Shown here: positions 1 through 64,000 of the stretch, in pieces
Layout: each line of letters begins with the position of its first letter
Numbering within the stretch: the first letter of the stretch is position 1
Assembly (NCBI GenBank): GCA_031396695.1
Contig: JANNLG010000171.1
Span: 6,053 to 70,052 of the forward strand
Source of the DNA: Deltaproteobacteria bacterium
GTDB taxonomy: Bacteria; Myxococcota_A; UBA9160; SZUA-336
Reading direction: 5' to 3'
Length of the DNA: 64,000 nt
Made by a program: the position numbers and the translations under genes
Notes under the pieces: generated by a model
Database searches by the model: none
What the model saw: the letters and a program-made list of their open reading frames with translations, nothing else
Told to the model about the DNA's origin: nothing

Positions 1-469
1 ACGCGAACAGGAGCCCGAGCGCCGCGCGAGAGTCGCGGCCGACCAGCACGCTCACGCGCCGCGAGCGCTCGATCCCGCGCAAGCCCTCGAGCTGCAGCAC
101 CGGCATGGTGAACGCGCGCAGCGGCGAGAAGCGCAGCCACGTGAGTGAGTGCAGGAGCCCCGTGCGCACGATCAACCTGGGCAGGCTCGCGAGCGTCTCG
201 ACGAGCGTTGGCGTGCGACCGAAGAGCGCCTCTGCGAGCACCGCGAGCGCGACGCGATCGTAGAGCGGCTTCAGCCACCAGAGGAAGAAGCTCGCCAGCC
301 AGAGCCGCTCGGAGAGTCCGGCGTAGAGCGCGAGCGCAACCGACGCGACCACCAGTGCGTGCGCGGGAAACAGCGGCCAGAACACGGCGCGTGCGAAGCG
401 GAAGCCCAGGTCCACCGCCTCGTAGCCCTCACGGGGCCGGACCTCGACGGCGATTCGCTCAGTCTGCAC
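1..469 (-). CDS. hypothetical integral membrane protein (3' part runs off window edge)
   Basis: Not in the ORF track because it is truncated by the window edge. My own reverse-strand translation from GTG 469 gives VQTERIAVEVRPREGYEAVDLGFRFARAVFWPLFPAHALVVASVALALYAGLSERLWLASFFLWWLKPLYDRVALAVLAEALFGR... It is open to position 1 and has hydrophobic helices. The start overlaps the stop of the upstream gene by 11 nt. Confidence 0.55.
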   Translation of the reverse strand, partial: MQTERIAVEVRPREGYEAVDLGFRFARAVFWPLFPAHALVVASVALALYAGLSERLWLASFFLWWLKPLYDRVALAVLAEALFGRTPTLVETLASLPRLIVRTGLLHSLTWLRFSPLRAFTMPVLQLEGLRGIERSRRVSVLVGRDSRAALGLLFA

Positions 470-1418
470 GCGATCGCCCCGCGCTGCCGAGCCAGAGCGC
501 GACCAGGACCCAGAGCGCCGCGCCGACGGCGAACTTCGCCGCAGCGGGCAGCGCGCGCGGCGACCAGAACGCCTCGATGCCCGCCGCGATCACCAGCATG
601 AGCGCCGCGCCCGCGATGATCGGCAGACTCGAGAGCGCCGCCGCGCGCAGCGCCGCGATGCGGCTCCGCGCACCCGGCGCGAGCACCGCCAGCCCGAGCC
701 GCATGCCCGACGCCGCCGCGAGCAGGATCGCGGTCAGCTCGAACGCGCCGTGGCCGATCACGAACGAGAAGAACGGCTCGGCCGAGCCCGCGCGCACCAG
801 GTGACTCGCGACCAGTCCGAAGTTGAGCGCGTTGAAGGTGACGCTCGCGAGTGTACCGACGCCGAACGCGAGTCCGCTCGCGAAGGTGCGGAAGGCGATC
901 GAGACGTTGTTCCAGATGTAGAAGCCGAACATCGTCGCGTCGTCGCCCGAGTCGCGCTCATGACCGGCGCCCGCCCCAGATGGGTCGTACATCTGCTCGA
1001 TCTCGGTCACGTTCGCCTGCGACATGAAGCTGTAGATCAGGTCCGGGTGCGCCCAGGCCAGCAGCGCGAGCGCGAGCGCGAGTCCGTAGAACAGCACGTG
1101 CAGGCTCGCGACCAACGGCAGCTCGCTGCGCACCGCGCGCGGAAAGTCGCGCGCGAGGAACGCGCCGATTCCGCGAATCTCGCCGGTGCGCGCCTGATAG
1201 AGCAGCCTGTGCCCGGCGAGCGCCAGCTCGTTCAGCTCCGCCACCAACGCGCCCGAGAGCTGGCGTTCGCGCGCAAGCGCGAGGTCGTGACAGAGTTGCC
1301 GATAGAGCGGTGGCAGCTCCGCCGCGTCGTCGGTCTCGCCACGCTCGAGCGCGGCCAGCAGGCGCGCGAAGCGGTCCCAGCGGGGTCGACCCTGCGCGTC
1401 GAATGCCTCGAGCTTCAC
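459..1418 (-). CDS. stage II sporulation protein M-like (DUF95-type) membrane protein
   Basis: C-terminal 319 aa of track ORF 459..2141(-). The GTG at 1418 forms a GTGA overlap with the stop of the upstream RDD gene. Multi-TM protein with the segments FGFYIWNNVSIAFRTFASGLAFGVGT and FVIGHGAFELTAILLAAASG, typical of the SpoIIM/DUF95 family. The N-terminal part of the track ORF is Arg/Ala junk. Confidence 0.8.
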   Translation of the reverse strand: MKLEAFDAQGRPRWDRFARLLAALERGETDDAAELPPLYRQLCHDLALARERQLSGALVAELNELALAGHRLLYQARTGEIRGIGAFLARDFPRAVRSELPLVASLHVLFYGLALALALLAWAHPDLIYSFMSQANVTEIEQMYDPSGAGAGHERDSGDDATMFGFYIWNNVSIAFRTFASGLAFGVGTLASVTFNALNFGLVASHLVRAGSAEPFFSFVIGHGAFELTAILLAAASGMRLGLAVLAPGARSRIAALRAAALSSLPIIAGAALMLVIAAGIEAFWSPRALPAAAKFAVGAALWVLVALWLGSAGRSRAD

Positions 1419-2095
1419 GCAGTCCGTCCCACCAGGTGGGCTGCCTGCGCGATCAGGCTCGCGCGCGGATCGTCCTGCCCCGTGAGCGAGCGCGGAATCG
1501 CCGACAGCTCGGCGGCACGCTCGGGCGAGAGACTCGCGGCGCGCTCGGCGAACGCGATCACCGCCGCTTGCTCGTCGAGCGTGAGTGGAATCGGTGGCGC
1601 GACCGGAGTCACGTCGGGGATTCGAGTCACGGGTGCGCGCGGCGCGTCGGCGTAGACGACCAGCGTGCCGGCCGCCAGATCGCCGAGACGGCGGAAGCTC
1701 GTGTCCGAGATCATCGACACCAGCCCCGCCAGGTACAGGAGCGGCAGGAAGTCCGCGACCAGCAAGAAGTTCCGCAGCACCGAAGCCGACCAGCCGACCG
1801 GCGTGCCGTTCTCCTGCACCACGCGCAGACCCATCAGGCGCTTGCCGGGAGTCTGCCCGTGCGCGCGCACTTCGAACAGCACCGGGTAGAACCAGAGCAG
1901 CGCGAACAAGCCGATCAAGTAGAGCCCGACGCCAAAACCCGCGAACGCGGAGAGCGCGATCTGCAGGCCGAGCGCGATTCCGCCCTGCAGGAGCGTGTCG
2001 ACGCCCCACGCGAGCGCACGCGGAACCGGCCCCGCCACGCGCAGGGCGAGGTCGACGCCCTCCGGCGTCTGGACGGCGTGGATGGTGTCGATCAT
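1415..2095 (-). CDS. RDD family membrane protein
   Basis: ATG at 2095 (MIDTIHAVQTPEGVDLALRVAGP...). Contains the PGKRLMGLRVV motif and the SVLRNFLLVADFLP / RRLGDLAAGTLVV segments characteristic of RDD domains. The rest of track ORF 1415..3055(-) lies antisense to ndh and is not coding. Confidence 0.8.
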   Translation of the reverse strand: MIDTIHAVQTPEGVDLALRVAGPVPRALAWGVDTLLQGGIALGLQIALSAFAGFGVGLYLIGLFALLWFYPVLFEVRAHGQTPGKRLMGLRVVQENGTPVGWSASVLRNFLLVADFLPLLYLAGLVSMISDTSFRRLGDLAAGTLVVYADAPRAPVTRIPDVTPVAPPIPLTLDEQAAVIAFAERAASLSPERAAELSAIPRSLTGQDDPRASLIAQAAHLVGRTA

Positions 2096-2164
2096 GCGCC
2101 CGGGATCGTAGGTGAACGCGCGCACGCCGCCAAAAGCGCACGCGCGCGCTAGCTTGCCGAGGAC

Positions 2165-3442
2165 GTGCGCGAGAGCGAGCAACGGACGCGGCCGCGGATC
2201 GTGATCGTGGGCGCCGGCTTCGGCGGCCTGCGCGCGGCGCGCGCGTTGGCGAAGGCCGACGTCTCGATCACGCTCGTGGACCAGCGCAACTACCATTTGT
2301 TCCAGCCGCTGCTCTATCAGGTGGCGACCTCGATGTTGCCGCCCGAGAGCATCGCCTACCCGGTGCGCGCGATCCTGCGCCGCCAGAAGAACCTCGAGTT
2401 CCGGCTCGCGCGCGTGGAGTCGGTCGACTTCGAAAAGCGCGAGCTCACGACCAGCGCGGGACCGATCGGCTACGACCGGCTCGTACTCGCGGTCGGCGGC
2501 CGCACGAACTTCTTCGGGCTCACGTCGGTGGAGCGCAACGGCTTCGGCTTGAAGGATCTCGACGAGGCCGTGAACGTGCGCAACCAGATCCTGCGCAGCT
2601 TCGAACGCGCGCTGCACGAGCCGAGCCCGGAGCGGCGCCGCGCCCACCAGACCTTCGTGGTGGTCGGCGGCGGACCGACCGGCGTCGAGAGCGCGGGCGC
2701 ACTCTCGGAGCTCGTGCGGCTCGTGCTCGCCAAGGACTTCGCCGCGCTCGAGATCAAGGACGTGCGCGTGATCTTGCTCGAGGCGACGCACGCGCTGCTG
2801 GCTGCGCTGCCCGAGAAGCTGCGCGAGGAGACCGCGCTGCGTCTCTGGCACAAGCACGTCGAGGTGCGCTTCGGCGCGCAAGTGGTCGAGTTCGACGGCG
2901 AGCGGGTGACACTGAAAGGTGGCGAGGTGATTCCCGCGCGCACGCTGATCTGGGCGGCGGGCGCGCGCGCGGCGGGCCTGATCGATCGACTCGGCCTGGC
3001 GCAGGGCGCGCAAGGCCGCGTGCGGATCGACGAGACGCTGCGCGTGCTCGACCACGACGACGTGTTCGCGATCGGCGACGCGGCCTTTCTAGAGCGCGCG
3101 GGTCAGCCGCTGCCGATGATGGCGCCGGTCGCCATGCAACAGGGCGAGCTGGTCGCGCGCAACGTCACGCGATCGCTCGAAGGCGCGCCGCTCGAGCCGT
3201 TCGCGTACCGCAACCCCGGTTCGCTCGCGACGATCGGCCGCAACGCCGCGGTCGCGCACCTGGGCCGCTTCGCGTTCACGGGCTTTCTCGCGTGGCTGCT
3301 CTGGCTGGCCGTCCACGTCGCGCAGCTGATCGGCTTTCGCAACAAGCTGCTCGTGCTGCTCGAGTGGGGCTGGGAGTACTTCACCTACGAACGAGCGGTG
3401 CGCCTGATCACCGCCGATCAGGTGCGCGAGCGCGGCGACTGA
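2165..3442 (+). CDS. ndh: type II NADH dehydrogenase (NDH-2), FAD-dependent
   Basis: Full-length track ORF. Has the N-terminal Rossmann motif RIVIVGAGFGGLRAARAL, then NYHLFQPLLYQVAT and a second VVVGGGPTGVE dinucleotide motif. The C-terminal hydrophobic tail is typical of NDH-2. Confidence 0.9.
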   Translation: MRESEQRTRPRIVIVGAGFGGLRAARALAKADVSITLVDQRNYHLFQPLLYQVATSMLPPESIAYPVRAILRRQKNLEFRLARVESVDFEKRELTTSAGPIGYDRLVLAVGGRTNFFGLTSVERNGFGLKDLDEAVNVRNQILRSFERALHEPSPERRRAHQTFVVVGGGPTGVESAGALSELVRLVLAKDFAALEIKDVRVILLEATHALLAALPEKLREETALRLWHKHVEVRFGAQVVEFDGERVTLKGGEVIPARTLIWAAGARAAGLIDRLGLAQGAQGRVRIDETLRVLDHDDVFAIGDAAFLERAGQPLPMMAPVAMQQGELVARNVTRSLEGAPLEPFAYRNPGSLATIGRNAAVAHLGRFAFTGFLAWLLWLAVHVAQLIGFRNKLLVLLEWGWEYFTYERAVRLITADQVRERGD

Positions 3443-3474
3443 ACCCGCGCGCGCGCGATCGGGTAGCATCGGGC

Positions 3475-4425
3475 ATGGCCAAACCCTTCCGCTTCGCGGT
3501 GCAGGTCTCGACGCTCCCCGCCGACGGCTGGATCGAGCGCGTGCGCTCGTACGAGCGACTCGGCTTCTCCACGGTCTTCTGCCCCGATCACTTCGGGCCG
3601 CAGTGGGATCCGACTGCGCTGCTCGCGGCGGCCGCCGCGGTCACGACACGACTCAATGTCGGGTCGCTGGTGTACGACGTCGACTACCGCCACCCCGTGA
3701 TCCACGCCAAGGGCGCCGCGACGATCCAGCTGCTCTCCGGCGGGCGGCACGAGTTCGGCATCGGCGCGGGTTGGATGCAGACCGACTACGACGAGGCGGG
3801 CATGCCTTACGACCGCCCAGGCCTGCGCATCGAGCGGCTCGACGAGGCGCTGCAGATCATCAAGAGCATGTGGGAGAACGAACGCACCACGTTCTCGGGC
3901 AAGCACTACAAGATCACCAACATCGCGAAGGCCGCCGAGCTGCCGGCCGGCGCGCGGCCCAAGATCCTGATCGGCGGTGGAGGACCGCGCGTGTTGCGGC
4001 TCGCGGGCCGGCACGCCGACATCGTCGGCATCAATCCGAGCCTGCCCGAGGGCAAGATCACGCGAGACAGTGCCGCCGATCTCGCGCCCGAGCGGCTCGA
4101 CGAGAAGCTGCGCCACGTGCGCGCGGGCGCGGAGGCCGCGGGCCGACGTTTCGACGAGATCGAGCTGAACTCGCTGACCTTCGTGGTGGCGATCACGGAT
4201 GATGCCTCGGGCCTGCGCGCGGGCCTGGCCGCGAACAGCGGAATGTCGGTCGAGCAGGTCGCGAACTGCCCGATCTTCCTGACCGGCTCCGCGGCGGAGA
4301 TCCGCGACGGGCTCGAGAAGCGGCGCGAGCGCTACGGGCTCTCGTACATCGTGATCCAGGGCCGCGATCCGGCCATGGTCGAGAAGTTCGCCGAGCTGAT
4401 CGTGGCGCCGCTGTCCGGCAAGTGA
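3475..4425 (+). CDS. LLM-class (luciferase-like) probable F420-dependent oxidoreductase
   Basis: ATG 3475 (MAKPFRFAVQVS...). Luciferase-like monooxygenase family pattern (FSTVFCPDHF, GGRHEFGIGAGW, PKILIGGGGPRVLRLAGRHADIVG). The upstream part of track ORF 3292.. overlaps ndh. Confidence 0.75.
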   Translation: MAKPFRFAVQVSTLPADGWIERVRSYERLGFSTVFCPDHFGPQWDPTALLAAAAAVTTRLNVGSLVYDVDYRHPVIHAKGAATIQLLSGGRHEFGIGAGWMQTDYDEAGMPYDRPGLRIERLDEALQIIKSMWENERTTFSGKHYKITNIAKAAELPAGARPKILIGGGGPRVLRLAGRHADIVGINPSLPEGKITRDSAADLAPERLDEKLRHVRAGAEAAGRRFDEIELNSLTFVVAITDDASGLRAGLAANSGMSVEQVANCPIFLTGSAAEIRDGLEKRRERYGLSYIVIQGRDPAMVEKFAELIVAPLSGK

Positions 4426-4503
4426 CGCGCGCGAACGAGCGAGCGCATGCGCTAGCAACTTTGCCTCAAGCGGGTGCGCGACACCTCCGATAACTTCGTG
4501 GAC

Positions 4504-7500
4504 ATGAGCGCCACGCTGGGGACGGACCCGCCGCTCTGGGAGCGCTACACCCGAACGCACGGCCGCGTGCACCTGACGGGTCTGCAAGCGCTGCTGCGCA
4601 TGACGCTCGACCAGCTGCGCAGCGACGCGCGCGCAGGGCTGCGCACCGGCGCGTTCTTCTCCGGCTATCCGGGTTCTCCGCTCGCGGGGCTGGACGGAAT
4701 GCTGCGCAGCCTGGCGCCGCTGCTCGCGCGCTCGGACGTGCGGCTCGCGCCGGGTCTGAACGAAGAGCTCGCGGCCAGCGCGGTGGCGGGCACGCAGCTC
4801 GTCGAGACCTTCCCGCACGCCCGCTACAACGGCGTGCTCGGGGTCTGGTTCGGCAAGGCGCCCGGTCTCGATCGCGCGATCGACGCGCTGCGCCACGCCA
4901 ATTTCGTGGGCACCGGACGGCAGGGCGGTGCGCTGGCGGTCGTGGGCGACGATCCGTTCTGCAAGAGCTCGTCGCTGCCGAGCCACAGCGAGCACGCCTT
5001 CGCGCACGCCTACATTCCGTTGTTCGCGCCGGCCGACCCGGGCGACGTGCTGCGCCTCGGACGGCTGGCGTTCGCGCTCTCGCGCTACACCGGATTGTGG
5101 AGCGGACTGCGCATGGTGGCCGACGTGGCCGACTCGGGCCGGATCGTCACGCTCGCCGACGCTGAGCCCGCGCTCGTGCTGCCGGAGTTCGTGAATCCGG
5201 CCGGCCGGCCGGCTCGGCGCATCGACACGAATCTGCTGCCGCCGAACGTGCTGCGCATCGAGCAGGATCTGGTCTTCGGCAGACTCGAAGCCGTGCACCG
5301 CTTCGCGCGCGCGAACGGCTTGAATCCGATCACGTCGAAGCACGCGCGCGATCGCGTGGGCCTCGTCGCTTCGGGCTCGCTCTACCGCGAGCTCGAGAGC
5401 GCGCTCGCGCTGCTCGGCCTCGACGAGCCCGAGCGCGAGCGACTCGGCGTGCGGCTGCTCAAGCTCGACCTGGTCTGGCCGCTCGAGACCGAGCGCATGC
5501 GCGAGTTCGCATCCGGACTCGAGGCGATCGTGGTGGTGGACTCGCGCCGTGCCTGGCTCGAGGAGCAGGTGCGCGCGGCGTTGTACGAGGGCGGGTCGCG
5601 CGCGCGCGTGCTCGGCCAGCACGACGAGCGCGGCGCGGCCTGGCTCGCGCGCCGCCACGAGCTCACCGGCGGTACGCTCGCGCAGGATCTCGCGCCCTGG
5701 CTGGGCGAGAAGCTCGGCGAGCCGAAGCTGGTTTCTCGCCTCGCGCCGCTCGAAGCCGCGCTCGCGCGCGCGTCCCACGCGGCCGAACCGTCGCGCGCGC
5801 CGCACTTCTGCAGCGGCTGTCCGCACTCGTCGTCGACCAAGCTGCCCGAGGGCTCGCTCGCCGGCGGCGGCATCGGCTGTCACACCATGGCGCTGCTCAT
5901 GCCCGAGCGCGCAGTGCGGCTGCTCGGCGCGATGGGTTCGGAGGGTGCGCACTGGATCGGTCTCGCGCCCTACACCGAGACGCGACACCTGTTCCAGAAC
6001 CTGGGCGACGGCACCTACTTCCACTCCGGCCGGCTGGCGGTTCGCGCCTGCGTCGAGGCCGGTGCGACGATCACCTTCAAGCTGCTCTGGAACGGAGTCG
6101 TCGCGATGACCGGCGGCCAGCACGCCGTGGGCGCCAAGCCGCTCGCGGCGCTGGTGCGGGATCTGCTGGCCGACGGGGTGCTCTGCGTGGTGGCGATGAG
6201 CGACGACCGCGAGGTCGCCGCGCTCGAAACCTACGAGCCGCGTCTTCGGGTGGTGGACCGGAACGGCTGGGACGGCGCCATGCGCGAGCTGCGCGAGCAG
6301 AGTGGCGTCAGCGTCATGATCTGGGACGAGCTGTGCGCGAACGAGAAGCAGCGGCTCGAACGCCGCGGCGTGCTCGCTCGGCCGAGCGCGCGCGTGGTGA
6401 TCAACGAAGACGTGTGCGAGGGCTGCGGCGACTGCGGCGTCAAGTCTTCGTGCGTGTCGCTGCGGCCGGTCGAGACCGCGCTCGGCCGCAAGACGCGCGT
6501 GCACGCGGGCTCGTGCAGCGACGATCGCGCCTGCCTCGACGGGGACTGCCCGGCGTTCCTCTCGGTCGAGGGTGCGACGGCCGCAGCGCTGCCCTTCGAG
6601 TCCCTGCTGACGGGGCCGCTGCCCGAGCCGCCCGCGCCGATCTGGGACGGCGATCGCTACGAGCTGCAGCTGGTCGGCATCGGCAGCACGGGCGTGGTCA
6701 CGATCGACGCGCTGCTGGTGCGCGCCGCCGAGCACGACGGCTTGTACGCGATGCACCTCGACCAGACCGGCCTCGCGCAGCGCGGCGGCAAGGTCGTGTC
6801 GCACTGCGTGCTCGCGCGCACCGAACTGACGGGCAGCCCGCGCATCGAGCCGGGCCGCGCGGACGTGCTGCTCGCCTTCGATCCGCTCGGCTCCTCGGAT
6901 CGCGACGCACTGCGCGCGCTCGACCCGGGCCGCACGCGCGCGGTGGTGCACGAGCTGTACGTGCCGACCGGCGCCGACGTGGGCGCGCCCGGCTTCCAGC
7001 CGCCCGACCTCTCCTTGCTGATCGAGCCGCTGCGCGAAGCCACGCGCTCGCTCGAGCGCGTTCCCGCGGAGCTGCTCGCGGAAGTCGCGCTCGGCCAGTC
7101 GCTGTCGGCGAATCTGGTGCTGCTCGGCTTCGCCTGGCAGCGCGGACTCGTGCCGGTCTCGCGACTCGCGCTCGAACGCGCGGTGCGAGAGAACGGTGTC
7201 GCGGTCGAGGCCAACCTGCGCGCGATCGCGCTCGGCCGCGCGGCCGCGGTCGACGCGGAGCTGGTCGCGAAGCTCTTGCACGACGCGACTCCGCCGGCGA
7301 TCGGCGACGAGCCGGCGCTCGATCGCGCCGCGCGCGCGCTCGGTCCGGCCTGGAGCGCGGTGCACGAAGCGCTCGGCCGCTTCCAGCACGCGAAGGACTC
7401 CGATCGCGTCACTTCGCTGATCGCATCGTTCGCGGCCGATCTGGTCGACTACCAGGGCAAGCGGCTGGCGTCGCGCTACTGCGCGCGCGTCGCGCGCGTG

Positions 7501-8031
7501 GCCGAGGCCGCGGCCGCCGTCGATCCGGAATCGCTCGCGCTCACCGAAGCCGCTTCGCGCGAGCTCTACCGCGTGCTCGCGTACAAGGACGAGTACGAGG
7601 TCGCGCGGCTCTTGCTGCGCGGTCCGCACCGGCGCTGGCTGCGGCGCCATTCCGCGCACCAGCCGAGCATCCGCTACCACCTGCACCCGCCGCTGCTGCG
7701 CGCGCTGGGCTTGAAATCGAAGCTCGCGCTCGGAGCGTGGATCGAGCCGGTCTTCGCCGCGCTCGCGGCCGCGCGCCGGTTGCGCGGAACCGCGCTCGAT
7801 CCGTTCGGCTGGACGCGCGCGCGCCGGCTCGAGCGCGAGCTCGCGAGCTGGTACGAGGGCGTGCTCGACGCGGTCGCCGCGCACGTGCGCGCCGAGAATC
7901 GCGCGGAAGCGCTCGAAATCGTGCGGCTGGCCGAGGGCATCCGCGGCTACGAGGGGATCAAGGAAGCGCGCGCCGCCGAGCTGCGGCCGATCATCGAGCG
8001 CAAGCTCGCGGCCCTCGTCGCGCCTCGCTGA
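4504..8031 (+). CDS. indolepyruvate ferredoxin oxidoreductase family protein (fused alpha/beta)
   Basis: Protein of about 1175 aa. The N-terminus LWERYTRTHGRVHLTGLQALLRMTLDQ and GYPGSPL, the ferredoxin-type Cys cluster CEGCGDCGVKSSC and the C-terminal DUF6537-like tail all match the family. The start is either ATG 4504 or GTG 4474. Confidence 0.9.
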   Translation: MSATLGTDPPLWERYTRTHGRVHLTGLQALLRMTLDQLRSDARAGLRTGAFFSGYPGSPLAGLDGMLRSLAPLLARSDVRLAPGLNEELAASAVAGTQLVETFPHARYNGVLGVWFGKAPGLDRAIDALRHANFVGTGRQGGALAVVGDDPFCKSSSLPSHSEHAFAHAYIPLFAPADPGDVLRLGRLAFALSRYTGLWSGLRMVADVADSGRIVTLADAEPALVLPEFVNPAGRPARRIDTNLLPPNVLRIEQDLVFGRLEAVHRFARANGLNPITSKHARDRVGLVASGSLYRELESALALLGLDEPERERLGVRLLKLDLVWPLETERMREFASGLEAIVVVDSRRAWLEEQVRAALYEGGSRARVLGQHDERGAAWLARRHELTGGTLAQDLAPWLGEKLGEPKLVSRLAPLEAALARASHAAEPSRAPHFCSGCPHSSSTKLPEGSLAGGGIGCHTMALLMPERAVRLLGAMGSEGAHWIGLAPYTETRHLFQNLGDGTYFHSGRLAVRACVEAGATITFKLLWNGVVAMTGGQHAVGAKPLAALVRDLLADGVLCVVAMSDDREVAALETYEPRLRVVDRNGWDGAMRELREQSGVSVMIWDELCANEKQRLERRGVLARPSARVVINEDVCEGCGDCGVKSSCVSLRPVETALGRKTRVHAGSCSDDRACLDGDCPAFLSVEGATAAALPFESLLTGPLPEPPAPIWDGDRYELQLVGIGSTGVVTIDALLVRAAEHDGLYAMHLDQTGLAQRGGKVVSHCVLARTELTGSPRIEPGRADVLLAFDPLGSSDRDALRALDPGRTRAVVHELYVPTGADVGAPGFQPPDLSLLIEPLREATRSLERVPAELLAEVALGQSLSANLVLLGFAWQRGLVPVSRLALERAVRENGVAVEANLRAIALGRAAAVDAELVAKLLHDATPPAIGDEPALDRAARALGPAWSAVHEALGRFQHAKDSDRVTSLIASFAADLVDYQGKRLASRYCARVARVAEAAAAVDPESLALTEAASRELYRVLAYKDEYEVARLLLRGPHRRWLRRHSAHQPSIRYHLHPPLLRALGLKSKLALGAWIEPVFAALAAARRLRGTALDPFGWTRARRLERELASWYEGVLDAVAAHVRAENRAEALEIVRLAEGIRGYEGIKEARAAELRPIIERKLAALVAPR

Positions 8032-8045
8032 GCTATCCTGCCGCC

Positions 8046-8264
8046 GTGTCGGAGTGGCTGCGAATCGCCCGCGAGCCGTCGGTCGTGCGACGTGCGTTTC
8101 GAACCATGCTCGTGGTCGGCGCGATCCTGATCGCCATCAATCACGGCGACGCGTTGCTCTCGGGTCAGCTCGACGCCGACCGCGTGTTCAAGATCTGCCT
8201 GACGTTGCTCGTCCCGTACGGCGTCTCGACCACCTCGAGCGTCGCCGCGCTGCGCTCGAGGTAA
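8046..8264 (+). CDS. nitrate/nitrite transporter NrtS-family small membrane protein
   Basis: GTG 8046, in frame with the tail of track ORF 6333..8264. The 72-aa product VSEWLRIAREPSVVRRAFRTMLVVGAILIAINHGDALLSGQ...LLVPYGVSTTSS matches the NrtS family pattern (INxGD, LVPY). Confidence 0.7.
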   Translation: MSEWLRIAREPSVVRRAFRTMLVVGAILIAINHGDALLSGQLDADRVFKICLTLLVPYGVSTTSSVAALRSR

Positions 8265-8272
8265 CGGGGCCC

Positions 8273-8294
8273 GGCGCGCGGACGGCCGCGCGCC
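8273..8294. terminator. GC-rich hairpin between convergent genes (possible bidirectional terminator)
   Basis: GGCGCGCGG-ACGG-CCGCGCGCC forms a perfect 9-bp stem. It lies between the nrtS-like stop (8264) and the stop of the minus-strand gene (8340). No U-tract is present. Confidence 0.4.
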
Positions 8295-8339
8295 ACCCGC
8301 ACTTCGCTCAGCTTCGCTTCGCTGCGCGCTTCGCTTGCG

Positions 8340-8933
8340 CTACCCGCCCGCGAGAAGTTCATCGCAGTCGTCGACGCGCAGACTCGTGGCCAGCAGCAGG
8401 CGCGTTGCGTCGGCGCGCATCGCGAACAGCGACGTGGCGTCGGCGCCGCTGACGGTGGACTCGGCGGATTCGACCCCGAGCGCTTGACCCGCGATCGTGA
8501 TGCAGAGCCACTTCTCGCGCGCTTCGAGGCGCCGATCGTAGCGGTCGATCAGCCCGCGCAGCTCGCCGTACACGATGCGATTCGCAGCGATCAGCGCGAA
8601 CGGCGCAGACAGATTCGCGATCTGGAGCTCGGACACGGAGCCGTACACGCTCTGATCGGGGTGCGCGCGCAGGTACTCCCGCGTCGAAGCGAAGCCGACC
8701 GCCGAGAGCGTCGCATTCACCGGCTCGTCGCCGAAGTCCTGGCTCTCGATCTTCGCGACCAGGTACGTGCCCTCGACCGGACCGTCGAGCGAGTAGCGCA
8801 CCACGTGCTCGTTCGTCTCGACCACGAGCTCGCCGCCTTCGAACACCGGGGCGAGTGGATTCGTGCGCAGATATCGCACCGCGAAGTGCCCCGCCACCAT
8901 CAGCGCGACGACCAGCAACGCCGTTTTCCACAT
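8340..8933 (-). CDS. hypothetical membrane-anchored protein
   Basis: ATG 8933 (MWKTALLVVALMVAGHFAVRYL...) provides an N-terminal TM anchor. The body has balanced, non-shadow composition. No family recognised. Confidence 0.6.
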   Translation of the reverse strand: MWKTALLVVALMVAGHFAVRYLRTNPLAPVFEGGELVVETNEHVVRYSLDGPVEGTYLVAKIESQDFGDEPVNATLSAVGFASTREYLRAHPDQSVYGSVSELQIANLSAPFALIAANRIVYGELRGLIDRYDRRLEAREKWLCITIAGQALGVESAESTVSGADATSLFAMRADATRLLLATSLRVDDCDELLAGG

Positions 8934-9018
8934 TTCTACGTATCGGCGCGCCGGGGCTCGAGCAAGAGGCGAGAAGCCGCAGTTGCACACGCGTGACGGT
9001 CCACTCAATATCGCGCAC

Positions 9019-9786
9019 GTGTTGCTTCTCTCCTGGAACGTGAATGGGCTGCGCGCCGCCGGCCGCGGCGGTTTTCTGGACTGGTTCGCAGGCCAGCGCC
9101 CGTTCGCGGTGTGCGTGCAGGAGATCAAGGCTCGGCCCGAGCAGCTCTCGGACGAGCTGCGCAACCCGCACGGCTACCACGCCTACTACCACTCGGCCGA
9201 GACGCCTGGCTACAGCGGTGTGGCCACCTTCACGCGTGAAGAGCCGCTCGCGGTGGTGCACGGCATCGGCTCGAAAGAGTTCGACCGCGAGGGCCGCGTG
9301 CTGCGCACCGAGTTTCGCGACTTCGTGCTGGTGAACGCGTATTTCCCGAACAGCCAGCGCGACCATGCGCGGCTCGACTACAAGCTGCGCTTCTGCTCGG
9401 CGATGCTGCGGCTGATGAACGGCTATCGGCGCTCCGGCAAGCACGTGCTCTTGTGCGGCGACTACAACATCTCGCACGCCGAGATCGATCTGGCGAACCC
9501 GCGCGAGAACCGCCTGAACGCGGGCTTCCTGCCGGAGGAGCGCGCCTGGATGGATCGCTTCCTGGCACGCCACGGCTGGATCGACACTTTTCGGAGTCGC
9601 TGCCCCGAGCCGGGGCACTACACCTGGTGGAGCAACCGGCCCGGCGTGCGCGAGCGGAACATCGGTTGGCGGCTGGACTACTTCGTCGCGAACCTCGAGC
9701 TGATGGACCGCGTCGCGCGCATCGAGCACCAGACCCAGGTGCGCGGCTCCGACCACTGTCCTGTGGCGCTGAAGGTGCGGGACTAG
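9019..9786 (+). CDS. xthA: exodeoxyribonuclease III
   Basis: GTG 9019 (VLLLSWNVNGLRAA...). The segments CVQEIKA, VNAYFPN, LCGDYNISH and the C-terminal SDHCPV are the hallmark EEP/ExoIII motifs. Product is 255 aa. Confidence 0.9.
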   Translation: MLLLSWNVNGLRAAGRGGFLDWFAGQRPFAVCVQEIKARPEQLSDELRNPHGYHAYYHSAETPGYSGVATFTREEPLAVVHGIGSKEFDREGRVLRTEFRDFVLVNAYFPNSQRDHARLDYKLRFCSAMLRLMNGYRRSGKHVLLCGDYNISHAEIDLANPRENRLNAGFLPEERAWMDRFLARHGWIDTFRSRCPEPGHYTWWSNRPGVRERNIGWRLDYFVANLELMDRVARIEHQTQVRGSDHCPVALKVRD

Positions 9787-10616
9787 ATGTCGTAGGTCGG
9801 GTCGATCGAGCCCGACTCCGAATCCTTGTGCTTGACCTGGAGCTGCGGCGGCGTGATCTGCACGCGCGAGAAGGCCGGCACCGATTCGTGTAGCCAGACG
9901 TTGCCGCCGATCACCGAGCCCTCGCCGATCACGGTGTCGCCACCGAGGATGGTCGCGTTCGGGTAGATCGTGACGTCGTCCTCGATCGTCGGGTGGCGCT
10001 TCTTGCCGGAATCCAGCCTGCCCTGCTTGTTCGAGAACGCTCCGAGCGTGACGCCGTGGTACATCTTGACGCGGTTGCCGATCACCGCGGTCTCGCCGAT
10101 CACCACGCCCGTGCCGTGATCGATGAAGAAGTGGCAGCCGATCGACGCGCCGGGATGGATGTCCATGCCGGTCTTGCTCTTGGCGTGCTCGCTCATGATG
10201 CGCGCCGCGACCGGCGCGCCGAGTTCGTAGAGTACGTGCGCGATGCGGTAGGTCGAGACGGCGTACGCCGACGGATACGCGGCGATCACCTCCGCGTACG
10301 ACTTCGCCGCGGGATCTCCCTTGAAGGCGGCCTCGACGTCCATGCCCACGCAGTGCCGGATGTCCGGCAGATGCTCCAGGAACTTCGATGCGAGATCGGA
10401 GCCGATCAGCCCCGAGAGCAGGCCGTGCACGACTTCTAGATCGGAGTTGAGCCGCTCGTGCGGGGTCTGCTCCAGCACGATCGCGCGCAGATTCTCGAGC
10501 ACGTCGACCACCCGCCGGGTATCGGGGCAGGCCTGACGACGCGCAACGCTCACGGGATCGTTCTGATCGCGCTTGGCGATCAGATGATTCGCGATGGATT
10601 CGGTCAAGGTGGACAT
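9783..10616 (-). CDS. cysE: serine O-acetyltransferase
   Basis: ATG 10616 with GGGAG upstream. Has the SATase N-terminal region followed by hexapeptide repeats (DIHPGASIGCHFFIDHGTGVVIGETAVIG, VTLG, HPTIEDDVTIYPNATILGG). Confidence 0.9.
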   Translation of the reverse strand: MSTLTESIANHLIAKRDQNDPVSVARRQACPDTRRVVDVLENLRAIVLEQTPHERLNSDLEVVHGLLSGLIGSDLASKFLEHLPDIRHCVGMDVEAAFKGDPAAKSYAEVIAAYPSAYAVSTYRIAHVLYELGAPVAARIMSEHAKSKTGMDIHPGASIGCHFFIDHGTGVVIGETAVIGNRVKMYHGVTLGAFSNKQGRLDSGKKRHPTIEDDVTIYPNATILGGDTVIGEGSVIGGNVWLHESVPAFSRVQITPPQLQVKHKDSESGSIDPTYDI

Positions 10617-10728
10617 GTCTCGGACTCCCTTCACCTCTGACCTCCCGCCCCGGCGGAAGGTTACGCGTGGGCCCGGCATTTTCAAAGCGGGCCCGAAGCC
10701 CCATACTGGCCCGGCCTCTGGGGGGAGC

Positions 10729-11592
10729 GTGACCGAGTACAGCCACTCGCGCCTGTCGTCGTTCGAGAACTGCCCCCGCCAGTTCAAGTACCGCTACGTC
10801 GACCAGATCAAAGTCGACACCGAGGGCGTCGAGGCGTTCATGGGCAAGCGTGTCCACGAAATCCTCGAACGCCTCTACCACCACGTGGCGCGCAACGCGA
10901 AGCCGCCCAGCCTGGCGCAGGTGCTGGAGCGCTACAAGCAGGACTGGGAGCGGAGCTGGCACGCCAAGATCCAGATCGTGCGCAAGGAGAACTCGCCCGC
11001 GTATTACTCGGAGCGCGGCGCGCGCTGTCTGGAGAACTACTACCGCGGCCACTACCCGTTCACGAGCGGCGAAACGATCGCGCTCGAAGAGCGGCTGCGA
11101 CTCCGGCTCGACACCGATGGGCGTTACAAGATGCTCGGCATCGTCGACCGCATCGTGCGCACCGGCGACGGCGCGTTCGAGATCCACGACTTCAAGACCA
11201 GCGCGAACCTGCCGCAGCAGCGCAGCATCGACCGCGACCGCCAGCTCGCGCTGTACCAGATCGGGCTCGAGCAGACCTATCCCGACGTGAAGGAGGTCGA
11301 GCTGGTCTGGCACTACTTGATCCACAACAAGACGCTGCGCTCGCGGCGTTCGCCCGAGGCGCTGGTGGAACTGCGCCGGGCGACCATGGCGGTGATCGAC
11401 GCGATCGAGGCGGAGTCCGAGTTCCGCGCGCGGCCGGGGCCGCTGTGCCGCTGGTGCGACTACGCGAGCATCTGTCCCGAGGCGCCCGGGGCGGCGCGTT
11501 CGTCCGCTCCGGATCGGCCGGAGTTCGCCGCGCAGCTCGCGCCCGAGCCCGACGACGACTTCGGCCGCCAGCTCTCGCTGCTCGGGGATTGA
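10729..11592 (+). CDS. PD-(D/E)XK nuclease family protein with Cas4/AddB-type Fe-S Cys pattern
   Basis: GTG 10729 preceded by GGGGGAG. The N-terminus reads YSHSRLSSFENCPRQFKYRY. Nuclease core residues are present (GIVDRI...EIHDFKT). The C-terminal CRWCDYASIC is a CX2CX5C motif, and together with the N-terminal Cys it gives the four-Cys pattern. Confidence 0.8.
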   Translation: MTEYSHSRLSSFENCPRQFKYRYVDQIKVDTEGVEAFMGKRVHEILERLYHHVARNAKPPSLAQVLERYKQDWERSWHAKIQIVRKENSPAYYSERGARCLENYYRGHYPFTSGETIALEERLRLRLDTDGRYKMLGIVDRIVRTGDGAFEIHDFKTSANLPQQRSIDRDRQLALYQIGLEQTYPDVKEVELVWHYLIHNKTLRSRRSPEALVELRRATMAVIDAIEAESEFRARPGPLCRWCDYASICPEAPGAARSSAPDRPEFAAQLAPEPDDDFGRQLSLLGD

Positions 11593-11605
11593 CGCCCGGC
11601 GGCCG

Positions 11606-12043
11606 ATGAGAACCGCAATGACACGGCTCCTGTGTCGCTGCATGGGGATGTCGAGCCAGTGCGTCGCGGATCGGGTCCGCGAGCGCGGACTCGGCGACGT
11701 GGAGTCGATCGCCGCGAGCCTTGGCGCGGGTGGCTGCTGCGGAAGCTGTCGACCCGACCTCGAGGAGATCCTCGCCGACCTGCGCGGGGAGCCATTGCCC
11801 GAACCCGTGCGCCGCGCCAACCGCCTGCGCGGCGAGGCCGAGGCCTTCCGCCGCGTGGAAGCCGTGCTGTTCGGCAGCATCGTCGCGCGCCTGCCGCCGG
11901 GCACGGAGCTCGAGCTCGTTTCCGTATCCGGTTTGCGCGCGGAGCTGCACGTTGCGCACGGGGACTCACCGGAGCTGCGCACGCTGGTCGCCGAACGCCT
12001 GCAGAAGCTCGTCTGCGTCGAGCTCGAGGTGCAGTTCCGCTGA
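11606..12043 (+). CDS. (2Fe-2S)-binding BFD-like domain protein with C-terminal extension
   Basis: LLCRCMGMSSQCV...GAGGCCGSCRPDLEEIL is the BFD-like [2Fe-2S] four-Cys pattern. It is followed by a tail of about 80 aa. The start is ATG 11606 or ATG 11618. Confidence 0.7.
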   Translation: MRTAMTRLLCRCMGMSSQCVADRVRERGLGDVESIAASLGAGGCCGSCRPDLEEILADLRGEPLPEPVRRANRLRGEAEAFRRVEAVLFGSIVARLPPGTELELVSVSGLRAELHVAHGDSPELRTLVAERLQKLVCVELEVQFR

Positions 12044-12060
12044 TCGGGTAGACTGGCGCG

Positions 12061-12861
12061 ATGCGAGTCGAACGCATTCCGACGCTGCGCGACAACTACA
12101 CGTACCTGGTGATCGATCCGGCTTCGAACGAGGCGGCGGTGATCGACGCGCCGGAGGCCGCGCCGGTGATCGCGCGCGTCGCGAAGCTCGGGGTGCGCGT
12201 GACGAAGGTGATGTCGACGCACCACCACCTCGATCACAGCGGCGCGAATCCCGAGCTCGCCGCGCACTTCCGCGCGCCCGTGATCGGACACGCCTCCGAC
12301 GCCGCCCGCATTCCGGGCTTCACCACCGGCGTGGAGGAAGGCGAGCGCGTGCGCGTCGGCGCGCTCGAGGCCGACGTGCTGTTCATCCCGGCGCATACGC
12401 GCGGGCACGTCGCCTACGTGTTTCCCGGCGCCGTGTTCTGCGGTGACACGCTCTTCGCCGGCGGCTGCGGGCGGCTCTTCGAGGGCACCCCGCAGATGAT
12501 GCACGAGGCGCTGAACGTGAAGCTCGCGAAGCTCGCCGACGCGACGCTCGTCTACTGCGGGCACGAGTACACGGAGGCCAACCTGCGTTTCGCGCTCACG
12601 CTCGAGCCGGGCAACTCGGCGCTCGCCGCGCGCATCACGACGGTGAAGGCGCGCCGCGCGCACGCCGCGAGCGATTGGCACGACGCGACGGAGGCGGAGA
12701 TGACCGTGCCCTCGACGCTCGCCGACGAGCGCGCGACCAATCCGTTCATGCGTACGTCGGCGGCGGAGCTCGTCGCGAGCGTGCGCGCGCAGCTGCCCGG
12801 TACGTCGTCCGATCCCGTCAGCGTGCTCGGCGCGGTGCGCGCGCTGAAGGACAAGTTCTGA
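12061..12861 (+). CDS. gloB: hydroxyacylglutathione hydrolase (glyoxalase II)
   Basis: Full-length track ORF. The segments DNYTYLVID, the STHHHLDHSG metallo-beta-lactamase motif, GHEYT and NPFMR are typical of GloB. Confidence 0.9.
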   Translation: MRVERIPTLRDNYTYLVIDPASNEAAVIDAPEAAPVIARVAKLGVRVTKVMSTHHHLDHSGANPELAAHFRAPVIGHASDAARIPGFTTGVEEGERVRVGALEADVLFIPAHTRGHVAYVFPGAVFCGDTLFAGGCGRLFEGTPQMMHEALNVKLAKLADATLVYCGHEYTEANLRFALTLEPGNSALAARITTVKARRAHAASDWHDATEAEMTVPSTLADERATNPFMRTSAAELVASVRAQLPGTSSDPVSVLGAVRALKDKF

Positions 12862-13508
12862 GCGAGCGCTGCTCATTCCTCGGGCTGTTCGCGTTGCTCT
12901 TGCTCTTGCCGATCGGTGCGTCCGCGGATCTCGGCCATCGACCGGAAGATCGGGTCACGCTCACACACGTCGACAACCAGGTCATCGCCGTCACCGCGTC
13001 GGGCTTCGCGGCGGTGCTCTCGAAGCTCGAGCTCGGCGAGTCGGTGATCGCGCTGCGCAGTCAGGGCAACGTCGGCGTCGCGGTCACGACGCGGCGCCTG
13101 CTCGCGATCCAGACCCGCGCCGCCAATTTCGTCGAGCTGCGCTACCGCGTTTCCGAGTCCGCGCCGAGCGAGCACGACCTGCAGGTGCGCGACGGCCTGA
13201 TCGTCGCCGCGTTCCCGGCGCGGATCCTCGCCTTCTCGCCGCAGATCGCCGCCTGGCAGGAGTTCGGGCTCGGGCCAGGCGAGAAGCCGATCGAAGTGAT
13301 CGCCGAGCAGAACGTCGCGGTGGTCGTCACGCCGCGCCGCGCGGTCGCGTTCTCGCCGCTCTCCGCCGGCTTCGTGCCTTATCCGCTGACGCCCGGCGAG
13401 GATCCGGAACGCAGCACGCTCGGCGACGACTCGATCACGCTGATCCTTCCGCACCGGGTGCTGATCTTCCGCGCGGGCGACTCGGCCTGGTCGAGCGTCA
13501 ATCGCTGA
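12858..13508 (+). CDS. secreted hypothetical protein with about five internal repeats (start uncertain)
   Basis: Tail of track ORF 12675..13508. A signal-peptide-like N-terminus (L/M)SERCSFLGLFALLLLLPIGASA-DLG begins exactly at CTG 12858, which overlaps the gloB TGA. Alternative starts are TTG 12894, which would cut the signal peptide, or ATG 12675, which would overlap gloB by 187 nt. Confidence 0.6.
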   Translation: MSERCSFLGLFALLLLLPIGASADLGHRPEDRVTLTHVDNQVIAVTASGFAAVLSKLELGESVIALRSQGNVGVAVTTRRLLAIQTRAANFVELRYRVSESAPSEHDLQVRDGLIVAAFPARILAFSPQIAAWQEFGLGPGEKPIEVIAEQNVAVVVTPRRAVAFSPLSAGFVPYPLTPGEDPERSTLGDDSITLILPHRVLIFRAGDSAWSSVNR

Positions 13509-13530
13509 GATTTCCGAGCTGTCGAGGCGT

Positions 13531-13545
13531 TGACGATAACCGTCA
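13531..13545. promoter_or_regulatory. inverted repeat TGACG-N5-CGTCA (candidate enhancer-binding-protein site)
   Basis: Perfect 5+5 inverted repeat, TGACGATAACCGTCA. It lies about 120 bp upstream of the sigma-54-type promoter at 13654, within a non-coding gap. Confidence 0.3.
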
Positions 13546-13653
13546 CCGGACTGACGGATCTGGTCCACATCGGGCCCTGCAGCGAGGCCGCGACAGTGTC
13601 GCCAGGCTCGAATATCCGCGGACTTCGTCGCGTCTGGTGCGTATGGCATACGT

Positions 13654-13669
13654 TGGCACGCCTGATGCA
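13654..13669 (+). promoter_or_regulatory. sigma-54 (-24/-12) promoter candidate
   Basis: TGGCACGCCTGATGCA compared with the consensus TGGCACG-N4-TTGCW has correct GG/GC spacing and a single mismatch (ATGC for TTGC). It lies 37 nt upstream of ATG 13706. Confidence 0.5.
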
Positions 13670-13705
13670 AATCCTCAGGCTCGAAACAGAGGGGAGCATT
13701 TCGGC

Positions 13706-13930
13706 ATGGCACTGGTCGCGCACACGCTCAGGAATTTCGAGTCCGCGGAGCAGATCGCGGAGCCCGGCCACCCCGAGACGCTCACCCTGCTCGACCTTGT
13801 TTCTGCAATCGCGGACGAGGCCGAGACCGACGAAGAGGTCGTCGCCACGATCCAGCATCTGATCGAGACTGGAAAGGTCACCCTGGTCGGGAACTTCCGC
13901 TCGAACGACGTCGGCCGACGCAAGGACTGA
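13706..13930 (+). CDS. hypothetical small acidic protein (74 aa)
   Basis: ATG 13706 has GGGGAG 9 nt upstream. Product: MALVAHTLRNFESAEQIAEPGHPETLTLLDLVSAIADEAETDEEVVATIQHLIETGKVTLVGNFRSNDVGRRKD. Composition is non-shadow. No family recognised. Confidence 0.55.
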   Translation: MALVAHTLRNFESAEQIAEPGHPETLTLLDLVSAIADEAETDEEVVATIQHLIETGKVTLVGNFRSNDVGRRKD

Positions 13931-13943
13931 GCGCCGCTCAGAC

Positions 13944-15086
13944 CTACAGAGCCTTCGCCGCCTCTTCGAGCGCGACCACCACGTGATAGACGCTGGTCGC
14001 GTTCTGCGCGTCCGAGATCACGCGCCCGTCGCGCGCGAGCTGCTCGAACCAGCCGTGCGTCTTGGGATCGACGTGACGAGCGAAGCAGTAGCGCAAGCCG
14101 GCTTCCAGCTCGCGCCGCGCGATCGCGTCGCCCGTCGCCCGCGCGCGCGCGGCCAGCGCCTTGACGCGCTCGGTCTGCGGCCACAGTCGCTTGGTCACGG
14201 CGAGCGTCCGGCCCTCGGCGTCGATCTGGTCGAAGACTCCGCCGTCGGTGTCGACGCCCAAGCGGCGGCCGAACTCGAAGAGCCGATCGGACAGCGCGCG
14301 CGCCGCGTCGCTCGGCGCGAGCGACTGCAACCGATCGAGCAGCCAGACCCACTCGAAGTGATGCCCGGGCTCGACGATGCGCCCGGCATCGCCCGCGAGC
14401 GGCCGCCAGTGGGAGTCGAAGTGTTCGCCGAGCGCGCCCGTGCGCGCGTCGAGCCAGCGCGCGCCGAGCAGCTCCACGAGCGAGCGCGCGTCGCGCAGCG
14501 CGCCGCTGTCGGGCGCGACCTCGGCCAGCACCAGTAGCGCCTCGACCAAGTGCATGTGCGGGTTCTGTCGCCGCGGCCCCGCGAGCGGCTGCCAGTCCTC
14601 GCTCGCGGTCTCGAAGAAGCCACCCGAAACGGGATCGCGCAGCCGTTCGCGCAGGAGCTCGAGCGTCGCGCTCGCCAGCCGCAGGGACTCCGGCTCGCCG
14701 CTTGCCCGGTGGTGCTCGGCGAGCGCGAAGATCGCGAACGCATGCCCGTACAGATCCTTGCGTCGGTCGAGCGGCGCGCCCGCCTCGTCGGTGGTGGTGA
14801 ACCAACCGCCGAAGCGCGGGTCCCAGAAACGCGCGTGCAGGAACTCGAGTCCGTGCGCCACCGCGTTTCGCGCCCACGCGCCGGCGCCAAGTTCCGACGC
14901 GCGCGTGAACGCGAAGATCTGGCGCGCGTGGACCAGGAGTCGCTTGTGACCGTCGGGCAGCGGCGCCAGATCGGGTCCGAGCCGGTTCCAGTAGCCGCCG
15001 CGGTTGCGATCGAGACCGTGCCGTTCCCAGAGCGGCAGCAGCTCGTCGACCAGATGCGCGCGCAGCGTCAGGCGCGAGTGCTGCAT
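13944..15086 (-). CDS. AGE-family epimerase/isomerase (N-acylglucosamine 2-epimerase / mannose-6-P isomerase-like)
   Basis: ATG 15086 (MQHSRLTLRAHLVDELLPLWERHGLDRNRGGYW...). Shows the repeated (alpha/alpha)6-barrel pattern with KRLLVHARQIFAF, KDLYGHAFAIFALAE, NPHMHLVEALL, PGHHFEWVWLL and RLWPQTERVKA. Confidence 0.85.
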   Translation of the reverse strand: MQHSRLTLRAHLVDELLPLWERHGLDRNRGGYWNRLGPDLAPLPDGHKRLLVHARQIFAFTRASELGAGAWARNAVAHGLEFLHARFWDPRFGGWFTTTDEAGAPLDRRKDLYGHAFAIFALAEHHRASGEPESLRLASATLELLRERLRDPVSGGFFETASEDWQPLAGPRRQNPHMHLVEALLVLAEVAPDSGALRDARSLVELLGARWLDARTGALGEHFDSHWRPLAGDAGRIVEPGHHFEWVWLLDRLQSLAPSDAARALSDRLFEFGRRLGVDTDGGVFDQIDAEGRTLAVTKRLWPQTERVKALAARARATGDAIARRELEAGLRYCFARHVDPKTHGWFEQLARDGRVISDAQNATSVYHVVVALEEAAKAL

Positions 15087-15093
15087 CGCTCGC

Positions 15094-15435
15094 TCACGAC
15101 AGCGCGTCGGTGTAGGCCTCCGCGTTCCAACCGACCAGCAGCGTGTCGCCGACCACCAGCGCCGGCGCGCGCAGATTTCCGGTCGGCCCGAGGACGGCCT
15201 CGACGATCTCGTCGGGCGCTTTTCCGCCGGGCGTGAAGCTGCGCAGCGCTTTGCCTTTCGCCACGACAACGCGCCTCGCGGCCTTCACCAGCTTCGCGGC
15301 GTCGGCCTTGCCGAGCTTCTTGCTCGCAGAAACCGTCGCGACCGGCTCGATCTTCCTGGCGTCCAGAAACTTGGACGCTCGTTCGCAACTGGTTCAACCG
15401 TTGCGGTGGTAGTACCAGTCGATGCGCTTGGCCAT
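15094..15435 (-). CDS. ArsC/Spx/YffB-family protein with in-frame TGA at codon 14 (probable selenoprotein, U-x-x-C)
   Basis: ATG 15435 has GGAGG 9 nt upstream. The reading is MAKRIDWYYHRNG-[TGA 15396..15394]-TSCERASKFLDARKIEPV...AAKL, which runs in frame with no other stop into track ORF 15094..15288. The total is 113 codons, which is the family size. The TGA sits where the family has the first Cys of CxxC(R/K)KA..(F/W)L. A hairpin lies 15 nt downstream. Confidence 0.8.
15359..15378 (-). promoter_or_regulatory. SECIS-like stem-loop downstream of UGA
   Basis: The mRNA can form GCGUCCA-AGUUUC-UGGACGC, a perfect 7-bp stem with a 6-nt loop containing GU. It starts 15 nt after the UGA, so the loop falls about 22-28 nt downstream, within the range reported for bacterial SECIS elements. 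Confidence 0.6.
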
Positions 15436-15475
15436 GCGATCCACCCTCCGATTCGGAGATCGAGCTTAGCAAGCG

Positions 15476-15697
15476 TCAGGCGGGGACGGACTCCCCGCCC
15501 GCGAGACAGACGCTCGGGGCGCGCTGGCGGCGCTCGCCGTGGGTCTCGGCGAGCAGATCGTGCACCGTCTCGCGGCAGCCGCCGCAGCTCGAGCCCGCGC
15601 CGCACATCTCGGCGACCTGACAGGGCGTGCGAGCGCCCGCACGCGCGGCGTGCTGGATTTCGCGGTCGGTCACGGCGTGGCAGCTGCACACGATCAT
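15476..15697 (-). CDS. bfd: bacterioferritin-associated ferredoxin, (2Fe-2S)-binding
   Basis: ATG 15697. MIVCSCHAVTDREIQ...CQVAEMCGAGSSCGGCRETV is the canonical Bfd C-x-C...C-x2-C pattern. Product is 73 aa. Confidence 0.85.
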   Translation of the reverse strand: MIVCSCHAVTDREIQHAARAGARTPCQVAEMCGAGSSCGGCRETVHDLLAETHGERRQRAPSVCLAGGESVPA

Positions 15698-15718
15698 GAC
15701 CGACAGCCTACCTCGGAT

Positions 15719-15737
15719 GATAATGACAATCAATTAC
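15719..15737. promoter_or_regulatory. Fur-box-like operator
   Basis: GATAATGACAATCAATTAC matches 15 of 19 positions of the classical GATAATGATAATCATTATC. It lies in the AT-richest patch of the bfd/lemA divergent gap, 21 nt from the bfd start. Confidence 0.55.
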
Positions 15738-15776
15738 CAAGTTGCCGGCGGCGCATCTGGCGAATACCCTGGCGGC

Positions 15777-16367
15777 ATGAAAAACCCAAATCGTTCAATG
15801 GCTTGCGTTCTCGCCCTGCTGGCGTTGGCGGTCTCGGGCTGCGGCTACAACTCGATCCAGGGAGCCGACGAGAACGTCAAGGCCGCTTGGGCCGAGGTGG
15901 AGAACCAGTATCAGCGCCGCATGGACCTGATCCCGAATCTGGTCGCCACCGTGAAGGGTGCGGCGAACTTCGAGAAGGAGACGCTCGAAGCCGTGATCCA
16001 GGCGCGCGCCAGCGCGACCCAGGTGAAGATGGACGCGAGCGTGCTCGACGACCCGGAGGCGTTCAAGAAGCTGCAGGAGGCTCAGAGTTCGTTGTCGGGC
16101 GCGCTCTCGCGACTGTTGGTGGTTTCGGAGCGCTACCCGGAGCTGAAGGCGACCGCGGCGTTCAGAGACCTGCAAGCGCAGCTCGAGGGCACGGAGAATC
16201 GCATCACCGTCGCCCGCAAGCGTTACGTCGAGACGGTGGCCGAGTACAACAAGCTGGTGCGTTTCTTCCCGACCAACCTGACCGCGCGCTTCATCCTGGG
16301 CGTGGAGCCGCGGCCGACCTTCGAGGCCACGCCCGGCTCCGAGAAGCCGCCCGAGGTGAAATTCTGA
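15777..16367 (+). CDS. lemA: LemA family lipoprotein
   Basis: ATG 15777. Has the lipobox LALAVSGC. The segments GYNSIQGADENVKAAWAEVENQYQRRMDLIPNLV and RYPELKA...FRDLQAQLEGTENRI are typical of LemA. Confidence 0.9.
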   Translation: MKNPNRSMACVLALLALAVSGCGYNSIQGADENVKAAWAEVENQYQRRMDLIPNLVATVKGAANFEKETLEAVIQARASATQVKMDASVLDDPEAFKKLQEAQSSLSGALSRLLVVSERYPELKATAAFRDLQAQLEGTENRITVARKRYVETVAEYNKLVRFFPTNLTARFILGVEPRPTFEATPGSEKPPEVKF

Positions 16368-17125
16368 GCGCGAGCCCCGCGCGCGCCGCGCTGATCGTTC
16401 TCGCGCTCGTCGGTGTCGCGTTCGCTCGCGATGCGCGCGCGCTCGAGATTCCCGAGCTGCGCGCGCACGTGCTCGATCGCGCGGGTCTGTTGCCGACGCA
16501 GTCGGCGCAGTCGCTCGAGCGAACACTCAGCGACTTCGAGCGCTCGACCGGTCACCAGGTGGTGGTGCACGTCACGCCATCGCTCGAGGGGCTCGAGATC
16601 GAGGACTACTCGATCCAGACCGCCGAAGCCTGGAAGGTCGGCCAGCAGAGCCTCGACAACGGCGTGATCCTCACGGTCGCGCCGAACGAGCGACGCGTGC
16701 GGATCGAGGTCGGCTACGGGCTCGAGGGCGTGCTGCCCGACGCGCTCTCCGCGCGCATCGTGCGAGACGTGATCCTGCCCGAGTTCCGCGCGGGCCGGAT
16801 GGATCAGGGCGTGCTCGCGGGCACGCGCGCGATTCTCGGCGTGATCTCCGGCGAGGTCCTGCCGGTCCCCGCGCAAGGCGGTCGACCTGCGCCATCGAAG
16901 TGGATCGTGGGGCTCTGGATCGTGTTCATCGTCGTGATGCTCCTCTCGCGCGGCCTCTTCTTCGCGCCGCCGTTCGGTGGACCCGGCATGCGGCGCGGCC
17001 GGAGCTCGAGTGGAATGCCGCCGTTCGGCGGCGGTTTCGGGCGCGGTGGCGGGGGCTTCGGTGGCGGCGGATTCTCGGGTGGCGGCGGCGGCTTCGGCGG
17101 CGGCGGCGCGTCGGGACGCTGGTGA
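16364..17125 (+). CDS. TPM domain-containing protein (YgcG-like) with Gly-rich C-terminal tail; proposed CTG start
   Basis: Tail of track ORF 15539..17125. The signal peptide (L/M)SASPARAALIVLALVGVAFA begins at CTG 16364, which overlaps the lemA TGA, with GAGGTG 5 nt upstream. The TPM core is present (VLDRAGLL, GHQVVVHV, GVILTVAPNERRVRIEVGYGLEG), followed by a TM segment and a GGGFGGGG tail. Confidence 0.8.
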   Translation: MSASPARAALIVLALVGVAFARDARALEIPELRAHVLDRAGLLPTQSAQSLERTLSDFERSTGHQVVVHVTPSLEGLEIEDYSIQTAEAWKVGQQSLDNGVILTVAPNERRVRIEVGYGLEGVLPDALSARIVRDVILPEFRAGRMDQGVLAGTRAILGVISGEVLPVPAQGGRPAPSKWIVGLWIVFIVVMLLSRGLFFAPPFGGPGMRRGRSSSGMPPFGGGFGRGGGGFGGGGFSGGGGGFGGGGASGRW

Positions 17126-17748
17126 TGCGCGCTTCCGAGCTGCTCGACGAGCGCGGCCGCGCGGCGATCGCCGCGGCGGTGCAGGCGGCGGAACGCGCGA
17201 CCTCGGGTGAGATCGTGCCGGTGATCGTGGAACGCAGCGACGCCTACGCCGAGCCGCGCTTCGGCGCCGCAGCGCTGGTCGCCTTCGCATCGGGCGCGGT
17301 CGCGCTCGCGTTCGCACCGGGGCTCGCGCCCTGGCTCGTGCCGACACAGCTCGGTGTGTTCGCGGCCGGCGCGTGGCTGTTCGGCCGAGCCGCGCTGCTG
17401 CGCCGTCTGGTTCCCGAAGAAGTCGTGAGCCGGCGCGTCGCGCGCGCGGCCGCGCTCACTTTCCACGAAGCCGGGCTGGTCGAGACGCGCGAGCGGACCG
17501 GCATCCTGATCTACGTCTCGCTGCTCGAGCACCGCGTAGTCGTGCTCGCCGATCGCGGCATCCACGCGCGCGTCGAGCCGGGCACCTGGGACGAAGTCGT
17601 CGCGCGCATCGTCACCGGCATCCGCGAGCGCCGCGCCGAAGCCGGCCTCGCCGACGGCATCCGGCTGTGCGGAGAGATCCTGAGCGAGCGGTTCCCGATC
17701 CGCCCCGACGACCGCAACGAGCTACCCGACACACCGCGCGGCGGCTGA
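17125..17748 (+). CDS. TPM domain-containing protein (second, cytoplasm-facing type)
   Basis: ATG 17125 forms a TGATG overlap with the upstream stop. The segments AIAAAVQAAERATSGEIVPVIVERSD and TGILIYVSLLEHRVVVLADRGI match the DUF477/TPM pattern. This is the classic third member of a LemA-TPM-TPM operon. Confidence 0.8.
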   Translation: MRASELLDERGRAAIAAAVQAAERATSGEIVPVIVERSDAYAEPRFGAAALVAFASGAVALAFAPGLAPWLVPTQLGVFAAGAWLFGRAALLRRLVPEEVVSRRVARAAALTFHEAGLVETRERTGILIYVSLLEHRVVVLADRGIHARVEPGTWDEVVARIVTGIRERRAEAGLADGIRLCGEILSERFPIRPDDRNELPDTPRGG

Positions 17749-17774
17749 GCGCACCGGGTGCCGCTGAGTCCCGT

Positions 17775-18230
17775 TCAGACCCTTTGCTTTTTCTGGCACC
17801 TCGGGCAGATCCCGTACAGGATGTGCCGGTGCTGGGTGAGCACGTAGCCGTGCTCGGCGGCGACCTTGCGCTGCTCTTCCTCGATCGTCTCGCGCTCGAA
17901 CTCGACGATCGCGCCGCAGACCTGACAGATCAGGTGGTCGTGGTGGTGGCCCTCGCGCTCGTAGAGCGTGACGCCGTCGCGGAAGTGATGCGCGCGAGCG
18001 ACGCCCGCCTCGCAGAACAGCTTCAGCGCGCGGTAGACGGTGGCGGCGCCCACGTCCGGGCTCGAGTGCAGGACGGCCTCGTACAGCTCTTCGCTGGTCA
18101 CGTGACCCTTCGCGTGCAGGAACGCGTCGAGGATCGCGTCGCGCTGCTTCGTCTGCTTCAGACCGTGGCGCGAGAGATGCTCCGACAGCTTCTCATGGGC
18201 GCGCCGGTCGGACTCGACCCCGGATGCCAT
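17775..18230 (-). CDS. fur: Fur family transcriptional regulator
   Basis: Full-length track ORF. Shows the winged helix (GLKQTKQRDAILDAF...TVYRALKLF), the HHHDHLIC metal site, and the CxxC...CxxC pairs (CQVC, CPRC). Confidence 0.9.
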   Translation of the reverse strand: MASGVESDRRAHEKLSEHLSRHGLKQTKQRDAILDAFLHAKGHVTSEELYEAVLHSSPDVGAATVYRALKLFCEAGVARAHHFRDGVTLYEREGHHHDHLICQVCGAIVEFERETIEEEQRKVAAEHGYVLTQHRHILYGICPRCQKKQRV

Positions 18231-18242
18231 CGTCGGGCCACG

Positions 18243-20585
18243 CTATCGGGGGGCCGAACGCCTGTCAACGCGAATGCCGAGCAAGCGCCGCATCAGCGCG
18301 CCGAGATCGGGGTCGGAGAACATGCCGAGTGTCTCGTAGACTCTCGCGAGGCGATCGCGCACGTCGCTCGAGCGCGGCGCGAGCGCGATCTCGCGCGCGC
18401 AGTCCGTCATCGCCGAGGCGTCGGTCCGGCGCACGACCTGGCGCAGCGCAAGCACCGAGAACGGCGCCATCGAGAGCTCCTCGATTCCCATGCCGATCAA
18501 GAGCGGCGCCACGACCGGATTGCCGCCGAGTTCCCCGCACAGCGAGCACGGGATGCCGGCCGCGCGCGCCGCATCGACGCTGCGCTGGATCTCGGACAGC
18601 ACACCGGGATGGAACGGATCGTAGATCCCGGCCACGCGCTCGTTCTCGCGGTCGGTGGCGAGCGTGTACTGCATCAGATCGTTGGTGCCGATCGAGAAGA
18701 AGTCGGAGCGCGCGGCCAGGTGCTGCGCGATCGCGACCGCGGCGGGCGTCTCGATCATGACACCGAGCGGTGGCATGGCCGCGCCGAGCTCCGCGCAGAC
18801 CGCCAGCAGGTGCTCGCGCGCCGCCTCGAGCTCGTCCACCGACGCGATCATCGGCAGCATGATGCGCAGGTTGCCGGTGCCGTTCGCGCGCACGATCGCG
18901 CGCAGCTGTGCGCGAAACAGCTCGGGCCGGTCGAGCAGGATGCGGATCGCGCGCCAGCCGAGCTGCGGGTTCGCCTCTTCGATCGACTCGCCGGACAGCG
19001 CCTTGTCGCCGCCCAGATCGAAGCAGCGGATCACCACCGGGTCGGGGGCGATCTGCGTCGCCACGCGCAGGTACGCGCGCTGCTGCTCGTCCTCTTCGGG
19101 CACGCCGCGCGAGCCGAGCGCGAACACCTCCGTGCGCAACAAGCCGATGCCTTCCGCGCCGTAGCGCTTCACCAGATCGACGTCGGAGAGTCCGCCGACG
19201 TTGGCCGAGAGGCGGATCTTGCGGCCGTCGCGCGTCTCGCTCGGCAGGCCGCGCAGCTCGTCGAGCCGTCCGCGCGTCTTGCGATAGCGCCCGGAGATCA
19301 CCGTGTACTCGGCTCGCTGTGCGCGCGTGGGCGCCGCGATCACCACACCCTCGAGCCCGTCGACGATCACCTCGTCTTCGGGTCGCAGCCGCGCCGCGAT
19401 GCGCGCCACGCCGGAGACGGCCGGGATCTCGAGCGAGCGCGCGAAGATCGCGGAGTGACTGGTCGGCCCGCCGTGCTCCGTCACCAGCCCCGCGATCTTC
19501 TCGGTTTCGAGCAGCACGAACTCGCTCGGCGCGATCGCCGACGCGACCACGATCACGCCGTTGCGCAGCGGCGGATTGTGCAGTCGCACGCCGAGCAGCT
19601 CGCCGACCGCGCGCTGCAACACGTCCTCGACGTCGGCGGCGCGCTCGCGCACGGTCGCGTCGGGCGTCGCGGCGAAAATCGCCGCGTAGCCCTGCATGGT
19701 CTCCACCAGCGCGCGCGCGCCGTTGCCGTGCAAATCGACGCCGCGGCGCAGCTTGGCGCGAAAGCCCTGGTCTTCGAGGATCATGATGTGGGTGGTGAAG
19801 ACGTCTGCGAGCTCCTCGCCGAAGCGCTCGCCGACGCTCCCGCGCAGGTCGTTCAGCTGGCGCACGGTTTCGCGCAACGCGCGCTGCACGGCGCGGAACT
19901 CCGCCGCAGGCGTGCGCGCCGGCTCGTAGTCGATCGCACCCAGATCGAGCCGCGGCGCGATCAGGTGCACACGTCCGCGCGCGATGCCCGGTGAATTGCC
20001 GTTGCCGCGCAGCACCGTGCCGCGCGCGAGCGGCTCGGGCGCGCTGGCGGCGAAGCGTCTACCCGGAGCGCTCTCGCGCAGCGCGCGATCGAGCAGCCGC
20101 GCGTTGAGCACGATTGAGCCCACCTGCGCCGCGATCATCTCGAGCAGCTCGAGCTGCTCGGGCGGGAACACGCGCACGCGCGCGGTGCGCGCGGTCAGCA
20201 CACCGACCGGCTCGCCGCGCACCAGCAGCGGCACCGCCACCAGCGAGCGGAAGCGCTGCTCGCCCGAGAACGACACGGTCTGCACGCGTGTGTCGAGTCG
20301 AACGTCCGGCACCGCGATCGTCTCGCGCTGCTGCAGCGCGCGGCCCGCGATGCCCTGGCCGAGCCGGATGCGCACGCGCCCGACGGCCTGCGGGTTCAGG
20401 CCGCGCGTCGCGCGCAGCACCAACGTCTCGCCGTCCTCTTCGAGCACGTAGATCGAGCACGCCGAGGCGTGCATCCAGCGCGCGACCAGACGCACGACGT
20501 TTTCGAGCGTCTCCGCGAGGTCGTGACTGCGCGTGAGCAGCCGGCCGACGTCGCGCAGAAAGTTCGCGGATGCGCCTCGAGGCAT
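18243..20585 (-). CDS. ptsP: phosphoenolpyruvate-protein phosphotransferase with N-terminal GAF domain (EI-Ntr type)
   Basis: Full-length 780-aa ORF. An N-terminal GAF region is followed by EI motifs (GGPTSHSAIFARSLEIPAV, FFSIGTNDLMQY, CGE). Confidence 0.9.
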   Translation of the reverse strand: MPRGASANFLRDVGRLLTRSHDLAETLENVVRLVARWMHASACSIYVLEEDGETLVLRATRGLNPQAVGRVRIRLGQGIAGRALQQRETIAVPDVRLDTRVQTVSFSGEQRFRSLVAVPLLVRGEPVGVLTARTARVRVFPPEQLELLEMIAAQVGSIVLNARLLDRALRESAPGRRFAASAPEPLARGTVLRGNGNSPGIARGRVHLIAPRLDLGAIDYEPARTPAAEFRAVQRALRETVRQLNDLRGSVGERFGEELADVFTTHIMILEDQGFRAKLRRGVDLHGNGARALVETMQGYAAIFAATPDATVRERAADVEDVLQRAVGELLGVRLHNPPLRNGVIVVASAIAPSEFVLLETEKIAGLVTEHGGPTSHSAIFARSLEIPAVSGVARIAARLRPEDEVIVDGLEGVVIAAPTRAQRAEYTVISGRYRKTRGRLDELRGLPSETRDGRKIRLSANVGGLSDVDLVKRYGAEGIGLLRTEVFALGSRGVPEEDEQQRAYLRVATQIAPDPVVIRCFDLGGDKALSGESIEEANPQLGWRAIRILLDRPELFRAQLRAIVRANGTGNLRIMLPMIASVDELEAAREHLLAVCAELGAAMPPLGVMIETPAAVAIAQHLAARSDFFSIGTNDLMQYTLATDRENERVAGIYDPFHPGVLSEIQRSVDAARAAGIPCSLCGELGGNPVVAPLLIGMGIEELSMAPFSVLALRQVVRRTDASAMTDCAREIALAPRSSDVRDRLARVYETLGMFSDPDLGALMRRLLGIRVDRRSAPR

Positions 20586-20617
20586 GGCTTTCAGTCTAGC
20601 CGCCCCTTCGCTGGCAC

Positions 20618-20660
20618 AAAAAAGAGAGACACGGCCCGTTCGCGGGTGCCGTGTCTCTCT
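20618..20660 (-). terminator. rho-independent terminator
   Basis: On the minus strand, AGAGAGACACGGC-(12 nt loop)-GCCGTGTCTCTCT forms a perfect 13-bp stem followed by a T-run. It begins 22 nt after the stop of the HTH gene (20682). Confidence 0.75.
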
Positions 20661-20681
20661 TCTCGAGCTTGAAGCTCCGGC

Positions 20682-20924
20682 TCAGTCGAGGAAGACCTGG
20701 TCTTTGTCCTCGAAGCGCATGCCGAGCGCGATCAGGATCTTGCGCTTGGTGTCCATGCGGCAGTTCATGCCCTTTTCCACGGAGTGGATCGTGCGGAGGG
20801 CGACCTTGGCCTTCTTGGCCAGCTGCGCCTGGGTCATGAGCTTGTTTTCGCGAAGCTCACGCACCCGGTTCCGCTTCCGCGGCTGCTTGTCGTCCATCGA
20901 TTCTGTGAAGCTCATGTGCTCCAT
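20682..20924 (-). CDS. XRE-family helix-turn-helix transcriptional regulator (80 aa)
   Basis: GGGAGGAG lies upstream of ATG 20924. LRENKLMTQAQLAKKAKVALRTIHSVEKG is a typical HTH_3/XRE motif. Confidence 0.8.
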   Translation of the reverse strand: MEHMSFTESMDDKQPRKRNRVRELRENKLMTQAQLAKKAKVALRTIHSVEKGMNCRMDTKRKILIALGMRFEDKDQVFLD

Positions 20925-21129
20925 TCCGCGGAGCTCCTCCCGGTCAAGTAGGGGTGCCCACCCTCATAGGCTCGCCCTTGCGTACTCACCGCATCCGATC
21001 GGGCTCGCGTTTCCGGTTCTTTAGCGGCGGCCAGCGTTTACGCGCTCCGGACTCAAAAGCCGTGCACGTGCGAGAGGCGACCGCGCGGCGGGGATTTGCA
21101 AAGGTCTTGCGCGAGCCTGCGCGCGTCGC

Positions 21130-23826
21130 GTGCCGGCATGTGATACGCAGCTGGACCGCGATTTGGGTGAGAGGGGAGAGGCTCTGGCGCAGCCCGATTC
21201 CAAGCCACGGGCCAGCCGCGCGCGGCGGATCTGGCGGCGGCTCGGCTTGTCCGTGCTGGTGCTCGGCCTCGCGTCGGCGGCCGCACTCACCGCCCTGCTC
21301 TACAGCGCCAACACGGAGTTCGTGGCCGGCGCGCTGTCTCGACTGACGGGAAGGCACGTCGAGATCGGCGCGATCTCGTTCCGGCCCGGGGCGAGCCTCG
21401 AGGTCGAGATCGAGCGGCTGCGCATCGAGGACGATTCGGGCCCCGACGCACCTGCGCTGTTCGAGGTCGAGCACGCGATCGGTCGCCAGGCCTGGCCGCG
21501 TCTGCTGGCGGGGCAGCTCCTGCCGCTCGACTGGGTGCTGGAGCGCCCGGTGCTGCGCCTGCGCGCGCCTGAGGCGGGCTCGACGGACGGCGGATTCGAA
21601 CTGGCCGCGCTGCCGCGATTGGGCTTGTCCGTCAGCGATGGCGAGCTCTCCTACCGAGCCAAGTCAGGGGAGCCGTGGGTGCTGAGCGGTCTGCGGCTCG
21701 AGACCACGCGCGCGGCCTTTGGCAGCCGCGTCGAGGGCGATGCGACCGGTCGCGTCGCGCGCGGCTCGAGCGCGCTGGGTGAGCTGGCCGTGCGCTTCGC
21801 CGCGGATCGCAGCCACGCCGAAGCGCGCGGCAGCGTGGTCGGGCTCGACCTCGCACTGCTGCCGCAGACGGCCGCGAAGGCGCGCGGCAACGCCACGGGA
21901 ACCTTCGACCTCTCGTACGGCTACGGCGCGGGGTCGATCGCGGGCAAGCTCGACCTCGATCTCGCCAAGCTCTCGATCGCCGTGCCGACGCTCGAGCGCC
22001 CGATCGCGCCGGCGCGCGCCAAGCTCGCGCTCGACGTGGATTGGAAAGGAGGCGTGCTCGCGCTGGGCTTGCGTCCGCTCGCGCTCGACGACTTGGTCGC
22101 CACCGGCACGTTCACGCTCGACACCGACAGCCCGGGCCGGCTGGCGCTCGACGTGAAGCTCGCGGACTTCGAGCCCGGCCGGCGCGACCGCCTGAACCCG
22201 CTGACGCTGCTCGGCATGAAGATCGACACCTGGCGGAAGGTGGCCGCGCAGATCGAGGCGGGCACGGTCTCCGACACGCACCTGGTGATCGACGTGCCGC
22301 GCATCACCGCCGGCGCGCGCCTGTCGTTCGACGCGCCGCTCGCGCCCGAGGCGTTCCAGCTCGAGCTCACCGCGCGCGACGGCACCTACCGGCCCGATCC
22401 CGACACGCGGCTCGAGAACATGAACGGGCGGCTCGCGATTCGCGGCAACCTGCTCGAGATCTCCGCGCTGCGCCTGACCGACGAGGGCAGTCCCACGCCC
22501 GAGATCAACGTGCGCATCGACGGCCTCGACCGACTCGTGCGCCTGCCTGACGACGAGGACGAAGTCGTGGGCGGTCCGGGAGCTGAGCTGCTCGGGCTCG
22601 AGGCGGCGATCGACGGGCTGGTCGGCGACGACGGGAGTGGCGGCGCCGAGCCGCCGGCACTCACGTTCAGCGAGCTTGCGCTGCGCTACCCGGCCTTCGT
22701 GCTGCCGCTGCGCGACGCCTCGGGCGTGCTGCGCTTTCCCGCGGGCGGAATTCACACCGAGGGCGCGCGCGGCGTGCTCGGGGGCGCACCAGCGGAGCTC
22801 GACGTGACATGGCAGCCGGCCGCCGACCGCGTCGAAGTCGGGATCCGCTTCCTCGACGAGCTCAGCCGCGGCCAACCGATCACGGGGCCGACCTGGCTCT
22901 CGGGGCGGATCGCGCTCGACTCGCTCGACATCGGCGAGCTGCGGCCCACGAACGTACTGGCGCGCATCGACGCGGAGGGCACCGACGTGCGCTTCACGGA
23001 CGTCTCCGCTGCGATCGCGGGCGGCGCGCTCACCGGCTCGGGCCAGGTGGCGCTCGGCGAGGCCGAGCGCGCGCCGTTCAGCTTCGACCTGGACGTTCGC
23101 GACTTCGACGCCGCGCCGGTCGCGACGGCGTTCGAGCTGCCCGAAGCGAGCGTGGTCGGCCGTGGCAAGGCGGCGGGTCGCGTCGCCGGAACGCTGCGGA
23201 CCGGCGGCCGCTTCGCGACCGAGGGCGAGCTCGACGTGCACGTGGAGCTCGTGAAGGGCAGCGTCGCCAAGCTGCCCGGGCTGGTGGCGCTCGCGCGCCT
23301 GCCGTCGCTCTCCGGTGTCAGCGGTCTGCTCGGCCGGCCGCTGCCGTACGACACGCTCTCGCTCGACTTCAAGCTCGCGAACGGCCAGCTCGGCCTCGCA
23401 GACGCGAAGCTGCTCGGCTCGCAGCTGCGCATGCTGGGCTCGGGCGAGATGAACTTGAACACGCCGACCAAGGAGTCCGACTTCGTGGTCGCGCTCTTGT
23501 TCCTGCAGACGCTCGACTCGGTGATCGGCAGCTTGCCGATCGTGCGCAACGTGATCCTGGGCAAGGACAAGAACCTGCTCGCGCTCTACTTCCACATGTA
23601 CGGACCGCGCGACGACATGTTCGTCACGCCGCTTGCTCCGGAGCGCCTGCGCGACATCGTCGGCTTCGCGTCGAGCGCGGTGATGAAGGGCGTGCGCACG
23701 CTCGGCGGGCTGATCCCCGGCGGCGGCGGCGAAGCGGCTCCGCCGGATGCAACCGGCCCTACGGACGAGAACGAGACGACGGACGAGACGGAGCCGACGC
23801 CGACGCCCAGCCCGTCGCCGCCCTGA
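21130..23826 (+). CDS. AsmA-like / YhdP-type large envelope protein
   Basis: Track ORF of 898 aa. Has an N-terminal TM segment (RRLGLSVLVLGLASAAALTALLY). The C-terminal AsmA-like region reads LDFKLANGQLGLADAKLLGSQLRMLGSGEMNL...LPIVRNVILGKDKNLLALYF. The start is uncertain: GTG 21130, or a later start downstream of GAGAGGGGAGAG. Confidence 0.7.
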   Translation: MPACDTQLDRDLGERGEALAQPDSKPRASRARRIWRRLGLSVLVLGLASAAALTALLYSANTEFVAGALSRLTGRHVEIGAISFRPGASLEVEIERLRIEDDSGPDAPALFEVEHAIGRQAWPRLLAGQLLPLDWVLERPVLRLRAPEAGSTDGGFELAALPRLGLSVSDGELSYRAKSGEPWVLSGLRLETTRAAFGSRVEGDATGRVARGSSALGELAVRFAADRSHAEARGSVVGLDLALLPQTAAKARGNATGTFDLSYGYGAGSIAGKLDLDLAKLSIAVPTLERPIAPARAKLALDVDWKGGVLALGLRPLALDDLVATGTFTLDTDSPGRLALDVKLADFEPGRRDRLNPLTLLGMKIDTWRKVAAQIEAGTVSDTHLVIDVPRITAGARLSFDAPLAPEAFQLELTARDGTYRPDPDTRLENMNGRLAIRGNLLEISALRLTDEGSPTPEINVRIDGLDRLVRLPDDEDEVVGGPGAELLGLEAAIDGLVGDDGSGGAEPPALTFSELALRYPAFVLPLRDASGVLRFPAGGIHTEGARGVLGGAPAELDVTWQPAADRVEVGIRFLDELSRGQPITGPTWLSGRIALDSLDIGELRPTNVLARIDAEGTDVRFTDVSAAIAGGALTGSGQVALGEAERAPFSFDLDVRDFDAAPVATAFELPEASVVGRGKAAGRVAGTLRTGGRFATEGELDVHVELVKGSVAKLPGLVALARLPSLSGVSGLLGRPLPYDTLSLDFKLANGQLGLADAKLLGSQLRMLGSGEMNLNTPTKESDFVVALLFLQTLDSVIGSLPIVRNVILGKDKNLLALYFHMYGPRDDMFVTPLAPERLRDIVGFASSAVMKGVRTLGGLIPGGGGEAAPPDATGPTDENETTDETEPTPTPSPSPP

Positions 23827-23853
23827 GGTAGACTCCGCCCCGCGGGTGACACT

Positions 23854-24773
<920 letters not shown>

Positions 24774-24777
<4 letters not shown>

Positions 24778-25640
24778 ACCGGGAGCTCCTGCGCTCCGAC
24801 GCCGCGCGCGCCGCGCGGGCTCTGCGCGTGCGCGCGCGCCGCGACGTGTCGACGTCGCTGACCGGCGCGTACCGCAGCGCGTTCCGCGGTCAGGGGCTGA
24901 CGTTCGAAGAGCTGCGCGACTACGTGCCCGGCGACGACGTGCGCTGGCTGGAGTGGAACGCGACCGCGCGCATCGGCCGGCCGATCGTGAAGCGCATGCG
25001 CGAGGAGCGCGACGTGGTGCTCGCGCTGCTGGTCGACCTGTCGCCCTCGCTCGACTTCGGCTTCGCGGGCGCGACCAAGCTCGAGGCGGTGCGGCGCGCG
25101 GCCGCGGCGCTGGCGGCGGCCGCGACCGCGGCGCAGGACCGCGTGGCGCTGGCCGTATTCTCGCAGCGACTCACCCGCGTGCTGCCGCCCGCCAGCGGCC
25201 GCTCCGCGCTCGAGCGCGTGTTCCGCGCGCTCGAAGCGCCGAGCGAGGGTGAATTCACCGACGCGTCCGGCGCGCTCGGCTGGGCCGCGGAGAAGCTGCC
25301 GCGCCATTCGGTGGTCGTGCTGGTCTCGGATTTCCTGTTCCCCGATCCGGGGCCGGAGCTGCGCCGCTGCGCGAGCAAGCACGACCTGGTCGCGCTGTGC
25401 GTGCGCGACCCCGCCGATCGGCCCGCGCGCGGGCTCCCGCCGATCCGCGTGCGCGACGCAGAACTGCGTCGCGCACGGTGGTGGAGCAGCAGCGCGGCGG
25501 CCGAGTCCGCGCTCGGAGCGGCGCTGCCCGAACGGAGCTTGCGCGCGATCGGCGCCGACTTCGGCGAGCTGTGGACGGGCACGCGGCTGCTGCCGAGTCT
25601 GTTGCGCTTCTTCGAGGAGCGCGCGCGGAGACGGCATTGA
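24774..25640 (+). CDS. DUF58 domain-containing protein
   Basis: ATGA overlap with moxR. YRSAFRGQGLTFEELRDYVPGDDVRWLEWNATAR is the DUF58 signature. Confidence 0.85.
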
Positions 25641-26524
25641 GGCGGCGTGATGCACTTGCGTGCTCGGTGCTGCTGGCGCTGGCGCCGCTCGTCGGCGGGT
25701 GTCGCGAAGCGGTCACGCTCGAGCCGGGGATCGGCGCGCGCGTCACGCTCGACCGCAGCGAGGCGCGCGTCGGAGATCCGATCGGCGTCACGGTCGAGAT
25801 CGAGACGCCGGCCGGCTTCACGCTGCAGACGCCGCCCGCGCCGGGCGACGGTCCGTTCGCGTCGGACTCCCTGCGCCTGATCGCGCCGATCTCGACGCCC
25901 GCGGGTCTGCGCCACCACTTGCTCTGGGTCGTGCGCGCGCGCGAGGTCGGCGACCAGTCCCTGCCGTGGCTCGAGATTCCGCTCGTGCGGCCCGACGGCG
26001 CGATCCAGCCGCTGCGCGTCGGCGGCGTGCCGCTCGCGGTGCGCTCGGTGCGCGCGGATCTGCCCGCGCGCGAGGCGGTGTTCGACATCCGCAGCGCGCC
26101 GCCGATCGAGCCGACACCGCTCTGGGTATGGGCGCTCTGCGCGGCCGGGATCGGCCTCGCGGTGCTGGCCTTCCGCGCGCTGCGCCGGCGCGCGAAATCG
26201 CTGCAGGCCGCGAGCACCAAGATCAGCGACGCCGGCCGCGCGGCGCTCGCGGAGCTCGCCGAAGCGGAGCGCGACGGCGATGCGCGCTCGTTCGCGGAGC
26301 GCGTGCGCGCGGCGCTGCTCTCGTTCGTGGGCCACGTGTGGAGCGTCGACACCGCCAGCGCGACGCCGGCCGAGCTGTCCGGGGCCGTCGATCGCGAGCT
26401 CGTGCGCATCCTGCACACGCTCGAGCGGGCGCGCTTCGCGAAGCGGCCCGCGCTCGCACCGCTCACACCGCTCGCGTCACAGGCGCGAGAGCGGGTCCGC
26501 CATGTGGCCAATCTCCGCGGCTAG
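25637..26524 (+). CDS. hypothetical lipoprotein/membrane protein in the Bat-operon slot usually held by a DUF4381-type protein
   Basis: TTG 25637 overlaps the DUF58 stop. Has the lipobox LALAPLVGGC and one internal TM segment (LWVWALCAAGIGLAVLAF). The family call rests on operon position only. Confidence 0.55.
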   Translation: MRRRDALACSVLLALAPLVGGCREAVTLEPGIGARVTLDRSEARVGDPIGVTVEIETPAGFTLQTPPAPGDGPFASDSLRLIAPISTPAGLRHHLLWVVRAREVGDQSLPWLEIPLVRPDGAIQPLRVGGVPLAVRSVRADLPAREAVFDIRSAPPIEPTPLWVWALCAAGIGLAVLAFRALRRRAKSLQAASTKISDAGRAALAELAEAERDGDARSFAERVRAALLSFVGHVWSVDTASATPAELSGAVDRELVRILHTLERARFAKRPALAPLTPLASQARERVRHVANLRG

Positions 26525-27542
26525 TGCGCTCGAGTTCGCGGCGCTCGGCGTCGAGGCGCCGGGTCTGCTGCTCGCCGGGCTCGTGTTGGTGGCGATCGCG
26601 CTGCTCGTCGCGCTGGCGCGCGGACCGCGACGCTTGCGCGTGCCGAGTGCCGGTCGCGACGCGGCCTCGTCGCGCGCGCGGCCGGATCTCGCGTTCCTCG
26701 TCTCGGTCGCGCTGCGCTGCGCGGCGCTCGGGCTGCTCGTGCTGACCGCCGCGCGTCCGGTCGGGCTCGTGCCGGAGAACCCCGCGGCCGGCTCGGGTGT
26801 GGATCTGGTGATCGCACTCGACGCGTCGGGCAGCATGCTCGCGCTCGACGGCCAGCTCGACGGCCGCCAGGTCACGCGACTCGAGCTCGCCAAGTCGGCG
26901 GTGTCGGACTTCGTGCACGCGCGCAGCGGCGACCGCATCGGACTGGTCGCGTTCGGCGAGCACGCCTTCACGCTTTGTCCGCTGACGGTCGACCATCGCC
27001 TGGTGCAGGAGTCGCTCGCGCGCGTCGAGGCGGGCCTGGTCGGCGACGCAACCGCGGTCGGCGAGGCGATCGGGCTCGGCACGCAGCGGCTCTCGATCTC
27101 GGGCGGACCCGAGGACGGACAGCGCATCCTGGTGCTGGTCACCGACGGTCGCCACAACTCGGGCAAGCTCGCGCCGCAGACCGCGGCCGAGCTCGCGAAG
27201 CGCGCGGGCGTGCGCATCCACGCGGTCGGCGTCGGAACTTCCGGGCTCGTGCCGTTCGCGCAGCCGGGCGCGGGTGCGCCAATGCGCTTCGAGCGCGTGG
27301 ATCTCGACCGGGACACACTTCAGAGTGTCGCCGCGAGCACCGGCGGACATTTCTTCCACGCGCGTCGACCCGAGGATCTGGGCGGAGTGGCCGCGGCGAT
27401 CGACCGGCTCGAGGCGCGTCCGCGCGCGAGCGAGCCGCGCTACCGCCACGCCTCGCTCGCGCCGCTCTCGCTGTCGCTCGCGCTCGGCTTGCTGCTGCTC
27501 GAAGCCGCGCTCGCGCACGGGCTGCTGCGGCGGCTGCCGTGA
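26502..27542 (+). CDS. VWA domain-containing protein (BatA-like)
   Basis: ATG 26502. N-terminal TM segments are followed by the VWA MIDAS motif DLVIALDASGSM, then LVAFGEHAF and ILVLVTDGRHN, and a C-terminal TM segment. Confidence 0.85.
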   Translation: MWPISAASALEFAALGVEAPGLLLAGLVLVAIALLVALARGPRRLRVPSAGRDAASSRARPDLAFLVSVALRCAALGLLVLTAARPVGLVPENPAAGSGVDLVIALDASGSMLALDGQLDGRQVTRLELAKSAVSDFVHARSGDRIGLVAFGEHAFTLCPLTVDHRLVQESLARVEAGLVGDATAVGEAIGLGTQRLSISGGPEDGQRILVLVTDGRHNSGKLAPQTAAELAKRAGVRIHAVGVGTSGLVPFAQPGAGAPMRFERVDLDRDTLQSVAASTGGHFFHARRPEDLGGVAAAIDRLEARPRASEPRYRHASLAPLSLSLALGLLLLEAALAHGLLRRLP

Positions 27543-29164
27543 CCACGCTCGTGTGGCTCGCGGCGTGCGCGATCGCTGCATTCGCGGGGCAGGCCGCGAT
27601 TCGAGGCCGTCGTGAGCTGCGCGCGTGGCTCGGCCGCGACCCGACGCCGGTTGCGCGCGCGACGCGGGCGCTCGCGCTGACGCTCGCGGCGCTGCTCTCC
27701 GCGCACGCGCTCGGACTCGCGCTCGAAACGCCCGATCGTCTCTCCGATGATTTCGCCGACGTGGTGATCGCGGTCGACACCTCCACCAGCATGGACGTGA
27801 CCGACGTCGCGCCGTCCCGCCTGCGCCGCGCGCTCCGTACGGCAGAGCGCGCGGTCCAAGAGGCACAAGGGGTGAGGTTCGCGCTGGTCGTGTTCGCCGG
27901 CGAGGCGTTCATCGCGCTTCCGCTCACCCAGGATCGCGACGCCGTGCTCACCTATCTGCGCGCGCTCGACAGCGAGACGATCTCGGTGAAAGGCAGCGAG
28001 CTCGCGCGCGGGCTCGAGGCCGCCGCTCGCGCGTTCGATCCGCGCTCGAGCCGACCGCGCACGGTGCTGCTGTTGACGGACGGCGAGCACTTCGGCCCCG
28101 CGCCCGACGCGCAGATCGCCGCGCTCGGCCGGCTGGCCGCGCAGGTGGTCGCGATCGGCTACGGCACCGAGGAGGGCGGCGCGGTGCCGGGTCAGCTCGC
28201 GCTCGCCGAAGCGGTACGGCGCGGCGAGGCGACCGTGTCTCGGCGTGGCGACGCAGTTCTGCGTCGGGTCGCGTCCGAAACCGGGGGCGCCTATTTCCGC
28301 GAGATCGAAGAGCGCCCCACGACCGCCGATCTGCTGCCGCCGCCCGTGCCGAGCGCGGAGCCCGAGCCGGAGTCGAAGGCCGATCCGCTGCTGCCCTGGT
28401 TGCTGGCGGCCGCGCTCGCACTGCTCGCGGAGCTCTGGCTGTCGGGCCAGCCGGGCGTTCGCATCTCGCGCCCGCGCGCGCGACGGCGTCAACTCGCCGC
28501 CGCGACACTGGCGGGTGTCGCGCTGGCGGGAACCGCCTTCGGCCCGCTCTCGAGCTGGCTCGAACAGGGCGACCAAGCGCTGGCCGCCGGGCGTCCGGAC
28601 GAGGCGCTCGCGCTCTACCGCGAGGCCGAGCGCGCGCGCGGCCCCGACGCGCGAACGCAGATCCGGATCGGCAACGCGTTGTTCCGGCTCGAGCGCATGG
28701 ATCAGGCCGCCAGCGCCTACCTCGAGGCGCTGCGCGCGCTCGCGCCCGACGATCCCGAGGCGCGCTTCGCGGCGAGCTTCAACCTGGGCAACACGCTGGT
28801 CGCGCAGAAGCACTTCGAGGAAGCGCGCGATGCGTACTGGGCCGCGCTGCTCGCGATGCCCGAGAGCCCCGAAGCCAAGTTCAACTACGAGTGGTCGGTC
28901 GAGCGCATTCTCGAAATCCCGCCGGTGCCCGAGACCGAGCCGAACCGCGACGCGCAGAGTGACTCCGAAGCGCCGCAGCCCTCGCCGTCCGGCGACGCGC
29001 CGGGTCGGGGCGAGCCGCAGCCCGCTCCCGGCGGACTCGACGAGCGCGAGGCGCAGGCCTGGCTCGAGACGCTCGAGGAGCCGGTCGGCGAAGCGCTCGA
29101 GCGCCAGGTGACCAACGAATTCGACGGCCAGCCGCGCGCGCGTCCGGGCAGCAAGACGTGGTGA
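27539..29164 (+). CDS. VWA domain protein fused to TPR repeats (BatB-BatC-like fusion)
   Basis: GTGA overlap at 27539. VWA motifs are VVIAVDTSTSMD and VLLLTDGEHF. After a TM segment come TPR-like repeats (ALALYREAERA..., AASAYLEALRA..., ARDAYWAALLA...). Confidence 0.8.
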   Translation: MTTLVWLAACAIAAFAGQAAIRGRRELRAWLGRDPTPVARATRALALTLAALLSAHALGLALETPDRLSDDFADVVIAVDTSTSMDVTDVAPSRLRRALRTAERAVQEAQGVRFALVVFAGEAFIALPLTQDRDAVLTYLRALDSETISVKGSELARGLEAAARAFDPRSSRPRTVLLLTDGEHFGPAPDAQIAALGRLAAQVVAIGYGTEEGGAVPGQLALAEAVRRGEATVSRRGDAVLRRVASETGGAYFREIEERPTTADLLPPPVPSAEPEPESKADPLLPWLLAAALALLAELWLSGQPGVRISRPRARRRQLAAATLAGVALAGTAFGPLSSWLEQGDQALAAGRPDEALALYREAERARGPDARTQIRIGNALFRLERMDQAASAYLEALRALAPDDPEARFAASFNLGNTLVAQKHFEEARDAYWAALLAMPESPEAKFNYEWSVERILEIPPVPETEPNRDAQSDSEAPQPSPSGDAPGRGEPQPAPGGLDEREAQAWLETLEEPVGEALERQVTNEFDGQPRARPGSKTW

Positions 29165-30396
29165 GGGTTCGAGTCGCCGCGCTGCTCGCGCTGGTTGCGC
29201 CGTTCGCGCCGTTCGCGCTCGGGGCGAGCGCCGCGCGCGCCGAACCCGCGCAAACGCTCGAGGTGCAGGTCGCGCTCGATCGCGAGCAGGTCTTCGTGCA
29301 CGAGCAGGCGGTGCTCTCGGTGATCGTGCGTCACACGCCCGATGCACGCGCGAGCTGGGAGCCGCCGCCCTTCGACGGTTTCTGGGCCGAGCGCATCGGC
29401 ACGCGCGGCCTGCCGCCCGACGCGCAGGGACTGCCGCGCACCGAGTTCCGGCGCGCGCTGTTTCCGACGCGCAGCGGCGAAGTCGCGATCGCGGCTTCCA
29501 AGCTCGTGCTCGTCGGCGAGGGCGGCTCGGAGCTCGAGATCCCCGTACCCGGCAGCGTGCTGCGCGTGCTGCCGCTGCCCGCCGAGGTGCCGGAGGGCGC
29601 GCTGGTCGGTCAGCTCGAGGTGCGCGTCAGCGCGAGCGACGATCGCCTGCGCTTGGGCAAAGCGCTCTCGCTCACGATCGAGCTCGCCGGCGAGGGCAAC
29701 GTGTGGGACGCGAAGGCGCCCGCGCTCGAGGCGCTCGTCGGCCCCGACGTCGAGGTGTTCCCCGAGGCCCCGCTGATCTCGATCGGCGAGAGCGCCGGCC
29801 GCGCCACCACGCGCCGCACCTTCCGCTATGCGCTCGTGCCCTCGCGCACGGGCACGCTGCGCGTCGAGCCGGTGCGCTTTCCGTACTTCGACCCGAGCCG
29901 GCGCGCGCTCGCGAGCGCCGAGAGCGCACCCGTGCTCTTCACCGTGTTCGCGGGCAGCGCAGACGCGGAAGAGCGCGCCCCGTGGGAGAACCGGCCCGCG
30001 CTGCGCGAGGCGACGCGCCTGCCGCTCGCCTGGCTCGCGTTCGCGTTCGCGGCCGCGCTCGCGCTCTCGTACTTCCTGCTGTCGCGTCGACGCCGCGCGC
30101 AGGCGGCGCTCGGTCTGACCGGAAGCCCGCCCTCGCCGCGCAAGGCGTTCGAAGCCGCACTCGCGGCGCGCGACACACGCGAGTGTCTGCCGCTGCTCGC
30201 GAACGCCGTGCGCGCCGCGATCACCGTCCGCCACGGCTTCGACGCGGGGACGCTCACGAGCCCGGAAATCGCCTCGCGCAATCCCGATCCGGAAGCGCTC
30301 GCGCTGCTGCTCGCGCTCGACCGCGCGCGCTTCGCGGGCACCGCCCGCGCCGACGACGCGCTGGTCGCCCGCGTGCGCGCGTACCTGAAAGTCTAG
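29158..30396 (+). CDS. BatD-like protein
   Basis: GTG 29158 overlaps the upstream stop. Has a signal peptide (VAALLALVAPFAPFALGASAARA). The repeated segments ...VFVHEQAVLSVIV..., ...FRRALFPTRSGEVAI... and ...FRYALVPSRTGTLRV... are followed by a C-terminal TM segment, as in BatD. Confidence 0.7.
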   Translation: MVRVRVAALLALVAPFAPFALGASAARAEPAQTLEVQVALDREQVFVHEQAVLSVIVRHTPDARASWEPPPFDGFWAERIGTRGLPPDAQGLPRTEFRRALFPTRSGEVAIAASKLVLVGEGGSELEIPVPGSVLRVLPLPAEVPEGALVGQLEVRVSASDDRLRLGKALSLTIELAGEGNVWDAKAPALEALVGPDVEVFPEAPLISIGESAGRATTRRTFRYALVPSRTGTLRVEPVRFPYFDPSRRALASAESAPVLFTVFAGSADAEERAPWENRPALREATRLPLAWLAFAFAAALALSYFLLSRRRRAQAALGLTGSPPSPRKAFEAALAARDTRECLPLLANAVRAAITVRHGFDAGTLTSPEIASRNPDPEALALLLALDRARFAGTARADDALVARVRAYLKV

Positions 30397-31391
30397 GAAG
30401 CGTGTTGGCGCTTCGCGCGCGCGTACAAGTCGGGCGTGTTGCCGACGTACGACTCGAGCAGCTCGCGATCGCCGATCGCCGCATCGGCTCGCTCACCGAT
30501 GAAGAAGAGGCCGAGTGCGGCGTCGCGCGCAGCCGGCCGCGACGCGAGCAGGAAATCGAAATACTTCACCCAGAACAACGTGACACGGCAGAGCGTCTTC
30601 ACGGCGAAGCGCGAGCGGCGTCCGCTCGCGAAGCCGAGCAACAGAGATTGGATTGCGTAGCCGAGGGCCGCACCCGGACCGGACGAGACACCCGATGAGA
30701 GCTCGCGGAAGCGCGCGAAGAGCCGCCGGTGCGCGAGGCCCGAGAAGCGGTTGAAGTCGTACGCACCGCCGTGCACCGGCAGCATGAACGGCGTGTCGGC
30801 ATAGACGATTCCCTCCGGCCGCAGCACGCGGTGGATCTCGTCGGCGATGGCCTGCGGATCCACGCCGTGCTCGAGCACACCGTCGACGATCACCGCGTCG
30901 AACGAGCCGTCTGCAAAGGGAAGCGAACGCGGGTCCGAGAGGACACCAACACCCGCGCCCGGAACGCAATCGCACTCGATGCAGGAAAGATCGGGATCCT
31001 GGCGCAGTACCGCGTTTGCGGCGCGCGCGTGCTTTCCGCCGATGTTCAGAATCTCCGGCCGTGCGCTGCGCGCGAACAGCAGGGCCTTGAGCTGCGCCGC
31101 ATTCCGCCGTGCGGCGAGATTCAGATCCAGGCTCGGCAGTGCGCGCAGCGCGAACGCGTGCAGGCGTGATTGCGGTGGCTTTCCCAGTAAACGCTCCGTG
31201 TAGTCGGCGATCCGAAGCACACTCTCGCGCTCGTCGATCAGGACCGGCGCTCCGTCGACGATCGGGAATCGGATCGCGCAGGCGCTCTGGAGACACTCGA
31301 GCTCCGGACCTCGCTCCCCCAGCGCGCCCCGACAGCGCGGGCAGCGCAGTCTCGTCACCGCCACGCGCAGAATCGACCTAGATTCCGTCAT
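30393..31391 (-). CDS. class I SAM-dependent methyltransferase with N-terminal Trm112-like zinc ribbon
   Basis: Full-length track ORF. The zinc ribbon is LRCPRCRG...LECLQSACAIRFPIVDGAPVL. Methyltransferase type-11-like motifs are ILNIGG, FDAVIVDGVLEH and LRPEGIVY. Confidence 0.8.
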   Translation of the reverse strand: MTESRSILRVAVTRLRCPRCRGALGERGPELECLQSACAIRFPIVDGAPVLIDERESVLRIADYTERLLGKPPQSRLHAFALRALPSLDLNLAARRNAAQLKALLFARSARPEILNIGGKHARAANAVLRQDPDLSCIECDCVPGAGVGVLSDPRSLPFADGSFDAVIVDGVLEHGVDPQAIADEIHRVLRPEGIVYADTPFMLPVHGGAYDFNRFSGLAHRRLFARFRELSSGVSSGPGAALGYAIQSLLLGFASGRRSRFAVKTLCRVTLFWVKYFDFLLASRPAARDAALGLFFIGERADAAIGDRELLESYVGNTPDLYARAKRQHAS

Positions 31392-31455
31392 TCAGTTGTC
31401 ATTCTAGCTCGGCCATGTGGCAGTATGCCCACGCCATGACGACGAATGAGACTCT

Positions 31456-32946
31456 GTGAGCTCGACCGCTGGGCAAGAGCCACACGTCCTGCTCGTCGAT
31501 CTGAACAACTTCGCGCGCTACCCGACCGTCGCAGTGGGGTTGCTCGCGGCGGTCCTGCGCGACGCCGATCTCGAAGTCGAGGTCCTGTCGCCGCTCGCAT
31601 TCGGCGTTCCCGGCGTGCCACGTGAGCCGCGAGCAGCTCCGTGGGGCGCGGTAGAAGCGAAGCTCCGCTATGCGACCGCGATGTCGCGAAACCCGATCGT
31701 GACTCGTGCGCGCGCAGCGCTCGTGGAGCGTCGACATCCGATCAAGAGCCGCGCCATGCGCATGCTGCTCGAGTCGCTCGAGGCGAAGCTCACGCTCGGA
31801 TGCAACGTGGTGCTGATCTCCGCGTACTTGATGTACTTCGAAGCGTGCCGCGAGATCGCGCGAGTCTGCGCGGCCCGCGGAATTCCGGTGCTCATCGGAG
31901 GCAGCTACTTCTTCCAGCCCGAAGTCGCCAGCGAGTGGACCGGCATTCCGGGCGTGAACGCGGTGGTGGGGGGCGAGGTCGAGCCGTATGTCGCCGAGAT
32001 CGTGCGCGCCGCCGTCGGCGGCAAGGAACTCGGCGGATTCCCGGGCGTCTGGGTAGAAGCGACGCAGACGGCGCCGGCGAGACCTCTGCTCGGTCTCGAC
32101 TCGTTGCCCTTTCCCGACTACAGCGATTTCCCGTGGCACCGCTACCCGGAGCGCATCGTGCCGATCGTCACCGGGCGAGGCTGCGGGTGGGGCGTCTGCA
32201 CGTTCTGCTCCGACGTAACGAGCACAGCGGGCCGAACCTTCCGCTCGCGGGACGCCGGCAACGTGCTCGACGAACTCGAGTTCCAAGCGCGGCGACACGC
32301 CACGCACTTGTTCGTCTTCACCGACCTGAAGTTGAATTCGGACGCGGAGGTCTGGAGCGCGCTCATCTCGCGCACGCGTACGCACGTTCCATCCGCGCGT
32401 TGGATCGGCGCGGTGCACGTCAACGGGGATCGGCCCGACGGCGTGTCGCTCGCCGAGCTCCGCGCGGCAAAGACGTCCGGTATGGTGCGGTTGACGACCG
32501 GACTCGAGTCCGGCAGCCAGCGCGTGCTCGACGACATGCGCAAGGGCACCAACCTAGGCACGACTCGCCGCTTCCTGGAAGATGCGGCCGTCGCGGAACT
32601 GAGCGTCCGACTGACGATGATCGTGGGCTATCCCGGCGAGCGAGCGGAAGACGTCGGGGCGAGTGCGACGTTCGTCGAGGAGAATTCGGCTCGGATCGAT
32701 CGCATTCTCCTGAACCGCTTCGCGCTCATGACCGGAACTCGCCTGCACCGGAACACGGAGCGCGATGCCCACGCGGATCTTGCGTCGGTTCGACCGAACC
32801 ACCGTGTCGCGCTACTCGACCACGAGTTCGAACCCGCGCGCGACCCCGCATACCGGCGCCAGGTGAACCGTCTGATCTCGGCCGTTCATCGCGTGAATCG
32901 CCGACCGATTCGCGAAGGCGCGAGCGAGTTCGAAGGCGTCATGTAG
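31456..32946 (+). CDS. B12-binding domain-containing radical SAM protein
   Basis: GTG 31456. The N-terminal B12-binding-like region reads VLLVDLNNFARYPTVAVGLLAAVLRDADLEVEVL. The cluster motif is GRGCGWGVCTFCS, followed by GLESGSQRVLDDMRKG. Confidence 0.85.
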   Translation: MSSTAGQEPHVLLVDLNNFARYPTVAVGLLAAVLRDADLEVEVLSPLAFGVPGVPREPRAAPWGAVEAKLRYATAMSRNPIVTRARAALVERRHPIKSRAMRMLLESLEAKLTLGCNVVLISAYLMYFEACREIARVCAARGIPVLIGGSYFFQPEVASEWTGIPGVNAVVGGEVEPYVAEIVRAAVGGKELGGFPGVWVEATQTAPARPLLGLDSLPFPDYSDFPWHRYPERIVPIVTGRGCGWGVCTFCSDVTSTAGRTFRSRDAGNVLDELEFQARRHATHLFVFTDLKLNSDAEVWSALISRTRTHVPSARWIGAVHVNGDRPDGVSLAELRAAKTSGMVRLTTGLESGSQRVLDDMRKGTNLGTTRRFLEDAAVAELSVRLTMIVGYPGERAEDVGASATFVEENSARIDRILLNRFALMTGTRLHRNTERDAHADLASVRPNHRVALLDHEFEPARDPAYRRQVNRLISAVHRVNRRPIREGASEFEGVM

Positions 32947-34147
32947 CGAGCGCCCTCTGGAAGAGCGCTTCCAGTCGCCCGACCTGCCGCTCGATCGTGT
33001 GCCGCTCGAGCACCAGCGCGCGCCCGCGTGCGGCCATCTCATCGAGGCGTGGGGCGGAAGTCGCGAGCAATTCGCGCAGCGCGTCGGTCAGGTCGTCGAC
33101 GGCGTCCGGCGACACCAGCCAGCCCGTCTCCCCATCGCGCACGAGCTCCGGAATCGCAGCAACGCGACTCGCGATCACCGGGCGGCCGAGCGCCAGCGCC
33201 TCGATGATCACGACCGGCAGGCCCTCCGCTTGGCTCGGTACGACGACGCCACGTGAACCGAGCAGAGCACTGCGAACCCGAGACTCGTCGGCCCAGCCGT
33301 GCACCGAGACACACCCGCGCAGGTCGAGCGCGTCGAGGCGGGCCTCGATCCCACCGCGAAGCTCCCCATCACCGACGAGCACCAGATCGAACGCAACGCC
33401 CTCGCGCGAAAGTCGTGCGGCGGCGTCGAGCAGTCGTAGTTGACCCTTGCGACCGCTCAGACGACCGACGCAGACCAATCGCTGCGACGCGGGATCGATC
33501 GGAGGAGAGCCGGACAGGAAAGCCGCATCGACACCGCACCGCACGACGCTGAGCTTTGAGCGATCCGCTTCGTCGCACAGCGCGGCTACCTGTTCGAAGC
33601 AATAGTCGCTGATCGCGACGGTGAAGACCGCCGCGCGGACCTTCAGCCGCAGGCCGTCGCGAGCCTCCGGCACGAACTCCTCGGGGCCGTGCACCGTCAG
33701 GCTGTACGGAGTCCCGCCGAACACCTGAATCACGTGCGCCACGGCAGCCGGATGCGTGCCGAAGTGCACGTGCAAGTGGGGTAGCCCGCGCAGAGCGAGC
33801 TCTCGCGCGAGAACGACGGCCTCGAACAGGTAGACGAACGCGTGCCGCAGGCGTCTACCGTCGGCGGGCGCTACGGCGTACGCCGCGAGCCAGGCCGCGA
33901 GCATGCGCCGTGGGTGCGTGACGAAGGCATGCAGAATGTCTCTCGCGATGCGCCGCTTCGACTGCTCGAGAACCACGAAGGTGAGCGCGATCTCCGCGCG
34001 GTCGGCTGCGTCGACGACAGCGTCATGTCCCGAGCGCAGCGAGCAGCGGAAGACCTCGTGTCCGCGCTTCTCCAGCTCGCGGATCTCGCGTCGGATGAAC
34101 GTGTGGCTGGGGTACGGATACCGGTGCGTGAGATAGGCGAGCCGCAT
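32939..34147 (-). CDS. glycosyltransferase family 4 (WcaL-like)
   Basis: Full-length track ORF. The N-terminus is MRLAYLTHRYPYPSHTFIRREI. The C-terminal GT1/GT4 motif is VVPSQAEGLPVVIIEALALGRPVIASRVAAIPELVRDGETGWLV. Confidence 0.85.
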   Translation of the reverse strand: MRLAYLTHRYPYPSHTFIRREIRELEKRGHEVFRCSLRSGHDAVVDAADRAEIALTFVVLEQSKRRIARDILHAFVTHPRRMLAAWLAAYAVAPADGRRLRHAFVYLFEAVVLARELALRGLPHLHVHFGTHPAAVAHVIQVFGGTPYSLTVHGPEEFVPEARDGLRLKVRAAVFTVAISDYCFEQVAALCDEADRSKLSVVRCGVDAAFLSGSPPIDPASQRLVCVGRLSGRKGQLRLLDAAARLSREGVAFDLVLVGDGELRGGIEARLDALDLRGCVSVHGWADESRVRSALLGSRGVVVPSQAEGLPVVIIEALALGRPVIASRVAAIPELVRDGETGWLVSPDAVDDLTDALRELLATSAPRLDEMAARGRALVLERHTIERQVGRLEALFQRALAT

Positions 34148-34187
34148 GGCCGCGGCAGTCTAGGGGGCGGCATTGAATTGCGGGTGT

Positions 34188-34775
34188 CTAGTTTTGAGCC
34201 GGCAGATCCTCCGGCCGATTCAGATTCCGCAAACTCGCGAGCTCGGGATCGAGCGCGCGCAGGTCGGCTTCGGGGACGAAGACCGTGTTCAGGTCGCGCA
34301 GCAGCGCTTGCAGCGCGAGCTCGCCGCGCGCGATGCGGCGCTCGAGCTCGGGCAGGATGCGCGGGCGGTAGACGGCGAGCAGCGGCTCGGGGCCGCGTGG
34401 GCCGAGCGGCGCGACCACGTCGGCGCCGCCCTCCGTGGACACCAGCGCGAGCAGCGCGAGCAGCACGCGCGGGTCGATGTCGGGCAGATCGCATGCGGCT
34501 ACTAGCACGGCGCTCGACTCGCAGGCGGCCAGCGCCGCCGCGATGCCGACCAATGGCGCGCGCTCGGCGTGGCGGTCGACGATGCACTCGAGACCGAGCT
34601 CGGGCAGCTCGTCGGGTCGCGCCACGAAGCGCACGCGCTCCAGACACGCGCCGAGCGCGGCCGCGACGCGCGTGGCGAGCGGCGCGCCCTGATAGTGGAG
34701 CGTCGCCTTGTCGCGACCCATGCGCGTGGAGCTGCCGCCGACCAGCACCGCGCCTTCGACGTGCGAGAGCTTCAA
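34188..34775 (-). CDS. mobA: molybdenum cofactor guanylyltransferase
   Basis: TTG 34775 forms a TTGA overlap with the moeA stop. The segments GAVLVGGSSTRMGRDKA and VAACDLP are MobA motifs. Confidence 0.8.
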   Translation of the reverse strand: MKLSHVEGAVLVGGSSTRMGRDKATLHYQGAPLATRVAAALGACLERVRFVARPDELPELGLECIVDRHAERAPLVGIAAALAACESSAVLVAACDLPDIDPRVLLALLALVSTEGGADVVAPLGPRGPEPLLAVYRPRILPELERRIARGELALQALLRDLNTVFVPEADLRALDPELASLRNLNRPEDLPAQN

Positions 34776-36028
34776 AACCCGGGCTCGGTCTGCAGATCGT
34801 CGGAGTGGAGCAGCTGCACGGGCACTCGCGCGCCGGCTTCGACGCGGGTCGTGTCCTCGGCCACGAAGGCGAGCCCGTCGGCGCGCACCATCGAGAGCAG
34901 GATGTTCGAGCCCTGCGCGCCGGTCTCGCGCGCGTGCAGCTCGCCTGCCCGGCGCTCGAGCGTGACGCGCACGAAGTGCGCGCGGCCCTTGGGCTTGTCG
35001 TAGGCCTCATCGAGCACGGCCGACTCCACCGCACGGTACACACGTGTGTGTCCCATCATGCGCAGCAGACACGGCCGCACGAACTGCTCGAAGGTGACCA
35101 GCGTCGAGACGGGATTCCCGGGCAGGCCGAACACGGGCCGCTCGCCGATCGTCACGAACGCGAGCGGCGCACCCGGCTTCATGCGGATGCGCCAGAGCCG
35201 CAGGTTTCCGCCCAGACCCGCGAGCACCTGCTTGATCCAGTCGCGGTCACCGACCGAGACGCCGCCGGTCGAGATCACCGCGTCGCAGGCGAGCGCCGCG
35301 CGGAACTGGGCTTCGATCGGGTCGGGCTCGTCGGGGGCGATGCCCAGGTACACGGGCTCGGCGCCGATCTCGCGCAGGCCCGCGCACAGCGCGTACGAGT
35401 TCGAGCTGGCGATGCGGCCGTCCGCGCGCAGGCGGTCGGGCTCGACCAGCTCGTCGCCGGTCGCGAGCACCGCCACGCGCGGCCGCGCGCGCACCGAGAC
35501 CTGCGTGCGTCCGAGCGCGGCGAGCATGCCGACCAACGGCGCGCGCAGGATGTCGCCGGGTGATGCGACCAACACCCCGGGGTGTACGTCCGAGCCCGCG
35601 CGACGGATGTGCTGGCCGAGCTTCGGCGCGCTGCGCACGCGCACCTGCTCGCCCTCGACCGCGGTGTCTTCGACCATCACCACCGCGTCGGCGCCGGCGG
35701 GAATCGCGGCGCCGGTCATGATCCGCGCCGCCTCGCCCGCCCCGATCGCGCGCTGGCTGCGCTTGCCCGCGGGCAGGTCGTCGACGACGCGCAGCAGCGA
35801 CGGCGCGCGGACGGCGTCGGCGGCGCGCAGCGCGTAGCCGTCCATCGCGGAGTTGTCCTCGGGCGGGATCAGCACTCCGGCGTGGATCTGCTCGGCCAGC
35901 ACGCGTCCGGTCGCGCGCTCCAGCCCGAGGGTCTCGCGCCCGAGCGCGGGGGCCGAGCCGAGGATCAACTCGCGCGCCTCCGCGACGCTCACCGTCGACC
36001 GCTCCGCCTCGCCCTTGGCCTCGCGCAT
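34772..36028 (-). CDS. moeA: molybdopterin molybdotransferase
   Basis: ATG 36028 with GGAGGGG upstream. The segments NSAMDGYALRAAD, TGAAIPAGADAVV, STGGVSVGDRD, MKPGAPLAF and GLPGNPVS match MoeA. Confidence 0.9.
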   Translation of the reverse strand: MREAKGEAERSTVSVAEARELILGSAPALGRETLGLERATGRVLAEQIHAGVLIPPEDNSAMDGYALRAADAVRAPSLLRVVDDLPAGKRSQRAIGAGEAARIMTGAAIPAGADAVVMVEDTAVEGEQVRVRSAPKLGQHIRRAGSDVHPGVLVASPGDILRAPLVGMLAALGRTQVSVRARPRVAVLATGDELVEPDRLRADGRIASSNSYALCAGLREIGAEPVYLGIAPDEPDPIEAQFRAALACDAVISTGGVSVGDRDWIKQVLAGLGGNLRLWRIRMKPGAPLAFVTIGERPVFGLPGNPVSTLVTFEQFVRPCLLRMMGHTRVYRAVESAVLDEAYDKPKGRAHFVRVTLERRAGELHARETGAQGSNILLSMVRADGLAFVAEDTTRVEAGARVPVQLLHSDDLQTEPGF

Positions 36029-36104
36029 CACCCCTCCGCGGGCTAGTCTGCCCAAAACTTAGGCAGATCGCCCTGCGATCGCCGCGGCGTGAGCATGCAC
36101 CGGT

Positions 36105-36121
36105 CGGCTCCGCCCTTGCAT
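36105..36121 (+). promoter_or_regulatory. weak sigma-54-type promoter candidate upstream of the sensor kinase
   Basis: CGGCTCCGCCCTTGCAT has GG (36106-7) and GC (36118-9) at the canonical 12-nt offset, and TTGCAT is a good -12 element. The -24 half matches only GGC-C. It lies 17 nt before ATG 36138, so the leader would be very short. Confidence 0.3.
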
Positions 36122-36137
36122 CTAGCTGGCGGGTCCG

Positions 36138-37219
36138 ATGAAAGAAACCCTCGAGCGCATCGACGACATCCTCGGATCGCTCCGCGTGGGGATCCTCGCG
36201 ATCGATGCGGACGGCCGGGTCGAGCTCGAGAACCCCGAGGCGAGCCGGATCCTGGGCCAGTCGATCGTGGCCGCGGTCGGCCGCCCGCTCCACCAGGTGC
36301 TCGGCCGCCAGCACCCCGCGAGCGCCCTGCTCGAGACCGCGCTGCGCGAAGGCCGGGCGGTTTCGGAGCACGGCTGCCTAGTGCCCGATCGGATGGGTGG
36401 CCGGCCGCTGGTGGTCGATCTGTCCGCGGCCCCGATCGGACGCGGCAGCGAGGTGCACGGCGCCGTGCTCTCGCTCAGCGACCGCACGATCGGCGTCGAG
36501 CTCGAGGACCTGCTCGGCCAGCGCGCGCGCTCCGAGCTGTTCGCGCAGCTCGCGGCCGGCATCGCGCACGAGCTGCGCAACCCGCTGTCCGGCATTCGCG
36601 GCGCGGCCGACCTGCTGCTGGGCAAGCTCCCCGAGTCGAGCCTCGCGCGCTACCCCGAGCTGATCCGCGCGGAAGTCGATCGCATGCGTCGGCTGCTCGA
36701 CGACCTGGCCGAGCTCACACGCGGCGGCGACCTGCGCCCGCGCCGCGCCAACCTGCACCGCGTGATCGACGACGTGGTCGAGCTGCACAGCCACTCCGAG
36801 ACGTGGCAGGGCATCAAGATCGAACGCAGCTACGACCCGAGCATTCCCGAGTTCGAGTTCGACCCCGACCGCACCACGCAAGTGCTGTTGAACCTGATGC
36901 GCAACGCGGTGCAAGCGATGGCGGGCAGCGGCACGCTCACGCTGCGCACGCGCATCGAGTCGGCGTACCACTTCGAACACGTCGGGCCCGAGCGCGCACG
37001 GCTCGTGCGCATCGACATCCAGGACACCGGCCCCGGCATTCCCGACGAGGACCTGCCGCTCCTGTTCACGCCGTTCTTCACGCGCCGCAGCTCCGGCACC
37101 GGGCTCGGTCTGGCCGTCGCTCAAGCCTGGACCGTGAAGCAGGGCGGGCGGATCCTGGTGCGCAGCCGCGCCGGAGAAGGAACACGCATGCGTGTAGAGC
37201 TGCCCCTCCGGAAGCCGAC

Positions 37220-37223
<4 letters not shown>
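36138..37223 (+). CDS. PAS-domain sensor histidine kinase (NtrB-like)
   Basis: Full-length track ORF. A PAS-like N-terminus is followed by the H-box AAGIAHELRNPLSGI and the N/G boxes (LLNLMRNAVQA, DTGPGI, GTGLGL). Confidence 0.85.
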
Positions 37224-38685
<1,462 letters not shown>

Positions 38686-38689
<4 letters not shown>

Positions 38690-39342
38690 CGGTTGCCGGG
38701 CTCGAGCGCGTGCAGGGTGTGTACGCGCTCGTGGACGACGACCCGCGCTGGCGCAACCATCCGCGCGCGCAGCTCGCGGGCGCGCTCGCGGGCGGCTCGA
38801 CCGTGATCCAGCTTCGGCTCAAGCACCAAGGCGACGGCGCGACGCTCGCACTCGCGCGCGAGGCGGTCGTCCACACGCGCGCGGCTGGCGCGCTGCTGTT
38901 CGTGAACGACCGTTTCGATCTGGCGCTGCTGGCGGGCGCGGACGGCGTGCACCTGGGGCAGGACGACCTCGCGCCGGAGGGGATCCCGGCCGACGCGCGC
39001 GCGCGGCTCCTGGTCGGGCTCTCGACCCACACGCTCGAGCAGGTGCGCGCGAGCCGCGCCAGGCCTGTCGACTACGTCGCGTTCGGGCCGGTCTACGGCA
39101 CGCGCTCGAAGGCATCGGAGTTCTCGCCGCGCGGGCTCGCGCTTCTGTGCGAGGCCGTCGCGCTGGCCGAGCGGCCGCTGGTCGCGATCGGCGGAATCAC
39201 GGCCGAAAACGCCGCGGACGTCCGCGCTGCGGGCGCCGTCGCGATCGCCGTGATCTCGGCCATCGCCGACGCGAGCGACCCGGCCGAGGCGACGCGTTAC
39301 CTTCGGGCGCGCTTTCTGGCCTCGCCCCCCGGGAGAAACTAG
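38686..39342 (+). CDS. thiE: thiamine phosphate synthase
   Basis: GTGA overlap with the regulator stop. The segments VYALVDD, VIQLRLK, LFVNDRFDLALLAGADGVHLGQDD, DYVAFGPVYGT and LVAIGGI match ThiE. Confidence 0.85.
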
Positions 39343-39346
39343 CTCG

Positions 39347-40591
39347 TTGGAACGCGCGATGGGTCTCGTCGGGGTCGTCTGCCTGCTCGCGATTGCGTTC
39401 GCGCTGTCGACCAATCGCAAAGCGGTGCAGTGGCGGCCGATCGGCGTCGCGCTCCTGATCCAGCTCGCGATCGCGCTGGCGGTGCTGCGCACGCCGTTCG
39501 GAGCGAGCTTCTTCGCGCTGGTCAACGACGGCGCGGCGGCGTTCATCGGCGCGGCCAACGTCGGCATCGATTTCGTGTTCGGCGCCTGGCCCGAGACCGT
39601 GCTCGGCCCCGACGGACAGGCGCTGCGGCTGCCCTACGTGTTCGCGATCCGCGTGCTGCCGATCCTCGTGTTCATGAGCAGCGTGTTCGCGGTGCTGCAG
39701 CACTTCGGAATCTTGCAGCGCGTGGTCGAAGTACTCGCGCGCGGACTGCGCCGCACGCTGCGCACCAGCGGCGCGGAGTCGCTCGCGGCGATCGCGGAGG
39801 TCTTTCTCGGCATGACCGAGGCGCCGCTGATGATCCGGCCCTACGTGGCCGGGCTCACGCGCAGCGAGCTGTTCTGCGTGATGACGGCCGGGCTTGCGAC
39901 CGTCGCGGGCACCGTGCTGGTCGCGTACATGGGCATGATCGGGCCCGAGTACGCGGGCCATCTGGTGGCCGCGAGCTTCATGGCCGCACCGGCCGCGATT
40001 GCGATCGCGAAACTGATGGTGCCCGAGGAAGGGGTGCCGCAGACGCGCGCGCTCGCGCACGTCGCGCTGCCGCGCACCACCGTGAACGCGATCGACGCGG
40101 CGGCGAGCGGCGCCGCCGACGGCGTGCGACTCGCGCTCAACATCGGCGGCATGCTGGTCGCGTTCGTGGCGCTCGTGCACGTGGCCAACGCGCTGCTCGG
40201 CTGGGCGGGCGGGCTGGTCGGCGTTTCGGAGCTCTCGTTCGAGCGCATCCTCGGCACGTTGCTCGCACCGCTCGCCTTCGTGCTGGGCGTGCCCTGGCAT
40301 GACGCCGCCAAGATCGGCGAGCTGTTGGGCGTGAAGACGGTCCTGAACGAATTCATCGCGTACCAGCTGCTGGCCGAGGCGAAGCCCGGGCTCGACCCTC
40401 GCTCGATCGTGAGCGCGAGCTACGCCCTGTGCGGCTTCGCGAACTTGGGCTCGCTCGCGATCCAGATCGGCGGGCTCGGCGGCATCGCGCCCGAGCGCCG
40501 CGGCGACGTGGCGCGCGACGCCATGCGCGCGCTGGTCGCGGGTTCGCTCGCGAGCTTCATGACCGCGGCGATCGCGGGCATGGTCTACTGA
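39347..40591 (+). CDS. NupC/NupG-family concentrative nucleoside transporter
   Basis: Track ORF with TTG 39347 (ATG 39359 is the alternative). The segments LLAIAFALSTNRKAV and GVKTVLNEFIAYQLL plus the C-terminal FANLGSLAIQIGGLG are typical of the CNT family. Confidence 0.9.
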   Translation: MERAMGLVGVVCLLAIAFALSTNRKAVQWRPIGVALLIQLAIALAVLRTPFGASFFALVNDGAAAFIGAANVGIDFVFGAWPETVLGPDGQALRLPYVFAIRVLPILVFMSSVFAVLQHFGILQRVVEVLARGLRRTLRTSGAESLAAIAEVFLGMTEAPLMIRPYVAGLTRSELFCVMTAGLATVAGTVLVAYMGMIGPEYAGHLVAASFMAAPAAIAIAKLMVPEEGVPQTRALAHVALPRTTVNAIDAAASGAADGVRLALNIGGMLVAFVALVHVANALLGWAGGLVGVSELSFERILGTLLAPLAFVLGVPWHDAAKIGELLGVKTVLNEFIAYQLLAEAKPGLDPRSIVSASYALCGFANLGSLAIQIGGLGGIAPERRGDVARDAMRALVAGSLASFMTAAIAGMVY

Positions 40592-41478
40592 GGCGTCGGC
40601 GGCGCGGGCTCGGACGCGACCGGCAGGAAGAGCGACACCCTCGCACCGCCGTCCGGGTTGTTCGCCCGCCGCAGCGATCCGCCGCTCGCGCGCGCGATAC
40701 GCTCCGCGGTGTAGAGGCCGAGGCCGAGCGACCCGCGCTTGCTGCTCTCGAACACCTCGATCGGCTGGCCGAGCTGGGTCTGCGTGAAGCCAGGGCCGTC
40801 GTCGCTGATCTCCACCGCAACGACGTCGACCTCTTCGCTGATGCCGACGCGCACGTCGACCCGCCTCGCGCGTGTCAGACCATCTCCCGCGCAGCCGTTC
40901 TCGAGCACCGCGACGAGCGCGCGATCCAGGCCCGTCCGTCCGGCGGAAACGGCCACGCGCGCCACGACGACGTCGCTCGGGGGCGCGTGCACGACCAACG
41001 TCGTGCGCTTGTGACGCCTGCGGACGTGCGTCGCGCTCGCCTGCAAGACCTCGAGCAGGTCGACCGGCTTGATCAGCGGCGAGCGCGGAGGCGTCGTCGT
41101 CTCCGGGCGCCGGCCGCTGTCGATCACGGCCTTCAGCTGACGGAGCGCGTCGACCATGCCGTTCGCCGCCGCTCCGAGATCCGCGAGCGCCGCCGGCGAC
41201 GCGTCGAGCACGCGGCTCGAGTCGATGAAGAGCTGAGTGGAAAGGAGAGCCGTCGAGAGCACGTTGTTCACGTCGTGCGCGCGCTTGCGCAGATCGCGCA
41301 CCGTGGCCTCGAGGCTCTCGTCGCCGCGGATGCGGTTCTCCCAGACACAGGCTTCGAGCGCCGCGCGCAGCGCTTCCAGCTTCTCGCGCTCGCGCAGCGC
41401 CCGGAAGCGAAGCCAGAGCGCGAGTGCGGCCAGCGCCGCGAGCAACGCGAGTCCGCCGAACAGGGGAAGAACCTGCAA
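40585..41478 (-). CDS. sensor histidine kinase
   Basis: TTG 41478. An N-terminal TM segment is followed by the H-box KRAHDVNNVLST and the HATPase motifs (DDGPGF, GSLGLGLY). Confidence 0.75.
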   Translation of the reverse strand: MQVLPLFGGLALLAALAALALWLRFRALREREKLEALRAALEACVWENRIRGDESLEATVRDLRKRAHDVNNVLSTALLSTQLFIDSSRVLDASPAALADLGAAANGMVDALRQLKAVIDSGRRPETTTPPRSPLIKPVDLLEVLQASATHVRRRHKRTTLVVHAPPSDVVVARVAVSAGRTGLDRALVAVLENGCAGDGLTRARRVDVRVGISEEVDVVAVEISDDGPGFTQTQLGQPIEVFESSKRGSLGLGLYTAERIARASGGSLRRANNPDGGARVSLFLPVASEPAPPTPQ

Positions 41479-41482
41479 CGCC

Positions 41483-42073
41483 TCAGTTGCGCCCGCGGCG
41501 CTCTCCCCGGGCTTGCGCGAGCTCGATCAAGCGGACCGCCTGCTGCACCGCCTGCCGGCTCACACCGAGAATCCGCGCCGCGCCGCTGCGGCTGCCGTGT
41601 TTGCGGGCGAGCGCCTCGTCGACCATCACGCCGCGCACCTCGTCGAGCACCTGACGCATCGGTGTGTTGCCGACGTGCGCGGCGACCAACGGCCCGAGAT
41701 CCGGGCGATCGGCCAGCGCCTCGTCGACGGAGCGGGTGAGGTCCTCGAGCGAAATCGGCTTGGGCAGGTAGCGGCGCGCGCCCAGCCGCGCGAGCTCGAA
41801 CGCTTCTTCCGCGGAGGCCTGTCCGCTCATCGCGATCACGGCGGGCGCGGGGCGTTGCTTCACGGCGTGCTCGACGATCGGCCGCGCGGTCCCGTCCGGG
41901 AGCGCCACGTCCACGATTACCAGATCGGGGCTCTGCGCGAGGCACTCGAAGGCCTCGCGGACCGAGCCGGCTTCGAGCACTTCCGCGCCCCAAGCCCGCG
42001 CGGCGCGCGCGAGCGCCTGCCGTAGCGGCTTGTGGTCTTCGACGATCAGAACCCGACTCGGTTGGCTCTCCAT
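41483..42073 (-). CDS. response regulator with short Fis-type HTH (RegA/ActR-like architecture)
   Basis: ATG 42073 (MESQPSRVLIVEDHKPLR...). The REC domain is followed by the C-terminal GSRSGAARILGVSRQAVQQAV. There is no AAA+ domain. Confidence 0.8.
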   Translation of the reverse strand: MESQPSRVLIVEDHKPLRQALARAARAWGAEVLEAGSVREAFECLAQSPDLVIVDVALPDGTARPIVEHAVKQRPAPAVIAMSGQASAEEAFELARLGARRYLPKPISLEDLTRSVDEALADRPDLGPLVAAHVGNTPMRQVLDEVRGVMVDEALARKHGSRSGAARILGVSRQAVQQAVRLIELAQARGERRGRN

Positions 42074-42248
42074 CGCGCTTCCGCTACTCCCGCGGCCACC
42101 GTACCACGCCTGAAGGATTCCGAGGCCCTGCAAGCACTCTTGCATTACGCGATTCGCGCCGACGCGCCATGATCACGCCAAGCGAGAAAGATCCCTTCCC
42201 TCTCGCAAATGAGCCTATGGCGGGCTAGCCCGCCGCGAGCGGCTCTTC

Positions 42249-42284
42249 GGGGGCGGCAGTGGCCCGAACGGCGCTACCGCCCCC
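42249..42284 (-). terminator. GC-rich stem-loop downstream of the PLP-enzyme gene (possible terminator, no U-tract)
   Basis: GGGGGCGG...CCGCCCCC forms an 8-bp perfect stem that can be extended with A-T, G-C, T-G and G-C pairs. It lies 24 nt after the stop at 42308. Confidence 0.35.
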
Positions 42285-42307
42285 GAGTCTCGTCCGGGCA
42301 TCGACGC

Positions 42308-44143
42308 TCAGGACATCAGCTCCGCGGTACCCGGCTGAGCCTCCGCGTAGCGGCGGTGCGTTGCGGTGTAGGTCTCGCGCCAGAAGGCGTCGATCTCGGC
42401 CGCGGACGGAAACGCCGCCGAGAAGCCGGGCTGCACCGGATCGAGCGCGAGCTCCGAGGCGCGGATGAAGTGCGCGAGCAGCGTGCGCGGGTCCTCGTCG
42501 CCGACCGCGATCCGGATCGTGGTGGGAGAGATGCCGGCGGCCGCGAGCGCATCCGCGGCGAGCTCCGAGTGGCTGGTGAGCGCCGGGCACAGCACCACCG
42601 TGTTGGTCTGACCCAGGCTCACCTGCAGCCCGAACGCCGGCTCGAGGCAGTCGAAGAAGCGCTTGAACGCCTCGATCCCGATCGGCGCCGCGCCGCCCGC
42701 CTCGCCCTCGAAGTCGATCGTGAACAGCGGCGCGGGCAGCCCCAGGTACAAGAGCCGCTCGCGCAGCGGGCCGTTCTCGTCGCCCGGCACGGCGTTGCAG
42801 CGCACGCGGATGCCCGGGTGGCGCGCGAGCACCTGCGCGAGCACGAGCGTCGCGATGCATTTCTGCAGCATGCGCAGCTCGAGCGTGCGCATGCCGTTGA
42901 TCACTTCGAAGGCCTTGTCCGCGTCTAGGAACGCGCCCTTCACGTAGTAGACGTTCCAGAACAGCGTGTCGCTCCAGTCGAACACGCGCAGCTTGCCGTC
43001 GGGGCCGGGCAACTCGAGCGACGAGCCCTTGGGAATGAACATGCGCTCGTTGCGCGCGATCGCGACGCCCGCCGTGGTGGTGCCAGTGCCCACCAGATCC
43101 TTCGTGTAGGAGTGGATCACGAAGTCGGGCCGTTCGCGTGGATCGTCGCGCCGCAGCACCGGATGCAGAAACGGCGTGCCGACCGTCGCGTCGCAAATCA
43201 CCTCGATGCCCGCGGCGTGCGCGACGCGACTTATGCCCGGCACGTCGAGCACGTAGCCGTGCGGGTTGCAGGGCGACTCCAGGTACACGTAGATGCGTCG
43301 GCCCTGCGCGATGCGGTCGCCGAACTCGTCCTGCACCGCGGCGAGCGCGGCGTCGAAGTCGGCCACGCCGGTGCCGTCGAAGAAGCGCACCGCGATGTCG
43401 AGGTTGCTGCGCTTGCCGTACCAGTCGTGCAGGAGCTGGTGCGCGCCCCCGTAGACGTTGCGGCTGGCCAACACGATGTCGCGGTAGCCGACCAGGTGCG
43501 CGAGCACGGCATCGATCGCGGCCATGCCGGAATTGAAGTTCCAGGCGAAGTACTCACCCGCGAGCGGTCCGCACTCGACGTCGACCACGTGGTTCGCCAG
43601 GCAGGTCGAGGTCGGGTTCATCAGCCGCGAATAGATCTCGTGCAGCAGCTCCTTGCCCTGGAAGGCGTCGTCGATCCACTCGGTGCAGGCGTACAGGTAG
43701 GTCGCGGTGCGCGTGATCACGGGCGTGGAGCTGAAGATCGCCGTCACGTTGTCGAAGATCGGGTAAGGCCCGCGCGCGGGACCGGCCGAGTGCTCGACCG
43801 CCAGCGACTGCCAGGTCTTGCGCATCGGGTTCTGCAGCGTGTCGAGCACCTTGGCGAGCTGGAAACACAGGAAGCGCTTGGCGTTGAAGAAGGCGATGCG
43901 ATCGCGCCGGTCGAGCCGCGCGAGCTGGCGCACCGTCTCTTCCCAGAGCCCGTGCATGGCCTGGTTCGCGCGGTAGACGTGGGTCGCGACTTCCGCGAGC
44001 TCACGCCCGAGCGGGCTCGCGGGGTCGAGCGAGAAGTGGCGCAGCTGCTCGTCGACCAGCGCCTCGACGCTGTTCGCGCGCGTGGTCTTGCGCAGCGGGC
44101 TCAGCTCGCGCGCGTGCTGCCGTTCGGAATCGAATCCGCTCAT
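42308..44143 (-). CDS. PLP-dependent transferase of the Cys/Met-metabolism (trans-sulfuration) fold with a long N-terminal extension
   Basis: ATG 44143 preceded by GGGGGGGAG. Product is 611 aa. Core motifs are NPTSTCLANHV, FNSGMAAI, YLESPCNP and the Schiff-base region IHSYTKDLVGTG. The first 170 aa or so were not recognised. The remainder of track ORF 42308..46276 is an out-of-context extension. Confidence 0.8.
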   Translation of the reverse strand: MSGFDSERQHARELSPLRKTTRANSVEALVDEQLRHFSLDPASPLGRELAEVATHVYRANQAMHGLWEETVRQLARLDRRDRIAFFNAKRFLCFQLAKVLDTLQNPMRKTWQSLAVEHSAGPARGPYPIFDNVTAIFSSTPVITRTATYLYACTEWIDDAFQGKELLHEIYSRLMNPTSTCLANHVVDVECGPLAGEYFAWNFNSGMAAIDAVLAHLVGYRDIVLASRNVYGGAHQLLHDWYGKRSNLDIAVRFFDGTGVADFDAALAAVQDEFGDRIAQGRRIYVYLESPCNPHGYVLDVPGISRVAHAAGIEVICDATVGTPFLHPVLRRDDPRERPDFVIHSYTKDLVGTGTTTAGVAIARNERMFIPKGSSLELPGPDGKLRVFDWSDTLFWNVYYVKGAFLDADKAFEVINGMRTLELRMLQKCIATLVLAQVLARHPGIRVRCNAVPGDENGPLRERLLYLGLPAPLFTIDFEGEAGGAAPIGIEAFKRFFDCLEPAFGLQVSLGQTNTVVLCPALTSHSELAADALAAAGISPTTIRIAVGDEDPRTLLAHFIRASELALDPVQPGFSAAFPSAAEIDAFWRETYTATHRRYAEAQPGTAELMS

Positions 44144-45057
44144 CGCTCCCCCCCGGCGGCCGAGTCTACCGACGCCTCGAGCAGCGCGCACACGGCGGCG
44201 TTGAGCGGTGTCGCAATTCCGTGTCGTGCGCCGATCCGGACGACCGCGCCGTTGCGCGCATCGCCCTCCAGGCGCCGGCCGGCGCGGCGATCGTAGAGCA
44301 TCGACGTGCCCGCCTTGCCCGGCACCGCGAGCAGACGCGCGACCAGCGCGTCGGGAAGCGCGTCGTCGAGCGTCGCGCCCTCCGCGCGGCCCACCGTCAG
44401 GCACTCCGCGATCAGTCCGCGCGCGAGCGCAGCCATCCCCGGCGCGTGCAACACCTCGTGCGGCCGGCCGGTCAGCGCGAGCAGCGGCCCGCTCGCGACG
44501 TTCAGGCACAGCTTGCGCCACGCGGCGCTGTTGAAGTCCGCGGTTACCTCGACCGCCACGCTCGTACCGGCGAACAGCGCGGCGAAGGCCTCGCCGGGTC
44601 GGCCGACCGGCACGCTCAAGCGCGCGGGCCCGCGCTGCGTGACGCGACCCGGCGCGCTGCGCTCCGCCGGACACTCGACCACCACGGGCAGGATCTCCGC
44701 CTCGCCCGCGTACGCCTGCACGCGCTCGCGGTGCTCGACGCCGTTCTGCAGCACCGCGAGCGTCGCGCCGGCGCGGCACAATGCGCGCAGCCAAGGCGCG
44801 GCGCCGGGCACGTCGTAGGCTTTGGTCGCGAGCAGGATCCAGTCCACGGGCGCGAAGCGCGCATTGGTGGCCGCGAAGCGCGTGGGATCGCGCTCGCAGT
44901 GAACGGGCAAGTCGAAGCGGCCGGCCGGGCTCTCGAGCACGAGCGACGCGAACGTCTCGCGCACGCACAGCACCAGCTCGTGCGCGCCGGACGCGGCGAG
45001 CGGCGCCGCCACCGCGCCCCCGATCGCACCGACTCCGATGACCGCGATCCGCGCCAC
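44140..45057 (-). CDS. 2-dehydropantoate 2-reductase family protein (PanE/ApbA-like)
   Basis: GTG 45057. The N-terminal IAVIGVGAIGGAVA Rossmann motif is followed by LLATKAYD, LQNGV and the C-terminal SMLYDRRAGRRLE. The gene's stop (44140) overlaps the start (44143) of the downstream PLP-enzyme gene as ATGA. Confidence 0.8.
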   Translation of the reverse strand: MARIAVIGVGAIGGAVAAPLAASGAHELVLCVRETFASLVLESPAGRFDLPVHCERDPTRFAATNARFAPVDWILLATKAYDVPGAAPWLRALCRAGATLAVLQNGVEHRERVQAYAGEAEILPVVVECPAERSAPGRVTQRGPARLSVPVGRPGEAFAALFAGTSVAVEVTADFNSAAWRKLCLNVASGPLLALTGRPHEVLHAPGMAALARGLIAECLTVGRAEGATLDDALPDALVARLLAVPGKAGTSMLYDRRAGRRLEGDARNGAVVRIGARHGIATPLNAAVCALLEASVDSAAGGER

Positions 45058-45066
45058 GCGCGCGCC

Positions 45067-45636
45067 TCAGCTTCGCGGCACGAGATCGAGATCCGCCTCG
45101 ATCTCGGCGCGCTTCGCGTCGCGCCAGGCGCGGAACTCGGGCCCGTCCCAGGCGCGCTGGTCGCCGAGCAGGTAGCTGCGCGCGTTGCGCTCGTACAGCC
45201 AGGCGTTCAAGCGGTTCTCGCGCGACGAGTCGCGCTCCGCGATCACCTTGGCGGGAATGCCCACGAGCACCACCCCGGGCGGAAACTCCTTGCCCTCGGG
45301 CACCAGTGCACCGCCGCCCACGATCGAGCCCTTCCCGATCACCGCGCCGTCCATGATCGTCGCACCGATCCCGATCAAGCAGTGGTCGCCGATGGTCGCG
45401 CCGTGGATGGTCGCGCGGTGCGTGATCGAGCAGAACTCGCCGATCCGCGTCGGCGCCTCGTAGCCCACGTGGATCATCGCGAAGTCCTGCAGGTTGGTGT
45501 ACCGGCCGATGCGCACCTCCTGCGCCTCCGCGCGGATCACCGCGTGCGGCCATAGCGATGCGTGCTCGGCGATCGTCACCCGGCCGTAGATCTGCACGCC
45601 CGGGGCGCGGAAGACGCTCTCGTGGATCGACTGCAT
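45067..45636 (-). CDS. gamma-class carbonic anhydrase family (hexapeptide-repeat) protein
   Basis: ATG 45636 with GGGGGGAG upstream. The segments WPHAVIRAE...IGRYTNLQDFAMIHV, HRATIHGATIGDHCLIGIGATIMDGAVIG and PPGVVLVGIPAKV match the family. Confidence 0.85.
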   Translation of the reverse strand: MQSIHESVFRAPGVQIYGRVTIAEHASLWPHAVIRAEAQEVRIGRYTNLQDFAMIHVGYEAPTRIGEFCSITHRATIHGATIGDHCLIGIGATIMDGAVIGKGSIVGGGALVPEGKEFPPGVVLVGIPAKVIAERDSSRENRLNAWLYERNARSYLLGDQRAWDGPEFRAWRDAKRAEIEADLDLVPRS

Positions 45637-45704
45637 GGTCGCTCTCCCCCCGGGTGGGTCTAGCCTTGGCGAGGACGGCCGGCCAGCGATACGATGCCGG
45701 GCCC

Positions 45705-46733
45705 ATGGCTGGAAACGTCGAGAAGGGTCGGAAGGTCGCGATCGTCGGTGCAACCGGTGCGGTCGGCGAGGTCTTGTTGCGCGTGCTCGAGGCGCGGAAC
45801 TTTCCGGTGGCCGAGCTGCGGCCGCTGGCGAGCGAGCGCTCGATCGGTACGACCATCCGCTTCCGCGGCGAGCAGATCCCGGTCGGGCTCGCGCAGCCCG
45901 ACGCCTTCGACGGGCTCGATTTCGTGTTCTTCGCCGCGACCGGCGCGCTCTCGAAGACGCTCGGCCCCGAAGTGGCGAAGCGCGGCGCGATCGCGATCGA
46001 CAAGTCGAGCACCTGGCGCATGGACCCGGACGTGCCGCTGGTCGTGCCCGAGATCAACGGCGCCGCAGTCGAGCAGCACAAGGGCATCATCGCCTGCCCG
46101 AACTGCACCACCATCCCGTTCGTGATGGCGCTCGAGCCGCTGCGCCGGCTGTCGCCGCTTCGCCGCGCGGTGATCACGACGTTCCAGTCCGTTTCGGGCG
46201 CGGGTCTGCCCGGGATCGAGGAGCTCGAGTCGCAGCTGAACGCGCTGCACGACCACAAGCCCCTGCCTGAGCCCAAGAACTTCGCGCGTCAGATTGCGAA
46301 CAATGTGGTGTCGCTGTGCGGCTCGTTCGGCGACGACGGCTACACGGACGAGGAAGCGAAGCTGCTCCACGAGTCGCGCAAGATCCTGGAAGACAAGAGC
46401 TTCGAGGTCGCGATGACTTGCGTGCGCGTGCCGGTGCCGGTCGGGCACTCGGCTTCGGTGCTGCTCGAGACGGCCTCGCCGATCTCGCCAGACGCCGCGC
46501 GCCGTGCGCTCGAGGCGTTCCCCGGCATCGTCGTGATGGACGATCCCAAGCACAACATCGTTCCGACGCCGGCCGACGCCGCGGGCCGCGACGAGGTCTT
46601 CGTCGGGCGCATCCGCAAGGACCTGACGAGCGATCGACTCTGGCTCTGGACGGTCGGCGACAACCTGCGCAAGGGCGCGGCCACCAACGCGGTGCAGATC
46701 GCCGAAGAGCTGATGCGCCGGGGACTTCGCTGA
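45705..46733 (+). CDS. asd: aspartate-semialdehyde dehydrogenase
   Basis: ATG 45705. VAIVGATGAVG is followed by the active-site segment IACPNCTT, then QSVSGAG and DNLRKGAATNAVQIAE. Confidence 0.9.
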   Translation: MAGNVEKGRKVAIVGATGAVGEVLLRVLEARNFPVAELRPLASERSIGTTIRFRGEQIPVGLAQPDAFDGLDFVFFAATGALSKTLGPEVAKRGAIAIDKSSTWRMDPDVPLVVPEINGAAVEQHKGIIACPNCTTIPFVMALEPLRRLSPLRRAVITTFQSVSGAGLPGIEELESQLNALHDHKPLPEPKNFARQIANNVVSLCGSFGDDGYTDEEAKLLHESRKILEDKSFEVAMTCVRVPVPVGHSASVLLETASPISPDAARRALEAFPGIVVMDDPKHNIVPTPADAAGRDEVFVGRIRKDLTSDRLWLWTVGDNLRKGAATNAVQIAEELMRRGLR

Positions 46734-46746
46734 GCGAGGCGCGCCC

Positions 46747-48687
<1,941 letters not shown>

Positions 48688-48709
48688 CCACGAGCTGCGA
48701 GTATACGAC

Positions 48710-49813
48710 TCAGGCCGCCGCGGGCGTCTCCGGTAGCGGACCGACGTAGCGCGAGCCGGGCCGGATGATGCGCGAGCTCTGGCGCTGCTCGTCGATGTGC
48801 GCGAGCCAGCCCGCCACGCGCGCGACCGCGAAGGTCGGCGAGAACAGCTCCTGCGGCAGACCGATCGCGTCGAGCAGCACGGCCGTGTAGAACTCGACGT
48901 TCGCGGCCATGCGGCGCTCGGGGCGGCGCTCGCCGAGCGACGCGACGGCGACGCGCTCGACCGCGCGCGCGAGATCGAGCCGATCGCTGCGCAGGCCCGT
49001 CTCGCGCAGGCGCTCGACGGCGCGCTCGAGCACTGCCGCCCGCGGATCGCGCACGCGGTACACGCGGTGGCCCATGCCCATGATGCGCCGGCCCGAAGCC
49101 AGCTCGCCGGTGATCCAGCTCGAGGCGTTCTCGGGCGTGCCGATCGCGTCGAGCATCGCGAGCACCGGCCCGGGCGCGCCGCCGTGGCGCGGCCCCTTCA
49201 GCGCGCCGAGTGCAGCCACCACGGCCGACACCGTGTCGGAGTCGGTCGAAGCGACCACGCGCGCGGTGAACGTGGATGCGTTCATGCCGTGATCGGCGGC
49301 GGTGACCAGGTACGCGTCGAGCGCGCGGCTGCGCGCCGGATCGCTGCCGTGCGCGCTCGCCATGCGCAGGTAGTCGGCGGCGTGACCGAGCGCGGGATCG
49401 GGTGCGATCGGCGCCGAGCCGCGCTGTTTGCGCGCCCACGCCGCCGCGAAGACCGCGACCGAAGCCGTGAGCTCGGCACGCAGCTCGCACTCCGGAATCT
49501 CGCTCGCGCGCAGCTGCGCGAGCGCCCCGCGCACGGCCTCCATGCCGTCGGGCGCATCGAGCGCGCGGCCGAGCGAGCGCAGGCGCGCGAACGCGCGAAC
49601 GCGTGCTCGGCCCAACTCCTCACGCACGTCCTCGTGCGCAATCGGACCGGGCAGCTCGCCGCTCCAGAGCAGCGCGCAGGCCGCCTCGAAATCGGCTCGC
49701 TGCGCGAGCTGCTCCACGTCGTGCCCGCGCACCACCAGGCGGCCGCGCTCGCCGTCGACGTCGGAAAGGCAGGTCTCCGCCACCACCACGCCCTCGAGTC
49801 CATCCATCTGCAT
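48710..49813 (-). CDS. citrate synthase family protein (small type)
   Basis: ATG 49813 (MQMDGLEGVVVAETCLSDVDG...). The segments DHGMNASTF, LKGPRHGGA, GMGHRVYRVRDPR and NVEFYTAV match the family. The rest of track ORF 48710..51052 is an antisense shadow. Confidence 0.85.
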   Translation of the reverse strand: MQMDGLEGVVVAETCLSDVDGERGRLVVRGHDVEQLAQRADFEAACALLWSGELPGPIAHEDVREELGRARVRAFARLRSLGRALDAPDGMEAVRGALAQLRASEIPECELRAELTASVAVFAAAWARKQRGSAPIAPDPALGHAADYLRMASAHGSDPARSRALDAYLVTAADHGMNASTFTARVVASTDSDTVSAVVAALGALKGPRHGGAPGPVLAMLDAIGTPENASSWITGELASGRRIMGMGHRVYRVRDPRAAVLERAVERLRETGLRSDRLDLARAVERVAVASLGERRPERRMAANVEFYTAVLLDAIGLPQELFSPTFAVARVAGWLAHIDEQRQSSRIIRPGSRYVGPLPETPAAA

Positions 49814-49865
49814 CGCACTTCTCCTTGGACCTCTACCTTGCCGCTGATCCATTACTTGATCAACG

Positions 49866-49881
49866 TTGATCGATCGATCAA
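49866..49881. promoter_or_regulatory. perfect 16-bp palindrome TTGATCGATCGATCAA (candidate operator)
   Basis: It lies in the 78-bp gap between the divergent citrate-synthase paralogues. It is preceded by the related 8-bp palindrome TTGATCAA (49856..49863). It lies 10 nt upstream of the GTG of the HTH-fused paralogue. Confidence 0.45.
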
Positions 49882-49891
49882 GATACGAGCC

Positions 49892-51133
49892 GTGAAGACG
49901 CGAACCGACGCAGCGCTCTGCGCGCGCGAGGCGGCCGAATTCCTGGGCGTGAAGCTCGCGACGCTCTACGCCTACGCGAGCCGCGGCCGCTTGAAGAGTG
50001 TGTCCGGGACGCGCGGCCGCGCGCGGCGCTACGCGCGCGCCGATCTCGAGGCACTGCGCGCGCGCAGCGCCGGACCCGCCGCGGGCGCGCTGCGCTTCGG
50101 CGAGCCGGTGCTCGAGACGCGCATCACCGACATGACTCCGCTCGGGCCGGTCTACCGCGACCGGCTCGCGAGCGAGCTCGCGAGCGCACGCGCTCCCTTC
50201 CCGTCGGTCGCGGAGCTGCTTTGGACCGGCGCCCTGCCCGCGCGCGCGCCGAGCTGGCCCGCCGGCGCGACGATCTGGCCGGCGCGCGAGCTCGCGAAGC
50301 TCGTGCCGCGCGGCAGCCCACCGCTCGGCGCGCTCGCGATCGCGCTGCCGGTGCTCGCGGCGAACGATGCCTCGCGCTTCGACGCGCGACCCGAGGCCGT
50401 GCTCGCGCGCGCGCGCGGCTTGCTGCCGCAGCTCGCGGCCTCGTACGCGCTCGCGCTCGATCCACGCCGGCTCGCACCCGCGCTCGAGGCCGGCGACCCG
50501 GCGCGCGCGCTCGCGATCGCGCTCGGCGCGCCGACCACGAAGCCCGCGCTCGAGCTCCTGAACGTCGCACTCGTGCTGCTCGCCGATCACGAGCTGAACT
50601 CGTCCACGTTCGCGGCGCGCGTGGCGGCCTCGACCGGCGCCGACCTGTACGCGTGTCTCGGCGCCGCGGTCGCCGCGCTCAGCGGACCGCTGCACGGCGG
50701 CGCGAGCGAGCAGGTCGAGATCCTCGCTCGCGAAGCTGCGAACGCCGCCGGCGCGGCCAGCGCCGTGCGCGATCGCATGCGCCGCGGCGAGCGCATTCCC
50801 GGATTCGGTCACTCGCTCTATCCGGATGGCGATCCGCGCGTGCCGCCGCTGCTCGAGGCCGCAAGACGGCTTGCCCCACGCGCGCCGCGCGTGAAGACGA
50901 TCGCGGCGATCCTCCACGCGATGGACGAGGCCGGCCGGCCCAAGCCCAACGTCGACGTGGCGCTCGCCTGCGCCTGCGCTGCGCTCGATCTGCCCCAAGG
51001 CCAGGGCCCGGCGATCTTCGCGATCGGCCGCGCGGCGGGCTGGGTTGCCCACATCCTGGAGCAGTACGAGGCCGGCTTCGTGCTGCGACCGCGCGCCCGT
51101 TGGGCGGGCCCCGCTGGTATGCTGCGCGCGTGA
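49892..51133 (+). CDS. citrate synthase family protein with N-terminal helix-turn-helix (excisionase/MerR-type) domain
   Basis: GTG 49892. LCAREAAEFLGVKLATLYAYASRGRLKS is an HTH_17-like motif. The citrate synthase core follows (DHELNSSTF, LSGPLHGGA, GFGHSLYPDGDPR, PNVDVAL). Confidence 0.8.
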   Translation: MKTRTDAALCAREAAEFLGVKLATLYAYASRGRLKSVSGTRGRARRYARADLEALRARSAGPAAGALRFGEPVLETRITDMTPLGPVYRDRLASELASARAPFPSVAELLWTGALPARAPSWPAGATIWPARELAKLVPRGSPPLGALAIALPVLAANDASRFDARPEAVLARARGLLPQLAASYALALDPRRLAPALEAGDPARALAIALGAPTTKPALELLNVALVLLADHELNSSTFAARVAASTGADLYACLGAAVAALSGPLHGGASEQVEILAREAANAAGAASAVRDRMRRGERIPGFGHSLYPDGDPRVPPLLEAARRLAPRAPRVKTIAAILHAMDEAGRPKPNVDVALACACAALDLPQGQGPAIFAIGRAAGWVAHILEQYEAGFVLRPRARWAGPAGMLRA

Positions 51134-51245
51134 GCGGCAAGCCCGAGGTCGATGAGCGGATCGGTCCGTCAGTGGTTCGAATGCGGTGCGGCGAGCTCGG
51201 ATCGAAAACCCGCGGCCTTTTGCCGTGACTACCCCGGAGGCGTGA

Positions 51246-52070
51246 ATGTACGAGCAGATCCTCTACTCGGTCGAAGACCCCGTCGCGCTGATCACGCTGA
51301 ATCGGCCGGAGCGACTGAACGCCTGGACCGATCGCATGGGCGACGAGCTGCGCCACGCGATCGCGCGCGCGGAGGCCGACAAGAGCGTGGTCGGCATCGT
51401 GCTCACCGGGGCGGGCCGCGGCTTCTGCGCGGGTGCGGACCTGAAGGGACTGCAGGCGATCACCGTTGGCGAGCGCGAGCGCGGCGGCACCGCTTCGGGA
51501 CTCGCCGCCGACCCCGGCGACACCGAAATGGGTGAGTCGTTCCGCAAGCACTACTCGTACCTGATGTCGGTGCGCAAACCGATCATTGCCGCGATCAACG
51601 GACCGTGCGCCGGCATGGCGATGCCGATCGCGCTGTTCTGCGATCTGCGCTTCGCGGCCGAGAGCGCGACCTTCACGACCGCCTTCGTGCGCCGCGGCCT
51701 GATCGCGGAGTGGGGCCTGGCCTGGACGCTGCCGCGGCTGGTCGGCTCCGCGCACGCGCTCGACCTGTTGCTCTCGGGCCGCAAGATCGATGCGCGCGAA
51801 GCCGAGCGGATCGGGCTCGTGAATCGCGTGCTCTCCGACGAAAAGCTGGTCGCCCACTGCGTCGACTACGTGCGCGAGCTGGCGGCGAACGCCTCGCCGG
51901 CCTCGATGATGGTGATGAAGCGGCAGGTCTACCAGCAGCTCACGAGTGAACTCGGCCCGGCGTGCGACGAGGCCGTGAAGCTGATGGTGGAAAGCTTCTC
52001 GCGACCCGACTTCAAGGAGGGCGTGCAGTCCTTCCTGGAACGGCGACCGCCGAAGTTCCCGCGCGTCTAG
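51246..52070 (+). CDS. enoyl-CoA hydratase/isomerase family protein
   Basis: Full-length track ORF with GGAGG upstream. The segments ALITLNRPERLNAW, GAGRGFCAGADL and IAAINGPCAGMA match the family. Confidence 0.9.
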   Translation: MYEQILYSVEDPVALITLNRPERLNAWTDRMGDELRHAIARAEADKSVVGIVLTGAGRGFCAGADLKGLQAITVGERERGGTASGLAADPGDTEMGESFRKHYSYLMSVRKPIIAAINGPCAGMAMPIALFCDLRFAAESATFTTAFVRRGLIAEWGLAWTLPRLVGSAHALDLLLSGRKIDAREAERIGLVNRVLSDEKLVAHCVDYVRELAANASPASMMVMKRQVYQQLTSELGPACDEAVKLMVESFSRPDFKEGVQSFLERRPPKFPRV

Positions 52071-52080
52071 AGGAGTCCGC

Positions 52081-53535
52081 ATGGTCGGGTGGCTCTGGCT
52101 CGCTCCGTTCATCCTCGCCTTCACACCGACGGCGATCTGGCTGTACCAGCGCGGCACGCAATCGGCGTTCAGCGAGGTGCACACGCTGTTCATGCCGCTC
52201 GTGCTCGCGTACCTGATTCGCGAGCAGCTGAAGCTCGATCCGGACCCGACCCCGCGCTCGTCAGCACTGGGCTTCCTGTTCGTCGTGCCCGCGCTGGCGC
52301 TGGTCGCGCTCGACGCGGCGATGCACACGCAGATGCTGGGCGCGATCGCGCTGGTGATTGCGCTGCCGGGGATCTCGCTGCTCCTGCTCGGCACGCGCCG
52401 CACGCGCGAGCTCGCGTTCCCGCTCGCGCTGGCCGTGTTCATCGTGCCGATTCCCACGGGCATGCTGACGCCGCTCTACAGCGTGCTGCGGCCGATCGCC
52501 GCGATCGGCACGACCTGGCTGGTGCCGCTGTTCGGCATGCCGATCGCGCGCGTCGGCACGGCGCTCTCGGTGCCGGGACTCGCGGTCGAGGTCGCGGACA
52601 ACTGCTCCGGCTGGTCGTCGCTGCAGGCCGCGGTGATCACGGCGCTGGTGCTCGCGCACTTCTCGAGCTCGAAACAGCGGAGGCTCGCGCTACTGCTCTC
52701 CGCCATCCCGGTCGCGATCGTCTGCAACATCCTGCGCGTGACCGCGCTCGTGTTGCTGGCGCAACGCTACGGCGCCGAGCTGCTCGACACCACGCTGCAT
52801 CCCGCGTCGGGCGTGATCCTGTTCGGTGTCGTGATCGCGGTGCTGTTCGCGATCGCGGGACCCGACGCCATGCGCTCGGCCAAGGCTTCGGGCCAGCGCG
52901 TCGTCGTCGCGACGCGCTACGCGCTGGCGCTCGCGGCGCTCTGCGCGCTCGCGCTGATCCCGGTCGGCATGCACTCGACCGCGCGCCTGCGCGGCGACGA
53001 CTGCGCGAACGCCGCCGCGCTCGTGCCCTCGGACGGAAGCGTCGATCCCGCCCGCGCGCTGTTGATGCAGCAGCAGTACAAGGCCTCGCAGTGGCGCGAG
53101 GGTACGCTGCCGGCAACCGCGGACACGCCGGCGCTTCGCTACGCCGTGATTCGCAACTACGAACCGAGGCTGCTCTACTACCGCGGCTCGCGCCGGCTCT
53201 GGCAGGACGTCGAGCCTGGCGCCGACACCATCGAGTGGCTGGAGTCCGACGACGGCCGGCTGCCGATCGTGCGCTCGCAGCTCGCGGGCGATCGGCCGGG
53301 GCAGCCGCGCGCGGTGATCGCGTCGCTGCTCGTCTACGAGGGCGAGCCCGTCGAAACCGGCTGGCGCGCGCAGCTCCGCGCGGCGCCGCGCCAGATGTTC
53401 ACGGGCAGTCGCCCGATGACCTTGTTCACGGTACGGGGTGACGTGCAGGGCGGCGATCACGCGGCGGTGGAAAAGCGCGCGCACGCGTACCTGCTCGATT
53501 CGTGGCGAACCTACCGGGCTCTGTGCCGGCACTGA
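52081..53535 (+). CDS. exosortase-family protein with C-terminal EpsI-like domain
   Basis: AGGAG lies 5 nt before ATG 52081. The multi-TM core carries the exosortase catalytic signatures: VADNCSGWSS (Cys), CNILRV (Arg) and LHPASG (His). An extra TM segment and a soluble tail of about 200 aa resemble EpsI; that part is inference. Confidence 0.75.
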   Translation: MVGWLWLAPFILAFTPTAIWLYQRGTQSAFSEVHTLFMPLVLAYLIREQLKLDPDPTPRSSALGFLFVVPALALVALDAAMHTQMLGAIALVIALPGISLLLLGTRRTRELAFPLALAVFIVPIPTGMLTPLYSVLRPIAAIGTTWLVPLFGMPIARVGTALSVPGLAVEVADNCSGWSSLQAAVITALVLAHFSSSKQRRLALLLSAIPVAIVCNILRVTALVLLAQRYGAELLDTTLHPASGVILFGVVIAVLFAIAGPDAMRSAKASGQRVVVATRYALALAALCALALIPVGMHSTARLRGDDCANAAALVPSDGSVDPARALLMQQQYKASQWREGTLPATADTPALRYAVIRNYEPRLLYYRGSRRLWQDVEPGADTIEWLESDDGRLPIVRSQLAGDRPGQPRAVIASLLVYEGEPVETGWRAQLRAAPRQMFTGSRPMTLFTVRGDVQGGDHAAVEKRAHAYLLDSWRTYRALCRH

Positions 53536-55769
53536 GCACACGCACCGCGTTCCGAACCTGCCCGATCTGCGAGGCGAGCTGTGGACTCGCGCTCTCGCTC
53601 GAGGGCGAGCGCGTGCTGCGTGTGCGCGGAGACGAGCGCGACGTCACCAGCCGCGGCTACCTGTGCCCGAAGGGCGCCGCGCTCGGCGAGCTGCACCACG
53701 ACCCCGACCGGCTGCGCACACCGCTCGTGCGCGGGCCCGAGGGTCTGCGCGCGGCGAGCTGGGACGAGGCGTTCGCGGAGATCGAGCGGCGCCTGCAGCC
53801 GGTGATCGAGCGACACGGCCGCGGATCGGTCGCCGTCTACGTCGGCAATCCCACCGCGCACGACTACTCGCTCTACGCCTATCTGCCCGCGCTGCTGCTG
53901 GCGGCCGGCACGCACCAGCTCTACACGGCGGGCACGGTCGACCAGCAGCCGAAGCAGGTCGCGGTGAACTGCATGTTCGGCACGGCCTGGGGCATTCCCG
54001 TGCCGGACGTCGACCGCACGCAGTATCTGCTCGTGCTGGGCGCGAACCCGGCGGCTTCAAACGGGAGCCTGCTGGTCGCGCCGGATCTACAGGGCCGGCT
54101 CGACGCGATCCGCGCGCGCGGCGGGCGCGTGGTGGTGGTCGATCCGCGCCGCACGAAGACCGCCGAACGCGCCGATGAATGGCTGCCGATCCGACCTGGC
54201 ACCGACGCGCTGTTCCTGTTCGCGCTGGTGAACACGCTGTTCGCGGAGGGGCGCGTCGCACTCGGCGCGCTCGGCGCGCACGTGAACGGAGTCGAGCGGC
54301 TGCGCGAGCTCGCGGCGGAGTTCACGCCGGAATCGGTCGAGGCGCGTTGCCGGATTCCCGCAACCACGATTCGCAGGATCGCGCGCGAGCTGGCGAGCGC
54401 CGAGCGCGCCGCCGTGTACGGCCGCGTCGGCACCTGCACGCAGGAGTTCGGCACGCTCGCGAGTTGGGGGATCGACGCGCTGAACGTGCTCACCGGAAAC
54501 CTCGATCGCGTCGGCGGCGTGATGTGGAGCCGGCCGCTGGCCGGCGGCGACCACACGCGCGGCGCGAAGGGGCGCGGACCGGAGTTCCAGGTCGGCCGCT
54601 TCCGCACGCGCGTGCGCGGGGCGCCCGAGGTTCTGTTCCAGCTGCCCGCCGCCTGCCTCGCCGAAGAGATCGACACCCCCGGCGAGGGACAGATCCGCGC
54701 GCTCGTGGTGATCGCCGGAAATCCCGCACTCTCGGTGCCCGACGGCGAGCGGCTCGACCGCGCGCTGGCGCAGCTCGACTGTCTGGTCTCGCTCGACCTG
54801 TTCGTGAACGAGACCGCGCGCCACGCACACGTCGTGCTGCCGTCGCCCTCGCCGCTGCAACAGCCGCACTACGACGCCCTGCTCTATCAGGTCGCCGTGC
54901 GCAACGCCGCACGCTACTCGAAGCCCGTCCTGCCGCTCGACGTCGACGCGCTGCCGGAGTGGCAGATCATGCTGCGCCTGGCCGCGATCTTCGCCGGCCA
55001 GGGCGCGAAGGCGGACGCGAACGCGCTCGACGACGGCTACTTCGCCGCGCGGCTACACGCACAGGTGTCGGACCCGAGCTCGCCGATCCACGGCCGCGAC
55101 CCGGGCGAGCTGGTCGCGCTCGCCGCCGGACGGCGCGGGCCCGAGCGCATCCTCGACCTCGAACTGCGCACCGGTCCCTACGGAGACGGCTTCGGCGCCG
55201 TGCCGGGCGGGCTCTCGCTCGCGGAGCTCGAGCGCCACCCGCACGGGCTCGATCTCGGTCCGCTCGAGCCTGCGCTGCCGGACGTGCTGCGCACGCCGAG
55301 CGGCAAGATCGAGCTCGCGCATCCATACCTGGCCGCCGACCTGCCGCGGCTGCGCGAGCGCCTGTCGCGTCCTGACGACGACGGGCTGCTGCTGATCGGC
55401 CGGCGCGACCTGCGCTCGAACAACTCGTGGCTGCACAACGCGCCGTCGCTGATGACCGGTCGCGAGCGCTGCACGCTGGTCGTGCACCCCGCCGACGCCG
55501 CCGAGCGCGGCCTCGGCGGCGGCGATCTCGCGCAGATCCGTTCCGCGGCTGCGACGCTGGTGGTCGCGGTAGAGGTCAGCGACGAGGTCGCGCGCGGCGT
55601 CGTGTGCTTGCCGCACGGCTTCGGACACGGCCGGGCGGGCGCGCGTCTCACGGTCGCCGCACGCCGACCCGGCGTGAACTCGAACGCGCTCTCGGATGCC
55701 CGCGCGCTCGACGCGCCGTCGGGAACCGCGGTCGTGAACGGCATCCCGGTCGAGGTCGCACGCGCCTGA
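53523..55769 (+). CDS. molybdopterin-dependent oxidoreductase (Mo/W-bisPGD family)
   Basis: GTG 53523 (or GTG 53502) overlaps the exosortase stop. The N-terminal 4Fe-4S motif is CPICEASCG...YLCPKG. Molybdopterin and dinucleotide-binding domains follow, ending with the C-terminal VNGIPVEV. There is no in-frame TGA. Confidence 0.85.
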   Translation: MPALSTRTAFRTCPICEASCGLALSLEGERVLRVRGDERDVTSRGYLCPKGAALGELHHDPDRLRTPLVRGPEGLRAASWDEAFAEIERRLQPVIERHGRGSVAVYVGNPTAHDYSLYAYLPALLLAAGTHQLYTAGTVDQQPKQVAVNCMFGTAWGIPVPDVDRTQYLLVLGANPAASNGSLLVAPDLQGRLDAIRARGGRVVVVDPRRTKTAERADEWLPIRPGTDALFLFALVNTLFAEGRVALGALGAHVNGVERLRELAAEFTPESVEARCRIPATTIRRIARELASAERAAVYGRVGTCTQEFGTLASWGIDALNVLTGNLDRVGGVMWSRPLAGGDHTRGAKGRGPEFQVGRFRTRVRGAPEVLFQLPAACLAEEIDTPGEGQIRALVVIAGNPALSVPDGERLDRALAQLDCLVSLDLFVNETARHAHVVLPSPSPLQQPHYDALLYQVAVRNAARYSKPVLPLDVDALPEWQIMLRLAAIFAGQGAKADANALDDGYFAARLHAQVSDPSSPIHGRDPGELVALAAGRRGPERILDLELRTGPYGDGFGAVPGGLSLAELERHPHGLDLGPLEPALPDVLRTPSGKIELAHPYLAADLPRLRERLSRPDDDGLLLIGRRDLRSNNSWLHNAPSLMTGRERCTLVVHPADAAERGLGGGDLAQIRSAAATLVVAVEVSDEVARGVVCLPHGFGHGRAGARLTVAARRPGVNSNALSDARALDAPSGTAVVNGIPVEVARA

Positions 55770-55784
55770 GCGGGCGATCTCGAG

Positions 55785-56654
55785 TCAGGCGTAGCCGGCG
55801 GGCAGCTCGCGGGCCGGTGATTCCTCGAGCAGGTAGCTGCGATTGCAGAACGCTTCGCGGAAGCCGACGCGCTGGTAGACGTGGCGGGCGGCTTCGTTCG
55901 CCTCGTCACAGTAGAGTGTCACGATCTCGTAGCGATCGAAGAGCCGGGCGCAGATGCCGCGAACGCCCTCTGTCGCGTGACCGCAGCCGCGCGCAGCGCG
56001 CGGGACGAACACGCCGCCGAGCTGCACCGTGTTCGCGCTGGCTGCGCCGACGTGCACCTGGAACACGATCCGGCCGCGCGCGCGCGCGATCCACCAGCGG
56101 CCGTCGCGCACGTCGCTCGCGTGGCGCTCGCGGAAGCCCGCGGCGTCGGCGGCCTCGCGGTCGTCGTGCAGGTCTTCGCGGTGCTGCTCCGCGCTGTTCG
56201 CGGTCAGCTCGAGCAGGTCGGACGCGCGCGCCGGCTCGAGCAGCATGCGCTGCGCGGCGGCGCTCGGCCCGCACAGCTCGGCCGCGCGCGCGGCGAACAC
56301 CGGCTCGCGGCGCGTCCAGCGCAGACCCGGGGCGTGGCGCTGGTACTCGCTCCAGAACGGCTCGGTGACGTCCTCGCTGCCCACGATGTGACGCGGCCGG
56401 ATTGCCGTGCGCGCGGCCGCCGCCGCGAGCGGTGCGAACGCGCGCGCGTCGCGCACTTCGAGCGCGGTTCCCCCTTGCGGGCCGATCATCAGCACCGCCT
56501 CGAGCCGCCCGCCGGGCGCGTAGCCGTAGAAGCCCGGCACCCGGCCCAGCACGCCGGCCGCGACCACGTAGTCGAGAAACACGTTGTGGAGCGGCCGCGC
56601 GCGCAGCAGCGCGCGGGCGTCGAAGCCGTCGGCGGCGGTCAGGGGGCGAACCAT
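55785..56654 (-). CDS. GNAT family N-acetyltransferase with N-terminal accessory domain
   Basis: Full-length track ORF. The C-terminal GNAT motifs are QLGGVFVPRAARGCGHA and ARHVYQRVGF. The 150 aa or so at the N-terminus resemble the DUF4081-type accessory domain; that part is inference. Confidence 0.7.
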   Translation of the reverse strand: MVRPLTAADGFDARALLRARPLHNVFLDYVVAAGVLGRVPGFYGYAPGGRLEAVLMIGPQGGTALEVRDARAFAPLAAAAARTAIRPRHIVGSEDVTEPFWSEYQRHAPGLRWTRREPVFAARAAELCGPSAAAQRMLLEPARASDLLELTANSAEQHREDLHDDREAADAAGFRERHASDVRDGRWWIARARGRIVFQVHVGAASANTVQLGGVFVPRAARGCGHATEGVRGICARLFDRYEIVTLYCDEANEAARHVYQRVGFREAFCNRSYLLEESPARELPAGYA

Positions 56655-56680
56655 CGGCGTCAGGGTACCATCGCGCTCCG

Positions 56681-58645
56681 ATGAGCTCGACCGAACTCAC
56701 CCCGAACGATTCGGGGACGGACCTCGACCTGTGGGGTCAACTGCGCGTGGTGCGGCGCTGCCTGCCGCTCCTGCGCGGCGTGCGCCGACACCTCGTGGTG
56801 TTGCTTCTCTCGATGGCCGCGCTCGCGCTCGTCGGCTTCGCGAGCTTCCTGGTCTACGCGCCCGCGCTCTGGAACGGCGCGTTGCAGGGCCAGCCGATCT
56901 CGGAGCTCGCCGCGCGCGCGGTCGGCATGGCGCCCGAGCGGGTCGCGCACGTGGAGGCGCTTGACGCTCCGCTGCGCCGCGCGCTCGCGGAGCGCCTCAC
57001 CTGGATGCTCGCCGGACTCAGCGTCTCGATCGCCGCGGGGATCATGGCGGTCGGCTACTACGGCATCTGGATCCTGCAGCGCGTGAACCAATCGCTGCGG
57101 CTGCAGCTGGTCGATCGCCTGCAGACGCTCTCGCTGCGCTTCCACGATCAGAGCCGCGTGGGCGACGCGATCTACCGCACCTATCAGGACAGCGCGATGG
57201 TCACGCAGGTCGTCCAGTCGTACATCATCGCGCCGATCGCCGGCGCCACGCAGGCGGTCACGCTGACGCTCGTGCTGGTCGCGTTCTCGCCCGCGCTCGC
57301 GCTGGCGCTCGCCGCGACCTGGCTGCCGCTGCTCGCGCTCGGGCTGTGGTTCTCGAAGCGCCTGCGCGCGCGCTTCCGCGTCGCACGCGAGACCAACAGC
57401 GGGCTGACCTCGCGGATCCAGGAGAGCCTCGCCGGAGTGCGCGTGATCAAGGCGTACGGGCTCGAGGGCTTCGAGCAGGCGCGCTTCGAGAGCGCCTCGC
57501 ACGCCGCGTTCGCGGGGGCGCGCGCGGCCCGCAGCCAGCTCGCGACTTTCGGCGTGCTCGTGTTCTGGGTGATCGGCGCGTCGACGCTCGCGGCCAGCGT
57601 GCTCGCCACGCTCGCGACGCGCGCCGAGTCGCCGCTCTGGATCGCGAGCCTGGTGGCTTCGCGCGGGCCGGAGTTCGCGCAGGCCTGGCTCGCGAGCGCG
57701 GGCATCGGCCTGTGGACGCTCGGCCTGTACAACGCCTGGAAAGGCATGTTCGCGTCGGGCGCAGGCAGCATCGTCGGGATCTTCCGCACCTGGGGCCGCG
57801 CGCAGGACATCGCCGTCGGGCTCGATCGCGTGTTCGAGCTGCTCGATACCGAGCCCGAGGTGCAGGACGCGCCGGATGCGATCGCGCTCGCGCCGCTGCG
57901 CGATCGGATCGCGTTCAAGGACGTGAGCTTCGCGTACCAGACGGAGCGGCCGGCACTGGTCGGTGTCAGCTTCGAAGCCAGAATCAGCGCGATCACCGCG
58001 CTGGTCGGTCCGACCGGCTCCGGCAAGAGCTCGCTGATGGCGCTCCTGCTGCGGCTCTACGATCCCGACTCGGGCAGCATCGAGTTCGACGGCGTCGACC
58101 TGCGCCGGCTGCGCGTTGCCGACCTGCGCGGAGCGATCGCGATCGCGCTGCAGGAGAACGTGCTGTTCGCCGCCAGCGTGCGCGAGAACATCCGCTACGC
58201 GGTGCCCGACGCGGACGATGCCGCAGTGCGCGAGGCCGCGCGTGTCGCCTGCGCCGACGAATTCATCACCGCGCTCCCGCAGGGCTACGACAGCATGCTC
58301 GGCGAGCGTGGCGCGAAGCTCTCGACGGGCCAGCGGCAGCGCATCACGATCGCGCGCGCGATCCTGAAGAACTCGGCCATCCTCGTGCTCGACGAGCCCA
58401 CGGCTTCGCTCGACGCCGAGACCGAGCACCGCCTGGTGCGCAATCTCGCCGCTTGGGGCGCGGGCCGCTGCGTCTTCCTGATCACCCATCGACTTTCGAC
58501 GATTCGCATGGCGGATCAGATCGTCTACCTCGACGCGGGCCGGATCGTCGAGTCCGGGCAGCACGACGCGCTGATGGCGCGAAGCGACGGCGCCTACCGC
58601 GCCTTGGTCGAGACCGAGCGCATCGACTCGCGAGTCGCGCCGTGA
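56681..58645 (+). CDS. ABC transporter ATP-binding protein/permease (exporter half-transporter 1)
   Basis: ATG 56681. A six-TM ABC_membrane region is followed by the NBD with Walker A GPTGSGKSS, signature LSTGQRQR and Walker B ILVLDEPT. Confidence 0.9.
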   Translation: MSSTELTPNDSGTDLDLWGQLRVVRRCLPLLRGVRRHLVVLLLSMAALALVGFASFLVYAPALWNGALQGQPISELAARAVGMAPERVAHVEALDAPLRRALAERLTWMLAGLSVSIAAGIMAVGYYGIWILQRVNQSLRLQLVDRLQTLSLRFHDQSRVGDAIYRTYQDSAMVTQVVQSYIIAPIAGATQAVTLTLVLVAFSPALALALAATWLPLLALGLWFSKRLRARFRVARETNSGLTSRIQESLAGVRVIKAYGLEGFEQARFESASHAAFAGARAARSQLATFGVLVFWVIGASTLAASVLATLATRAESPLWIASLVASRGPEFAQAWLASAGIGLWTLGLYNAWKGMFASGAGSIVGIFRTWGRAQDIAVGLDRVFELLDTEPEVQDAPDAIALAPLRDRIAFKDVSFAYQTERPALVGVSFEARISAITALVGPTGSGKSSLMALLLRLYDPDSGSIEFDGVDLRRLRVADLRGAIAIALQENVLFAASVRENIRYAVPDADDAAVREAARVACADEFITALPQGYDSMLGERGAKLSTGQRQRITIARAILKNSAILVLDEPTASLDAETEHRLVRNLAAWGAGRCVFLITHRLSTIRMADQIVYLDAGRIVESGQHDALMARSDGAYRALVETERIDSRVAP

Positions 58646-60603
58646 GCGGACCCGTCGAGCCGGTCGCGCGCTCTTCGGTCGAAACGCTGGCGAGCTTCGC
58701 GCGCGCGCTGCGCTACGCCGCGCCGCTGCGCGGACGCTTCGCGGCGAAGATCGGACTCACGGCGCTCTCGCTCGTGCCGATGCTGGTCCTGCCCGTGCCG
58801 ATCAAGCTGTTGATCGATCACGTGATCGGAGATCTCTCGATCGCCGATCGGATCCACTCGTATCCCATGCTCGCCCGGCCGTTCGTGCGCCTGCTCGAGC
58901 ACGCCGACTACACGGAGATCCTCGCCTGGACGATCGGCGCGCAGGCGCTGCTCCTGATCCTGATCGGGCAGATCGGCTCCGACGGCGGCGAGCGCGACCG
59001 CACCGACGCCTGGCTCGCGTCGGGCGTCGACGCCGCGACCGCGACCGAGAACGCGGCGAACGCGGGCTTCAGCTTCGCGGGCGGACTGTTCGGGCTGTTC
59101 GATTTCCGCTGGACGCTGCGGCTCACGCAGGACCTGAACCACCACTACCGAGCGAGGCTCTTCGAGCGCATCCAGAGTCTGCCGCTGCATCTGTTCGACG
59201 ACGCGCGCATCGGCGACGCGGTCTACCGCCTGATGTACGACACGCCGGCCATCACGCAGACTTGCTACCGGATCATCCTGGTGCCGACGCTCGTGCCGTT
59301 CGCGATCGCGGCCTACGCGTTCACGATCTGGGACAGCTTCGGCCAGTCGCGGCTCGCGCTGGCGGCGATCGCGTTCGCGCCGCTCGCGTTCATCGCGACG
59401 TGGCCGTTCGCGCGGCTCGTGCGCCGACAGGGCGGGCGCAGCCGCGCGGCCGGGTCCGTGTCCACGACCTCGCTCGAGGAAGGCGTCGCGAACATCTTGG
59501 CGGTGCAGACGCAGGGCGGCGAGGGCCGCGAACGCGCGCGCTTCGATCGCGACAGCGCGCGCTCGTTCGCGCAACACCGCGGCGTGATGGCGCTCGGGAT
59601 GATCGCGATCCTGGTCGCTTTCGTGCCCGGCATCGCGCTGCTGCGCTGGGTGTTTCTCGAGATCGTGGAATTGGTGATCTCGGGCGCGATCAGCCTGGGC
59701 GACTTCTCTGTGCTCTTCACCTATTTCATCCAGATCGGCGTCTTCGCGGTGATGTTCGGATCGCTCTGGTTCACGCTGCAGACTTCGGCGCCGGGCCTGG
59801 AGCGCGTGTTCTTCCTGATGGATCTCGAGCCCGAGCGCGACCCCCCCGGCGCGCGCGAGCTGCCACGCGCCACGCGCAGCCTGGCGTTCGAGGACGTCGA
59901 CTTCGCCTGGCCCGACGGCACGCCCGCGCTGCGCGGCGTGTCGTTCGAGGCGACACTCGGTCGCGTCACCGCGATCGTCGGCCCGGCGGGCGCGGGCAAG
60001 ACCACGCTGATCTACCACGTGCCGCGTTTCCTGCAGCCGACGCGCGGCCGGGTTCGCGTCGACGGCGTCGATCTCGCCGGCGTCACGCGCGATTCGCTGC
60101 GCGCGCAGATCGCGTTCATCTTCCAGGAGAGCGCGCTCTTCGACGGAACGATCGAGGAGAACCTGCGGCTCGCGAACCCGAACGCCTCCGAGCTCGAGCT
60201 GCGCCGCGCTGTGCAGATCTCCGGCGCGGACGAATTCGTGCGCCGTCTACCCGATGGCCTCGCGACGCGGCTCGGCCGCGCAGGCGCCGGGCTTTCGGTC
60301 GGCCAGAAGCAGCGCCTCGCGATCGCGCGAGGCCTGCTGCGAGACGCGCCCATCCTGATCCTGGACGAGCCGACCTCCGCGCTCGATCCCGACACCGAAC
60401 GGCGTCTGCTCGCGAGCTTGCGCGAAGCCGCGCGCGAGCGCATCGTGCTGGTGGTCGCGCACCGGCTCTCGACCGTGCGCGCAGCCGACCAGATCCTGTT
60501 CCTGCGCGACGGCGCGATCGTCGAGCGCGGCACCCACGACGAGCTGATCGCCATCCCCGGAGGCGCCTACCGCCGCTACGCGGAACTGCAGTCCGCTGGC
60601 TGA
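58642..60603 (+). CDS. ABC transporter ATP-binding protein/permease (exporter half-transporter 2)
   Basis: GTGA overlap at 58642. The TMD is followed by Walker A GPAGAGKTT, signature LSVGQKQR and Walker B ILILDEPT. Confidence 0.9.
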   Translation: MSGPVEPVARSSVETLASFARALRYAAPLRGRFAAKIGLTALSLVPMLVLPVPIKLLIDHVIGDLSIADRIHSYPMLARPFVRLLEHADYTEILAWTIGAQALLLILIGQIGSDGGERDRTDAWLASGVDAATATENAANAGFSFAGGLFGLFDFRWTLRLTQDLNHHYRARLFERIQSLPLHLFDDARIGDAVYRLMYDTPAITQTCYRIILVPTLVPFAIAAYAFTIWDSFGQSRLALAAIAFAPLAFIATWPFARLVRRQGGRSRAAGSVSTTSLEEGVANILAVQTQGGEGRERARFDRDSARSFAQHRGVMALGMIAILVAFVPGIALLRWVFLEIVELVISGAISLGDFSVLFTYFIQIGVFAVMFGSLWFTLQTSAPGLERVFFLMDLEPERDPPGARELPRATRSLAFEDVDFAWPDGTPALRGVSFEATLGRVTAIVGPAGAGKTTLIYHVPRFLQPTRGRVRVDGVDLAGVTRDSLRAQIAFIFQESALFDGTIEENLRLANPNASELELRRAVQISGADEFVRRLPDGLATRLGRAGAGLSVGQKQRLAIARGLLRDAPILILDEPTSALDPDTERRLLASLREAARERIVLVVAHRLSTVRAADQILFLRDGAIVERGTHDELIAIPGGAYRRYAELQSAG

Positions 60604-60656
60604 ATCCGGCGAGACATTGGAACGGGAGGGCCGGACGCGAAGCCGAGCGAAGTCAA

Positions 60657-61715
60657 TCAGGCGTAGCGCGAGCGCCGCTTCACCGCAAGCGCGCGCTCGA
60701 GGTAGAAGATCTCGACGCGCTTCTCGTCGCCGGGGCCGTGCTCGAACTTGTGGCCGCGCAGGATCACGTCGAGACGGCCGAGATCGGGGCGGCCCTGCAG
60801 GTCGCTCTTCGCCGCGATCTCCGTCGACGCGAACACCGTGTCGCCCGAGAAGATCGGCGCGGTGTGGCGGCCGGTCTTGTAGACGATGTCGCCCAGACTG
60901 TTGTCCGAGATGTCGGGGCTCGAGAGTCCCAAGCAGAGCGTGAAGGGAATGCCGCCGAACACGACCAGCTTGCCGCCCAGGTAGCGGCTCGGATCGCGGT
61001 CGATCATGGTCTGGTTGCAGTGCACCTGCGAGGTGTTGTCGAGCATGCCGGTCAAAAAGATGTGCTCGTCGGTCATCACGCGGCCGCGCGAGTGCTCGAT
61101 CGTGTCGCCGGGCTTGAAATCCTCGAAGTAGGTGTCGGCGTTCGAGAGGTGCGCGAGCTCGGCGTAGCCGGCGTTCGAGTCGTAGGCGGGCAGCTCGAGC
61201 GCGACGTCCACCTGCGCAGCGGGCACGTCGCCGAGATCGAGCAAGGCGTTCGCCTCGTGTCGGAACACCTGCACCTTGCGCTGGTAGGCGAGCACGATCT
61301 CGCCGGTCTGCTTGCGCGCGACGCTCTGCACGTGCACGACGCCGAGCTCGGGCCGGCTCGCCGAACTTTTCACGCCCAGCACCGTCGTCTCGGTCTCGAT
61401 CGTGTCGCCGACGAAGACCGGCGCGCCGAAGCGCATGTCGATGTACTCGAGGTTCGCGCGCGCGTTCTCGGAGATGTCCTCGACGGTCTGGCTGAACGCG
61501 ACCGCCATCACCAGGCCGGGCGGAATCGGCAGCGCGGCGTAGCCGTAGGCGCGCGCGTAGCGCAGGTTCTTGTGCAGCGGGTTGGCGGTGAACGAGAAGT
61601 CGGTGAAGTGCGCGGTGAGACCCTCGGTGACCGTGCGCCCGCCCTTGTGGCGGAACAGCTGCCCCAGACGGAAGTCCTCGAGGAAGTTGCCGGTCTTCTT
61701 GCGAATCAGTGCCAA
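60657..61715 (-). CDS. MaoC-family double-hotdog hydratase (mesaconyl-CoA hydratase-like)
   Basis: TTG 61715 with GGAGGA upstream. Product is 352 aa. The N-terminus GNFLEDFRLGQLFRH and two hotdog halves are present. The specific substrate assignment is inference. Confidence 0.75.
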   Translation of the reverse strand: MALIRKKTGNFLEDFRLGQLFRHKGGRTVTEGLTAHFTDFSFTANPLHKNLRYARAYGYAALPIPPGLVMAVAFSQTVEDISENARANLEYIDMRFGAPVFVGDTIETETTVLGVKSSASRPELGVVHVQSVARKQTGEIVLAYQRKVQVFRHEANALLDLGDVPAAQVDVALELPAYDSNAGYAELAHLSNADTYFEDFKPGDTIEHSRGRVMTDEHIFLTGMLDNTSQVHCNQTMIDRDPSRYLGGKLVVFGGIPFTLCLGLSSPDISDNSLGDIVYKTGRHTAPIFSGDTVFASTEIAAKSDLQGRPDLGRLDVILRGHKFEHGPGDEKRVEIFYLERALAVKRRSRYA

Positions 61716-61745
61716 AGGGGGGTCCTCCTGCCGCGCGGCCGGAGT

Positions 61746-63041
61746 CTAGAACTGCCCTCGTCGAGCGAGCAAGTGCGGGCGCAGAGCGCCGGCGAGGAAG
61801 ATCGAGCCGGCGATCACGATGCCGCCGTCGGAGCCGGAGCGGCGCCGTGCGAGCTCGAGCGCGCGCAGGGGATCACGCTCGACCTCGACGTCGGGAATCC
61901 CGGCCGCCCAGGCGAGCGCGGCCAGCTCGTCGGGATCGAGCGAGCGCTGCGGCTCCACCGCCGTGGCGACACAGAGCCGCGTCACGTCGCTGAGCTCGGC
62001 GACGATGCCCGCGGCGTCCTTGTCGCGCGAGACGGAGAGCAGCAGCGCGAAGCGCCGACCGGGCCAGAGCGTTTCGAGCGTGCGCCGCAGCGCGCGCGCC
62101 GAGTCGGGCGTGTGGGCGCTGTCGAGGATCACGTCGCCGATCCGCTCCAGCCGCGCGGGCAGCTCGAGCGTCTCGAGCGACGCGAGCTCCTTGGCCGTGA
62201 GCGCCCGCTCCAGGAAGCGCTCGGCCGCGTGCACCGCGAGCGCCAGGTTCACGGCCTGGTGCGCACCCAGCACGCGGCTCGAAACGGCGCGGCCGTCCTC
62301 GAGCCGGAAGGCGAGGCCCGACGCCGAGCTGTGTAGATCGGACACCTCGACGCCTTCGAGCGCGGCGCCGACCGCGATGCTCTGGGCTGCGATGGCGCCC
62401 CACGCCTCGGGATCGAGCTCGCCGTGCAGCGCCGGCACGCCGGCCCGCAGGATGCCGGCCTTCTCGCGCGCGATCAGCTCGAGCGTGCCGCCGAGCTTGT
62501 CGGTGTGCTCGAGCTGGATCGTGGTCACGACCGAGACTCGCGACTCGACGACGTTGGTCGAGTCGAGCCGGCCGCCGAGCCCGACTTCGATCGCGGCCAC
62601 GTCGACACCGGCCTTGCGGAACAGCGCGAGCGCGAGCGCGGTCGAGACGTCGAAGAAGCTCGGACACAGATCCGGGTCCAGCCGCAGGCGCTCGATCGGG
62701 GCTTGCATCGCGCGCAGCTCCGCTACCAGAGCGTCCTCGGCGACGAGCTCGCCGTCGATGCGGAAGCGCTCGCGCCAGCTCACCAAGTGCGGCGAGGTGT
62801 AGGTGCCGACGCGCAGACCGGCCGCGCGCAGGAGACACTCGGTCGCGAGCGTGACCGTTCCCTTCCCCTTCGAGCCCGCCACGTGCACGCACGGCAGACC
62901 TCGCTCGGGGCTGCCGATCGCTTCGAGCAGCGCGCGGATCGGCGCGAGCGCGAGTCGCTCGTAGTCGAACTGCGTCTTCTTCTCGCGGTTGATCAGTTGG
63001 TCGAGATAGCGCTCCGCGTCGCGCAGCGTCTGGAGCTCCAT
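61746..63041 (-). CDS. folC: bifunctional folylpolyglutamate synthase / dihydrofolate synthase
   Basis: Full-length track ORF. The segments HVAGSKGKGT, TSPHL, IEVGLGGRLD and DSAHTP match FolC. Confidence 0.9.
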   Translation of the reverse strand: MELQTLRDAERYLDQLINREKKTQFDYERLALAPIRALLEAIGSPERGLPCVHVAGSKGKGTVTLATECLLRAAGLRVGTYTSPHLVSWRERFRIDGELVAEDALVAELRAMQAPIERLRLDPDLCPSFFDVSTALALALFRKAGVDVAAIEVGLGGRLDSTNVVESRVSVVTTIQLEHTDKLGGTLELIAREKAGILRAGVPALHGELDPEAWGAIAAQSIAVGAALEGVEVSDLHSSASGLAFRLEDGRAVSSRVLGAHQAVNLALAVHAAERFLERALTAKELASLETLELPARLERIGDVILDSAHTPDSARALRRTLETLWPGRRFALLLSVSRDKDAAGIVAELSDVTRLCVATAVEPQRSLDPDELAALAWAAGIPDVEVERDPLRALELARRRSGSDGGIVIAGSIFLAGALRPHLLARRGQF

Positions 63042-63062
63042 CTTTGCTAGCCTGACTCCGTG

Positions 63063-64000
63063 ATGCCGCGCTCCGGAACGAGCGTCCGTTGGTGGGTGTA
63101 CGGTTCACCGACGCCGAAGCTCGACGCCCTCCTCGCGGATCCCGAGGCCGTCCTCGCGGGTCCCGGGATTCTTGCCCGCGAGCTGACCGGCCGCAAACGC
63201 TTCTTCCGCGTCGACGCGGGCCCGGCCGAGCCGGCCCTGTACGTGAAGGTCTTCGCGCTGCCGCCCGGCGCGAAGCGCCTGCGGTACTTTTTGCGCCGCT
63301 CGAAGGCGCGCATGGAGCACGCGATCGCCACGCGCCTCGAGCGGCTCGGCTTCGAAGTCGCCGCGCCGATCGCGGTCGGCGAGCAGCGGAGCAACGGCGT
63401 GCTCGAGAAGAGCTACTCGGTGATTCGCGAAATCGAAGCGCGCGATCTGGTGCGCGTGCTCGGCGACAACACGCTGCCGGGCGCCGAGCGCCGCGCGTTG
63501 CTCGAGCGCTTCGCGGCGCTCGCGCGAAGGCTTCACGACGCGGGCGTCGACCAGGACGACTTCGCGCCGAACAACTTCTTGGCGCGGCCGGACGGCGCGT
63601 TCGTGCTGATCGACTTCGAGCGCTGCCGCGTGCGGCGGCGGCTCGGCCACGCGCGCTGGACGCAGCTTGCGAAGCTGCACCGCCGCGATCTGGGCGTCTC
63701 GCGCAGCGACCGGCTTCGCTTCCTGCGCTCTTACCTCGGCGCGGGCAGCGGCCGCGCCGAGCGGCGCGAAGCGTGGGAGCGGATCTGGCCCGAGTTCCGC
63801 CGCATCCGACGCCACGACGCGCGCCACGCGGAGGCCTCGGCGTTCCGCGAGGGGCGCAACCTCGCGCGCCAGGGCGACACGTGGGTGATGCGCGCGCGCG
63901 CGAGCGCGAAGACGATCGCGCTCGAGCTCGACGTCGAGACTGCACGCCGCTGCTGGCTCCGCGCACAGCAGCTCGAGCGGCTCGGCCTGCCCGCGTTGCG
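63063..64000 (+). CDS. lipopolysaccharide kinase (Kdo/WaaP/InaA) family protein, 3' end beyond window
   Basis: Not in the track because there is no stop inside the window. My own translation from ATG 63063 gives MPRSGTSVRWWVYGSP...RKRFFRVD...LYVKVF...KARMEHAIATRLERLGFEVAAPIAVGE...LHDAGVDQDDFAPNNFL...FVLIDFE. It shows the kinase catalytic-loop and DFE-type motifs of the family. Confidence 0.65.
   Translation, partial: MPRSGTSVRWWVYGSPTPKLDALLADPEAVLAGPGILARELTGRKRFFRVDAGPAEPALYVKVFALPPGAKRLRYFLRRSKARMEHAIATRLERLGFEVAAPIAVGEQRSNGVLEKSYSVIREIEARDLVRVLGDNTLPGAERRALLERFAALARRLHDAGVDQDDFAPNNFLARPDGAFVLIDFERCRVRRRLGHARWTQLAKLHRRDLGVSRSDRLRFLRSYLGAGSGRAERREAWERIWPEFRRIRRHDARHAEASAFREGRNLARQGDTWVMRARASAKTIALELDVETARRCWLRAQQLERLGLPAL

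Follow-up and report, generated by a model that had tools for sequence, protein, structure and literature searches.

The intergenic gap described here most probably carries an enhancer-dependent sigma-54 promoter for a monocistronic gene, which encodes a protein of 74 amino acids, and from comparative sequence analysis we put the probability of this reading at about 85%. The gap lies within a 64-kb stretch of DNA that was analysed as a whole (the window). Sigma-54 promoters always require an activator, whose binding sites are typically located about 100 nt or more upstream (PMC4641369, PMC12316311), and the Myxococcota are reported to be rich in activators of this type (PMC12316311). The features of the locus are given below, with coordinates counted along the window and negative positions counted from the predicted transcription start.

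13520-13524, + strand: lone half-site, TGTCG in the window and degenerate compared with the family cGACG, 11 bp before palindrome 1
13529-13547, + strand: palindrome 1, GTTGACG-ATAAC-CGTCACC, centre at 13538, about -142
13551-13568, + strand: palindrome 2, CTGACGG-ATCTG-GTCCAC, centre at 13559, about -121, right arm degenerate
13590-13602, + strand: clade-specific inverted repeat GCGACAGTGTCGC, about -90 to -78
13607-13625, + strand: conserved middle block CTCGAATATCCGCGGACTT, about -73 to -55
13638-13640, + strand: conserved TGC, -42 to -40, shortly before the -24 element
13653-13670, + strand: putative sigma-54 promoter TTGGCACG-CCTG-ATGCAA, GG at -25/-24 and GC at -13/-12
13680, + strand: predicted transcription start, placed from sigma-54 promoter spacing
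13688-13696, + strand: ribosome-binding site AGAGGGGAG
13706-13930, + strand: conserved small-protein gene, 74 aa, ATG at 13706
13927-13941, no strand assigned: perfect palindrome CTGAGCG-C-CGCTCAG with 7-bp arms, spanning the 13-nt gap between convergent stop codons

The gap extends from 13509 to 13705 and separates two genes on the + strand. The upstream neighbour encodes a protein of 222 amino acids and ends with a TGA stop codon at 13506-13508. An earlier note on this DNA had described the gap as less GC-rich than its surroundings, which agrees with a G+C content of 61% in the gap against 71% in the whole window; its count of 35 G+C residues in 13621-13680 was exact on recount. The note also called it the largest gap that has no convincing ORF. 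A crude GC3 coding map proved too insensitive to establish this rank and left other candidates, such as 8032-8339, beside it. An Rfam scan of 12800-14300 at E ≤ 1 identified no RNA family, and neither a sigma-70-type promoter nor a terminator was found in a scan of 13300-14100.

Downstream of the small ORF is a gene of the N-acylglucosamine-2-epimerase family (13944-15269). As this gene is convergent, the promoter can serve the small ORF (13706-13930) only. The enhancer region starts 12 nt past the stop codon of the 222-aa gene, and read-through transcription from that gene is therefore possible. The palindrome at 13927-13941 forms a 6-bp hairpin in the minimum-energy fold; it has no T-run and was not called by the terminator scan, and we regard it as a possible bidirectional terminator hairpin. 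Two separate small genes for BFD-like [2Fe-2S] domains flank the locus, at 11606-12043 (+) and 15476-15733 (-), and both keep their syntenic position across the 51 related loci described below. The frame of the small ORF is also free of stop codons for 1080 nt (12848-13930, +), running across the upstream gene and the intergenic region with no start codon until a GTG at 13637. This long open frame is an artefact of high GC content that could mislead gene callers into predicting a false long ORF.

The 74-aa ORF is, to judge from its homologues, a real and conserved gene. These comprise 59 clusters, all of them from metagenome-assembled genomes classified as Myxococcota or as 'delta-proteobacterial'. 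When aligned, they begin with M-x-x-V-A at the position of the ATG at 13706, and conservation is strong in the core of the protein. The alternative GTG start at 13637 was rejected, as the extension that it implies is unsupported by the homologues. In close relatives, GAGGGGAGC is kept 9-17 nt ahead of the ATG.

The sigma-54 match reported earlier, TGGCACGCCTGATGCA at 13654-13669 on the + strand, is present and reads TGGCACG-CCTG-ATGCA. Its GG (13655-56) and GC (13667-68) dinucleotides have the canonical spacing, exactly 10 nt apart, and the element points toward the small ORF, whose ATG is 52 nt away. The one mismatch to TGGCACG-N4-TTGCW that had been noted is indeed the only one, an A in place of T at about -15, and this A is the conserved state in relatives (family consensus ATGCTT). 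With at most one mismatch allowed, the sigma-54 pattern occurs once in the window against 0.40 matches expected, and 32 of 100 shuffled sequences contain at least one; with up to two mismatches there are 10 matches against 8.1 expected. On the evidence of the window alone, the promoter match is statistically not significant. A matrix derived from the conserved sites gives 27 bits at the locus and 9.8 bits at the next best position in the window, and at a threshold of 14 bits it found no further match in the 229 kb covered by the 51 loci. In sigma-54 promoters, 11-12 nt usually separate the GC of the -12 element from +1, and for this reason the start is predicted at 13680, which implies a leader of 26 nt.

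The perfect inverted repeat to which the earlier note drew attention, TGACGATAACCGTCA at 13531-13545 (+), is likewise found and reads TGACG-ATAAC-CGTCA. Its distance from the promoter, given there as about 120 bp, is 123 bp start-to-start in the window. The inverted repeat itself stands, but it is not a single site: a second palindrome follows it in tandem, with its centre 21 bp, or two helical turns, further on. One exact copy of this palindrome is found in the window, where 0.04 would be expected, and four of 100 shuffled sequences have one.

Footprints of conservation were built from 43 non-identical orthologous sequences. In these, the arms of palindrome 1 are nearly invariant and its 5-nt spacer is free, and palindrome 2 is conserved in register as CTGACGg...CG.CCaC. 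The UAS-anchored footprint also has raised information at cGaCG, 11 nt ahead of TTGACG. The consensus for the enhancer is cGaCG-N5-GTTGACGA..a.CGTCACC-g.g-CTGACGga.c.CG.CCaC. Invariant half-sites combined with free spacers point to recognition of the DNA by a protein. The putative UAS consists of two inverted repeats, at about -142 and -121 with 21 bp between their centres, and of one more half-site that precedes them by 11 bp.

This composite element is confined to a single position in the DNA that was searched. A 42-nt enhancer matrix scores 63 bits at the locus and at most about -7 bits elsewhere in the window, once the reverse-strand image of this palindromic site and an overlapping hit of -7.1 are excluded as the same site. 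With a matrix for the single palindrome and a threshold of 18 bits, the 229 kb of the 51 loci yielded no further match, and a search of the 64-kb window for other members of a regulon, using the enhancer and promoter matrices together with the one for the single palindrome, yielded no second site. The literature searched for the motif returned nothing relevant, or papers on eukaryotic CRE/bZIP sites only; TGACG-N5-CGTCA is absent from the sigma-54 literature searched, a paper on the sigma-54 regulome of Desulfovibrio included.

The evidence that carries the assignment comes from related loci. Scans of genome and metagenome collections provided 51 loci, from about 50 uncultured Myxococcota genomes, and 48 of them have enough upstream DNA for comparison. 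The metagenome-assembled genomes with the locus include JBBDXF01, CAVPHD01, JBIOJK01, DATJZN01, CAVPRM01 and DATJZP01. They are orthologous by gene order, while the identity of the 222-aa protein falls to 46-54%. The order that is kept consists of genes for a PD-(D/E)XK nuclease-like protein and a BFD-like protein, gloB, the 222-aa gene and the small ORF, then the epimerase gene (-), the second BFD-like gene (-) and a LemA-like gene. Conservation of the motif pair upstream of small-ORF orthologues had been suggested as a check of the original proposal, and the outcome is clearly positive in all 48 loci and in the window. The sequence TTGGCACG-N4-(A/G)TGC(T/A) precedes the small ORF in 48 of 48 loci, and in each of 49 sequences (the 48 loci plus the window) GTTGACG-N5-CGTCAC precedes the -24 element by 120-124 bp; for L009 the value is 123 bp if the first of its promoter matches is taken. 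The distance from promoter to ATG drifts between 35 and 126 nt across the loci, whereas the spacing between enhancer and promoter stays fixed. Even a distant relative in which the upstream protein is only 38% identical (L056) carries the same palindrome-promoter pair at 123 bp. In the promoter footprint, information is high only at TTGGCACG and ATGCTT, giving the consensus TTGGCACG-N4-ATGCTt, and intergenic columns outside the motifs are without information and contain indels. What is established directly is which sequence elements are present, how they are oriented, and that they are conserved at a fixed spacing.

Several other intergenic elements were noted. The TGC at -42 to -40 has high information in all three columns of the footprint. 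The middle block has the footprint 'tc..a..t.cg..ga.tT' in a promoter-anchored, gapless alignment, in which the TT at -56/-55 is almost invariant. An (A)ATC lies upstream in this block, and its spacing shifts by 1 nt between clades, the clade of the window having one extra base. The consensus for IHF is WATCAANNNNTTR; the middle block matches it in part, in ATC...TT only, with the central AA unmatched. We consider the block a candidate site for an architectural (IHF-like) protein or for a second regulator. Between it and the enhancer, about 40 columns have near-zero information and contain indels.

The inverted repeat GCGACAGTGTCGC is found only in close relatives of the window (L001, L002, L014-L016 and L022) and, as partial copies, in L010 and L018-L021. 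The distant clades lack it, and it may be the site of a second regulator specific to this clade. In clades with long leaders of 70-95 nt (L003-L047), a hairpin with compensatory changes was seen by eye in the 5′ UTR, its pairs being CGCTCA/TGAGCG, CGCTCG/CGAGCG and CGCTCC/GGAGCG. RNAalifold on 14 sequences returned 0 consensus pairs and thus gave this candidate no support; the 26-nt leader of the window does not have the hairpin.

We considered three other explanations for these data. In the one that survives best, the sigma-54 promoter is genuine and the palindromes serve as operator for an ordinary transcription factor that is no enhancer-binding protein; this factor could repress, counteract activation or regulate the upstream gene, and the enhancer would be located elsewhere or be absent altogether. 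An operator of this kind would suit a site that directly follows the stop codon of the upstream gene, that has an activator gene adjacent to it in no locus and that is unlike any activator site in the literature searched. Nevertheless, we judge this explanation to be unlikely. In all 49 cases, and in L056 as well, the palindrome stays 120-124 bp away from the -24 element while other distances drift, and a distance kept so constant argues for joint action of site and promoter. A tandem pair of dimer sites at -121 and -142, separated by 21 bp, has, moreover, the classical geometry of an enhancer, and no other conserved palindrome exists upstream, so that the promoter would otherwise be left without one.

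A much less probable explanation is that the palindromes act as RNA, either as a terminator or as a stabilizing 3′ hairpin for the mRNA of the 222-aa gene. The palindromes start 12-25 nt past the upstream stop codon and could form 6-bp hairpins, but their arms are invariant and show no compensatory changes while the loops vary, which is the pattern of DNA recognized by protein. The predicted fold of 13505-13600 has a z-score of -0.99, with 35 of 200 shuffled sequences folding equally well, and palindrome 1 is unused in the minimum-energy fold. There is also neither a T-run nor a terminator call. Furthermore, five loci of distant clades in which the 222-aa gene is undetected (L007, L008, L041, L049 and L051) still have the palindromes at an unchanged distance from the promoter. 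An RNA element in the enhancer region was rejected, as its folding is not better than that of shuffled sequences.

Conservation through recent common ancestry alone, combined with a chance sigma-54 match in GC-rich DNA, could be entertained since 0.40 such matches are expected in the window and the 51 loci are without exception syntenic orthologues belonging to a single lineage, but this least probable explanation is effectively refuted by comparative data in which the intergenic columns outside the motifs are fully randomized and contain indels, the upstream protein is down to 38-54% identity in far clades, and five of eight distant family loci in unrelated contexts have sigma-54-type promoters against a background of about 0.005 per 150 nt.

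The preferred reading, an enhancer-dependent sigma-54 promoter, calls for a cognate activator and for sigma-54 itself. The NtrC-family activator that had been reported at 37220-38689 is encoded there, with REC, Sigma54_activat and HTH_8 domains and a GAFTGA motif, and the EI-Ntr (ptsP) assignment corresponds to a ptsP-like gene with GAF and EI domains at 18243-20585 (-). The NtrC-like gene adjoins a PAS-HisKA kinase gene (36138-37223), and the resulting NtrB/NtrC-like pair (36138-38689) sits between moeA (34772-36055, -) and thiE (38686-39342). Both proteins score just below the NCBIfam equivalog cut-offs, the NtrC-like protein with 522 bits against the 558.6 bits of TIGR01818 (ntrC), and we describe the latter as NtrC-like, a similarity assignment that stops short of naming it an NtrC equivalog. 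The hint that this protein might act at the palindromes gained no support: its gene is 24 kb away, and nothing found in this analysis ties the protein to the site. A matrix scan of the region upstream of the NtrB/NtrC-like operon found no match to the palindrome, and the site TTGACG-N5-CGTCAC fails to match the NtrC site TGCACC-N5-GGTGCA.

No other candidate for the activator is encoded close to the small gene. The NtrC-like gene is the only ORF with a GAFTGA motif in the window; no such ORF is found within 3 kb on either side of the small gene in the 51 orthologous loci, and no true activator gene within 6 kb on either side in 10 contexts of distant family members. No ORF with an RpoN box is present within the 64-kb window. 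Activators bearing GAFTGA work only with sigma-54, and because the window encodes one of them, we infer that the genome contains rpoN and that the organism uses sigma-54.

From the established elements we further infer, on the model of other promoters of this class, a sequence of binding, looping and activation that would depend on both sigma-54 and an activator. RNA polymerase carrying sigma-54 would sit on TTGGCACG-N4-ATGCA (13653-13670) as a closed complex. Dimers of a bacterial enhancer-binding protein would occupy the two tandem palindromes of the TGACG-N5-CGTCA type on the same face of the helix, and the bound activator would build an ATPase ring. The DNA between enhancer and promoter would then loop and bring the ring to the polymerase, probably with the aid of a protein bound at the block from -73 to -55. 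Hydrolysis of ATP would open the promoter, and transcription would begin near 13680, producing an mRNA with a 26-nt leader and a strong ribosome-binding site followed by the small ORF.

The protein under this predicted control belongs to a large family. A full HMM search at E ≤ 0.001 found at least 936 representatives (clustered at 50% identity) and an indexed search found 2848 clusters. Nearly all members are 60-100 aa in length, and they share the motif TLLDLV-x-AV...D-x-EVVATV..L..SGRV-x-L-x-GNFRG. The 74-aa protein has no sequence match in Pfam, NCBIfam or the PDB and no paralogue in the window. Its AlphaFold model is of moderate quality (pLDDT 67, with 80-86 in the core), and a Foldseek search of this model against the PDB gave nothing at E ≤ 0.001. 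The resemblance of the protein to a winged helix is weak.

Among distant members of the family, a sigma-54-type promoter anchored by GG and GC is located 30-65 nt upstream of the gene in five of the eight loci with DNA; background matches to this pattern number about 6 in 175 kb, which corresponds to some 0.005 for each 150-nt region. In three of 10 distant contexts, the small gene is directly upstream of, and co-directional with, the genes for topoisomerase VI B and A (L052, 6001-9298; L056, 6001-9296; and a JGI contig from sample 3300042731), with gaps of 58, 349 and 64 nt. In L052 and L056 the small gene is also behind a sigma-54-type promoter. No topoisomerase VI gene is present in the window. 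These arrangements suggest a possible functional link between the small gene and topoisomerase VI. A different upstream repeat, GACCGAA(A/T)nnnCGTCAC, was observed in two or three copies at distant family members that have sigma-54-type promoters, in L052 (about 5800-5860) and L059 (about 120-190). The CGTCAC half-site is common to this repeat and the palindromes, a hint of a related activator that uses another spacing. Taken as a whole, the family may represent a widespread small protein that is switched by sigma-54 under a new activator specificity, defined by tandem TGACG-N5-CGTCA, and that is perhaps DNA-binding or linked to DNA topology; we propose this only tentatively and think it rather doubtful.

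The analysis provides a high-confidence regulatory annotation, in which the promoter is joined by a pair of activator sites, a probable site for an architectural protein and a predicted start, in a lineage known from metagenomes only. Tandem TGACG-N5-CGTCA at a rigid distance of 123 bp is a motif with which scans of whole genomes could identify the regulon and the cognate activator. A large unannotated family of small proteins is also brought to notice, with expression apparently tied to sigma-54 in several lineages, and the promoter at this locus may, though with less probability, be one instance of a broader association between sigma-54 and this family. For the locus itself, the picture is of a well-supported but ordinary gene switch that adds nothing mechanistically new on sigma-54 promoters.

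Three groups of known systems bear comparison with this arrangement. The developmental sigma-54 promoters of Myxococcus xanthus include those of the Nla6, Nla28, MrpB and ActB regulons. The likeness is that of a common phylum with wide use of sigma-54 and many activators, whereas the lineage described here is known from metagenome-assembled genomes only. We know of no motif from these M. xanthus regulons that resembles TGACG-N5-CGTCA.

The nifH promoter, which depends on NifA and IHF, and the Pu promoter, which depends on XylR and IHF, have an enhancer at about -120 to -150, an element midway and a -24/-12 promoter. The same three-part layout and the same tightly fixed spacing between enhancer and promoter are found at our locus. 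The middle block differs in matching the IHF consensus only in ATC...TT, so that a role for IHF here is a guess. For Desulfovibrio, sigma-54 orp promoters that depend on IHF have been reported (PMC3897727).

The third comparison is with glnAp2, and here again the locus has the corresponding parts, namely a -24/-12 sigma-54 promoter and two palindromes of the 6-N5-6 type more than 100 bp upstream. In the enteric glnAp2 system, two strong sites for NtrC dimers lie more than 100 bp upstream of the -24/-12 promoter, the activator oligomerizes and the DNA loops; the enteric NtrC site is TGCACC-N5-GGTGCA, and the glnAp2 sites are about 32 bp apart. The locus departs from glnAp2 in its recognition sequence, which is TGACG-N5-CGTCA in place of TGCACC-N5-GGTGCA, and in the spacing of its sites, which is 21 bp in place of about 32 bp. 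The targets are also distinct: glnAp2 serves a nitrogen-assimilation gene, whereas the promoter described here would serve an orphan gene of 74 amino acids.

Follow-up and report, generated by a model that had tools for sequence, protein, structure and literature searches.

The window analysed here, a 64-kb stretch of DNA, carries on its minus strand a gene interrupted by an in-frame TGA, preceded by a gene for a BFD-like [2Fe-2S] protein and followed by one for a protein of the AGE / GlcNAc-2-epimerase family (Table 1). The BFD-like gene ends 40 nt before the ATG of the interrupted gene, and the ATG of the AGE-family gene lies 7 nt past its stop. The only open reading frame listed in this frame is a 64-aa one with a GTG start (15094..15288). 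When the frame is read instead from the ATG behind the Shine-Dalgarno-like GGAGG, thirteen sense codons lead to the TGA, past which the frame continues as TSCERASKFLDARKIEPVATVSASKKLGKADAAKL and then enters the listed ORF; from the TGA onwards (TSCERASKFLDA...) it stays open, with no further stop, down to 15094. An earlier note on this DNA, made from the sequence alone, had proposed this same layout, from the lone listed ORF and the ribosome-binding site 9 nt 5' of the ATG to the 113 joined codons with the TGA in frame, and translation agrees with it at every point. The gene has a G+C content of 71%.

Table 1. Features of the UGA-containing gene and its two neighbours, in window coordinates.
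Feature	Position	Strand	Basis or remark
AGE / GlcNAc-2-epimerase-family protein	13944..15086	-	PF07221, E = 3.9e-71
Complete CDS, UxxC selenoprotein	15094..15435	-	113 sense codons including Sec14, plus terminal TGA
True terminator, likewise UGA	15094..15096	-	Read from sequence
GPTGNLRAP motif, residues 83-91	15163..15189	-	Equivalent of the ArsC/Spx 'LLRRP' loop
SECIS-like hairpin GCGUCCA-AGUUUC-UGGACGC	15359..15378	-	Consensus constraints; positional conservation
Cys17 TGC codon, U-T-S-C motif	15385..15387	-	Presumed resolving cysteine; aligned with Spx Cys13
In-frame UGA, residue 14, read as selenocysteine	15394..15396	-	TGA conservation; Cys homologues; Spx Cys10 alignment
N-terminal 13 codons, MAKRIDWYYHRNG	15397..15435	-	Dropped by gene callers
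Start ATG	15435..15433	-	Read from sequence
Shine-Dalgarno-like GGAGG	15445..15449	-	9 nt before ATG; direct sequence reading
BFD-like [2Fe-2S] protein, all-Cys form	15476..15733	-	PF04324, E = 2.8e-14

The earlier note had allowed that homologues might begin past the N-terminal segment, or that the TGA and the hairpin behind it might be peculiar to this genome; related loci retain the segment, the codon and the position of the hairpin. TGA stands at the equivalent codon in 63 of 64 related genomic loci, a figure that overstates the number of independent observations, as do the other homologue counts given here, because the homologues share kinship. The TGA-bearing loci come from Myxococcota, Planctomycetota, Acidobacteriota, Krumholzibacteriia, Acidimicrobiales, Gammaproteobacteria and other groups. 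The peptide preceding the TGA, MAKRIDWYYHR(K/N)G, is conserved among related loci, and its codons vary synonymously (Ala as GCC, GCG, GCA or GCT; Arg as CGC or CGA; Gly as GGC, GGT or GGG). Amino acids that are kept while their codons vary in this way indicate selection at the level of the protein, and hence that these codons are translated.

This pattern bears directly on the possibility that the UGA is a genuine stop, in which case the locus would be a pseudogene, or would encode a leader peptide of 13 codons and, behind it, a separately initiated protein of 64-79 aa. Public annotations do take the downstream part only, as for the closest GenBank relative (P0011, a 79-aa "hypothetical protein"), many database calls are 79-99 aa in length, and no stop codon is more frequent in the window than UGA. 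A product so truncated, however, would be without both the CxxC active site and strand beta-1 of the fold, and no start codon or ribosome-binding site is conserved past the TGA, the called products varying among 64, 79, 84, 90, 96 and 99 aa. Homologues with cysteine at this position are uninterrupted, and it is one and the same TGA codon, behind a conserved and synonymously varying peptide, that recurs in 63 genomes of many phyla. A genuine stop is extremely improbable on this evidence.

The product, with U replaced by C, scores 112.4 bits on the NCBIfam model NF041106, "ArsC family (seleno)protein" (cut-off 85), and its residues 5-108 span model positions 1-107 of 107; this is the full-length match that the earlier note had hoped a profile search would return. 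Cysteine occupies the UGA position in one related locus (L064) and in eleven full-length homologues (P0010, P0015, P0018, P0031, P0047, P0088, P0106, P0112, P0113, P0117 and P0118), whose sequence here is C-T-x-C. Cysteine is the only sense alternative found at residue 14, and Cys17 is invariant across the Cys-type homologues. The pairing of selenocysteine with cysteine at the nucleophile of a CxxC redox motif is a hallmark of selenoproteins. The proposal that the TGA takes the place of the first cysteine of a CxxC motif is supported both by these homologues and by the alignment with Spx. Elsewhere in the protein, residues G83, G86, N87, L88, R89, A90 and P91 of the GPTGNLRAP motif are invariant; the counterpart of this motif in the Spx alignment is GLLRRP.

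The identity of the alternative residue also weighs against read-through of the UGA to something other than selenocysteine, whether by near-cognate insertion of Trp, Cys or Arg or under a genetic code of this lineage in which UGA is a sense codon. In the database records of three homologues (P0055, P0063, P0076), W stands at the residue 14 position, and no Sec machinery was found in the 64-kb window: Pfam scans of about 55 window genes detected no selA, selB or selD, and ARAGORN detected no tRNA-Sec in the window or in the flanks of 60 related loci. The W records, however, are most simply explained as gene-caller choices of translation table, and TGA is the stop of 28 of the 42 complete called genes of at least 140 aa in the window (a count that leaves out two further genes running off the window ends). 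Because TGA is the main true stop in the window and also terminates this very gene, UGA has not been reassigned genome-wide and the recoding is local; a scan of the window for other TGA-interrupted coding frames produced none that was convincing. The affected site, moreover, is the nucleophilic cysteine of a CxxC redox motif, with cysteine its sole sense alternative, and a hairpin satisfying the bacterial SECIS consensus follows the UGA. Read-through without selenocysteine appears, on balance, very improbable.

That hairpin begins 15 nt past the UGA and consists of a perfect 7-bp stem, in which GCGUCCA (15378..15372) pairs with UGGACGC (15365..15359), and the loop AGUUUC (15371..15366). The bacterial SECIS (bSECIS) consensus quoted in PMC13188914 specifies a loop of 3-9 nt with a G at its first or second position (the next base being in most cases G or U), a stem of 4-16 bp, a spacing of 16-37 nt and an energy of -7.5 kcal/mol or lower. 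The window hairpin agrees with all four constraints: its 6-nt loop, A-G-U-U-U-C, has G at position 2 and then U, its stem is 7 bp, the apical loop starts 22 nt from the UGA, and its energy is -10.9 kcal/mol; the earlier note, which had placed a perfect 7-bp hairpin in the SECIS region, was correct in this. Rfam models gave no match anywhere in the window at gathering thresholds, and a search of 15000..15600 at E <= 10 returned P35, guanidine-II and twister-sister at chance level, none of them on the hairpin.

Thermodynamic stability is a poor guide here. The hairpin scores z = -4.9 against shuffles of its 20-mer; in a 71-nt context, a competing stem, UUUCUGG-ACG-CCAGGAA, takes the minimum-energy fold in its place, and the 46-nt segment past the UGA has a stability z of +0.37 against synonymous-codon permutations of the same gene. 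On energy alone, therefore, the hairpin is not beyond chance, and its significance derives from positional conservation across homologues. The mean z for minimum free energy across homologues is -0.73, in a G+C-rich family for which this test is uninformative. The energy test, with its synonymous permutations and other windows of the same genes, was replaced by position-specific hairpin counts. Hairpins of at least 6 bp with an apex 22-38 nt past the UGA are found in 52 of the 64 Sec genes, as compared with 21.6 +/- 3.2 in the permutations and a maximum of 30 in 200 runs; under the strict bSECIS consensus, the corresponding figures are 33 of 64 and 7.3 +/- 2.3. Along the gene, apex positions are most frequent between +24 and +35 nt. 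Among the Cys forms, two of eight have a comparable hairpin.

The pairing itself is conserved in part of the family. In 20 close homologues, the stem is 98.6% paired with two covarying pairs, including compensatory changes from G-C to A-U and U-A, one synonymous example being GCG..GAC to GCA..GAU; in a second clade, the stem is 100% paired with one covarying pair. Genes that encode KFLD, GFLA or AFLEG in this region all have a stem equally far from the UGA, and because the stems lie in three registers, a single consensus structure for all 64 sequences is ruled out. For about 26 Planctomycetota-type sequences, RNAalifold found no shared stem; their hairpins are without the loop G and in another register, so the SECIS of the family is not uniform, and covariation among orthologues, which the earlier note had proposed as a check, holds for two clades and fails for the Planctomycetota-type one.

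These differences in register and loop G could be taken to mean that the hairpin is only a by-product of the A-S-K-F-L-D-A codons, palindromic by coincidence, and of G+C content, with the recoding signal elsewhere. The weak energy z-scores (+0.37 for the window) point the same way, as do the Cys homologue L065, which retains the same hairpin, and the roughly one-third of synonymous permutations that also produce a stem of 6 bp or more here. Against it stand the excess of real over permuted hairpins by either count, the synonymous compensatory pairs, the equal distance from the UGA at which three different motifs produce a stem, the peak of apex positions, and the absence of the hairpin from most Cys forms. 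Taken together, the positional evidence makes a by-product unlikely and favours a role for the stem-loop in recoding.

With a probability of roughly nine in ten, we conclude that the frame is a single gene encoding a 113-residue thioredoxin-fold protein of the ArsC/Spx superfamily, in which codon 14, a UGA, is decoded as selenocysteine. Decoding would depend on the stem-loop within the coding sequence; with the UGA in the ribosomal A site, this stem-loop presumably brings in SelB-GTP-Sec-tRNA(Sec). The second UGA, at the end of the gene and with no such structure behind it, would terminate translation. U14-T-S-C17, at the start of helix 1, would constitute a classical thioredoxin-fold active site, and the protein is most likely a selenol/thiol oxidoreductase. 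In the catalytic cycle we infer, Sec14 would attack an oxidised substrate, Cys17 would resolve the resulting adduct as a selenenylsulfide, and re-reduction would fall to a cellular thiol system. A correct gene call would imply that the organism carries Sec-decoding machinery.

The order of the three genes, which the earlier note had described as an operon running from bfd through the ArsC-like gene to the AGE epimerase, is present in the window but proves to be lineage-specific rather than a feature of the family. Searches by tblastn with the BFD-like and AGE-family proteins found the order in the closest relative only, and the AGE-family gene in one more locus. All-against-all clustering of flanking ORFs from 64 loci identified no family-wide partner gene; the largest neighbour cluster, a ThyX-like protein, covers 8 of the 64. 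A Fur-family regulator is encoded 2.3 kb away from the selenoprotein gene. The gaps of 40 nt and 7 nt, together with the nearby Fur gene, are offered as ground for a three-gene unit, within which the selenoprotein could be a dedicated redox partner of the BFD-like ferredoxin or of the AGE-family enzyme. On this reading, which we regard as quite doubtful, the Myxococcota lineage would have recruited the selenoprotein into a unit of BFD-like ferredoxin, UxxC protein and AGE-family enzyme; if true, this would provide the first physiological context for the NF041106 selenoprotein family. A separate suggestion, equally doubtful, is that the SECIS elements of the family sort into three or more stem registers without homology to one another, each going with its encoded motif (KFLD, GFLA, AFLEG), and that the Planctomycetota elements, which lack the canonical loop G, may be a distinct SECIS class. 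The lineage-specific neighbourhood of BFD-like ferredoxin, AGE-family and Fur genes is at present a weak functional lead. In other parts of the window, ORFs of odd composition at 42.6-44.0 kb and 58.9-60.0 kb (GC1 about 0.5, GC2 about 0.7, GC3 above 0.9) were considered as broken genes and rejected; they are antisense shadows of ordinary genes, namely those for a PLP-dependent Cys/Met-metabolism enzyme and an ABC transporter.

The main value of the finding lies in annotation. Standard gene callers truncate this gene and lose its active site, as the earlier note had anticipated and as the databases attest: in the closest GenBank relative the gene appears as a 79-aa hypothetical protein, and the majority of database homologues are fragments of 64-99 aa. 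A correct call adds one selenoprotein to the inventory of the organism. It does not alter existing knowledge, since NF041106 had already been curated and reports of ArsC-like selenoproteins go back to 2005.

The assignment to the ArsC/Spx family, also made in the earlier note, holds through the NF041106 match and through a match of the family profile to Spx at E = 1e-9, but the link is remote, and a Pfam search of the product returned no family at E <= 0.01, PF03960 (ArsC) included; weak precomputed PF03960 matches exist for some homologues only. Spx of Bacillus subtilis belongs to the ArsC family and is a redox-sensing regulator that binds RNA polymerase; to our knowledge no Spx is a selenoprotein. 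A profile of the present family searched against the PDB matches Spx (E = 1e-9), 2M46 (5e-9), YffB (4e-6) and 3GKX (1e-5) with the CxxC motifs aligned. An AlphaFold model of the Cys homologue P0010 (59% identical; pLDDT 90.6) places the cysteine at the N-terminus of helix 1, and Foldseek finds Spx, YffB and ArsC-related proteins as its best PDB matches, with TM about 0.55. Spx (PDB 1Z3E, 3GFK, 6GHB) shares fold and length with the window protein, its C10-T-S-C13 corresponding to U14-T-S-C17 and its GLLRRP to GNLRAP; yet even these best fold matches have a TM-score of just ~0.55, and the Spx/MgsR model TIGR01617 gives 17.5 bits, below its cut-off of 75.05. YffB (PA3664; PDB 1RW1), 3GKX, 2M46 and 2KOK are similar in size and fold (profile E from 4e-5 to 5e-9), but are Cys or monothiol forms with less than 25% identity to the window protein.

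Glutaredoxin-coupled ArsC (PF03960 / TIGR00014) shares with the window protein the thioredoxin-like superfamily and an N-terminal nucleophilic Cys or Sec after strand beta-1. No ars operon context (arsR, arsB/acr3) was seen among the window genes scanned, and the Arg of the LRAP loop is the sole visibly conserved Arg with regard to the catalytic Arg triad of ArsC; nothing indicates arsenate as a substrate. Sec forms of the ArsC superfamily have been known since 2005, and the "arsenate reductase" selenoproteins of marine metagenomes are of the UxxS type, whereas the window protein is UxxC (PMC1088965; PMC2398784). The hairpin resembles the SECIS of E. coli fdhF in being a stem-loop inside the coding sequence, just past the UGA and within consensus limits, but it has no sequence similarity to the fdhF or fdnG elements and no Rfam match. 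ArsC-like selenoproteins have been on record since 2005-2008 (PMC1088965, PMC1794560, PMC2398784). The closest known counterpart is the NF041106 family itself, which is already listed as a UxxC selenoprotein, "Arsenate reductase-like protein, UxxC" (PMC13188914; PMC9312934). The U-x-x-C motif, the size, the place of the in-frame UGA and the in-frame hairpin of SECIS type are all the same, and nothing essential is different; the window copy is flanked by genes for a BFD-like ferredoxin and an AGE-family epimerase. The window gene is, in short, one more member of a catalogued selenoprotein family, and its reading as a selenoprotein is correct but ordinary.

Read from the upstream ATG, the minus-strand frame that contains the listed ORF runs for 113 sense codons and, the internal TGA apart, meets no stop before its terminal TGA. 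The earlier note had described a split ORF with an ATG, a GGAGG, an in-frame TGA and a hairpin, and all of these sequence-level statements hold on the minus strand (see table). TGA is the main terminator in the window, closing 28 of 42 complete genes of at least 140 aa in addition to the selenoprotein gene itself; UGA has thus kept its stop meaning, and the recoding has to be local. A scan for other TGA-interrupted coding frames in the window found none that was convincing.

Features of the selenoprotein gene, its neighbors, and two genes elsewhere in the window that lie opposite rejected ORFs
Feature	Position	Strand	Remarks
Listed ORF	15094..15288	-	64 aa, GTG start; sole ORF listed in frame
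Upstream start codon ATG	15435..15433	-	147 nt upstream of listed ORF
GGAGG	15449..15445	-	9-nt spacer to ATG
Internal in-frame TGA	15396..15394	-	MAKRIDWYYHRNG before, TSCERASKFLDARKIEPVATVSASKKLGKADAAKL after
SECIS-like hairpin	GCGUCCA 15378..15372, loop AGUUUC 15371..15366, UGGACGC 15365..15359	-	15 nt after UGA
Competing 7-bp stem	15345..15369	-	UUUCUGG-ACG-CCAGGAA; overlaps 3' arm of SECIS-like hairpin
Terminal TGA	15096..15094	-	end of joined frame
BFD-like [2Fe-2S] protein (bfd)	15476..15733	-	upstream neighbor; Pfam
AGE/GlcNAc-2-epimerase-family protein (AGE)	13944..15086	-	downstream neighbor; Pfam; ATG 7 nt past selenoprotein stop
Second BFD-like [2Fe-2S] gene	11606..12043	+	near selenoprotein gene
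Hydroxyacylglutathione hydrolase (GloB-like, glyoxalase II)	12061..12861	+	after second BFD-like gene
Fur-family regulator	17775..18230	-	2.3 kb from selenoprotein gene
PLP-dependent Cys/Met-metabolism enzyme	42308..44137	-	real gene opposite 42663..43976 (+)
ABC transporter	58648..60603	+	real gene opposite 58908..60005 (-)

Scanning one genome per species yielded 64 related loci, 63 of which carry TGA at the codon aligned with the internal TGA. In most of these 63, an almost invariant peptide, MAKRIDWYYHR(K/N)G, precedes the TGA and T-S-C directly follows it; divergence of the peptide is confined to the remotest members, the Acidobacteriota loci L058-L060 among them. The most distant locus of all (L064, 31% identity) has TGC at the Sec codon. 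Host taxa include Myxococcota/"Deltaproteobacteria", Planctomycetota, Acidobacteriota, Krumholzibacteriia, Acidimicrobiales, Gammaproteobacteria, Spirochaetaceae and Fibrobacteraceae, among others. Across codons -12 to -1, amino acids are kept while codons vary synonymously (Ala GCC/GCG/GCA/GCT, Arg CGC/CGA, Gly GGC/GGT/GGG), so selection acts on the protein encoded by the upstream segment, in frame with what follows the TGA. Among the 120 best database matches, 106 are fragments of 64-102 aa that start after the TGA, including the protein of the closest GenBank relative (P0011, from locus L001), annotated as a 79-aa "hypothetical protein". The remaining 14 have Cys (eleven full-length homologs) or Trp (three) at the Sec position. 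The Trp entries (P0055, P0063 and P0076, reading KGWTSC or KGWTTC) are most simply explained as mis-annotation by gene callers using a table in which UGA encodes Trp.

The window gene bears the classical signature of a selenoprotein: its in-frame UGA and the sequence on either side are conserved, the recoding is local, and Sec pairs with Cys where the nucleophile of a CxxC redox motif sits. The 113-aa product, with U replaced by C, matches NCBIfam model NF041106, "ArsC family (seleno)protein", over its full length (112.4 bits; curated cut-off 85; all 107 model positions covered). The proposal of a UGA-recoded, ArsC/Spx-like gene is thus supported by the family match as well as by TGA conservation and Sec/Cys pairing, and we put the probability that the gene is a Sec-encoding member of the NF041106 family at roughly 0.9. 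Five loci from Krumholzibacteriia and unclassified MAGs (L050, L051, L053, L055 and L056) read U-T-S-S or U-T-S-A, without the resolving Cys; judging from these motifs, such members may use a different, monothiol-type mechanism.

The consensus for the bacterial SECIS (bSECIS), the stem-loop 3' of a recoded UGA, specifies a loop of 3-9 nt with a G at one of its first two positions, a stem of 4-16 bp, a UGA-to-loop distance of 16-37 nt and an energy <= -7.5 kcal/mol (PMC13188914). The window hairpin satisfies all four constraints, with a 6-nt loop (A-G-U-U-U-C), a perfect 7-bp stem, a distance of 22 nt and -10.9 kcal/mol. The competing stem, which by its overlap is mutually exclusive with this hairpin, is the MFE structure in a 71-nt context; it is restricted to sequences encoding D-A-R-K (the window, L018 and L019) and is not conserved. 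Over the 46 nt that follow the UGA, the native gene folds no more stably than its synonymous-codon permutations (z = +0.37 for the window, mean -0.73 over 64 genes). The hairpin is singled out not by energy alone but by position-specific tests.

In 52 of 64 Sec genes a perfect stem of 6 bp or more has its apex 22-38 nt past the UGA, against 21.6 +/- 3.2 in synonymous permutations (maximum 30 in 200 runs); the strict bSECIS consensus is satisfied in 33 of 64 against 7.3 +/- 2.3. Such counts overstate independence because the sequences are phylogenetically related. Across the length of the genes, apexes are most frequent at +24 to +35. The 20 closest relatives (...ASKFLDA...) keep the window's stem 98.6% paired, compared with only 24-34% for slid controls, and two stem pairs show double changes, G-C to A-U (GCG..GAC to GCA..GAU) and G-C to U-A. 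A second clade (...(S/A)QGFLA...) has CGCAGGG-GUU-CCUUGCG one register away, 100% paired with one covarying pair. Of eight Cys-type homologs with DNA available, only two form a hairpin of 6 bp or more at the corresponding position. The SECIS-like hairpin of the earlier note is borne out by its fit to the consensus and by position-specific enrichment and covariation in homologs, and it is likely to be the SECIS of this gene.

The closest Cys relative (L065:154-492, encoding P0010, TGT, 59% identity), one of the two Cys-type homologs with a hairpin, shares the window gene's stem (GCGUCCAG-AUUC-CUGGACGC) and its spacing, possibly a fossil SECIS after a recent Sec-to-Cys replacement. About 26 Planctomycetota-type genes (...SDAFLEG...; alignment A4: L015, L023, L027-L031, L033-L047, L049, L052, L061-L063) have stems in yet another register, within nt +15 to +50 past the TGA, with apical loops CUC or CUU that lack the consensus G. 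Of these genes, only L035 (loop GUACAUC) passes the bSECIS model when a perfect stem is required, and RNAalifold found no stem common to them; their hairpins may constitute a distinct SECIS class.

The bfd, selenoprotein and AGE genes are separated by 40 nt and 7 nt, with no terminator-like site between them on the minus strand, which makes co-transcription plausible, as a lineage-specific arrangement. The unusual operon noted earlier is present in the window, but this gene order recurs only in L001 (protein 88% identical), with AGE alone downstream in L002; clustering of flanking ORFs across the 64 loci found no family-wide neighbor. Two BFD-like genes, the GloB-like gene and the Fur-family regulator lend the neighborhood an iron/redox flavor. 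Both BFD-like proteins are all-Cys forms; BFD/CopZ-like proteins are a listed selenoprotein family (PMC13188914). The BFD-like and AGE-family neighbors offer a weak functional lead.

Pfam scans of the ~55 genes covering the 64-kb window found no SelA, SelB or SelD, and neither ARAGORN nor Rfam found tRNA-Sec there. An 85-nt ARAGORN "tRNA-Ala(cgc)" at 4281..4365 (-) is most likely a false positive, lying antisense inside a luciferase-like monooxygenase ORF, 3292..4425 (+), in a window where no tRNA reaches the Rfam gathering threshold. Molybdopterin-related intervals are 53502..55769 (+) and 34188..36055 (-); a molybdopterin oxidoreductase (Fe4S4, Molybdopterin and Molydop_binding domains) has an unbroken frame and so is no Sec-type formate dehydrogenase, and MobA-like and MoeA cofactor genes are present in other parts of the window. 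At 23854..30396 (+), a row encoding a MoxR-type AAA ATPase, a DUF58 protein, VWA-domain proteins, a VWA+TPR protein and a BatD-like protein resembles a Bat/aerotolerance-like operon. Short ORFs at 42663..43976 (+) and 58908..60005 (-), with odd G+C by codon position (GC1 ~0.5, GC2 ~0.7, GC3 >0.9), were rejected as antisense shadows of opposite-strand genes.

During translation, we infer, the stem-loop would offer its apical G-U loop to SelB-GTP-Sec-tRNA(Sec) with the UGA in the A site, and Sec would be inserted at residue 14, while the terminal UGA, without such a stem-loop, would be read by RF2. The proposed activity is that of a selenol/thiol oxidoreductase in which Sec14 would be the nucleophile, Cys17 would resolve the adduct by forming a selenenylsulfide, and re-reduction would fall to thioredoxin or glutathione systems. 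There is no support for arsenate as the substrate (no ars context, no match to PF03960 or TIGR00014), nor for RNA-polymerase binding of the Spx kind.

In 2005 the Sargasso Sea metagenome yielded ArsC-type selenoproteins ("arsenate reductase", UxxS; PMC1088965). Reports from bacterial genomes date from 2006 ("ArsC-like" and "distant ArsC homolog"; PMC1794560), and the GOS data set contributed "Arsenate reductase 2" (cd03032, UxxC), represented by 42 Sec and 238 Cys sequences (PMC2398784). The window gene is a new member of an already known selenoprotein family, so the finding itself is not novel; the gene is probably mis-annotated, and the value lies in annotation.

Membership in the classical ArsC/Spx families fails, and the relationship is remote, since the 113-aa product has no match to Pfam ArsC (PF03960) at E <= 0.01 and scores only 17.5 bits against the Spx/MgsR model TIGR01617 (cut-off 75). 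The AlphaFold2 model of P0010, a confident one (pLDDT 90.6), places the first Cys straight after strand 1, at the N-terminal end of helix 1, where the canonical active site of the thioredoxin fold lies. Its top Foldseek matches in the PDB are Spx, YffB and ArsC-related proteins, at a modest TM-score of ~0.55. A family profile built from the window protein and eleven full-length Cys homologs finds Spx (E = 1e-9), SACOL0876 (2M46, 5e-9), YffB (1RW1, 4e-6) and ArsC-related 3GKX (1e-5). Profile and predicted fold indicate that the remote kinship with ArsC/Spx proteins is real: C10-T-S-C13 of Spx aligns with U/C14-T-x-C17 of the family profile, and GLLRRP of Spx with GNLRAP.

Follow-up and report, generated by a model that had tools for sequence, protein, structure and literature searches.

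Between a bfd-like ferredoxin gene and a divergently oriented lemA gene lies a short AT-rich gap, in which the original prediction had placed an operator for the iron regulator Fur. Is this block a Fur operator, and which of the two operons that lead away from it would then respond to iron? To answer this, we analyzed the window (the whole 64-kb stretch of DNA, 71% G+C overall) together with related loci. The genes that bear on the question are the following.

13944..15086, minus strand: AGE-superfamily (GlcNAc 2-epimerase-like) gene, the operon's last (Pfam PF07221 GlcNAc_2-epim, 3.9e-71)
15094..15435, minus strand: ArsC-family selenoprotein gene with a UxxC motif and an in-frame UGA at 15394..15396 (NF041106 ArsC_rel_Se_1, 112.4 bits, cutoff 85)
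15359..15378, minus strand: SECIS-like hairpin GCGUCCA-AGUUUC-UGGACGC, 18 nt after the UGA
15476..15697, minus strand: bfd-like [2Fe-2S] ferredoxin gene, 73 aa (Pfam Fer2_BFD PF04324, 1.8e-14, residues 2-51)
15777..16367, plus strand: lemA (lipoprotein), first gene of the divergent operon (Pfam LemA, 3.9e-55)
about 16379..17125 and 17125..17748, plus strand: two TPM-domain genes after lemA (TPM_phosphatase, 4.5e-39 and 9.9e-9)
17775..18230, minus strand: fur, the candidate regulator, directly downstream of ptsP (Pfam FUR, 5.1e-34)
18243..20585: ptsP, adjoining fur

The block in the lemA/bfd gap and its conservation

The gap measures 79 bp (15698..15776), from the bfd start at 15697 on the minus strand to the lemA start at 15777. 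Within it, the original prediction had picked out a 19-mer, GATAATGACAATCAATTAC, as a match to the classical Fur box GATAATGATAATCATTATC at 15 of 19 positions, 21 nt from the bfd start codon and in the most AT-rich patch of this part of the window. Each of these points proved correct, including the coordinates 15719..15737 and the base composition: the gap has the lowest G+C content in 14500..17000 (0.55-0.56 in 80-nt windows versus 0.71 overall). We recognize the following elements in and around the 19-mer.

15718..15737: conserved 20-bp block TGATAATGACAATCAATTAC, the proposed Fur operator (14/20 columns invariant in seven orthologous gaps)
15718..15732: core 7-1-7 inverted repeat TGATAAT-G-ACAATCA (TGATAATGACAATCA), 12/14 to TGATAATnATTATCA
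15719..15737, plus strand: the 19-mer, 15/19 to the classical Fur box
15717..15733: 17-mer scored with the dFUR matrix, 18.07 bits
15724..15738: weaker second 7-1-7 repeat TGACAATCAATTACC, offset by 6 bp (9/14; 8.3 bits)

How unusual is such a match in this DNA? The runner-up among unrelated 19-mers in the window agreed with the classical Fur box at 12/19 positions, and a scan of the window for 7-1-7 repeats with three mismatches or fewer returned TGATAATGACAATCA as its sole match. The right half-site of this repeat (ACAATCA, 5/7) is imperfect. Any 7-1-7 match at this threshold appeared in 3 of 100 dinucleotide shuffles of the window. Given the base composition of the window, the numbers expected by chance per window are about 0.0013 for a 19-mer with at least 15/19 and about 0.0018 for the 7-1-7 repeat, or some 0.2-0.3 sites per 10 Mb; at a local G+C content of 35%, the per-position chance is ∼9e-6 to 1e-5.

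We also scored the window with a dFUR weight matrix built from 56 published Fur sites of Geobacter, Desulfuromonas, and Desulfovibrio (PMC545781 Table 3). The 17-mer at 15717..15733 scored close to the training median of 18.17 bits, and the next independent match in the window scored 6.0. The matrix score alone is not decisive, because 15.8 bits also turned up in one of 50 windows shuffled by mononucleotide. No Fur-like site above 6 bits or 11/14 was found elsewhere in the window, including upstream of ptsP-fur, and fur autoregulation is therefore not indicated. In Desulfovibrio, Fur sites with a second box at a 6-bp offset have been described (PMC545781), and the overlapping repeat at 15724..15738 may also be bound by Fur. 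A separate palindrome, TGACGATAACCGTCA at 13531..13545, was absent from every related locus and was dropped.

Related loci were collected by bfd-like protein scans of genome and metagenome collections, plus context look-ups of selenoprotein homologs. The closest genomes come from uncultured Myxococcota (metagenome-assembled), and their bfd-like proteins are 79-80% identical to that of the window; an identical bfd-like protein is present on one short public contig. Seven orthologous lemA/bfd gaps were aligned (the window, L002, L003, L029, L030, L069, and L074), with bfd identities of 77-86% in the four loci found with bfd. These orthologs are fairly close relatives, and shared ancestry could explain part of the conservation; the other gap sequence is heavily diverged.

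In the seven-gap alignment, 14 of the 20 box columns were invariant, versus 6 of 89 in the remainder of the gap (Fisher p = 6e-9). Among the five closest sequences (alignment A1), the count for the box rose to 18/20. All seven gaps keep the pattern TGAkAATGAmwwTCAAyTrC. Substitutions in the box are confined to interior positions and leave the TGA...TCA ends unchanged in 7/7 orthologs, and some of them approach the delta-proteobacterial consensus (TGAAAAT in L003, ACTTTCA in L069).

What happens to the box where bfd is missing? A sister lineage (L070 and L071) shares the ptsP-fur-TPM-TPM-lemA / ArsC(Sec)-AGE synteny, with a selenoprotein 72% identical, but does so without bfd. There, no box was found anywhere in the locus, and the top dFUR matrix score was -0.8. 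Selenoprotein homologs in unrelated contexts without bfd (L072, L073, and L075) likewise showed no box. Because all of these loci have neither bfd nor box, the presence or absence of the predicted box tracks bfd, and not lemA or the selenoprotein/AGE pair. L070 and L071 show that the predicted operator and bfd come or go as a single module.

Fur-like boxes also stand 31-52 nt upstream of bfd genes in more distant Myxococcota, where the neighboring genes are different. These boxes are TGATAATGAAAATGGTTGTCA in L006 and L068, TGATATTGAAATTCACTATCA in L025 and L061, TGAAAACTACTTTCA in L027, and TGATAATGAGTCTCA, preceding bfd-bfr, in L044; the dFUR matrix gave 13.8-20.6 bits for those of L006, L025, L027, and L044. 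In Anaeromyxobacteraceae (L004 and L005), bfd lies within a fur-feoB-(FeoA/DtxR-like)-bfd-bfr cluster, whose sole strong site, TGATAATCGTTATCA (13/14), is found at the cluster start. Matches of at least 11/14 occurred in the distant bfd loci and in L004 and L005 nowhere but at the named boxes.

The master iron regulator of M. xanthus is FurA (MXAN_3702) (PMC11388931), and Fur boxes in that species have been predicted using gamma-proteobacterial matrices (PMC9548883). The original prediction had considered that the Fur motif of this lineage might differ from the classical box. Two lines of evidence answer this point: the classical box fits, as seen in the 13/14 match of the Anaeromyxobacteraceae clusters, and the delta-proteobacterial dFUR matrix scores the window site at its training median. 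These data indicate that the classical Fur motif is applicable in this lineage, which aids regulon reconstruction in metagenome-assembled genomes.

Putative promoters on the two sides of the gap

Which promoter could a protein bound at this block obstruct? A consensus promoter scan returned no minus-strand promoter; its sole sigma-70-like match, ATGACC-17-GATAAT, is on the plus strand. We infer the following promoter elements.

15728..15733, minus strand: -35 hexamer TTGATT for bfd, located within the box (conserved as TTGAtt/TTGAAA/TTGATA)
15705..15710, minus strand: -10 hexamer TAGGCT for bfd, with spacings of 17 nt to the -35 and 7 nt to the start codon
15742..15747, plus strand: -35 hexamer TTGCCG for lemA, 4 nt away from the box (TTGCC invariant in the five-sequence alignment)
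15765..15770, plus strand: -10 hexamer TACCCT for lemA, with 6 nt between it and the ATG

On the bfd side, only six columns outside the box are invariant, and these include the T, the A, and the final T of TAGGCT; the purines of a would-be Shine-Dalgarno sequence vary. A 17-nt insertion in L069 pushes the hexamer away from the start codon, and a new motif resembling an SD, GGGAAGG, precedes the TTG start there. Because this insertion detaches the hexamer from the start codon, we read TAnnnT as a -10 element and not as a ribosome-binding site. The box would thus overlay the putative -35 and spacer of the bfd promoter and span roughly -21 to -40 relative to the start codon, a usual location for a repressor site. 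A leaderless bfd mRNA is possible; transcripts of this kind have been suggested for other genes of myxobacteria (PMC12754779). An alternative bfd start at TTG 15733 (85-aa ORF) was rejected, given that Fer2_BFD begins at residue 2 of the protein that starts at ATG 15697 and that homologs start MIVCSCHA.

On the lemA side, the candidate promoter (TTGCCG-16/17 nt-TAnnnT-6/7 nt-ATG) shares no base with the box, and the box would fall at ∼-40 to -59. A TAnnnT stands 6-7 nt before the lemA ATG in 7/7 loci, and the box-less L070 keeps TAACCT-6 nt-ATG. The plus-strand promoter from the scan was set aside because its -35, ATGACC, is unconserved, and it is retained as a minority reading. One public gene call (L001, a 214-aa LemA) starts lemA inside the box at an in-frame ATG (ATGACAATC..., 'MTINY...'), and the extended frame is open in 7/7 loci. 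We rejected this start on three grounds. The conserved TACCCT hexamer is read in one frame in the window and in another in L030; third-position G+C in the extension is ∼55%, versus 85% in the lemA frame and 82-94% in other called genes; and MKNPNRS...LAVSGC alone is a normal lipoprotein signal.

Could the box repress both divergent operons, so that iron controls lemA-TPM-TPM as well? The original prediction had raised this possibility. E. coli offers a precedent at fepA-fes, where one Fur site serves promoters facing both ways. The putative lemA -35 is only 4 nt from the box, and Fur can spread along AT-rich DNA. Moreover, the box covers the -10 GATAAT (15719..15724), if that is the true lemA promoter. 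However, the better-conserved lemA promoter candidate leaves the box at ∼-40 to -59, upstream of its -35, and the lineage without bfd lost the box and kept lemA with its -10-like element. In addition, we know of no link between iron and LemA or TPM proteins. Fur control of the lemA operon is thus unsupported, because the candidate promoter lies outside the box, ATGACC is unconserved, and the lemA arrangement is kept in L070; this part of the original prediction gained no support, and we regard a shared operator as rather unlikely.

A different explanation does without Fur and takes the AT-rich block as core promoter DNA of back-to-back promoters, whether as a -35, an UP-like element, or the lemA -10. 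A plausible bfd -35 (TTGATT) does lie within the block, as does the GATAAT -10 of the sole sigma-70-like prediction, which faces lemA, and AT-rich promoter patches in high-GC genomes mimic AT-rich operators more than bulk sequence does. The extent of the conservation argues against this explanation: 20 bp are conserved, and half of them (10 bp) sit in the promoter spacer. Sigma-70 promoters do not require conserved spacer sequence. What stays invariant is the pair of palindromic ends, TGA...TCA, that is typical of Fur, and ATGACC, the -35 partner of the predicted promoter, is not conserved. Comparable 7-1-7 boxes occur 31-52 nt before distant bfd genes and also before fur-feoB, and lemA of the box-less lineage retains its TAnnnT-6 nt-ATG. 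Taken together, we consider it very unlikely that promoter function by itself accounts for the block.

The candidate regulator encoded nearby

The original prediction had pointed to a fur gene 2 kb from the site, and the Pfam match confirms that 17775..18230 encodes a Fur-family protein. Is this protein a Fur or one of its relatives? Its top NCBIfam matches were Fur equivalogs, though under their cutoffs. When we searched the PDB with the protein, Fur structures led the table (the Campylobacter jejuni entries 4ETS and 6D57, 7e-30), followed by PerR at 1e-22 and Zur at 1e-8 or worse; two further entries, 8J6W and 2W57, are labelled merely as ferric uptake regulation proteins. The protein has an HHHDH motif, two CxxC pairs, and an Arg in TVYRAL, and Glu replaces both PerR Asp ligands. 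The E. coli and B. subtilis reference sequences for Fur, PerR, and Zur are possibly erroneous, and the conclusions on the regulator lean mainly on the PDB search. The Arg/Asn residue of the recognition helix and the Asp/Glu ligands have been used to tell Fur from PerR (PMC12754779). Replacing the Asn with Arg makes PerR recognize the Fur box instead of the Per box, according to the account of Caux-Thang 2015 given in PMC12754779. Judged by these features, the predicted regulator encoded at 17775..18230 is Fur-type, not PerR-type. Additional Fur paralogs are possible elsewhere in the genome, which a 64-kb window cannot show.

The site itself was compared with the boxes of several regulators. 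Consensus fits over the seven loci were 11-12/14 for Fur, 9-10/14 for PerR, 8-9/14 for Zur, 6-8/10 for FNR, and 5-7/10 for CRP; as motifs, PerR, Zur, FNR, and CRP fitted more poorly than Fur in each of the seven orthologs and were rejected. Fuangthong and Helmann in 2003 reportedly assigned G at position 2 and C at position 14 a role as Fur-box discriminators. Both positions (G15719 and C15731 in the window, within TGA...TCA) are of the Fur type and are invariant in 7/7 orthologs.

Might the block still be the operator of another regulator? This could be a paralog from the Fur family (PerR-, Zur-, Mur-, or Nur-like) that responds to peroxide or a different metal, or else an unrelated protein that binds AT boxes; the redox-type cargo would then follow oxidative stress rather than iron. 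A Per box differs from a Fur box at just a single position in each half, and the site agrees with it at 10/14. The operon encodes a UxxC redox selenoprotein with a thioredoxin fold, PerR is present in some Myxococcota (PMC12754779), and further paralogs may lie beyond the 64-kb window. Against this, the G at position 2 and the C at position 14 are Fur-type in every one of the seven orthologs, and the local protein carries Arg in place of the Asn that goes with the Per box, and Glu at both of PerR's Asp-ligand positions. A like box also precedes the fur-feoB-bfd-bfr iron clusters of Anaeromyxobacteraceae, and the Zur, FNR, and CRP consensuses fit worse. We therefore give a different regulator only a slim chance. 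Finally, a chance match without function, in favor of which one may note that one site in one window was examined, is effectively refuted by the conservation data, with ∼0.001-0.002 sites expected per window, the site kept in seven orthologs, and boxes recurring before distant bfd genes.

The explanation that we prefer, and hold with good though not full confidence, is that Fur uses the 20-bp block at 15718..15737 as an operator to control the operon headed by bfd. A predicted Fur operator before bfd, as originally proposed, is backed by footprinting across the aligned gaps, by the published matrix, by the boxes before distant bfd genes, and by the Fur-type gene nearby. Under iron-sufficient conditions, Fe2+-loaded Fur, most likely the product of 17775..18230, would bind TGATAAT-G-ACAATCA. 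Because the block covers the putative -35 and spacer, Fur bound at 15718..15737 would shut RNA polymerase out of the bfd promoter, and Fe-Fur probably represses the bfd, ArsC-family selenoprotein, and AGE genes. Under iron limitation, Fur would leave the DNA, and the three genes would be transcribed together.

The proposed selenoprotein operon and its place among known systems

How far would such control reach into the operon? The distances of 40 nt (bfd to selenoprotein) and 7 nt (selenoprotein to AGE) given in the original prediction agree with ours. The order bfd-ArsC(Sec)-AGE is kept in L002, L029, L069, and L074, and in L003 and L030 as far as these short contigs reach. No minus-strand terminator or promoter was found from bfd through the end of the AGE gene. 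Given the conserved gene order and the lack of a terminator or promoter in between, the bfd, selenoprotein, and AGE genes are likely co-transcribed.

The bfd-like protein has four Cys ligands (CxC...CxxC; Cys4, Cys6, Cys38, and Cys41) and scored 23.6 bits with the NCBIfam Bfd equivalog NF007803, below the cutoff of 75. We looked in the 64-kb window for bfr, feoB, and a FeoA/DtxR-like gene and found none of them. Because there is no bfr partner in the window, the role of the bfd-like gene in iron metabolism is assumed from its domain; because all three genes are absent there, the window holds no second iron locus for comparison. Linkage of bfd to bfr was seen in the more distant relatives L004, L005, L007, and L044.

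The UGA of the second gene lies in a U-T-S-C motif, and TGA is conserved at this position in seven homologs (predicted Sec). ArsC-like selenoproteins are already a known family (PMC1088965). Database homologs of this protein are mostly annotated as short proteins beginning after the UGA. The 7-bp stem of the SECIS-like hairpin (GCGUCCA-AGUUYC-UGGACGC) is invariant in 7/7 TGA homologs and absent in the Cys homolog L072, and the hairpin has a fold z-score of -2.3. Covariation lends no support, because the stem never varies, and an Rfam scan of the whole window gave zero hits.

The original prediction had further proposed a link among iron, selenium, and redox functions. This link stands in part: in the present lineage the box precedes bfd-ArsC(Sec)-AGE, but where ArsC(Sec)-AGE occurs without bfd, there is no box. 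One may combine these observations into a fuller picture, in which a Fur-controlled bfd-like gene was inserted before the ArsC-family UxxC selenoprotein/AGE pair and made the selenoprotein iron-responsive, the Bfd-like protein serves the selenoprotein (for example, as a redox partner) and not bacterioferritin, and both divergent mRNAs are leaderless, with back-to-back promoters that share an 8-bp spacer. This combination is possible, but we put it forward tentatively and doubt that all of it holds. If iron control of the operon is true, the ArsC-family selenoprotein and the AGE-fold protein would be induced by iron limitation, which points to a possible role under iron or redox stress. The site adds a well-supported, testable predicted member to the Fur regulon of an uncultured Myxococcota with very high G+C, and it leaves the current understanding of Fur unchanged.

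How does the site compare with known operators? With the classical E. coli Fur box (GATAATGATAATCATTATC, core TGATAATnATTATCA), it shares 15/19 and 12/14 positions and the palindromic TGA...TCA ends. As at a classical Fur operator, the block would overlap the promoter of a gene for iron homeostasis, and a gene for a Fur-type repressor is nearby. It differs in its degenerate right half (ACAATCA), in its host, an uncultured Myxococcota of 71% G+C, and in being a predicted site. With the dFUR box WTGAAAATnATTTTCAW (Rodionov et al. 2004, PMC545781), the likeness is that the window site reaches the median score of the published ones, that it has a possible second box at the 6-bp offset of the Desulfovibrio arrangement, and that the orthologs in L003 and L069 drift toward TGAAAAT/ATTTTCA. 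The window site is, however, nearer to the gamma-proteobacterial/Bacillus TGATAAT than to TGAAAAT. The E. coli Fur profile failed in Geobacter and Desulfovibrio (PMC545781), whereas it works on the window site.

The PerR box TTATAATnATTATAA is likewise an AT-rich 7-1-7 repeat; it is recognized by a protein of the Fur family and is often found before redox-defence genes. The window site differs from it in having G/C at positions 2 and 14, where the Per box has T/A, and the local regulator has Arg in the recognition helix, where PerR has Asn. Actinobacterial bfd genes with IdeR/DtxR iron boxes offer a parallel in that bfd is under the lineage's own iron repressor; the Rhodococcus bfd loci from our scan have an IdeR-like box, TAAGGTTTGGnnAACCTAA, upstream of bfd. 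In this case, both the repressor family and the motif are unrelated to Fur.

Lastly, E. coli bfd is a Fur-repressed gene (PMC4676285), and the window resembles E. coli bfd-bfr in having a small Fer2_BFD gene with a (predicted) Fur site at its putative promoter. The likeness extends to the Anaeromyxobacteraceae relatives, in which bfd also adjoins bfr. In the window, by contrast, bfd is followed by the ArsC-family selenoprotein and AGE-fold genes, with no bfr within 64 kb, and its protein scores under the NCBIfam Bfd equivalog cutoff. A Fur box before bfd is a textbook arrangement; this one is unusual only in its selenoprotein cargo.

Start-codon-proximal elements and the extent of the bfd module

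In the 79-bp gap between divergent bfd and lemA (window 15698..15776) and in the six orthologous gaps of uncultured Myxococcota (L002, L003, L029, L030, L069 and L074), a TAnnnT hexamer is kept 6 to 7 nt 5' of the start codon, for bfd and lemA alike. No Shine-Dalgarno sequence is conserved before either gene in these seven gaps. Because the hexamer is conserved and a Shine-Dalgarno sequence is not, these data suggest that the bfd and lemA mRNAs would be leaderless, arising from back-to-back promoters. In L069, a 17-nt insertion is accompanied by a new Shine-Dalgarno-like GGGAAGG and a TTG start.

The sister-lineage loci L070 (3878..4000) and L071 have the same ptsP-fur-TPM-TPM-lemA / ArsC(Sec)-AGE synteny as the window, where ArsC(Sec) is the ArsC-family selenoprotein gene and AGE is a GlcNAc 2-epimerase-like gene. 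Despite this shared synteny, neither bfd nor a Fur box is present in them. The bfd gene and its predicted operator behave as a single unit gained or lost.

Neighboring genes and elements in the window

Further features were located in the window:
15359..15378, minus strand: SECIS-like hairpin GCGUCCA-AGUUUC-UGGACGC, 18 nt 3' of the UGA of the ArsC-family gene
11606..12043, plus strand: second Fer2_BFD-domain protein, 145 aa (domain match 4.5e-11)
13531..13545, intergenic: perfect palindrome TGACGATAACCGTCA, 5' of a small conserved ORF (13637..13930)

The SECIS-like hairpin is unchanged in 7 Sec-type homologs and is missing from the Cys-type homolog (L072). Inspection by eye of the spacer between bfd and the selenoprotein gene (15436..15475, minus strand) also showed a short hairpin, CUCCG-AAU-CGGAG, which shares nucleotides with the ribosome-binding site (GGAGG) of the latter gene.

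A glyoxalase II-like gene (12061..12861) closely follows the second Fer2_BFD-domain gene, near which there is no Fur-like site. The palindrome was not found in any of the related loci compared, and the small ORF had no family match.

The fur gene lies 12 nt 3' of ptsP, a GAF-domain, EI-Ntr-like gene on the same strand (the two genes together span 17775..20585, minus), and this pairing is also kept in relatives L069, L070 and L074. A search upstream of ptsP-fur found no Fur box. The pair may form an operon joining nitrogen-PTS and iron regulators.

Putative iron repressor sites at bfd in other lineages

In Anaeromyxobacteraceae (L004 and L005), the cluster order is fur-feoB-(FeoA/DtxR-like)-bfd-bfr, and 5' of the cluster (L004 1463..1483; L005 1462..1482) lies a double Fur box that is nearly perfect, TGATA(C/G)TGATAATCGTTATCA (13/14 specified positions of the 7-1-7 motif). 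Upstream of actinobacterial bfd homologs we found an IdeR-like TAAGGTTTGGnnAACCTAA together with the palindrome TTGTGACTACGCTCACAA, and in another, metagenomic group GTTAAGGCGyCCTAAC stands directly 5' of bfd. The loci behind these motifs were L008-L024, L046 and L049-L059 (Rhodococcus and other actinobacterial) and L036-L041, L045 and L048. Judging from these upstream sequences, each lineage's own iron repressor, whichever is used, seems to govern bfd.

Follow-up and report, generated by a model that had tools for sequence, protein, structure and literature searches.

MocR/GabR-type regulators combine a winged helix-turn-helix (HTH) with a flexible linker and a dimeric aminotransferase-fold domain, which serves for dimerization and effector binding, and as a rule they regulate both their own gene and a metabolic gene that diverges from it. 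PutA and BirA are proven active trigger enzymes, and MerR, SoxR, and TipA activate by untwisting the promoter. Citrate synthases are obligate dimers that typically undergo an open-to-closed domain movement, and in B. subtilis the citA gene has a divergent LysR-type regulator, CitR. PrpR proteins regulate the methylcitrate cycle; that of X. citri binds GTTGCAA-N2-TTGCAAC and has been aligned to the sigma-54 PrpR of Salmonella (PMC12153269). Caulobacter crescentus has the adjacent citrate synthase paralogues CitB and CitC (CCNA_03757/03758), of which only CitB complements E. coli gltA (PMC7083601).

Here we describe a locus with two divergent genes, one for a CitA-type citrate synthase and the other for a citrate-synthase-fold protein with an N-terminal HTH, referred to below as the fusion. 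The locus is part of a window of 64,000 nucleotides, by which we mean the whole stretch of DNA that was analyzed. Literature searches yielded no paper on the HTH-citrate-synthase fusion family, whose database name is "citrate synthase family protein."

Two divergent citrate synthase paralogues

The gene arrangement that an earlier note had read from this DNA was confirmed. On the minus strand, an open reading frame at 48710..49813 encodes 367 amino acids with the motifs GPRHGGA, GMGHRVYRVRDPR, and NVEFY, and on the plus strand the fusion gene (49892..51133, with a GTG start) encodes 413 amino acids with AAEFLGVKLATLYAYASRGRLKS, GFGHSLYPDGDPR, and PNVDVAL. The genes are separated by a gap of 78 nt (49814..49891), which has a GC content of 50% compared to 71% for the window and which has the layout TTGATCAA-CG-TTGATCGATCGATCAA. 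TTGATCAA is located at 49856..49863, and TTGATCGATCGATCAA, a perfect 16-bp palindrome that can be written as TTGATC-GATC-GATCAA, is located at 49866..49881; its distance to the gene starts is 10 nt on the side of the fusion and 52 nt on that of the divergent gene. The surroundings of the fusion gene are metabolic, with asd, acetoacetate-CoA ligase, citrate synthase, enoyl-CoA hydratase, and exosortase genes.

The minus-strand gene is assigned as CitA type based on Pfam (Citrate_synt, E 1.9e-106) and NCBIfam (NF009005, 392.9 bits versus a cutoff of 332), and the closest solved relatives of its product are B. subtilis CitA (2c6x, E 9.6e-79) and M. tuberculosis CitA. Glu replaces the catalytic Asp in the CitA-type partners, as it does in 2c6x, and this Glu, both catalytic His residues, and the binding Arg are invariant in all 52 fusion-paired orthologues. 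At two positions that follow the second His, 50 and 49 of these 52 enzymes have a basic residue. The CitA-type synthase is probably an active enzyme and probably the regulated target.

The N-terminal HTH that had been noticed on the plus-strand copy was recovered by Pfam as HTH_17 (residues 12-57, 49925..50062; E 1.1e-9, 38.8 bits versus a cutoff of 27), a winged HTH of the MerR/excisionase superfamily, and it scored below the cutoffs of both MerR_1 (21.5 versus 21.6 bits) and MerR (20.9 versus 28.2 bits). Weak sequence matches in the PDB were TipA and SoxR (E ~0.1), phage Gp37, and 6ama/6amk, labeled "Putative DNA-binding protein" in the search output, which we take to be BldC. Residues 70-401 (50099..51094) match Citrate_synt (E 2.7e-68) and form the proposed dimerization and ligand-sensing module. 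All 21 NCBIfam enzyme models remained below their cutoffs for the fusion, the best being TIGR01800 with 190.4 bits versus 421.3. In the AF2 model (mean pLDDT of 83.8, and above 90 across most of residues 80-400), the HTH is made up of a strand, helices at 11-18 and 22-30, a wing, and a helix at 49-58. A disordered linker (62-74) follows, then the citrate synthase fold, and the coiled-coil dimerization helix of MerR is absent from the model. The top Foldseek matches are dimeric citrate and 2-methylcitrate synthases (1a59, 3hwk, 3tqg, and 6s87), with TM scores of 0.73-0.80 relative to the target.

The earlier note had named a wrong start codon as a possible origin of the N-terminal extension, and this was not borne out. 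L081, a locus from a 79%-identical relative, has an ATG at the same codon as the GTG of the fusion. When codons 1-62 of the two genes are compared, the substitutions are distributed over the three codon positions as 12/4/24, so third positions dominate, with 19 synonymous versus 12 nonsynonymous codons. The next in-frame Met is residue 82, and starting there would lose the beginning of the citrate synthase fold. On this evidence, the HTH is translated and under purifying selection, and an annotation artefact is largely refuted.

Spread of the family and conservation of its active site

Both homologue searches returned thousands of matches; HTH_17 plus Citrate_synt was the architecture in nearly all of the best 120 matches in each of the two, and 588 genomic loci were confirmed. 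They belong to Myxococcota, Burkholderiales, Xanthomonadales, Alphaproteobacteria, Chloroflexota, Acidobacteriota, Gemmatimonadota, Actinomycetota, and other lineages. In alignment A1 of family members and in a set of 80 loci, the signatures TLYAY(A/V)SRG and GFGHxLYPxGDPR are invariant or nearly so, and the window protein fits both; each of the HTH residues T24, Y26, Y28, S30, R31, and Y47 is conserved in 77-79 of the 80 fusions. The divergent neighbor is a CitA-type synthase, only ~33-38% identical to the fusion, in ~50 of the 80 loci, prpB-prpC in nine Xanthomonadales loci, and TctC in L047. The recurrent neighbors (prpBC, a threonine-dehydratase-like gene, a propionyl/methylmalonyl-type carboxyltransferase, enoyl-CoA hydratase, and acyl-CoA ligases) point loosely to propionyl-CoA metabolism.

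The catalytic region of the fusion had been described as altered. This is correct for the basic pair after the second His but not for the catalytic residues, as the window protein holds H268, H307, D355, H233, N236, R316, R380, and R401, which are catalytic and oxaloacetate-binding residues. As its catalytic triad and its binding residues are complete, the window protein may be an active enzyme and not a pure sensor. Over the 80 fusions, D314, R316, R399, and R401 are each present in all 80 and R380 is present in 79, and the catalytic residues H268, H307, and D355 are present in 75, 73, and 72, respectively. The full His/His/Asp triad is found in 67 fusions; the 13 without it still have the HTH. 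H268 is missing from a Burkholderiales subclade that retains the HTH. Across the fusions, other residues take the place of the basic pair after the second His, with Pro at His+4 in 66 of 80. In canonical citrate synthases, the basic residues at His+1 and His+4 contact the CoA phosphates, and their replacement raises doubt about CoA binding by the fusion.

A conserved element at the head of the fusion transcription unit

By itself, a 16-bp palindrome is unremarkable in the window, because 10 perfect ones were observed and 9.6 were expected from first-order Markov simulations; its weight comes from conservation at related loci. The palindrome at 49866..49881 is the sole one in the window with a GC content of at most 50% (0.2 expected) and the sole match of at least 9/10 to TTGAT-N6-ATCAA within the 64 kb. 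The latter is the short form of the family consensus, TTGATy-N4-rATCAA. Within ~300 nt upstream of the fusion, 37 of 80 loci have a perfect match and 9 more have a 9/10 match, compared to ~0.75 expected by chance from a background of 17 matches in 602 kb. When N7 spacing is also allowed, 58 of 81 loci have the element (A)TCAAy-N-TTGATy-N4-rATCAA directly in front of the fusion, and at four further loci it heads a geneX-fusion operon, which brings the total at the head of the transcription unit to 62 of 81. The window, too, has this element (TCAAy-N-TTGAT-N6/7-ATCAA, 49859-49881), which there also heads the transcription unit of the fusion. Its auxiliary half-site ATCAA(y), which is conserved and lies within TTGATCAA at 49859-49863, ends 2 nt before the core palindrome, and the predicted operator has more than two half-sites. 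The position profile of the 47 N6 and 11 N7 sites is T.aTCAAt.TTGATT..a.AATCAA, with TTGATCAATC, TTGATCAACG, and GTTGTCAATC as the most frequent upstream flanks. The variant site TCGATTCGACCATCMA occurs in eight Myxococcaceae loci, and about 11 of the 81 loci are without a recognizable motif (e.g., L016, L043, L044, and L074). The earlier note had proposed to check whether orthologues of the fusion are always preceded by a TTGATC-type palindrome; the element, in its consensus form, is conserved at most loci and in many phyla. The GATC repeats of the window are incidental.

In the alignment with L081, the operator block is nearly invariant, and the remainder of the spacer has diverged with indels. 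The motif tracks the fusion gene whatever the divergent gene is (CitA type, prpB-prpC, or TctC), and in L049 and L067 it stays beside the fusion although the CitA-type gene is ~1 kb away. Many loci have the fusion start codon 0-3 nt after the dyad. No sigma-70-like promoter was detectable in the gap of the window. These comparisons, together with the frequent divergent pairing with a CitA-type gene, lend support to the earlier idea of an enzyme-derived DNA-binding protein with its own operator, which would control itself and the neighboring synthase.

A few further observations concern the site itself. TTGATCAA is also -35-like (TTGATC). In the Myxococcaceae, TLYTYVSRG and the wing substitution R45N occur together with TCGAT...ATCMA half-sites; this co-variation of HTH and operator is one lineage-level case, and the number of independent events is too small for it to serve as evidence. 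A Dam/SeqA-type signal was considered for the GATC cluster and rejected, because GATC is missing from the orthologous sites, whose sequence is TTGATT...AATCAA. An FNR-type box was likewise rejected on spacing, which is N6/N7 here and not N4.

Genes downstream of the fusion

In L081, a 518-amino-acid carboxyltransferase that begins with VSWKPEVDE overlaps the stop codon of the fusion. The window and L081 can be aligned on both flanks of this gene, and the window lacks ~1.55 kb. About nine codons (VSGKPEVDE, plus strand, 51130..51157), whose GTG overlaps the stop codon of the window fusion, are by this alignment a remnant of the deleted carboxyltransferase gene. The enoyl-CoA hydratase gene (51246..52070, plus strand, identified by Pfam and NCBIfam) has a counterpart in L081 that is a downstream member of the fusion operon, and no terminator-like site was found in 49600-51400. 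In the window it may be co-transcribed with the fusion, outside the conserved module. Control of an enoyl-CoA hydratase/exosortase operon, which the earlier note had considered, is therefore plausible as local co-transcription, but we rejected it as a conserved trait of the family, since no such hydratase adjoins the fusion at 77 of the 80 other loci.

Proposed mechanism and alternative explanations

We consider it probable that the fusion is a dimeric one-component regulator, an enzyme-derived sensor that controls itself and the adjacent synthase gene. What was computed is the architecture, the translation of the HTH, the conservation of operator and synteny, and the pattern of residue conservation; we infer DNA binding, the dimer geometry, the identity of the ligand, the sign of regulation, and the allosteric route. 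The citrate-synthase-fold domain would form the usual citrate synthase dimer, and its ligand would be a dicarboxylate or tricarboxylate, with oxaloacetate, citrate, and 2-methylcitrate as the probable candidates; an acyl-CoA may bind as well. The dimer would offer two N-terminal winged HTHs on flexible linkers to TTGATC-N4-GATCAA and the adjacent ATCAA half-site. Because this site is so close to both gene starts (10 nt and 52 nt), its occupancy would autoregulate the fusion and also control the divergent synthase gene. The autoregulation would most likely be repression, as the site overlaps the promoter/start region, where promoter overlap is assumed from the distances only. A ligand-induced open-to-closed movement would then shift the HTH geometry and the affinity for DNA.

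It is possible, but in our view doubtful, that the fusion is instead a trigger enzyme, i.e., a fully active citrate or 2-methylcitrate synthase whose catalytic turnover (substrate flux) sets its DNA affinity. This explanation overlaps with the regulator proposed above, and the sole difference is whether catalysis matters. The complete active site of the window protein, the full triad in most fusions, and the 2-methylcitrate synthases as closest folds would all fit with such an enzyme. On the other hand, part of the family dispenses with catalytic residues and keeps the HTH, the His+1/His+4 basic residues conserved in the partner enzymes are replaced throughout the fusions, no NCBIfam enzyme model reaches its cutoff, and a dedicated synthase gene adjoins the fusion in most loci. 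Caulobacter CitC, possibly a member of the family, also fails in the gltA complementation at which CitB succeeds (PMC7083601). A partner switch, where the fusion forms heteromers with the CitA-type protein and the amount or state of the enzyme, not a free metabolite, controls DNA binding, appears very unlikely. The two paralogues stand side by side in so many loci across phyla and share the citrate synthase dimer interface, but their identity is low, and the fusion and its operator persist without an adjacent CitA-type gene in Xanthomonadales, Burkholderiales, Myxococcaceae, and Ktedonobacter.

Activation in the MerR style, with the dyad in an over-long -35/-10 spacer of 19-20 bp and the ligand-bound protein untwisting the promoter, is unlikely. 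It would agree with the sub-threshold MerR and MerR_1 matches, with TipA and SoxR as top PDB sequence matches, and with the AT-richer loci L033, L049, L050, and L057, where TTGTCA and TATATT/TATAAT flank the dyad with a 19-bp spacer. However, both hexamers are present at 4/6 or better at only 9 of 83 sites (with a spacer of 19 in 5 of them) and at 5 of 20 sites in genomes below 62% GC, and the window has no detectable promoter hexamers. The model of the fusion has a disordered linker where the coiled-coil helix would be expected, and at the many loci with the start codon directly past the dyad there is no space for a -10 box and leader. Finally, the palindrome could belong to a promoter or be bound by an unrelated global regulator, with the HTH otherwise employed. 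The FNR-type consensus is TTGAT-N4-ATCAA, which the TTGAT/ATCAA half-sites resemble; the upstream half-site is -35-box-like, such palindromes occur at chance frequency in the window, and another factor could in principle read a conserved motif. Against this stand the N6/N7 spacing, the absence of any other such site in 64 kb, and the fact that the motif accompanies the fusion in at least eight phyla despite very different GC contents and neighbors. We regard this explanation as very improbable, together with its variant of an artefactual N-terminal extension, against which the protein-level conservation of the HTH, the synonymous-dominated divergence, the shared start position, and the cut that a start at residue 82 would make into the fold all argue.

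The enzyme-derived regulator that we prefer can be extended, with considerable reservation, to a pan-bacterial family of transcription factors, in which closure upon oxaloacetate (or methylcitrate/acyl-CoA) binding would move two MerR-like HTHs on a tripartite operator and so set the expression of citrate/methylcitrate synthases and short-chain acyl-CoA pathways. If this were true, at least eight phyla would read the flux into the TCA cycle at the DNA by means of a duplicated entry enzyme, and "second" or "third citrate synthase" annotations, possibly including Caulobacter CitC, would denote regulators. Transcription factors would be encoded by thousands of genes that are now named "citrate synthase" or "citrate synthase family protein," and metabolic reconstructions would over-count citrate synthases. 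The locus also offers a hypothesis for how minor CitA-type synthases may be regulated, and likewise the methylcitrate operon prpBC in Stenotrophomonas, Luteimonas, and Pseudoxanthomonas. The predicted pair of operator and sensor could be turned into a biosensor that responds to oxaloacetate, citrate, or methylcitrate-type metabolites.

Comparison with known systems

With the MerR family (TipA, SoxR, and MerR), the fusion shares the winged-HTH superfamily, the R-x-Y wing motif, and a predicted dyad at its own divergent promoter region. It differs in having no antiparallel coiled coil, in its sub-threshold matches to the Pfam MerR models, and in showing the 19-20 bp geometry at a minority of sites. 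It shares Pfam HTH_17 with BldC and excisionase-type proteins, with weak similarity to 6ama/6amk and phage Gp37, and an operator with more than two half-sites recalls multimeric binding. Those proteins are small, stand alone, and are often found beside integrases, whereas the fusion carries an enzyme fold of ~350 residues in a metabolic neighborhood; for the same reasons, we rejected an excisionase or recombination directionality factor as its function.

As with CitR and PrpR, a dedicated regulator would be encoded divergently from a minor citrate synthase gene or prpBC, with a palindrome in the shared intergenic region, but these proteins (CitR being LysR type) and their sites are unrelated to those of the fusion. 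The X. citri PrpR was considered as a characterized member of the family and rejected because of its GTTGCAA-N2-TTGCAAC site and its alignment to the sigma-54-type Salmonella protein. The Caulobacter genes are also adjacent paralogues, apparently in tandem and not divergent as in the window. The primer-derived N terminus of CitB, MMSDGLEGV, matches the CitA type (MQMDGLEGV in the minus-strand protein of the window), and that of CitC, MTDWMDAEQVL, fits the pattern preceding the HTH in the fusion family, so that CitC is possibly a member (PMC7083601).

PutA and BirA resemble the fusion in uniting a metabolic enzyme fold and DNA binding (predicted here) in one polypeptide that regulates its own pathway; they differ in that catalysis looks dispensable in part of the fusion family. 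MocR/GabR-type regulators use a GntR HTH and a PLP fold-type I domain, whereas the fusion has an HTH_17/MerR-like HTH and a citrate synthase fold with no cofactor expected. What the two have in common is the N-terminal winged HTH, the flexible linker, and the large enzyme-fold domain, which is dimeric in those regulators and proposed to be so in the fusion.

Results

Within the window, a CitA-type citrate synthase gene on the minus strand (48710-49813, 367 aa), which carries the motifs GPRHGGA, GMGHRVYRVRDPR and NVEFY, diverges from a plus-strand fusion gene (49892-51133, 413 aa) that starts with GTG. The 78-nt gap between 49813 and 49892 holds TTGATCAA (49856-63), then CG and the palindrome TTGATCGATCGATCAA (49866-81), which ends 10 nt ahead of the GTG. 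These sequence details had been described in an earlier note and they agree with our re-reading. Pfam places HTH_17 at residues 12-57 of the fusion protein (E 1.1e-9) and Citrate_synt at residues 70-401 (E 2.7e-68); in the minus-strand protein, Citrate_synt is the sole domain. The latter protein passes the NCBIfam model NF009005 (392.9 versus a cutoff of 332), and its nearest solved structures are the CitA enzymes of B. subtilis (2c6x), with which it shares NVEFY, and M. tuberculosis. For the fusion protein every NCBIfam enzyme model stayed below its cutoff, the best scoring 190 versus 421.

Two homologue searches each returned proteins by the thousands, annotated as "citrate synthase family protein" or "helix-turn-helix domain-containing protein", and the 120 best hits of each search almost all combine PF12728 with PF00285. 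A genome scan confirmed 588 fusion loci, from which 80 were fetched for comparison (designated by L numbers). These cover Myxococcota, Burkholderiales, Xanthomonadales, Alphaproteobacteria, Chloroflexota, Acidobacteriota, Gemmatimonadota, Actinomycetota, Latescibacterota and others. HTH residues T24, Y26, Y28, S30, R31 and Y47 are retained in 77 to 79 of the 80 fusions. Over codons 1-62, the window's gene and that of L081, a relative with 79% identity, differ at 12, 4 and 24 first, second and third positions, respectively, with 19 synonymous and 12 nonsynonymous codons, and L081 has an ATG at the exact codon of the window's GTG. The possibility raised previously, that the HTH extension is an artefact of a wrong start, fails because of the conservation of the HTH, the dominance of third-position changes and the aligned ATG. 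The comparison shows that the fusion represents a large conserved family whose HTH is translated. One Burkholderiales metagenome-assembled genome (L047, 4001-5851) has an ORF of 616 aa with a C-terminal MarR domain added to HTH_17 and Citrate_synt; either three domains are truly fused here, or a frameshift or misassembly has joined the fusion to a downstream MarR gene.

In the AlphaFold2 model of the fusion (mean pLDDT, 83.8), a winged HTH occupies residues 9-58 and a disordered linker residues 62-74, followed by a confident citrate synthase fold; the solved folds nearest to the model belong to dimeric citrate and 2-methylcitrate synthases. Among the solved structures searched, none joins an HTH to a citrate synthase fold. 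The HTH alone gave weak yet consistent PDB matches to TipA, SoxR, a phage excisionase-like protein and 6ama/6amk, which we take to be BldC.

The palindrome by itself is no more than chance, as the 71%-GC window contains 10 perfect 16-bp palindromes versus 9.6 in simulations. It is the only AT-rich one among them (0.2 expected) and the only match of at least 9/10 to TTGAT-N6-ATCAA in 64 kb. Comparison of loci provides what we consider the decisive support for an operator. A perfect TTGAT-N6-ATCAA lies no more than about 300 nt upstream of the fusion in 37 of 80 loci, and 9 more have a 9/10 match there; the background of 17 matches per 602 kb predicts about 0.75 upstream of fusions. When N7 spacing is also allowed, 58 of 81 loci have a site; N7 occurs at all nine Xanthomonadales loci, at a Parvibaculaceae locus (L075) and at a 9/10 site in L032. 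In four further loci (L036, L048, L052 and L079) the CitA-type gene and the fusion are separated by an additional gene that forms an operon with the fusion, and a perfect site lies in the divergent intergenic region heading this operon. The earlier note's proposed check, whether the palindrome precedes orthologues of the fusion, is thus answered positively for most of the loci. In the position profile, T.aTCAAt.TTGATT..a.AATCAA, an auxiliary ATCAAy half-site is followed by two bases, the y and an unconserved one, and then by a 6-N4-6 dyad. The half-sites of the window fall at 49859-63 (auxiliary), 49866-70 and 49877-81. The end of the site usually falls 0-30 nt ahead of the fusion's start codon, and the start of the divergent gene is 35-120 nt away. 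Aligning the window with L081 shows a near-invariant operator block, whereas the remainder of the gap has accumulated differences and indels. The proposed operator is therefore conserved and travels with the fusion gene. At the window's site the GATC repeats simply reflect how the N4 spacer happens to be filled. The 64 kb contain 726 GATCs (11.3 per kb), roughly four times the approximately 170 expected from base composition at 71% GC, so the four GATCs of the operator are less remarkable than they look.

Some loci depart from this layout. Nannocystis exedens DSM 71 (L053) has two operator copies (TTGATTCGACAATCCA) in one intergenic region, preceding the fusion start by about 124 and 48 nt and lying 76 nt apart; a second nearby site is also present in L054 and L040. 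In five Sorangium loci (L003, L004, L006, L007 and L010), the operator is exactly 70 nt from the CitA-type gene but precedes the projected fusion start by 160-270 nt, and a second conserved block, ACGTTGATGGGC.CTCATGGTTGATCTACCTG, is found near that projected start. Eight Myxococcaceae loci (L005, L009, L012, L015, L018, L019, L020 and L023) carry a variant site, TCGATTCGACCATCMA, which overlaps the predicted N-terminal coding region; there the divergent neighbour is a SAM-methyltransferase gene in place of the synthase, and the HTH is altered (TLYTYVSRG; wing Arg45 to Asn). The HTH changes and the variant site may be a case of protein-DNA covariation, representing a single evolutionary event.

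In about 50 of the 80 loci, drawn from different phyla, the gene immediately divergent from the fusion encodes a CitA-type synthase. In the nine Xanthomonadales loci (L055, L058, L063, L068, L069, L070, L072, L076 and L080) the divergent operon is prpB-prpC, encoding methylisocitrate lyase (521 bits versus a cutoff of 353) and 2-methylcitrate synthase (723 versus 550), and the N7 operator variant sits between it and the fusion. This suggests that the fusion is a regulator of propionate catabolism in Stenotrophomonas, Luteimonas and Pseudoxanthomonas. Further genes seen beside the fusion include those for a TctC tricarboxylate-binding protein with a TPP enzyme, malate synthase, a family III CoA-transferase and a Rieske oxygenase, along with a threonine/serine dehydratase-like gene and enoyl-CoA hydratases. 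In L081, the closest long contig, the start of a methylmalonyl/propionyl-CoA-type carboxyltransferase gene (8239-9795, 518 aa) overlaps the fusion's stop codon, with enoyl-CoA hydratase and exosortase genes downstream. The window retains only the first 9 or so codons (51130-51157, VSGKPEVDE), with the GTG again overlapping the fusion's stop codon; about 1.55 kb is missing, leaving a 113-nt gap ahead of the enoyl-CoA hydratase gene. The acetoacetate-CoA ligase, hydratase and exosortase genes of the window are not conserved beside the fusion at other loci, so the suggested control of the downstream hydratase/exosortase genes is not a feature of the family. The neighbourhood comparison indicates that the conserved module is the fusion, its operator and a divergent (methyl)citrate synthase-type operon, a module that seems loosely tied by theme to short-chain acyl-CoA or propionyl-CoA metabolism.

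Discussion

The fusion is probably a dimeric one-component regulator, in which the citrate synthase domain would dimerise and bind an oxaloacetate-, citrate- or methylcitrate-type ligand while the two winged HTHs contact the dyad, the auxiliary half-site perhaps being used by a further subunit or dimer. Citrate synthases are well known to undergo domain closure upon ligand binding, and ligand-driven closure would be a plausible allosteric route. As the operator abuts the regulator's start codon, autorepression would be the likeliest effect on its own gene; the divergent synthase gene may be either activated or repressed. Promoter untwisting in the manner of MerR finds supporting geometry at 9 of the 83 sites but at no more than these, and the AlphaFold2 model lacks the MerR coiled coil.

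Residue constraint bears on whether the domain acts as sensor or enzyme. Ligand-binding residues are almost fixed in the fusions (D314, R316, R399 and R401 in 80/80, R380 in 79/80 and H233 in 78/80), whereas the catalytic residues are less constrained (H268 in 75/80, H307 in 73/80 and D355 in 72/80). The HTH is nevertheless kept in a Burkholderiales subclade in which position 268 is Val, Ile or Leu and position 355 is Glu; the fusions of this subclade lack a neighbouring synthase. All catalytic residues are invariant in the 52 partner enzymes, in which the second catalytic His is followed by Arg at His+1 (50/52) and by Arg or Lys at His+4 (49/52); in the fusions neither position is basic, and His+4 is Pro in 66/80. 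Such asymmetry is expected if the partner works as the enzyme and the fusion domain is retained chiefly to bind ligand and to dimerise. The window's own fusion protein has the full catalytic triad, and it may retain residual or even full enzyme activity.

The domain architecture is already catalogued in databases, and no description of the family was found in the literature searched; to our knowledge, neither the operator nor the regulon associations nor the selection pattern has been described before. X. citri PrpR, the repressor of prpB (PMC12153269), was considered as a family member and rejected as a different protein with a different site, and the fusion beside prpB-prpC in Xanthomonadales is distinct from it. 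[quoted passage not shown] The N-termini derived from these primers suggest a CitA-type synthase for CitB (MMSDGLEGV) and fit the fusion family for CitC (MTDWMDAEQVL), so that the pair may be the same module, with CitC a candidate HTH-citrate synthase fusion. By HTH type, the fusion falls within the MerR/excisionase superfamily, yet it departs from MerR regulators and from excisionases in features that define each group. Its closest analogues in function are the MocR/GabR regulators, which pair an HTH with the fold of an aminotransferase, together with trigger enzymes, for example PutA.
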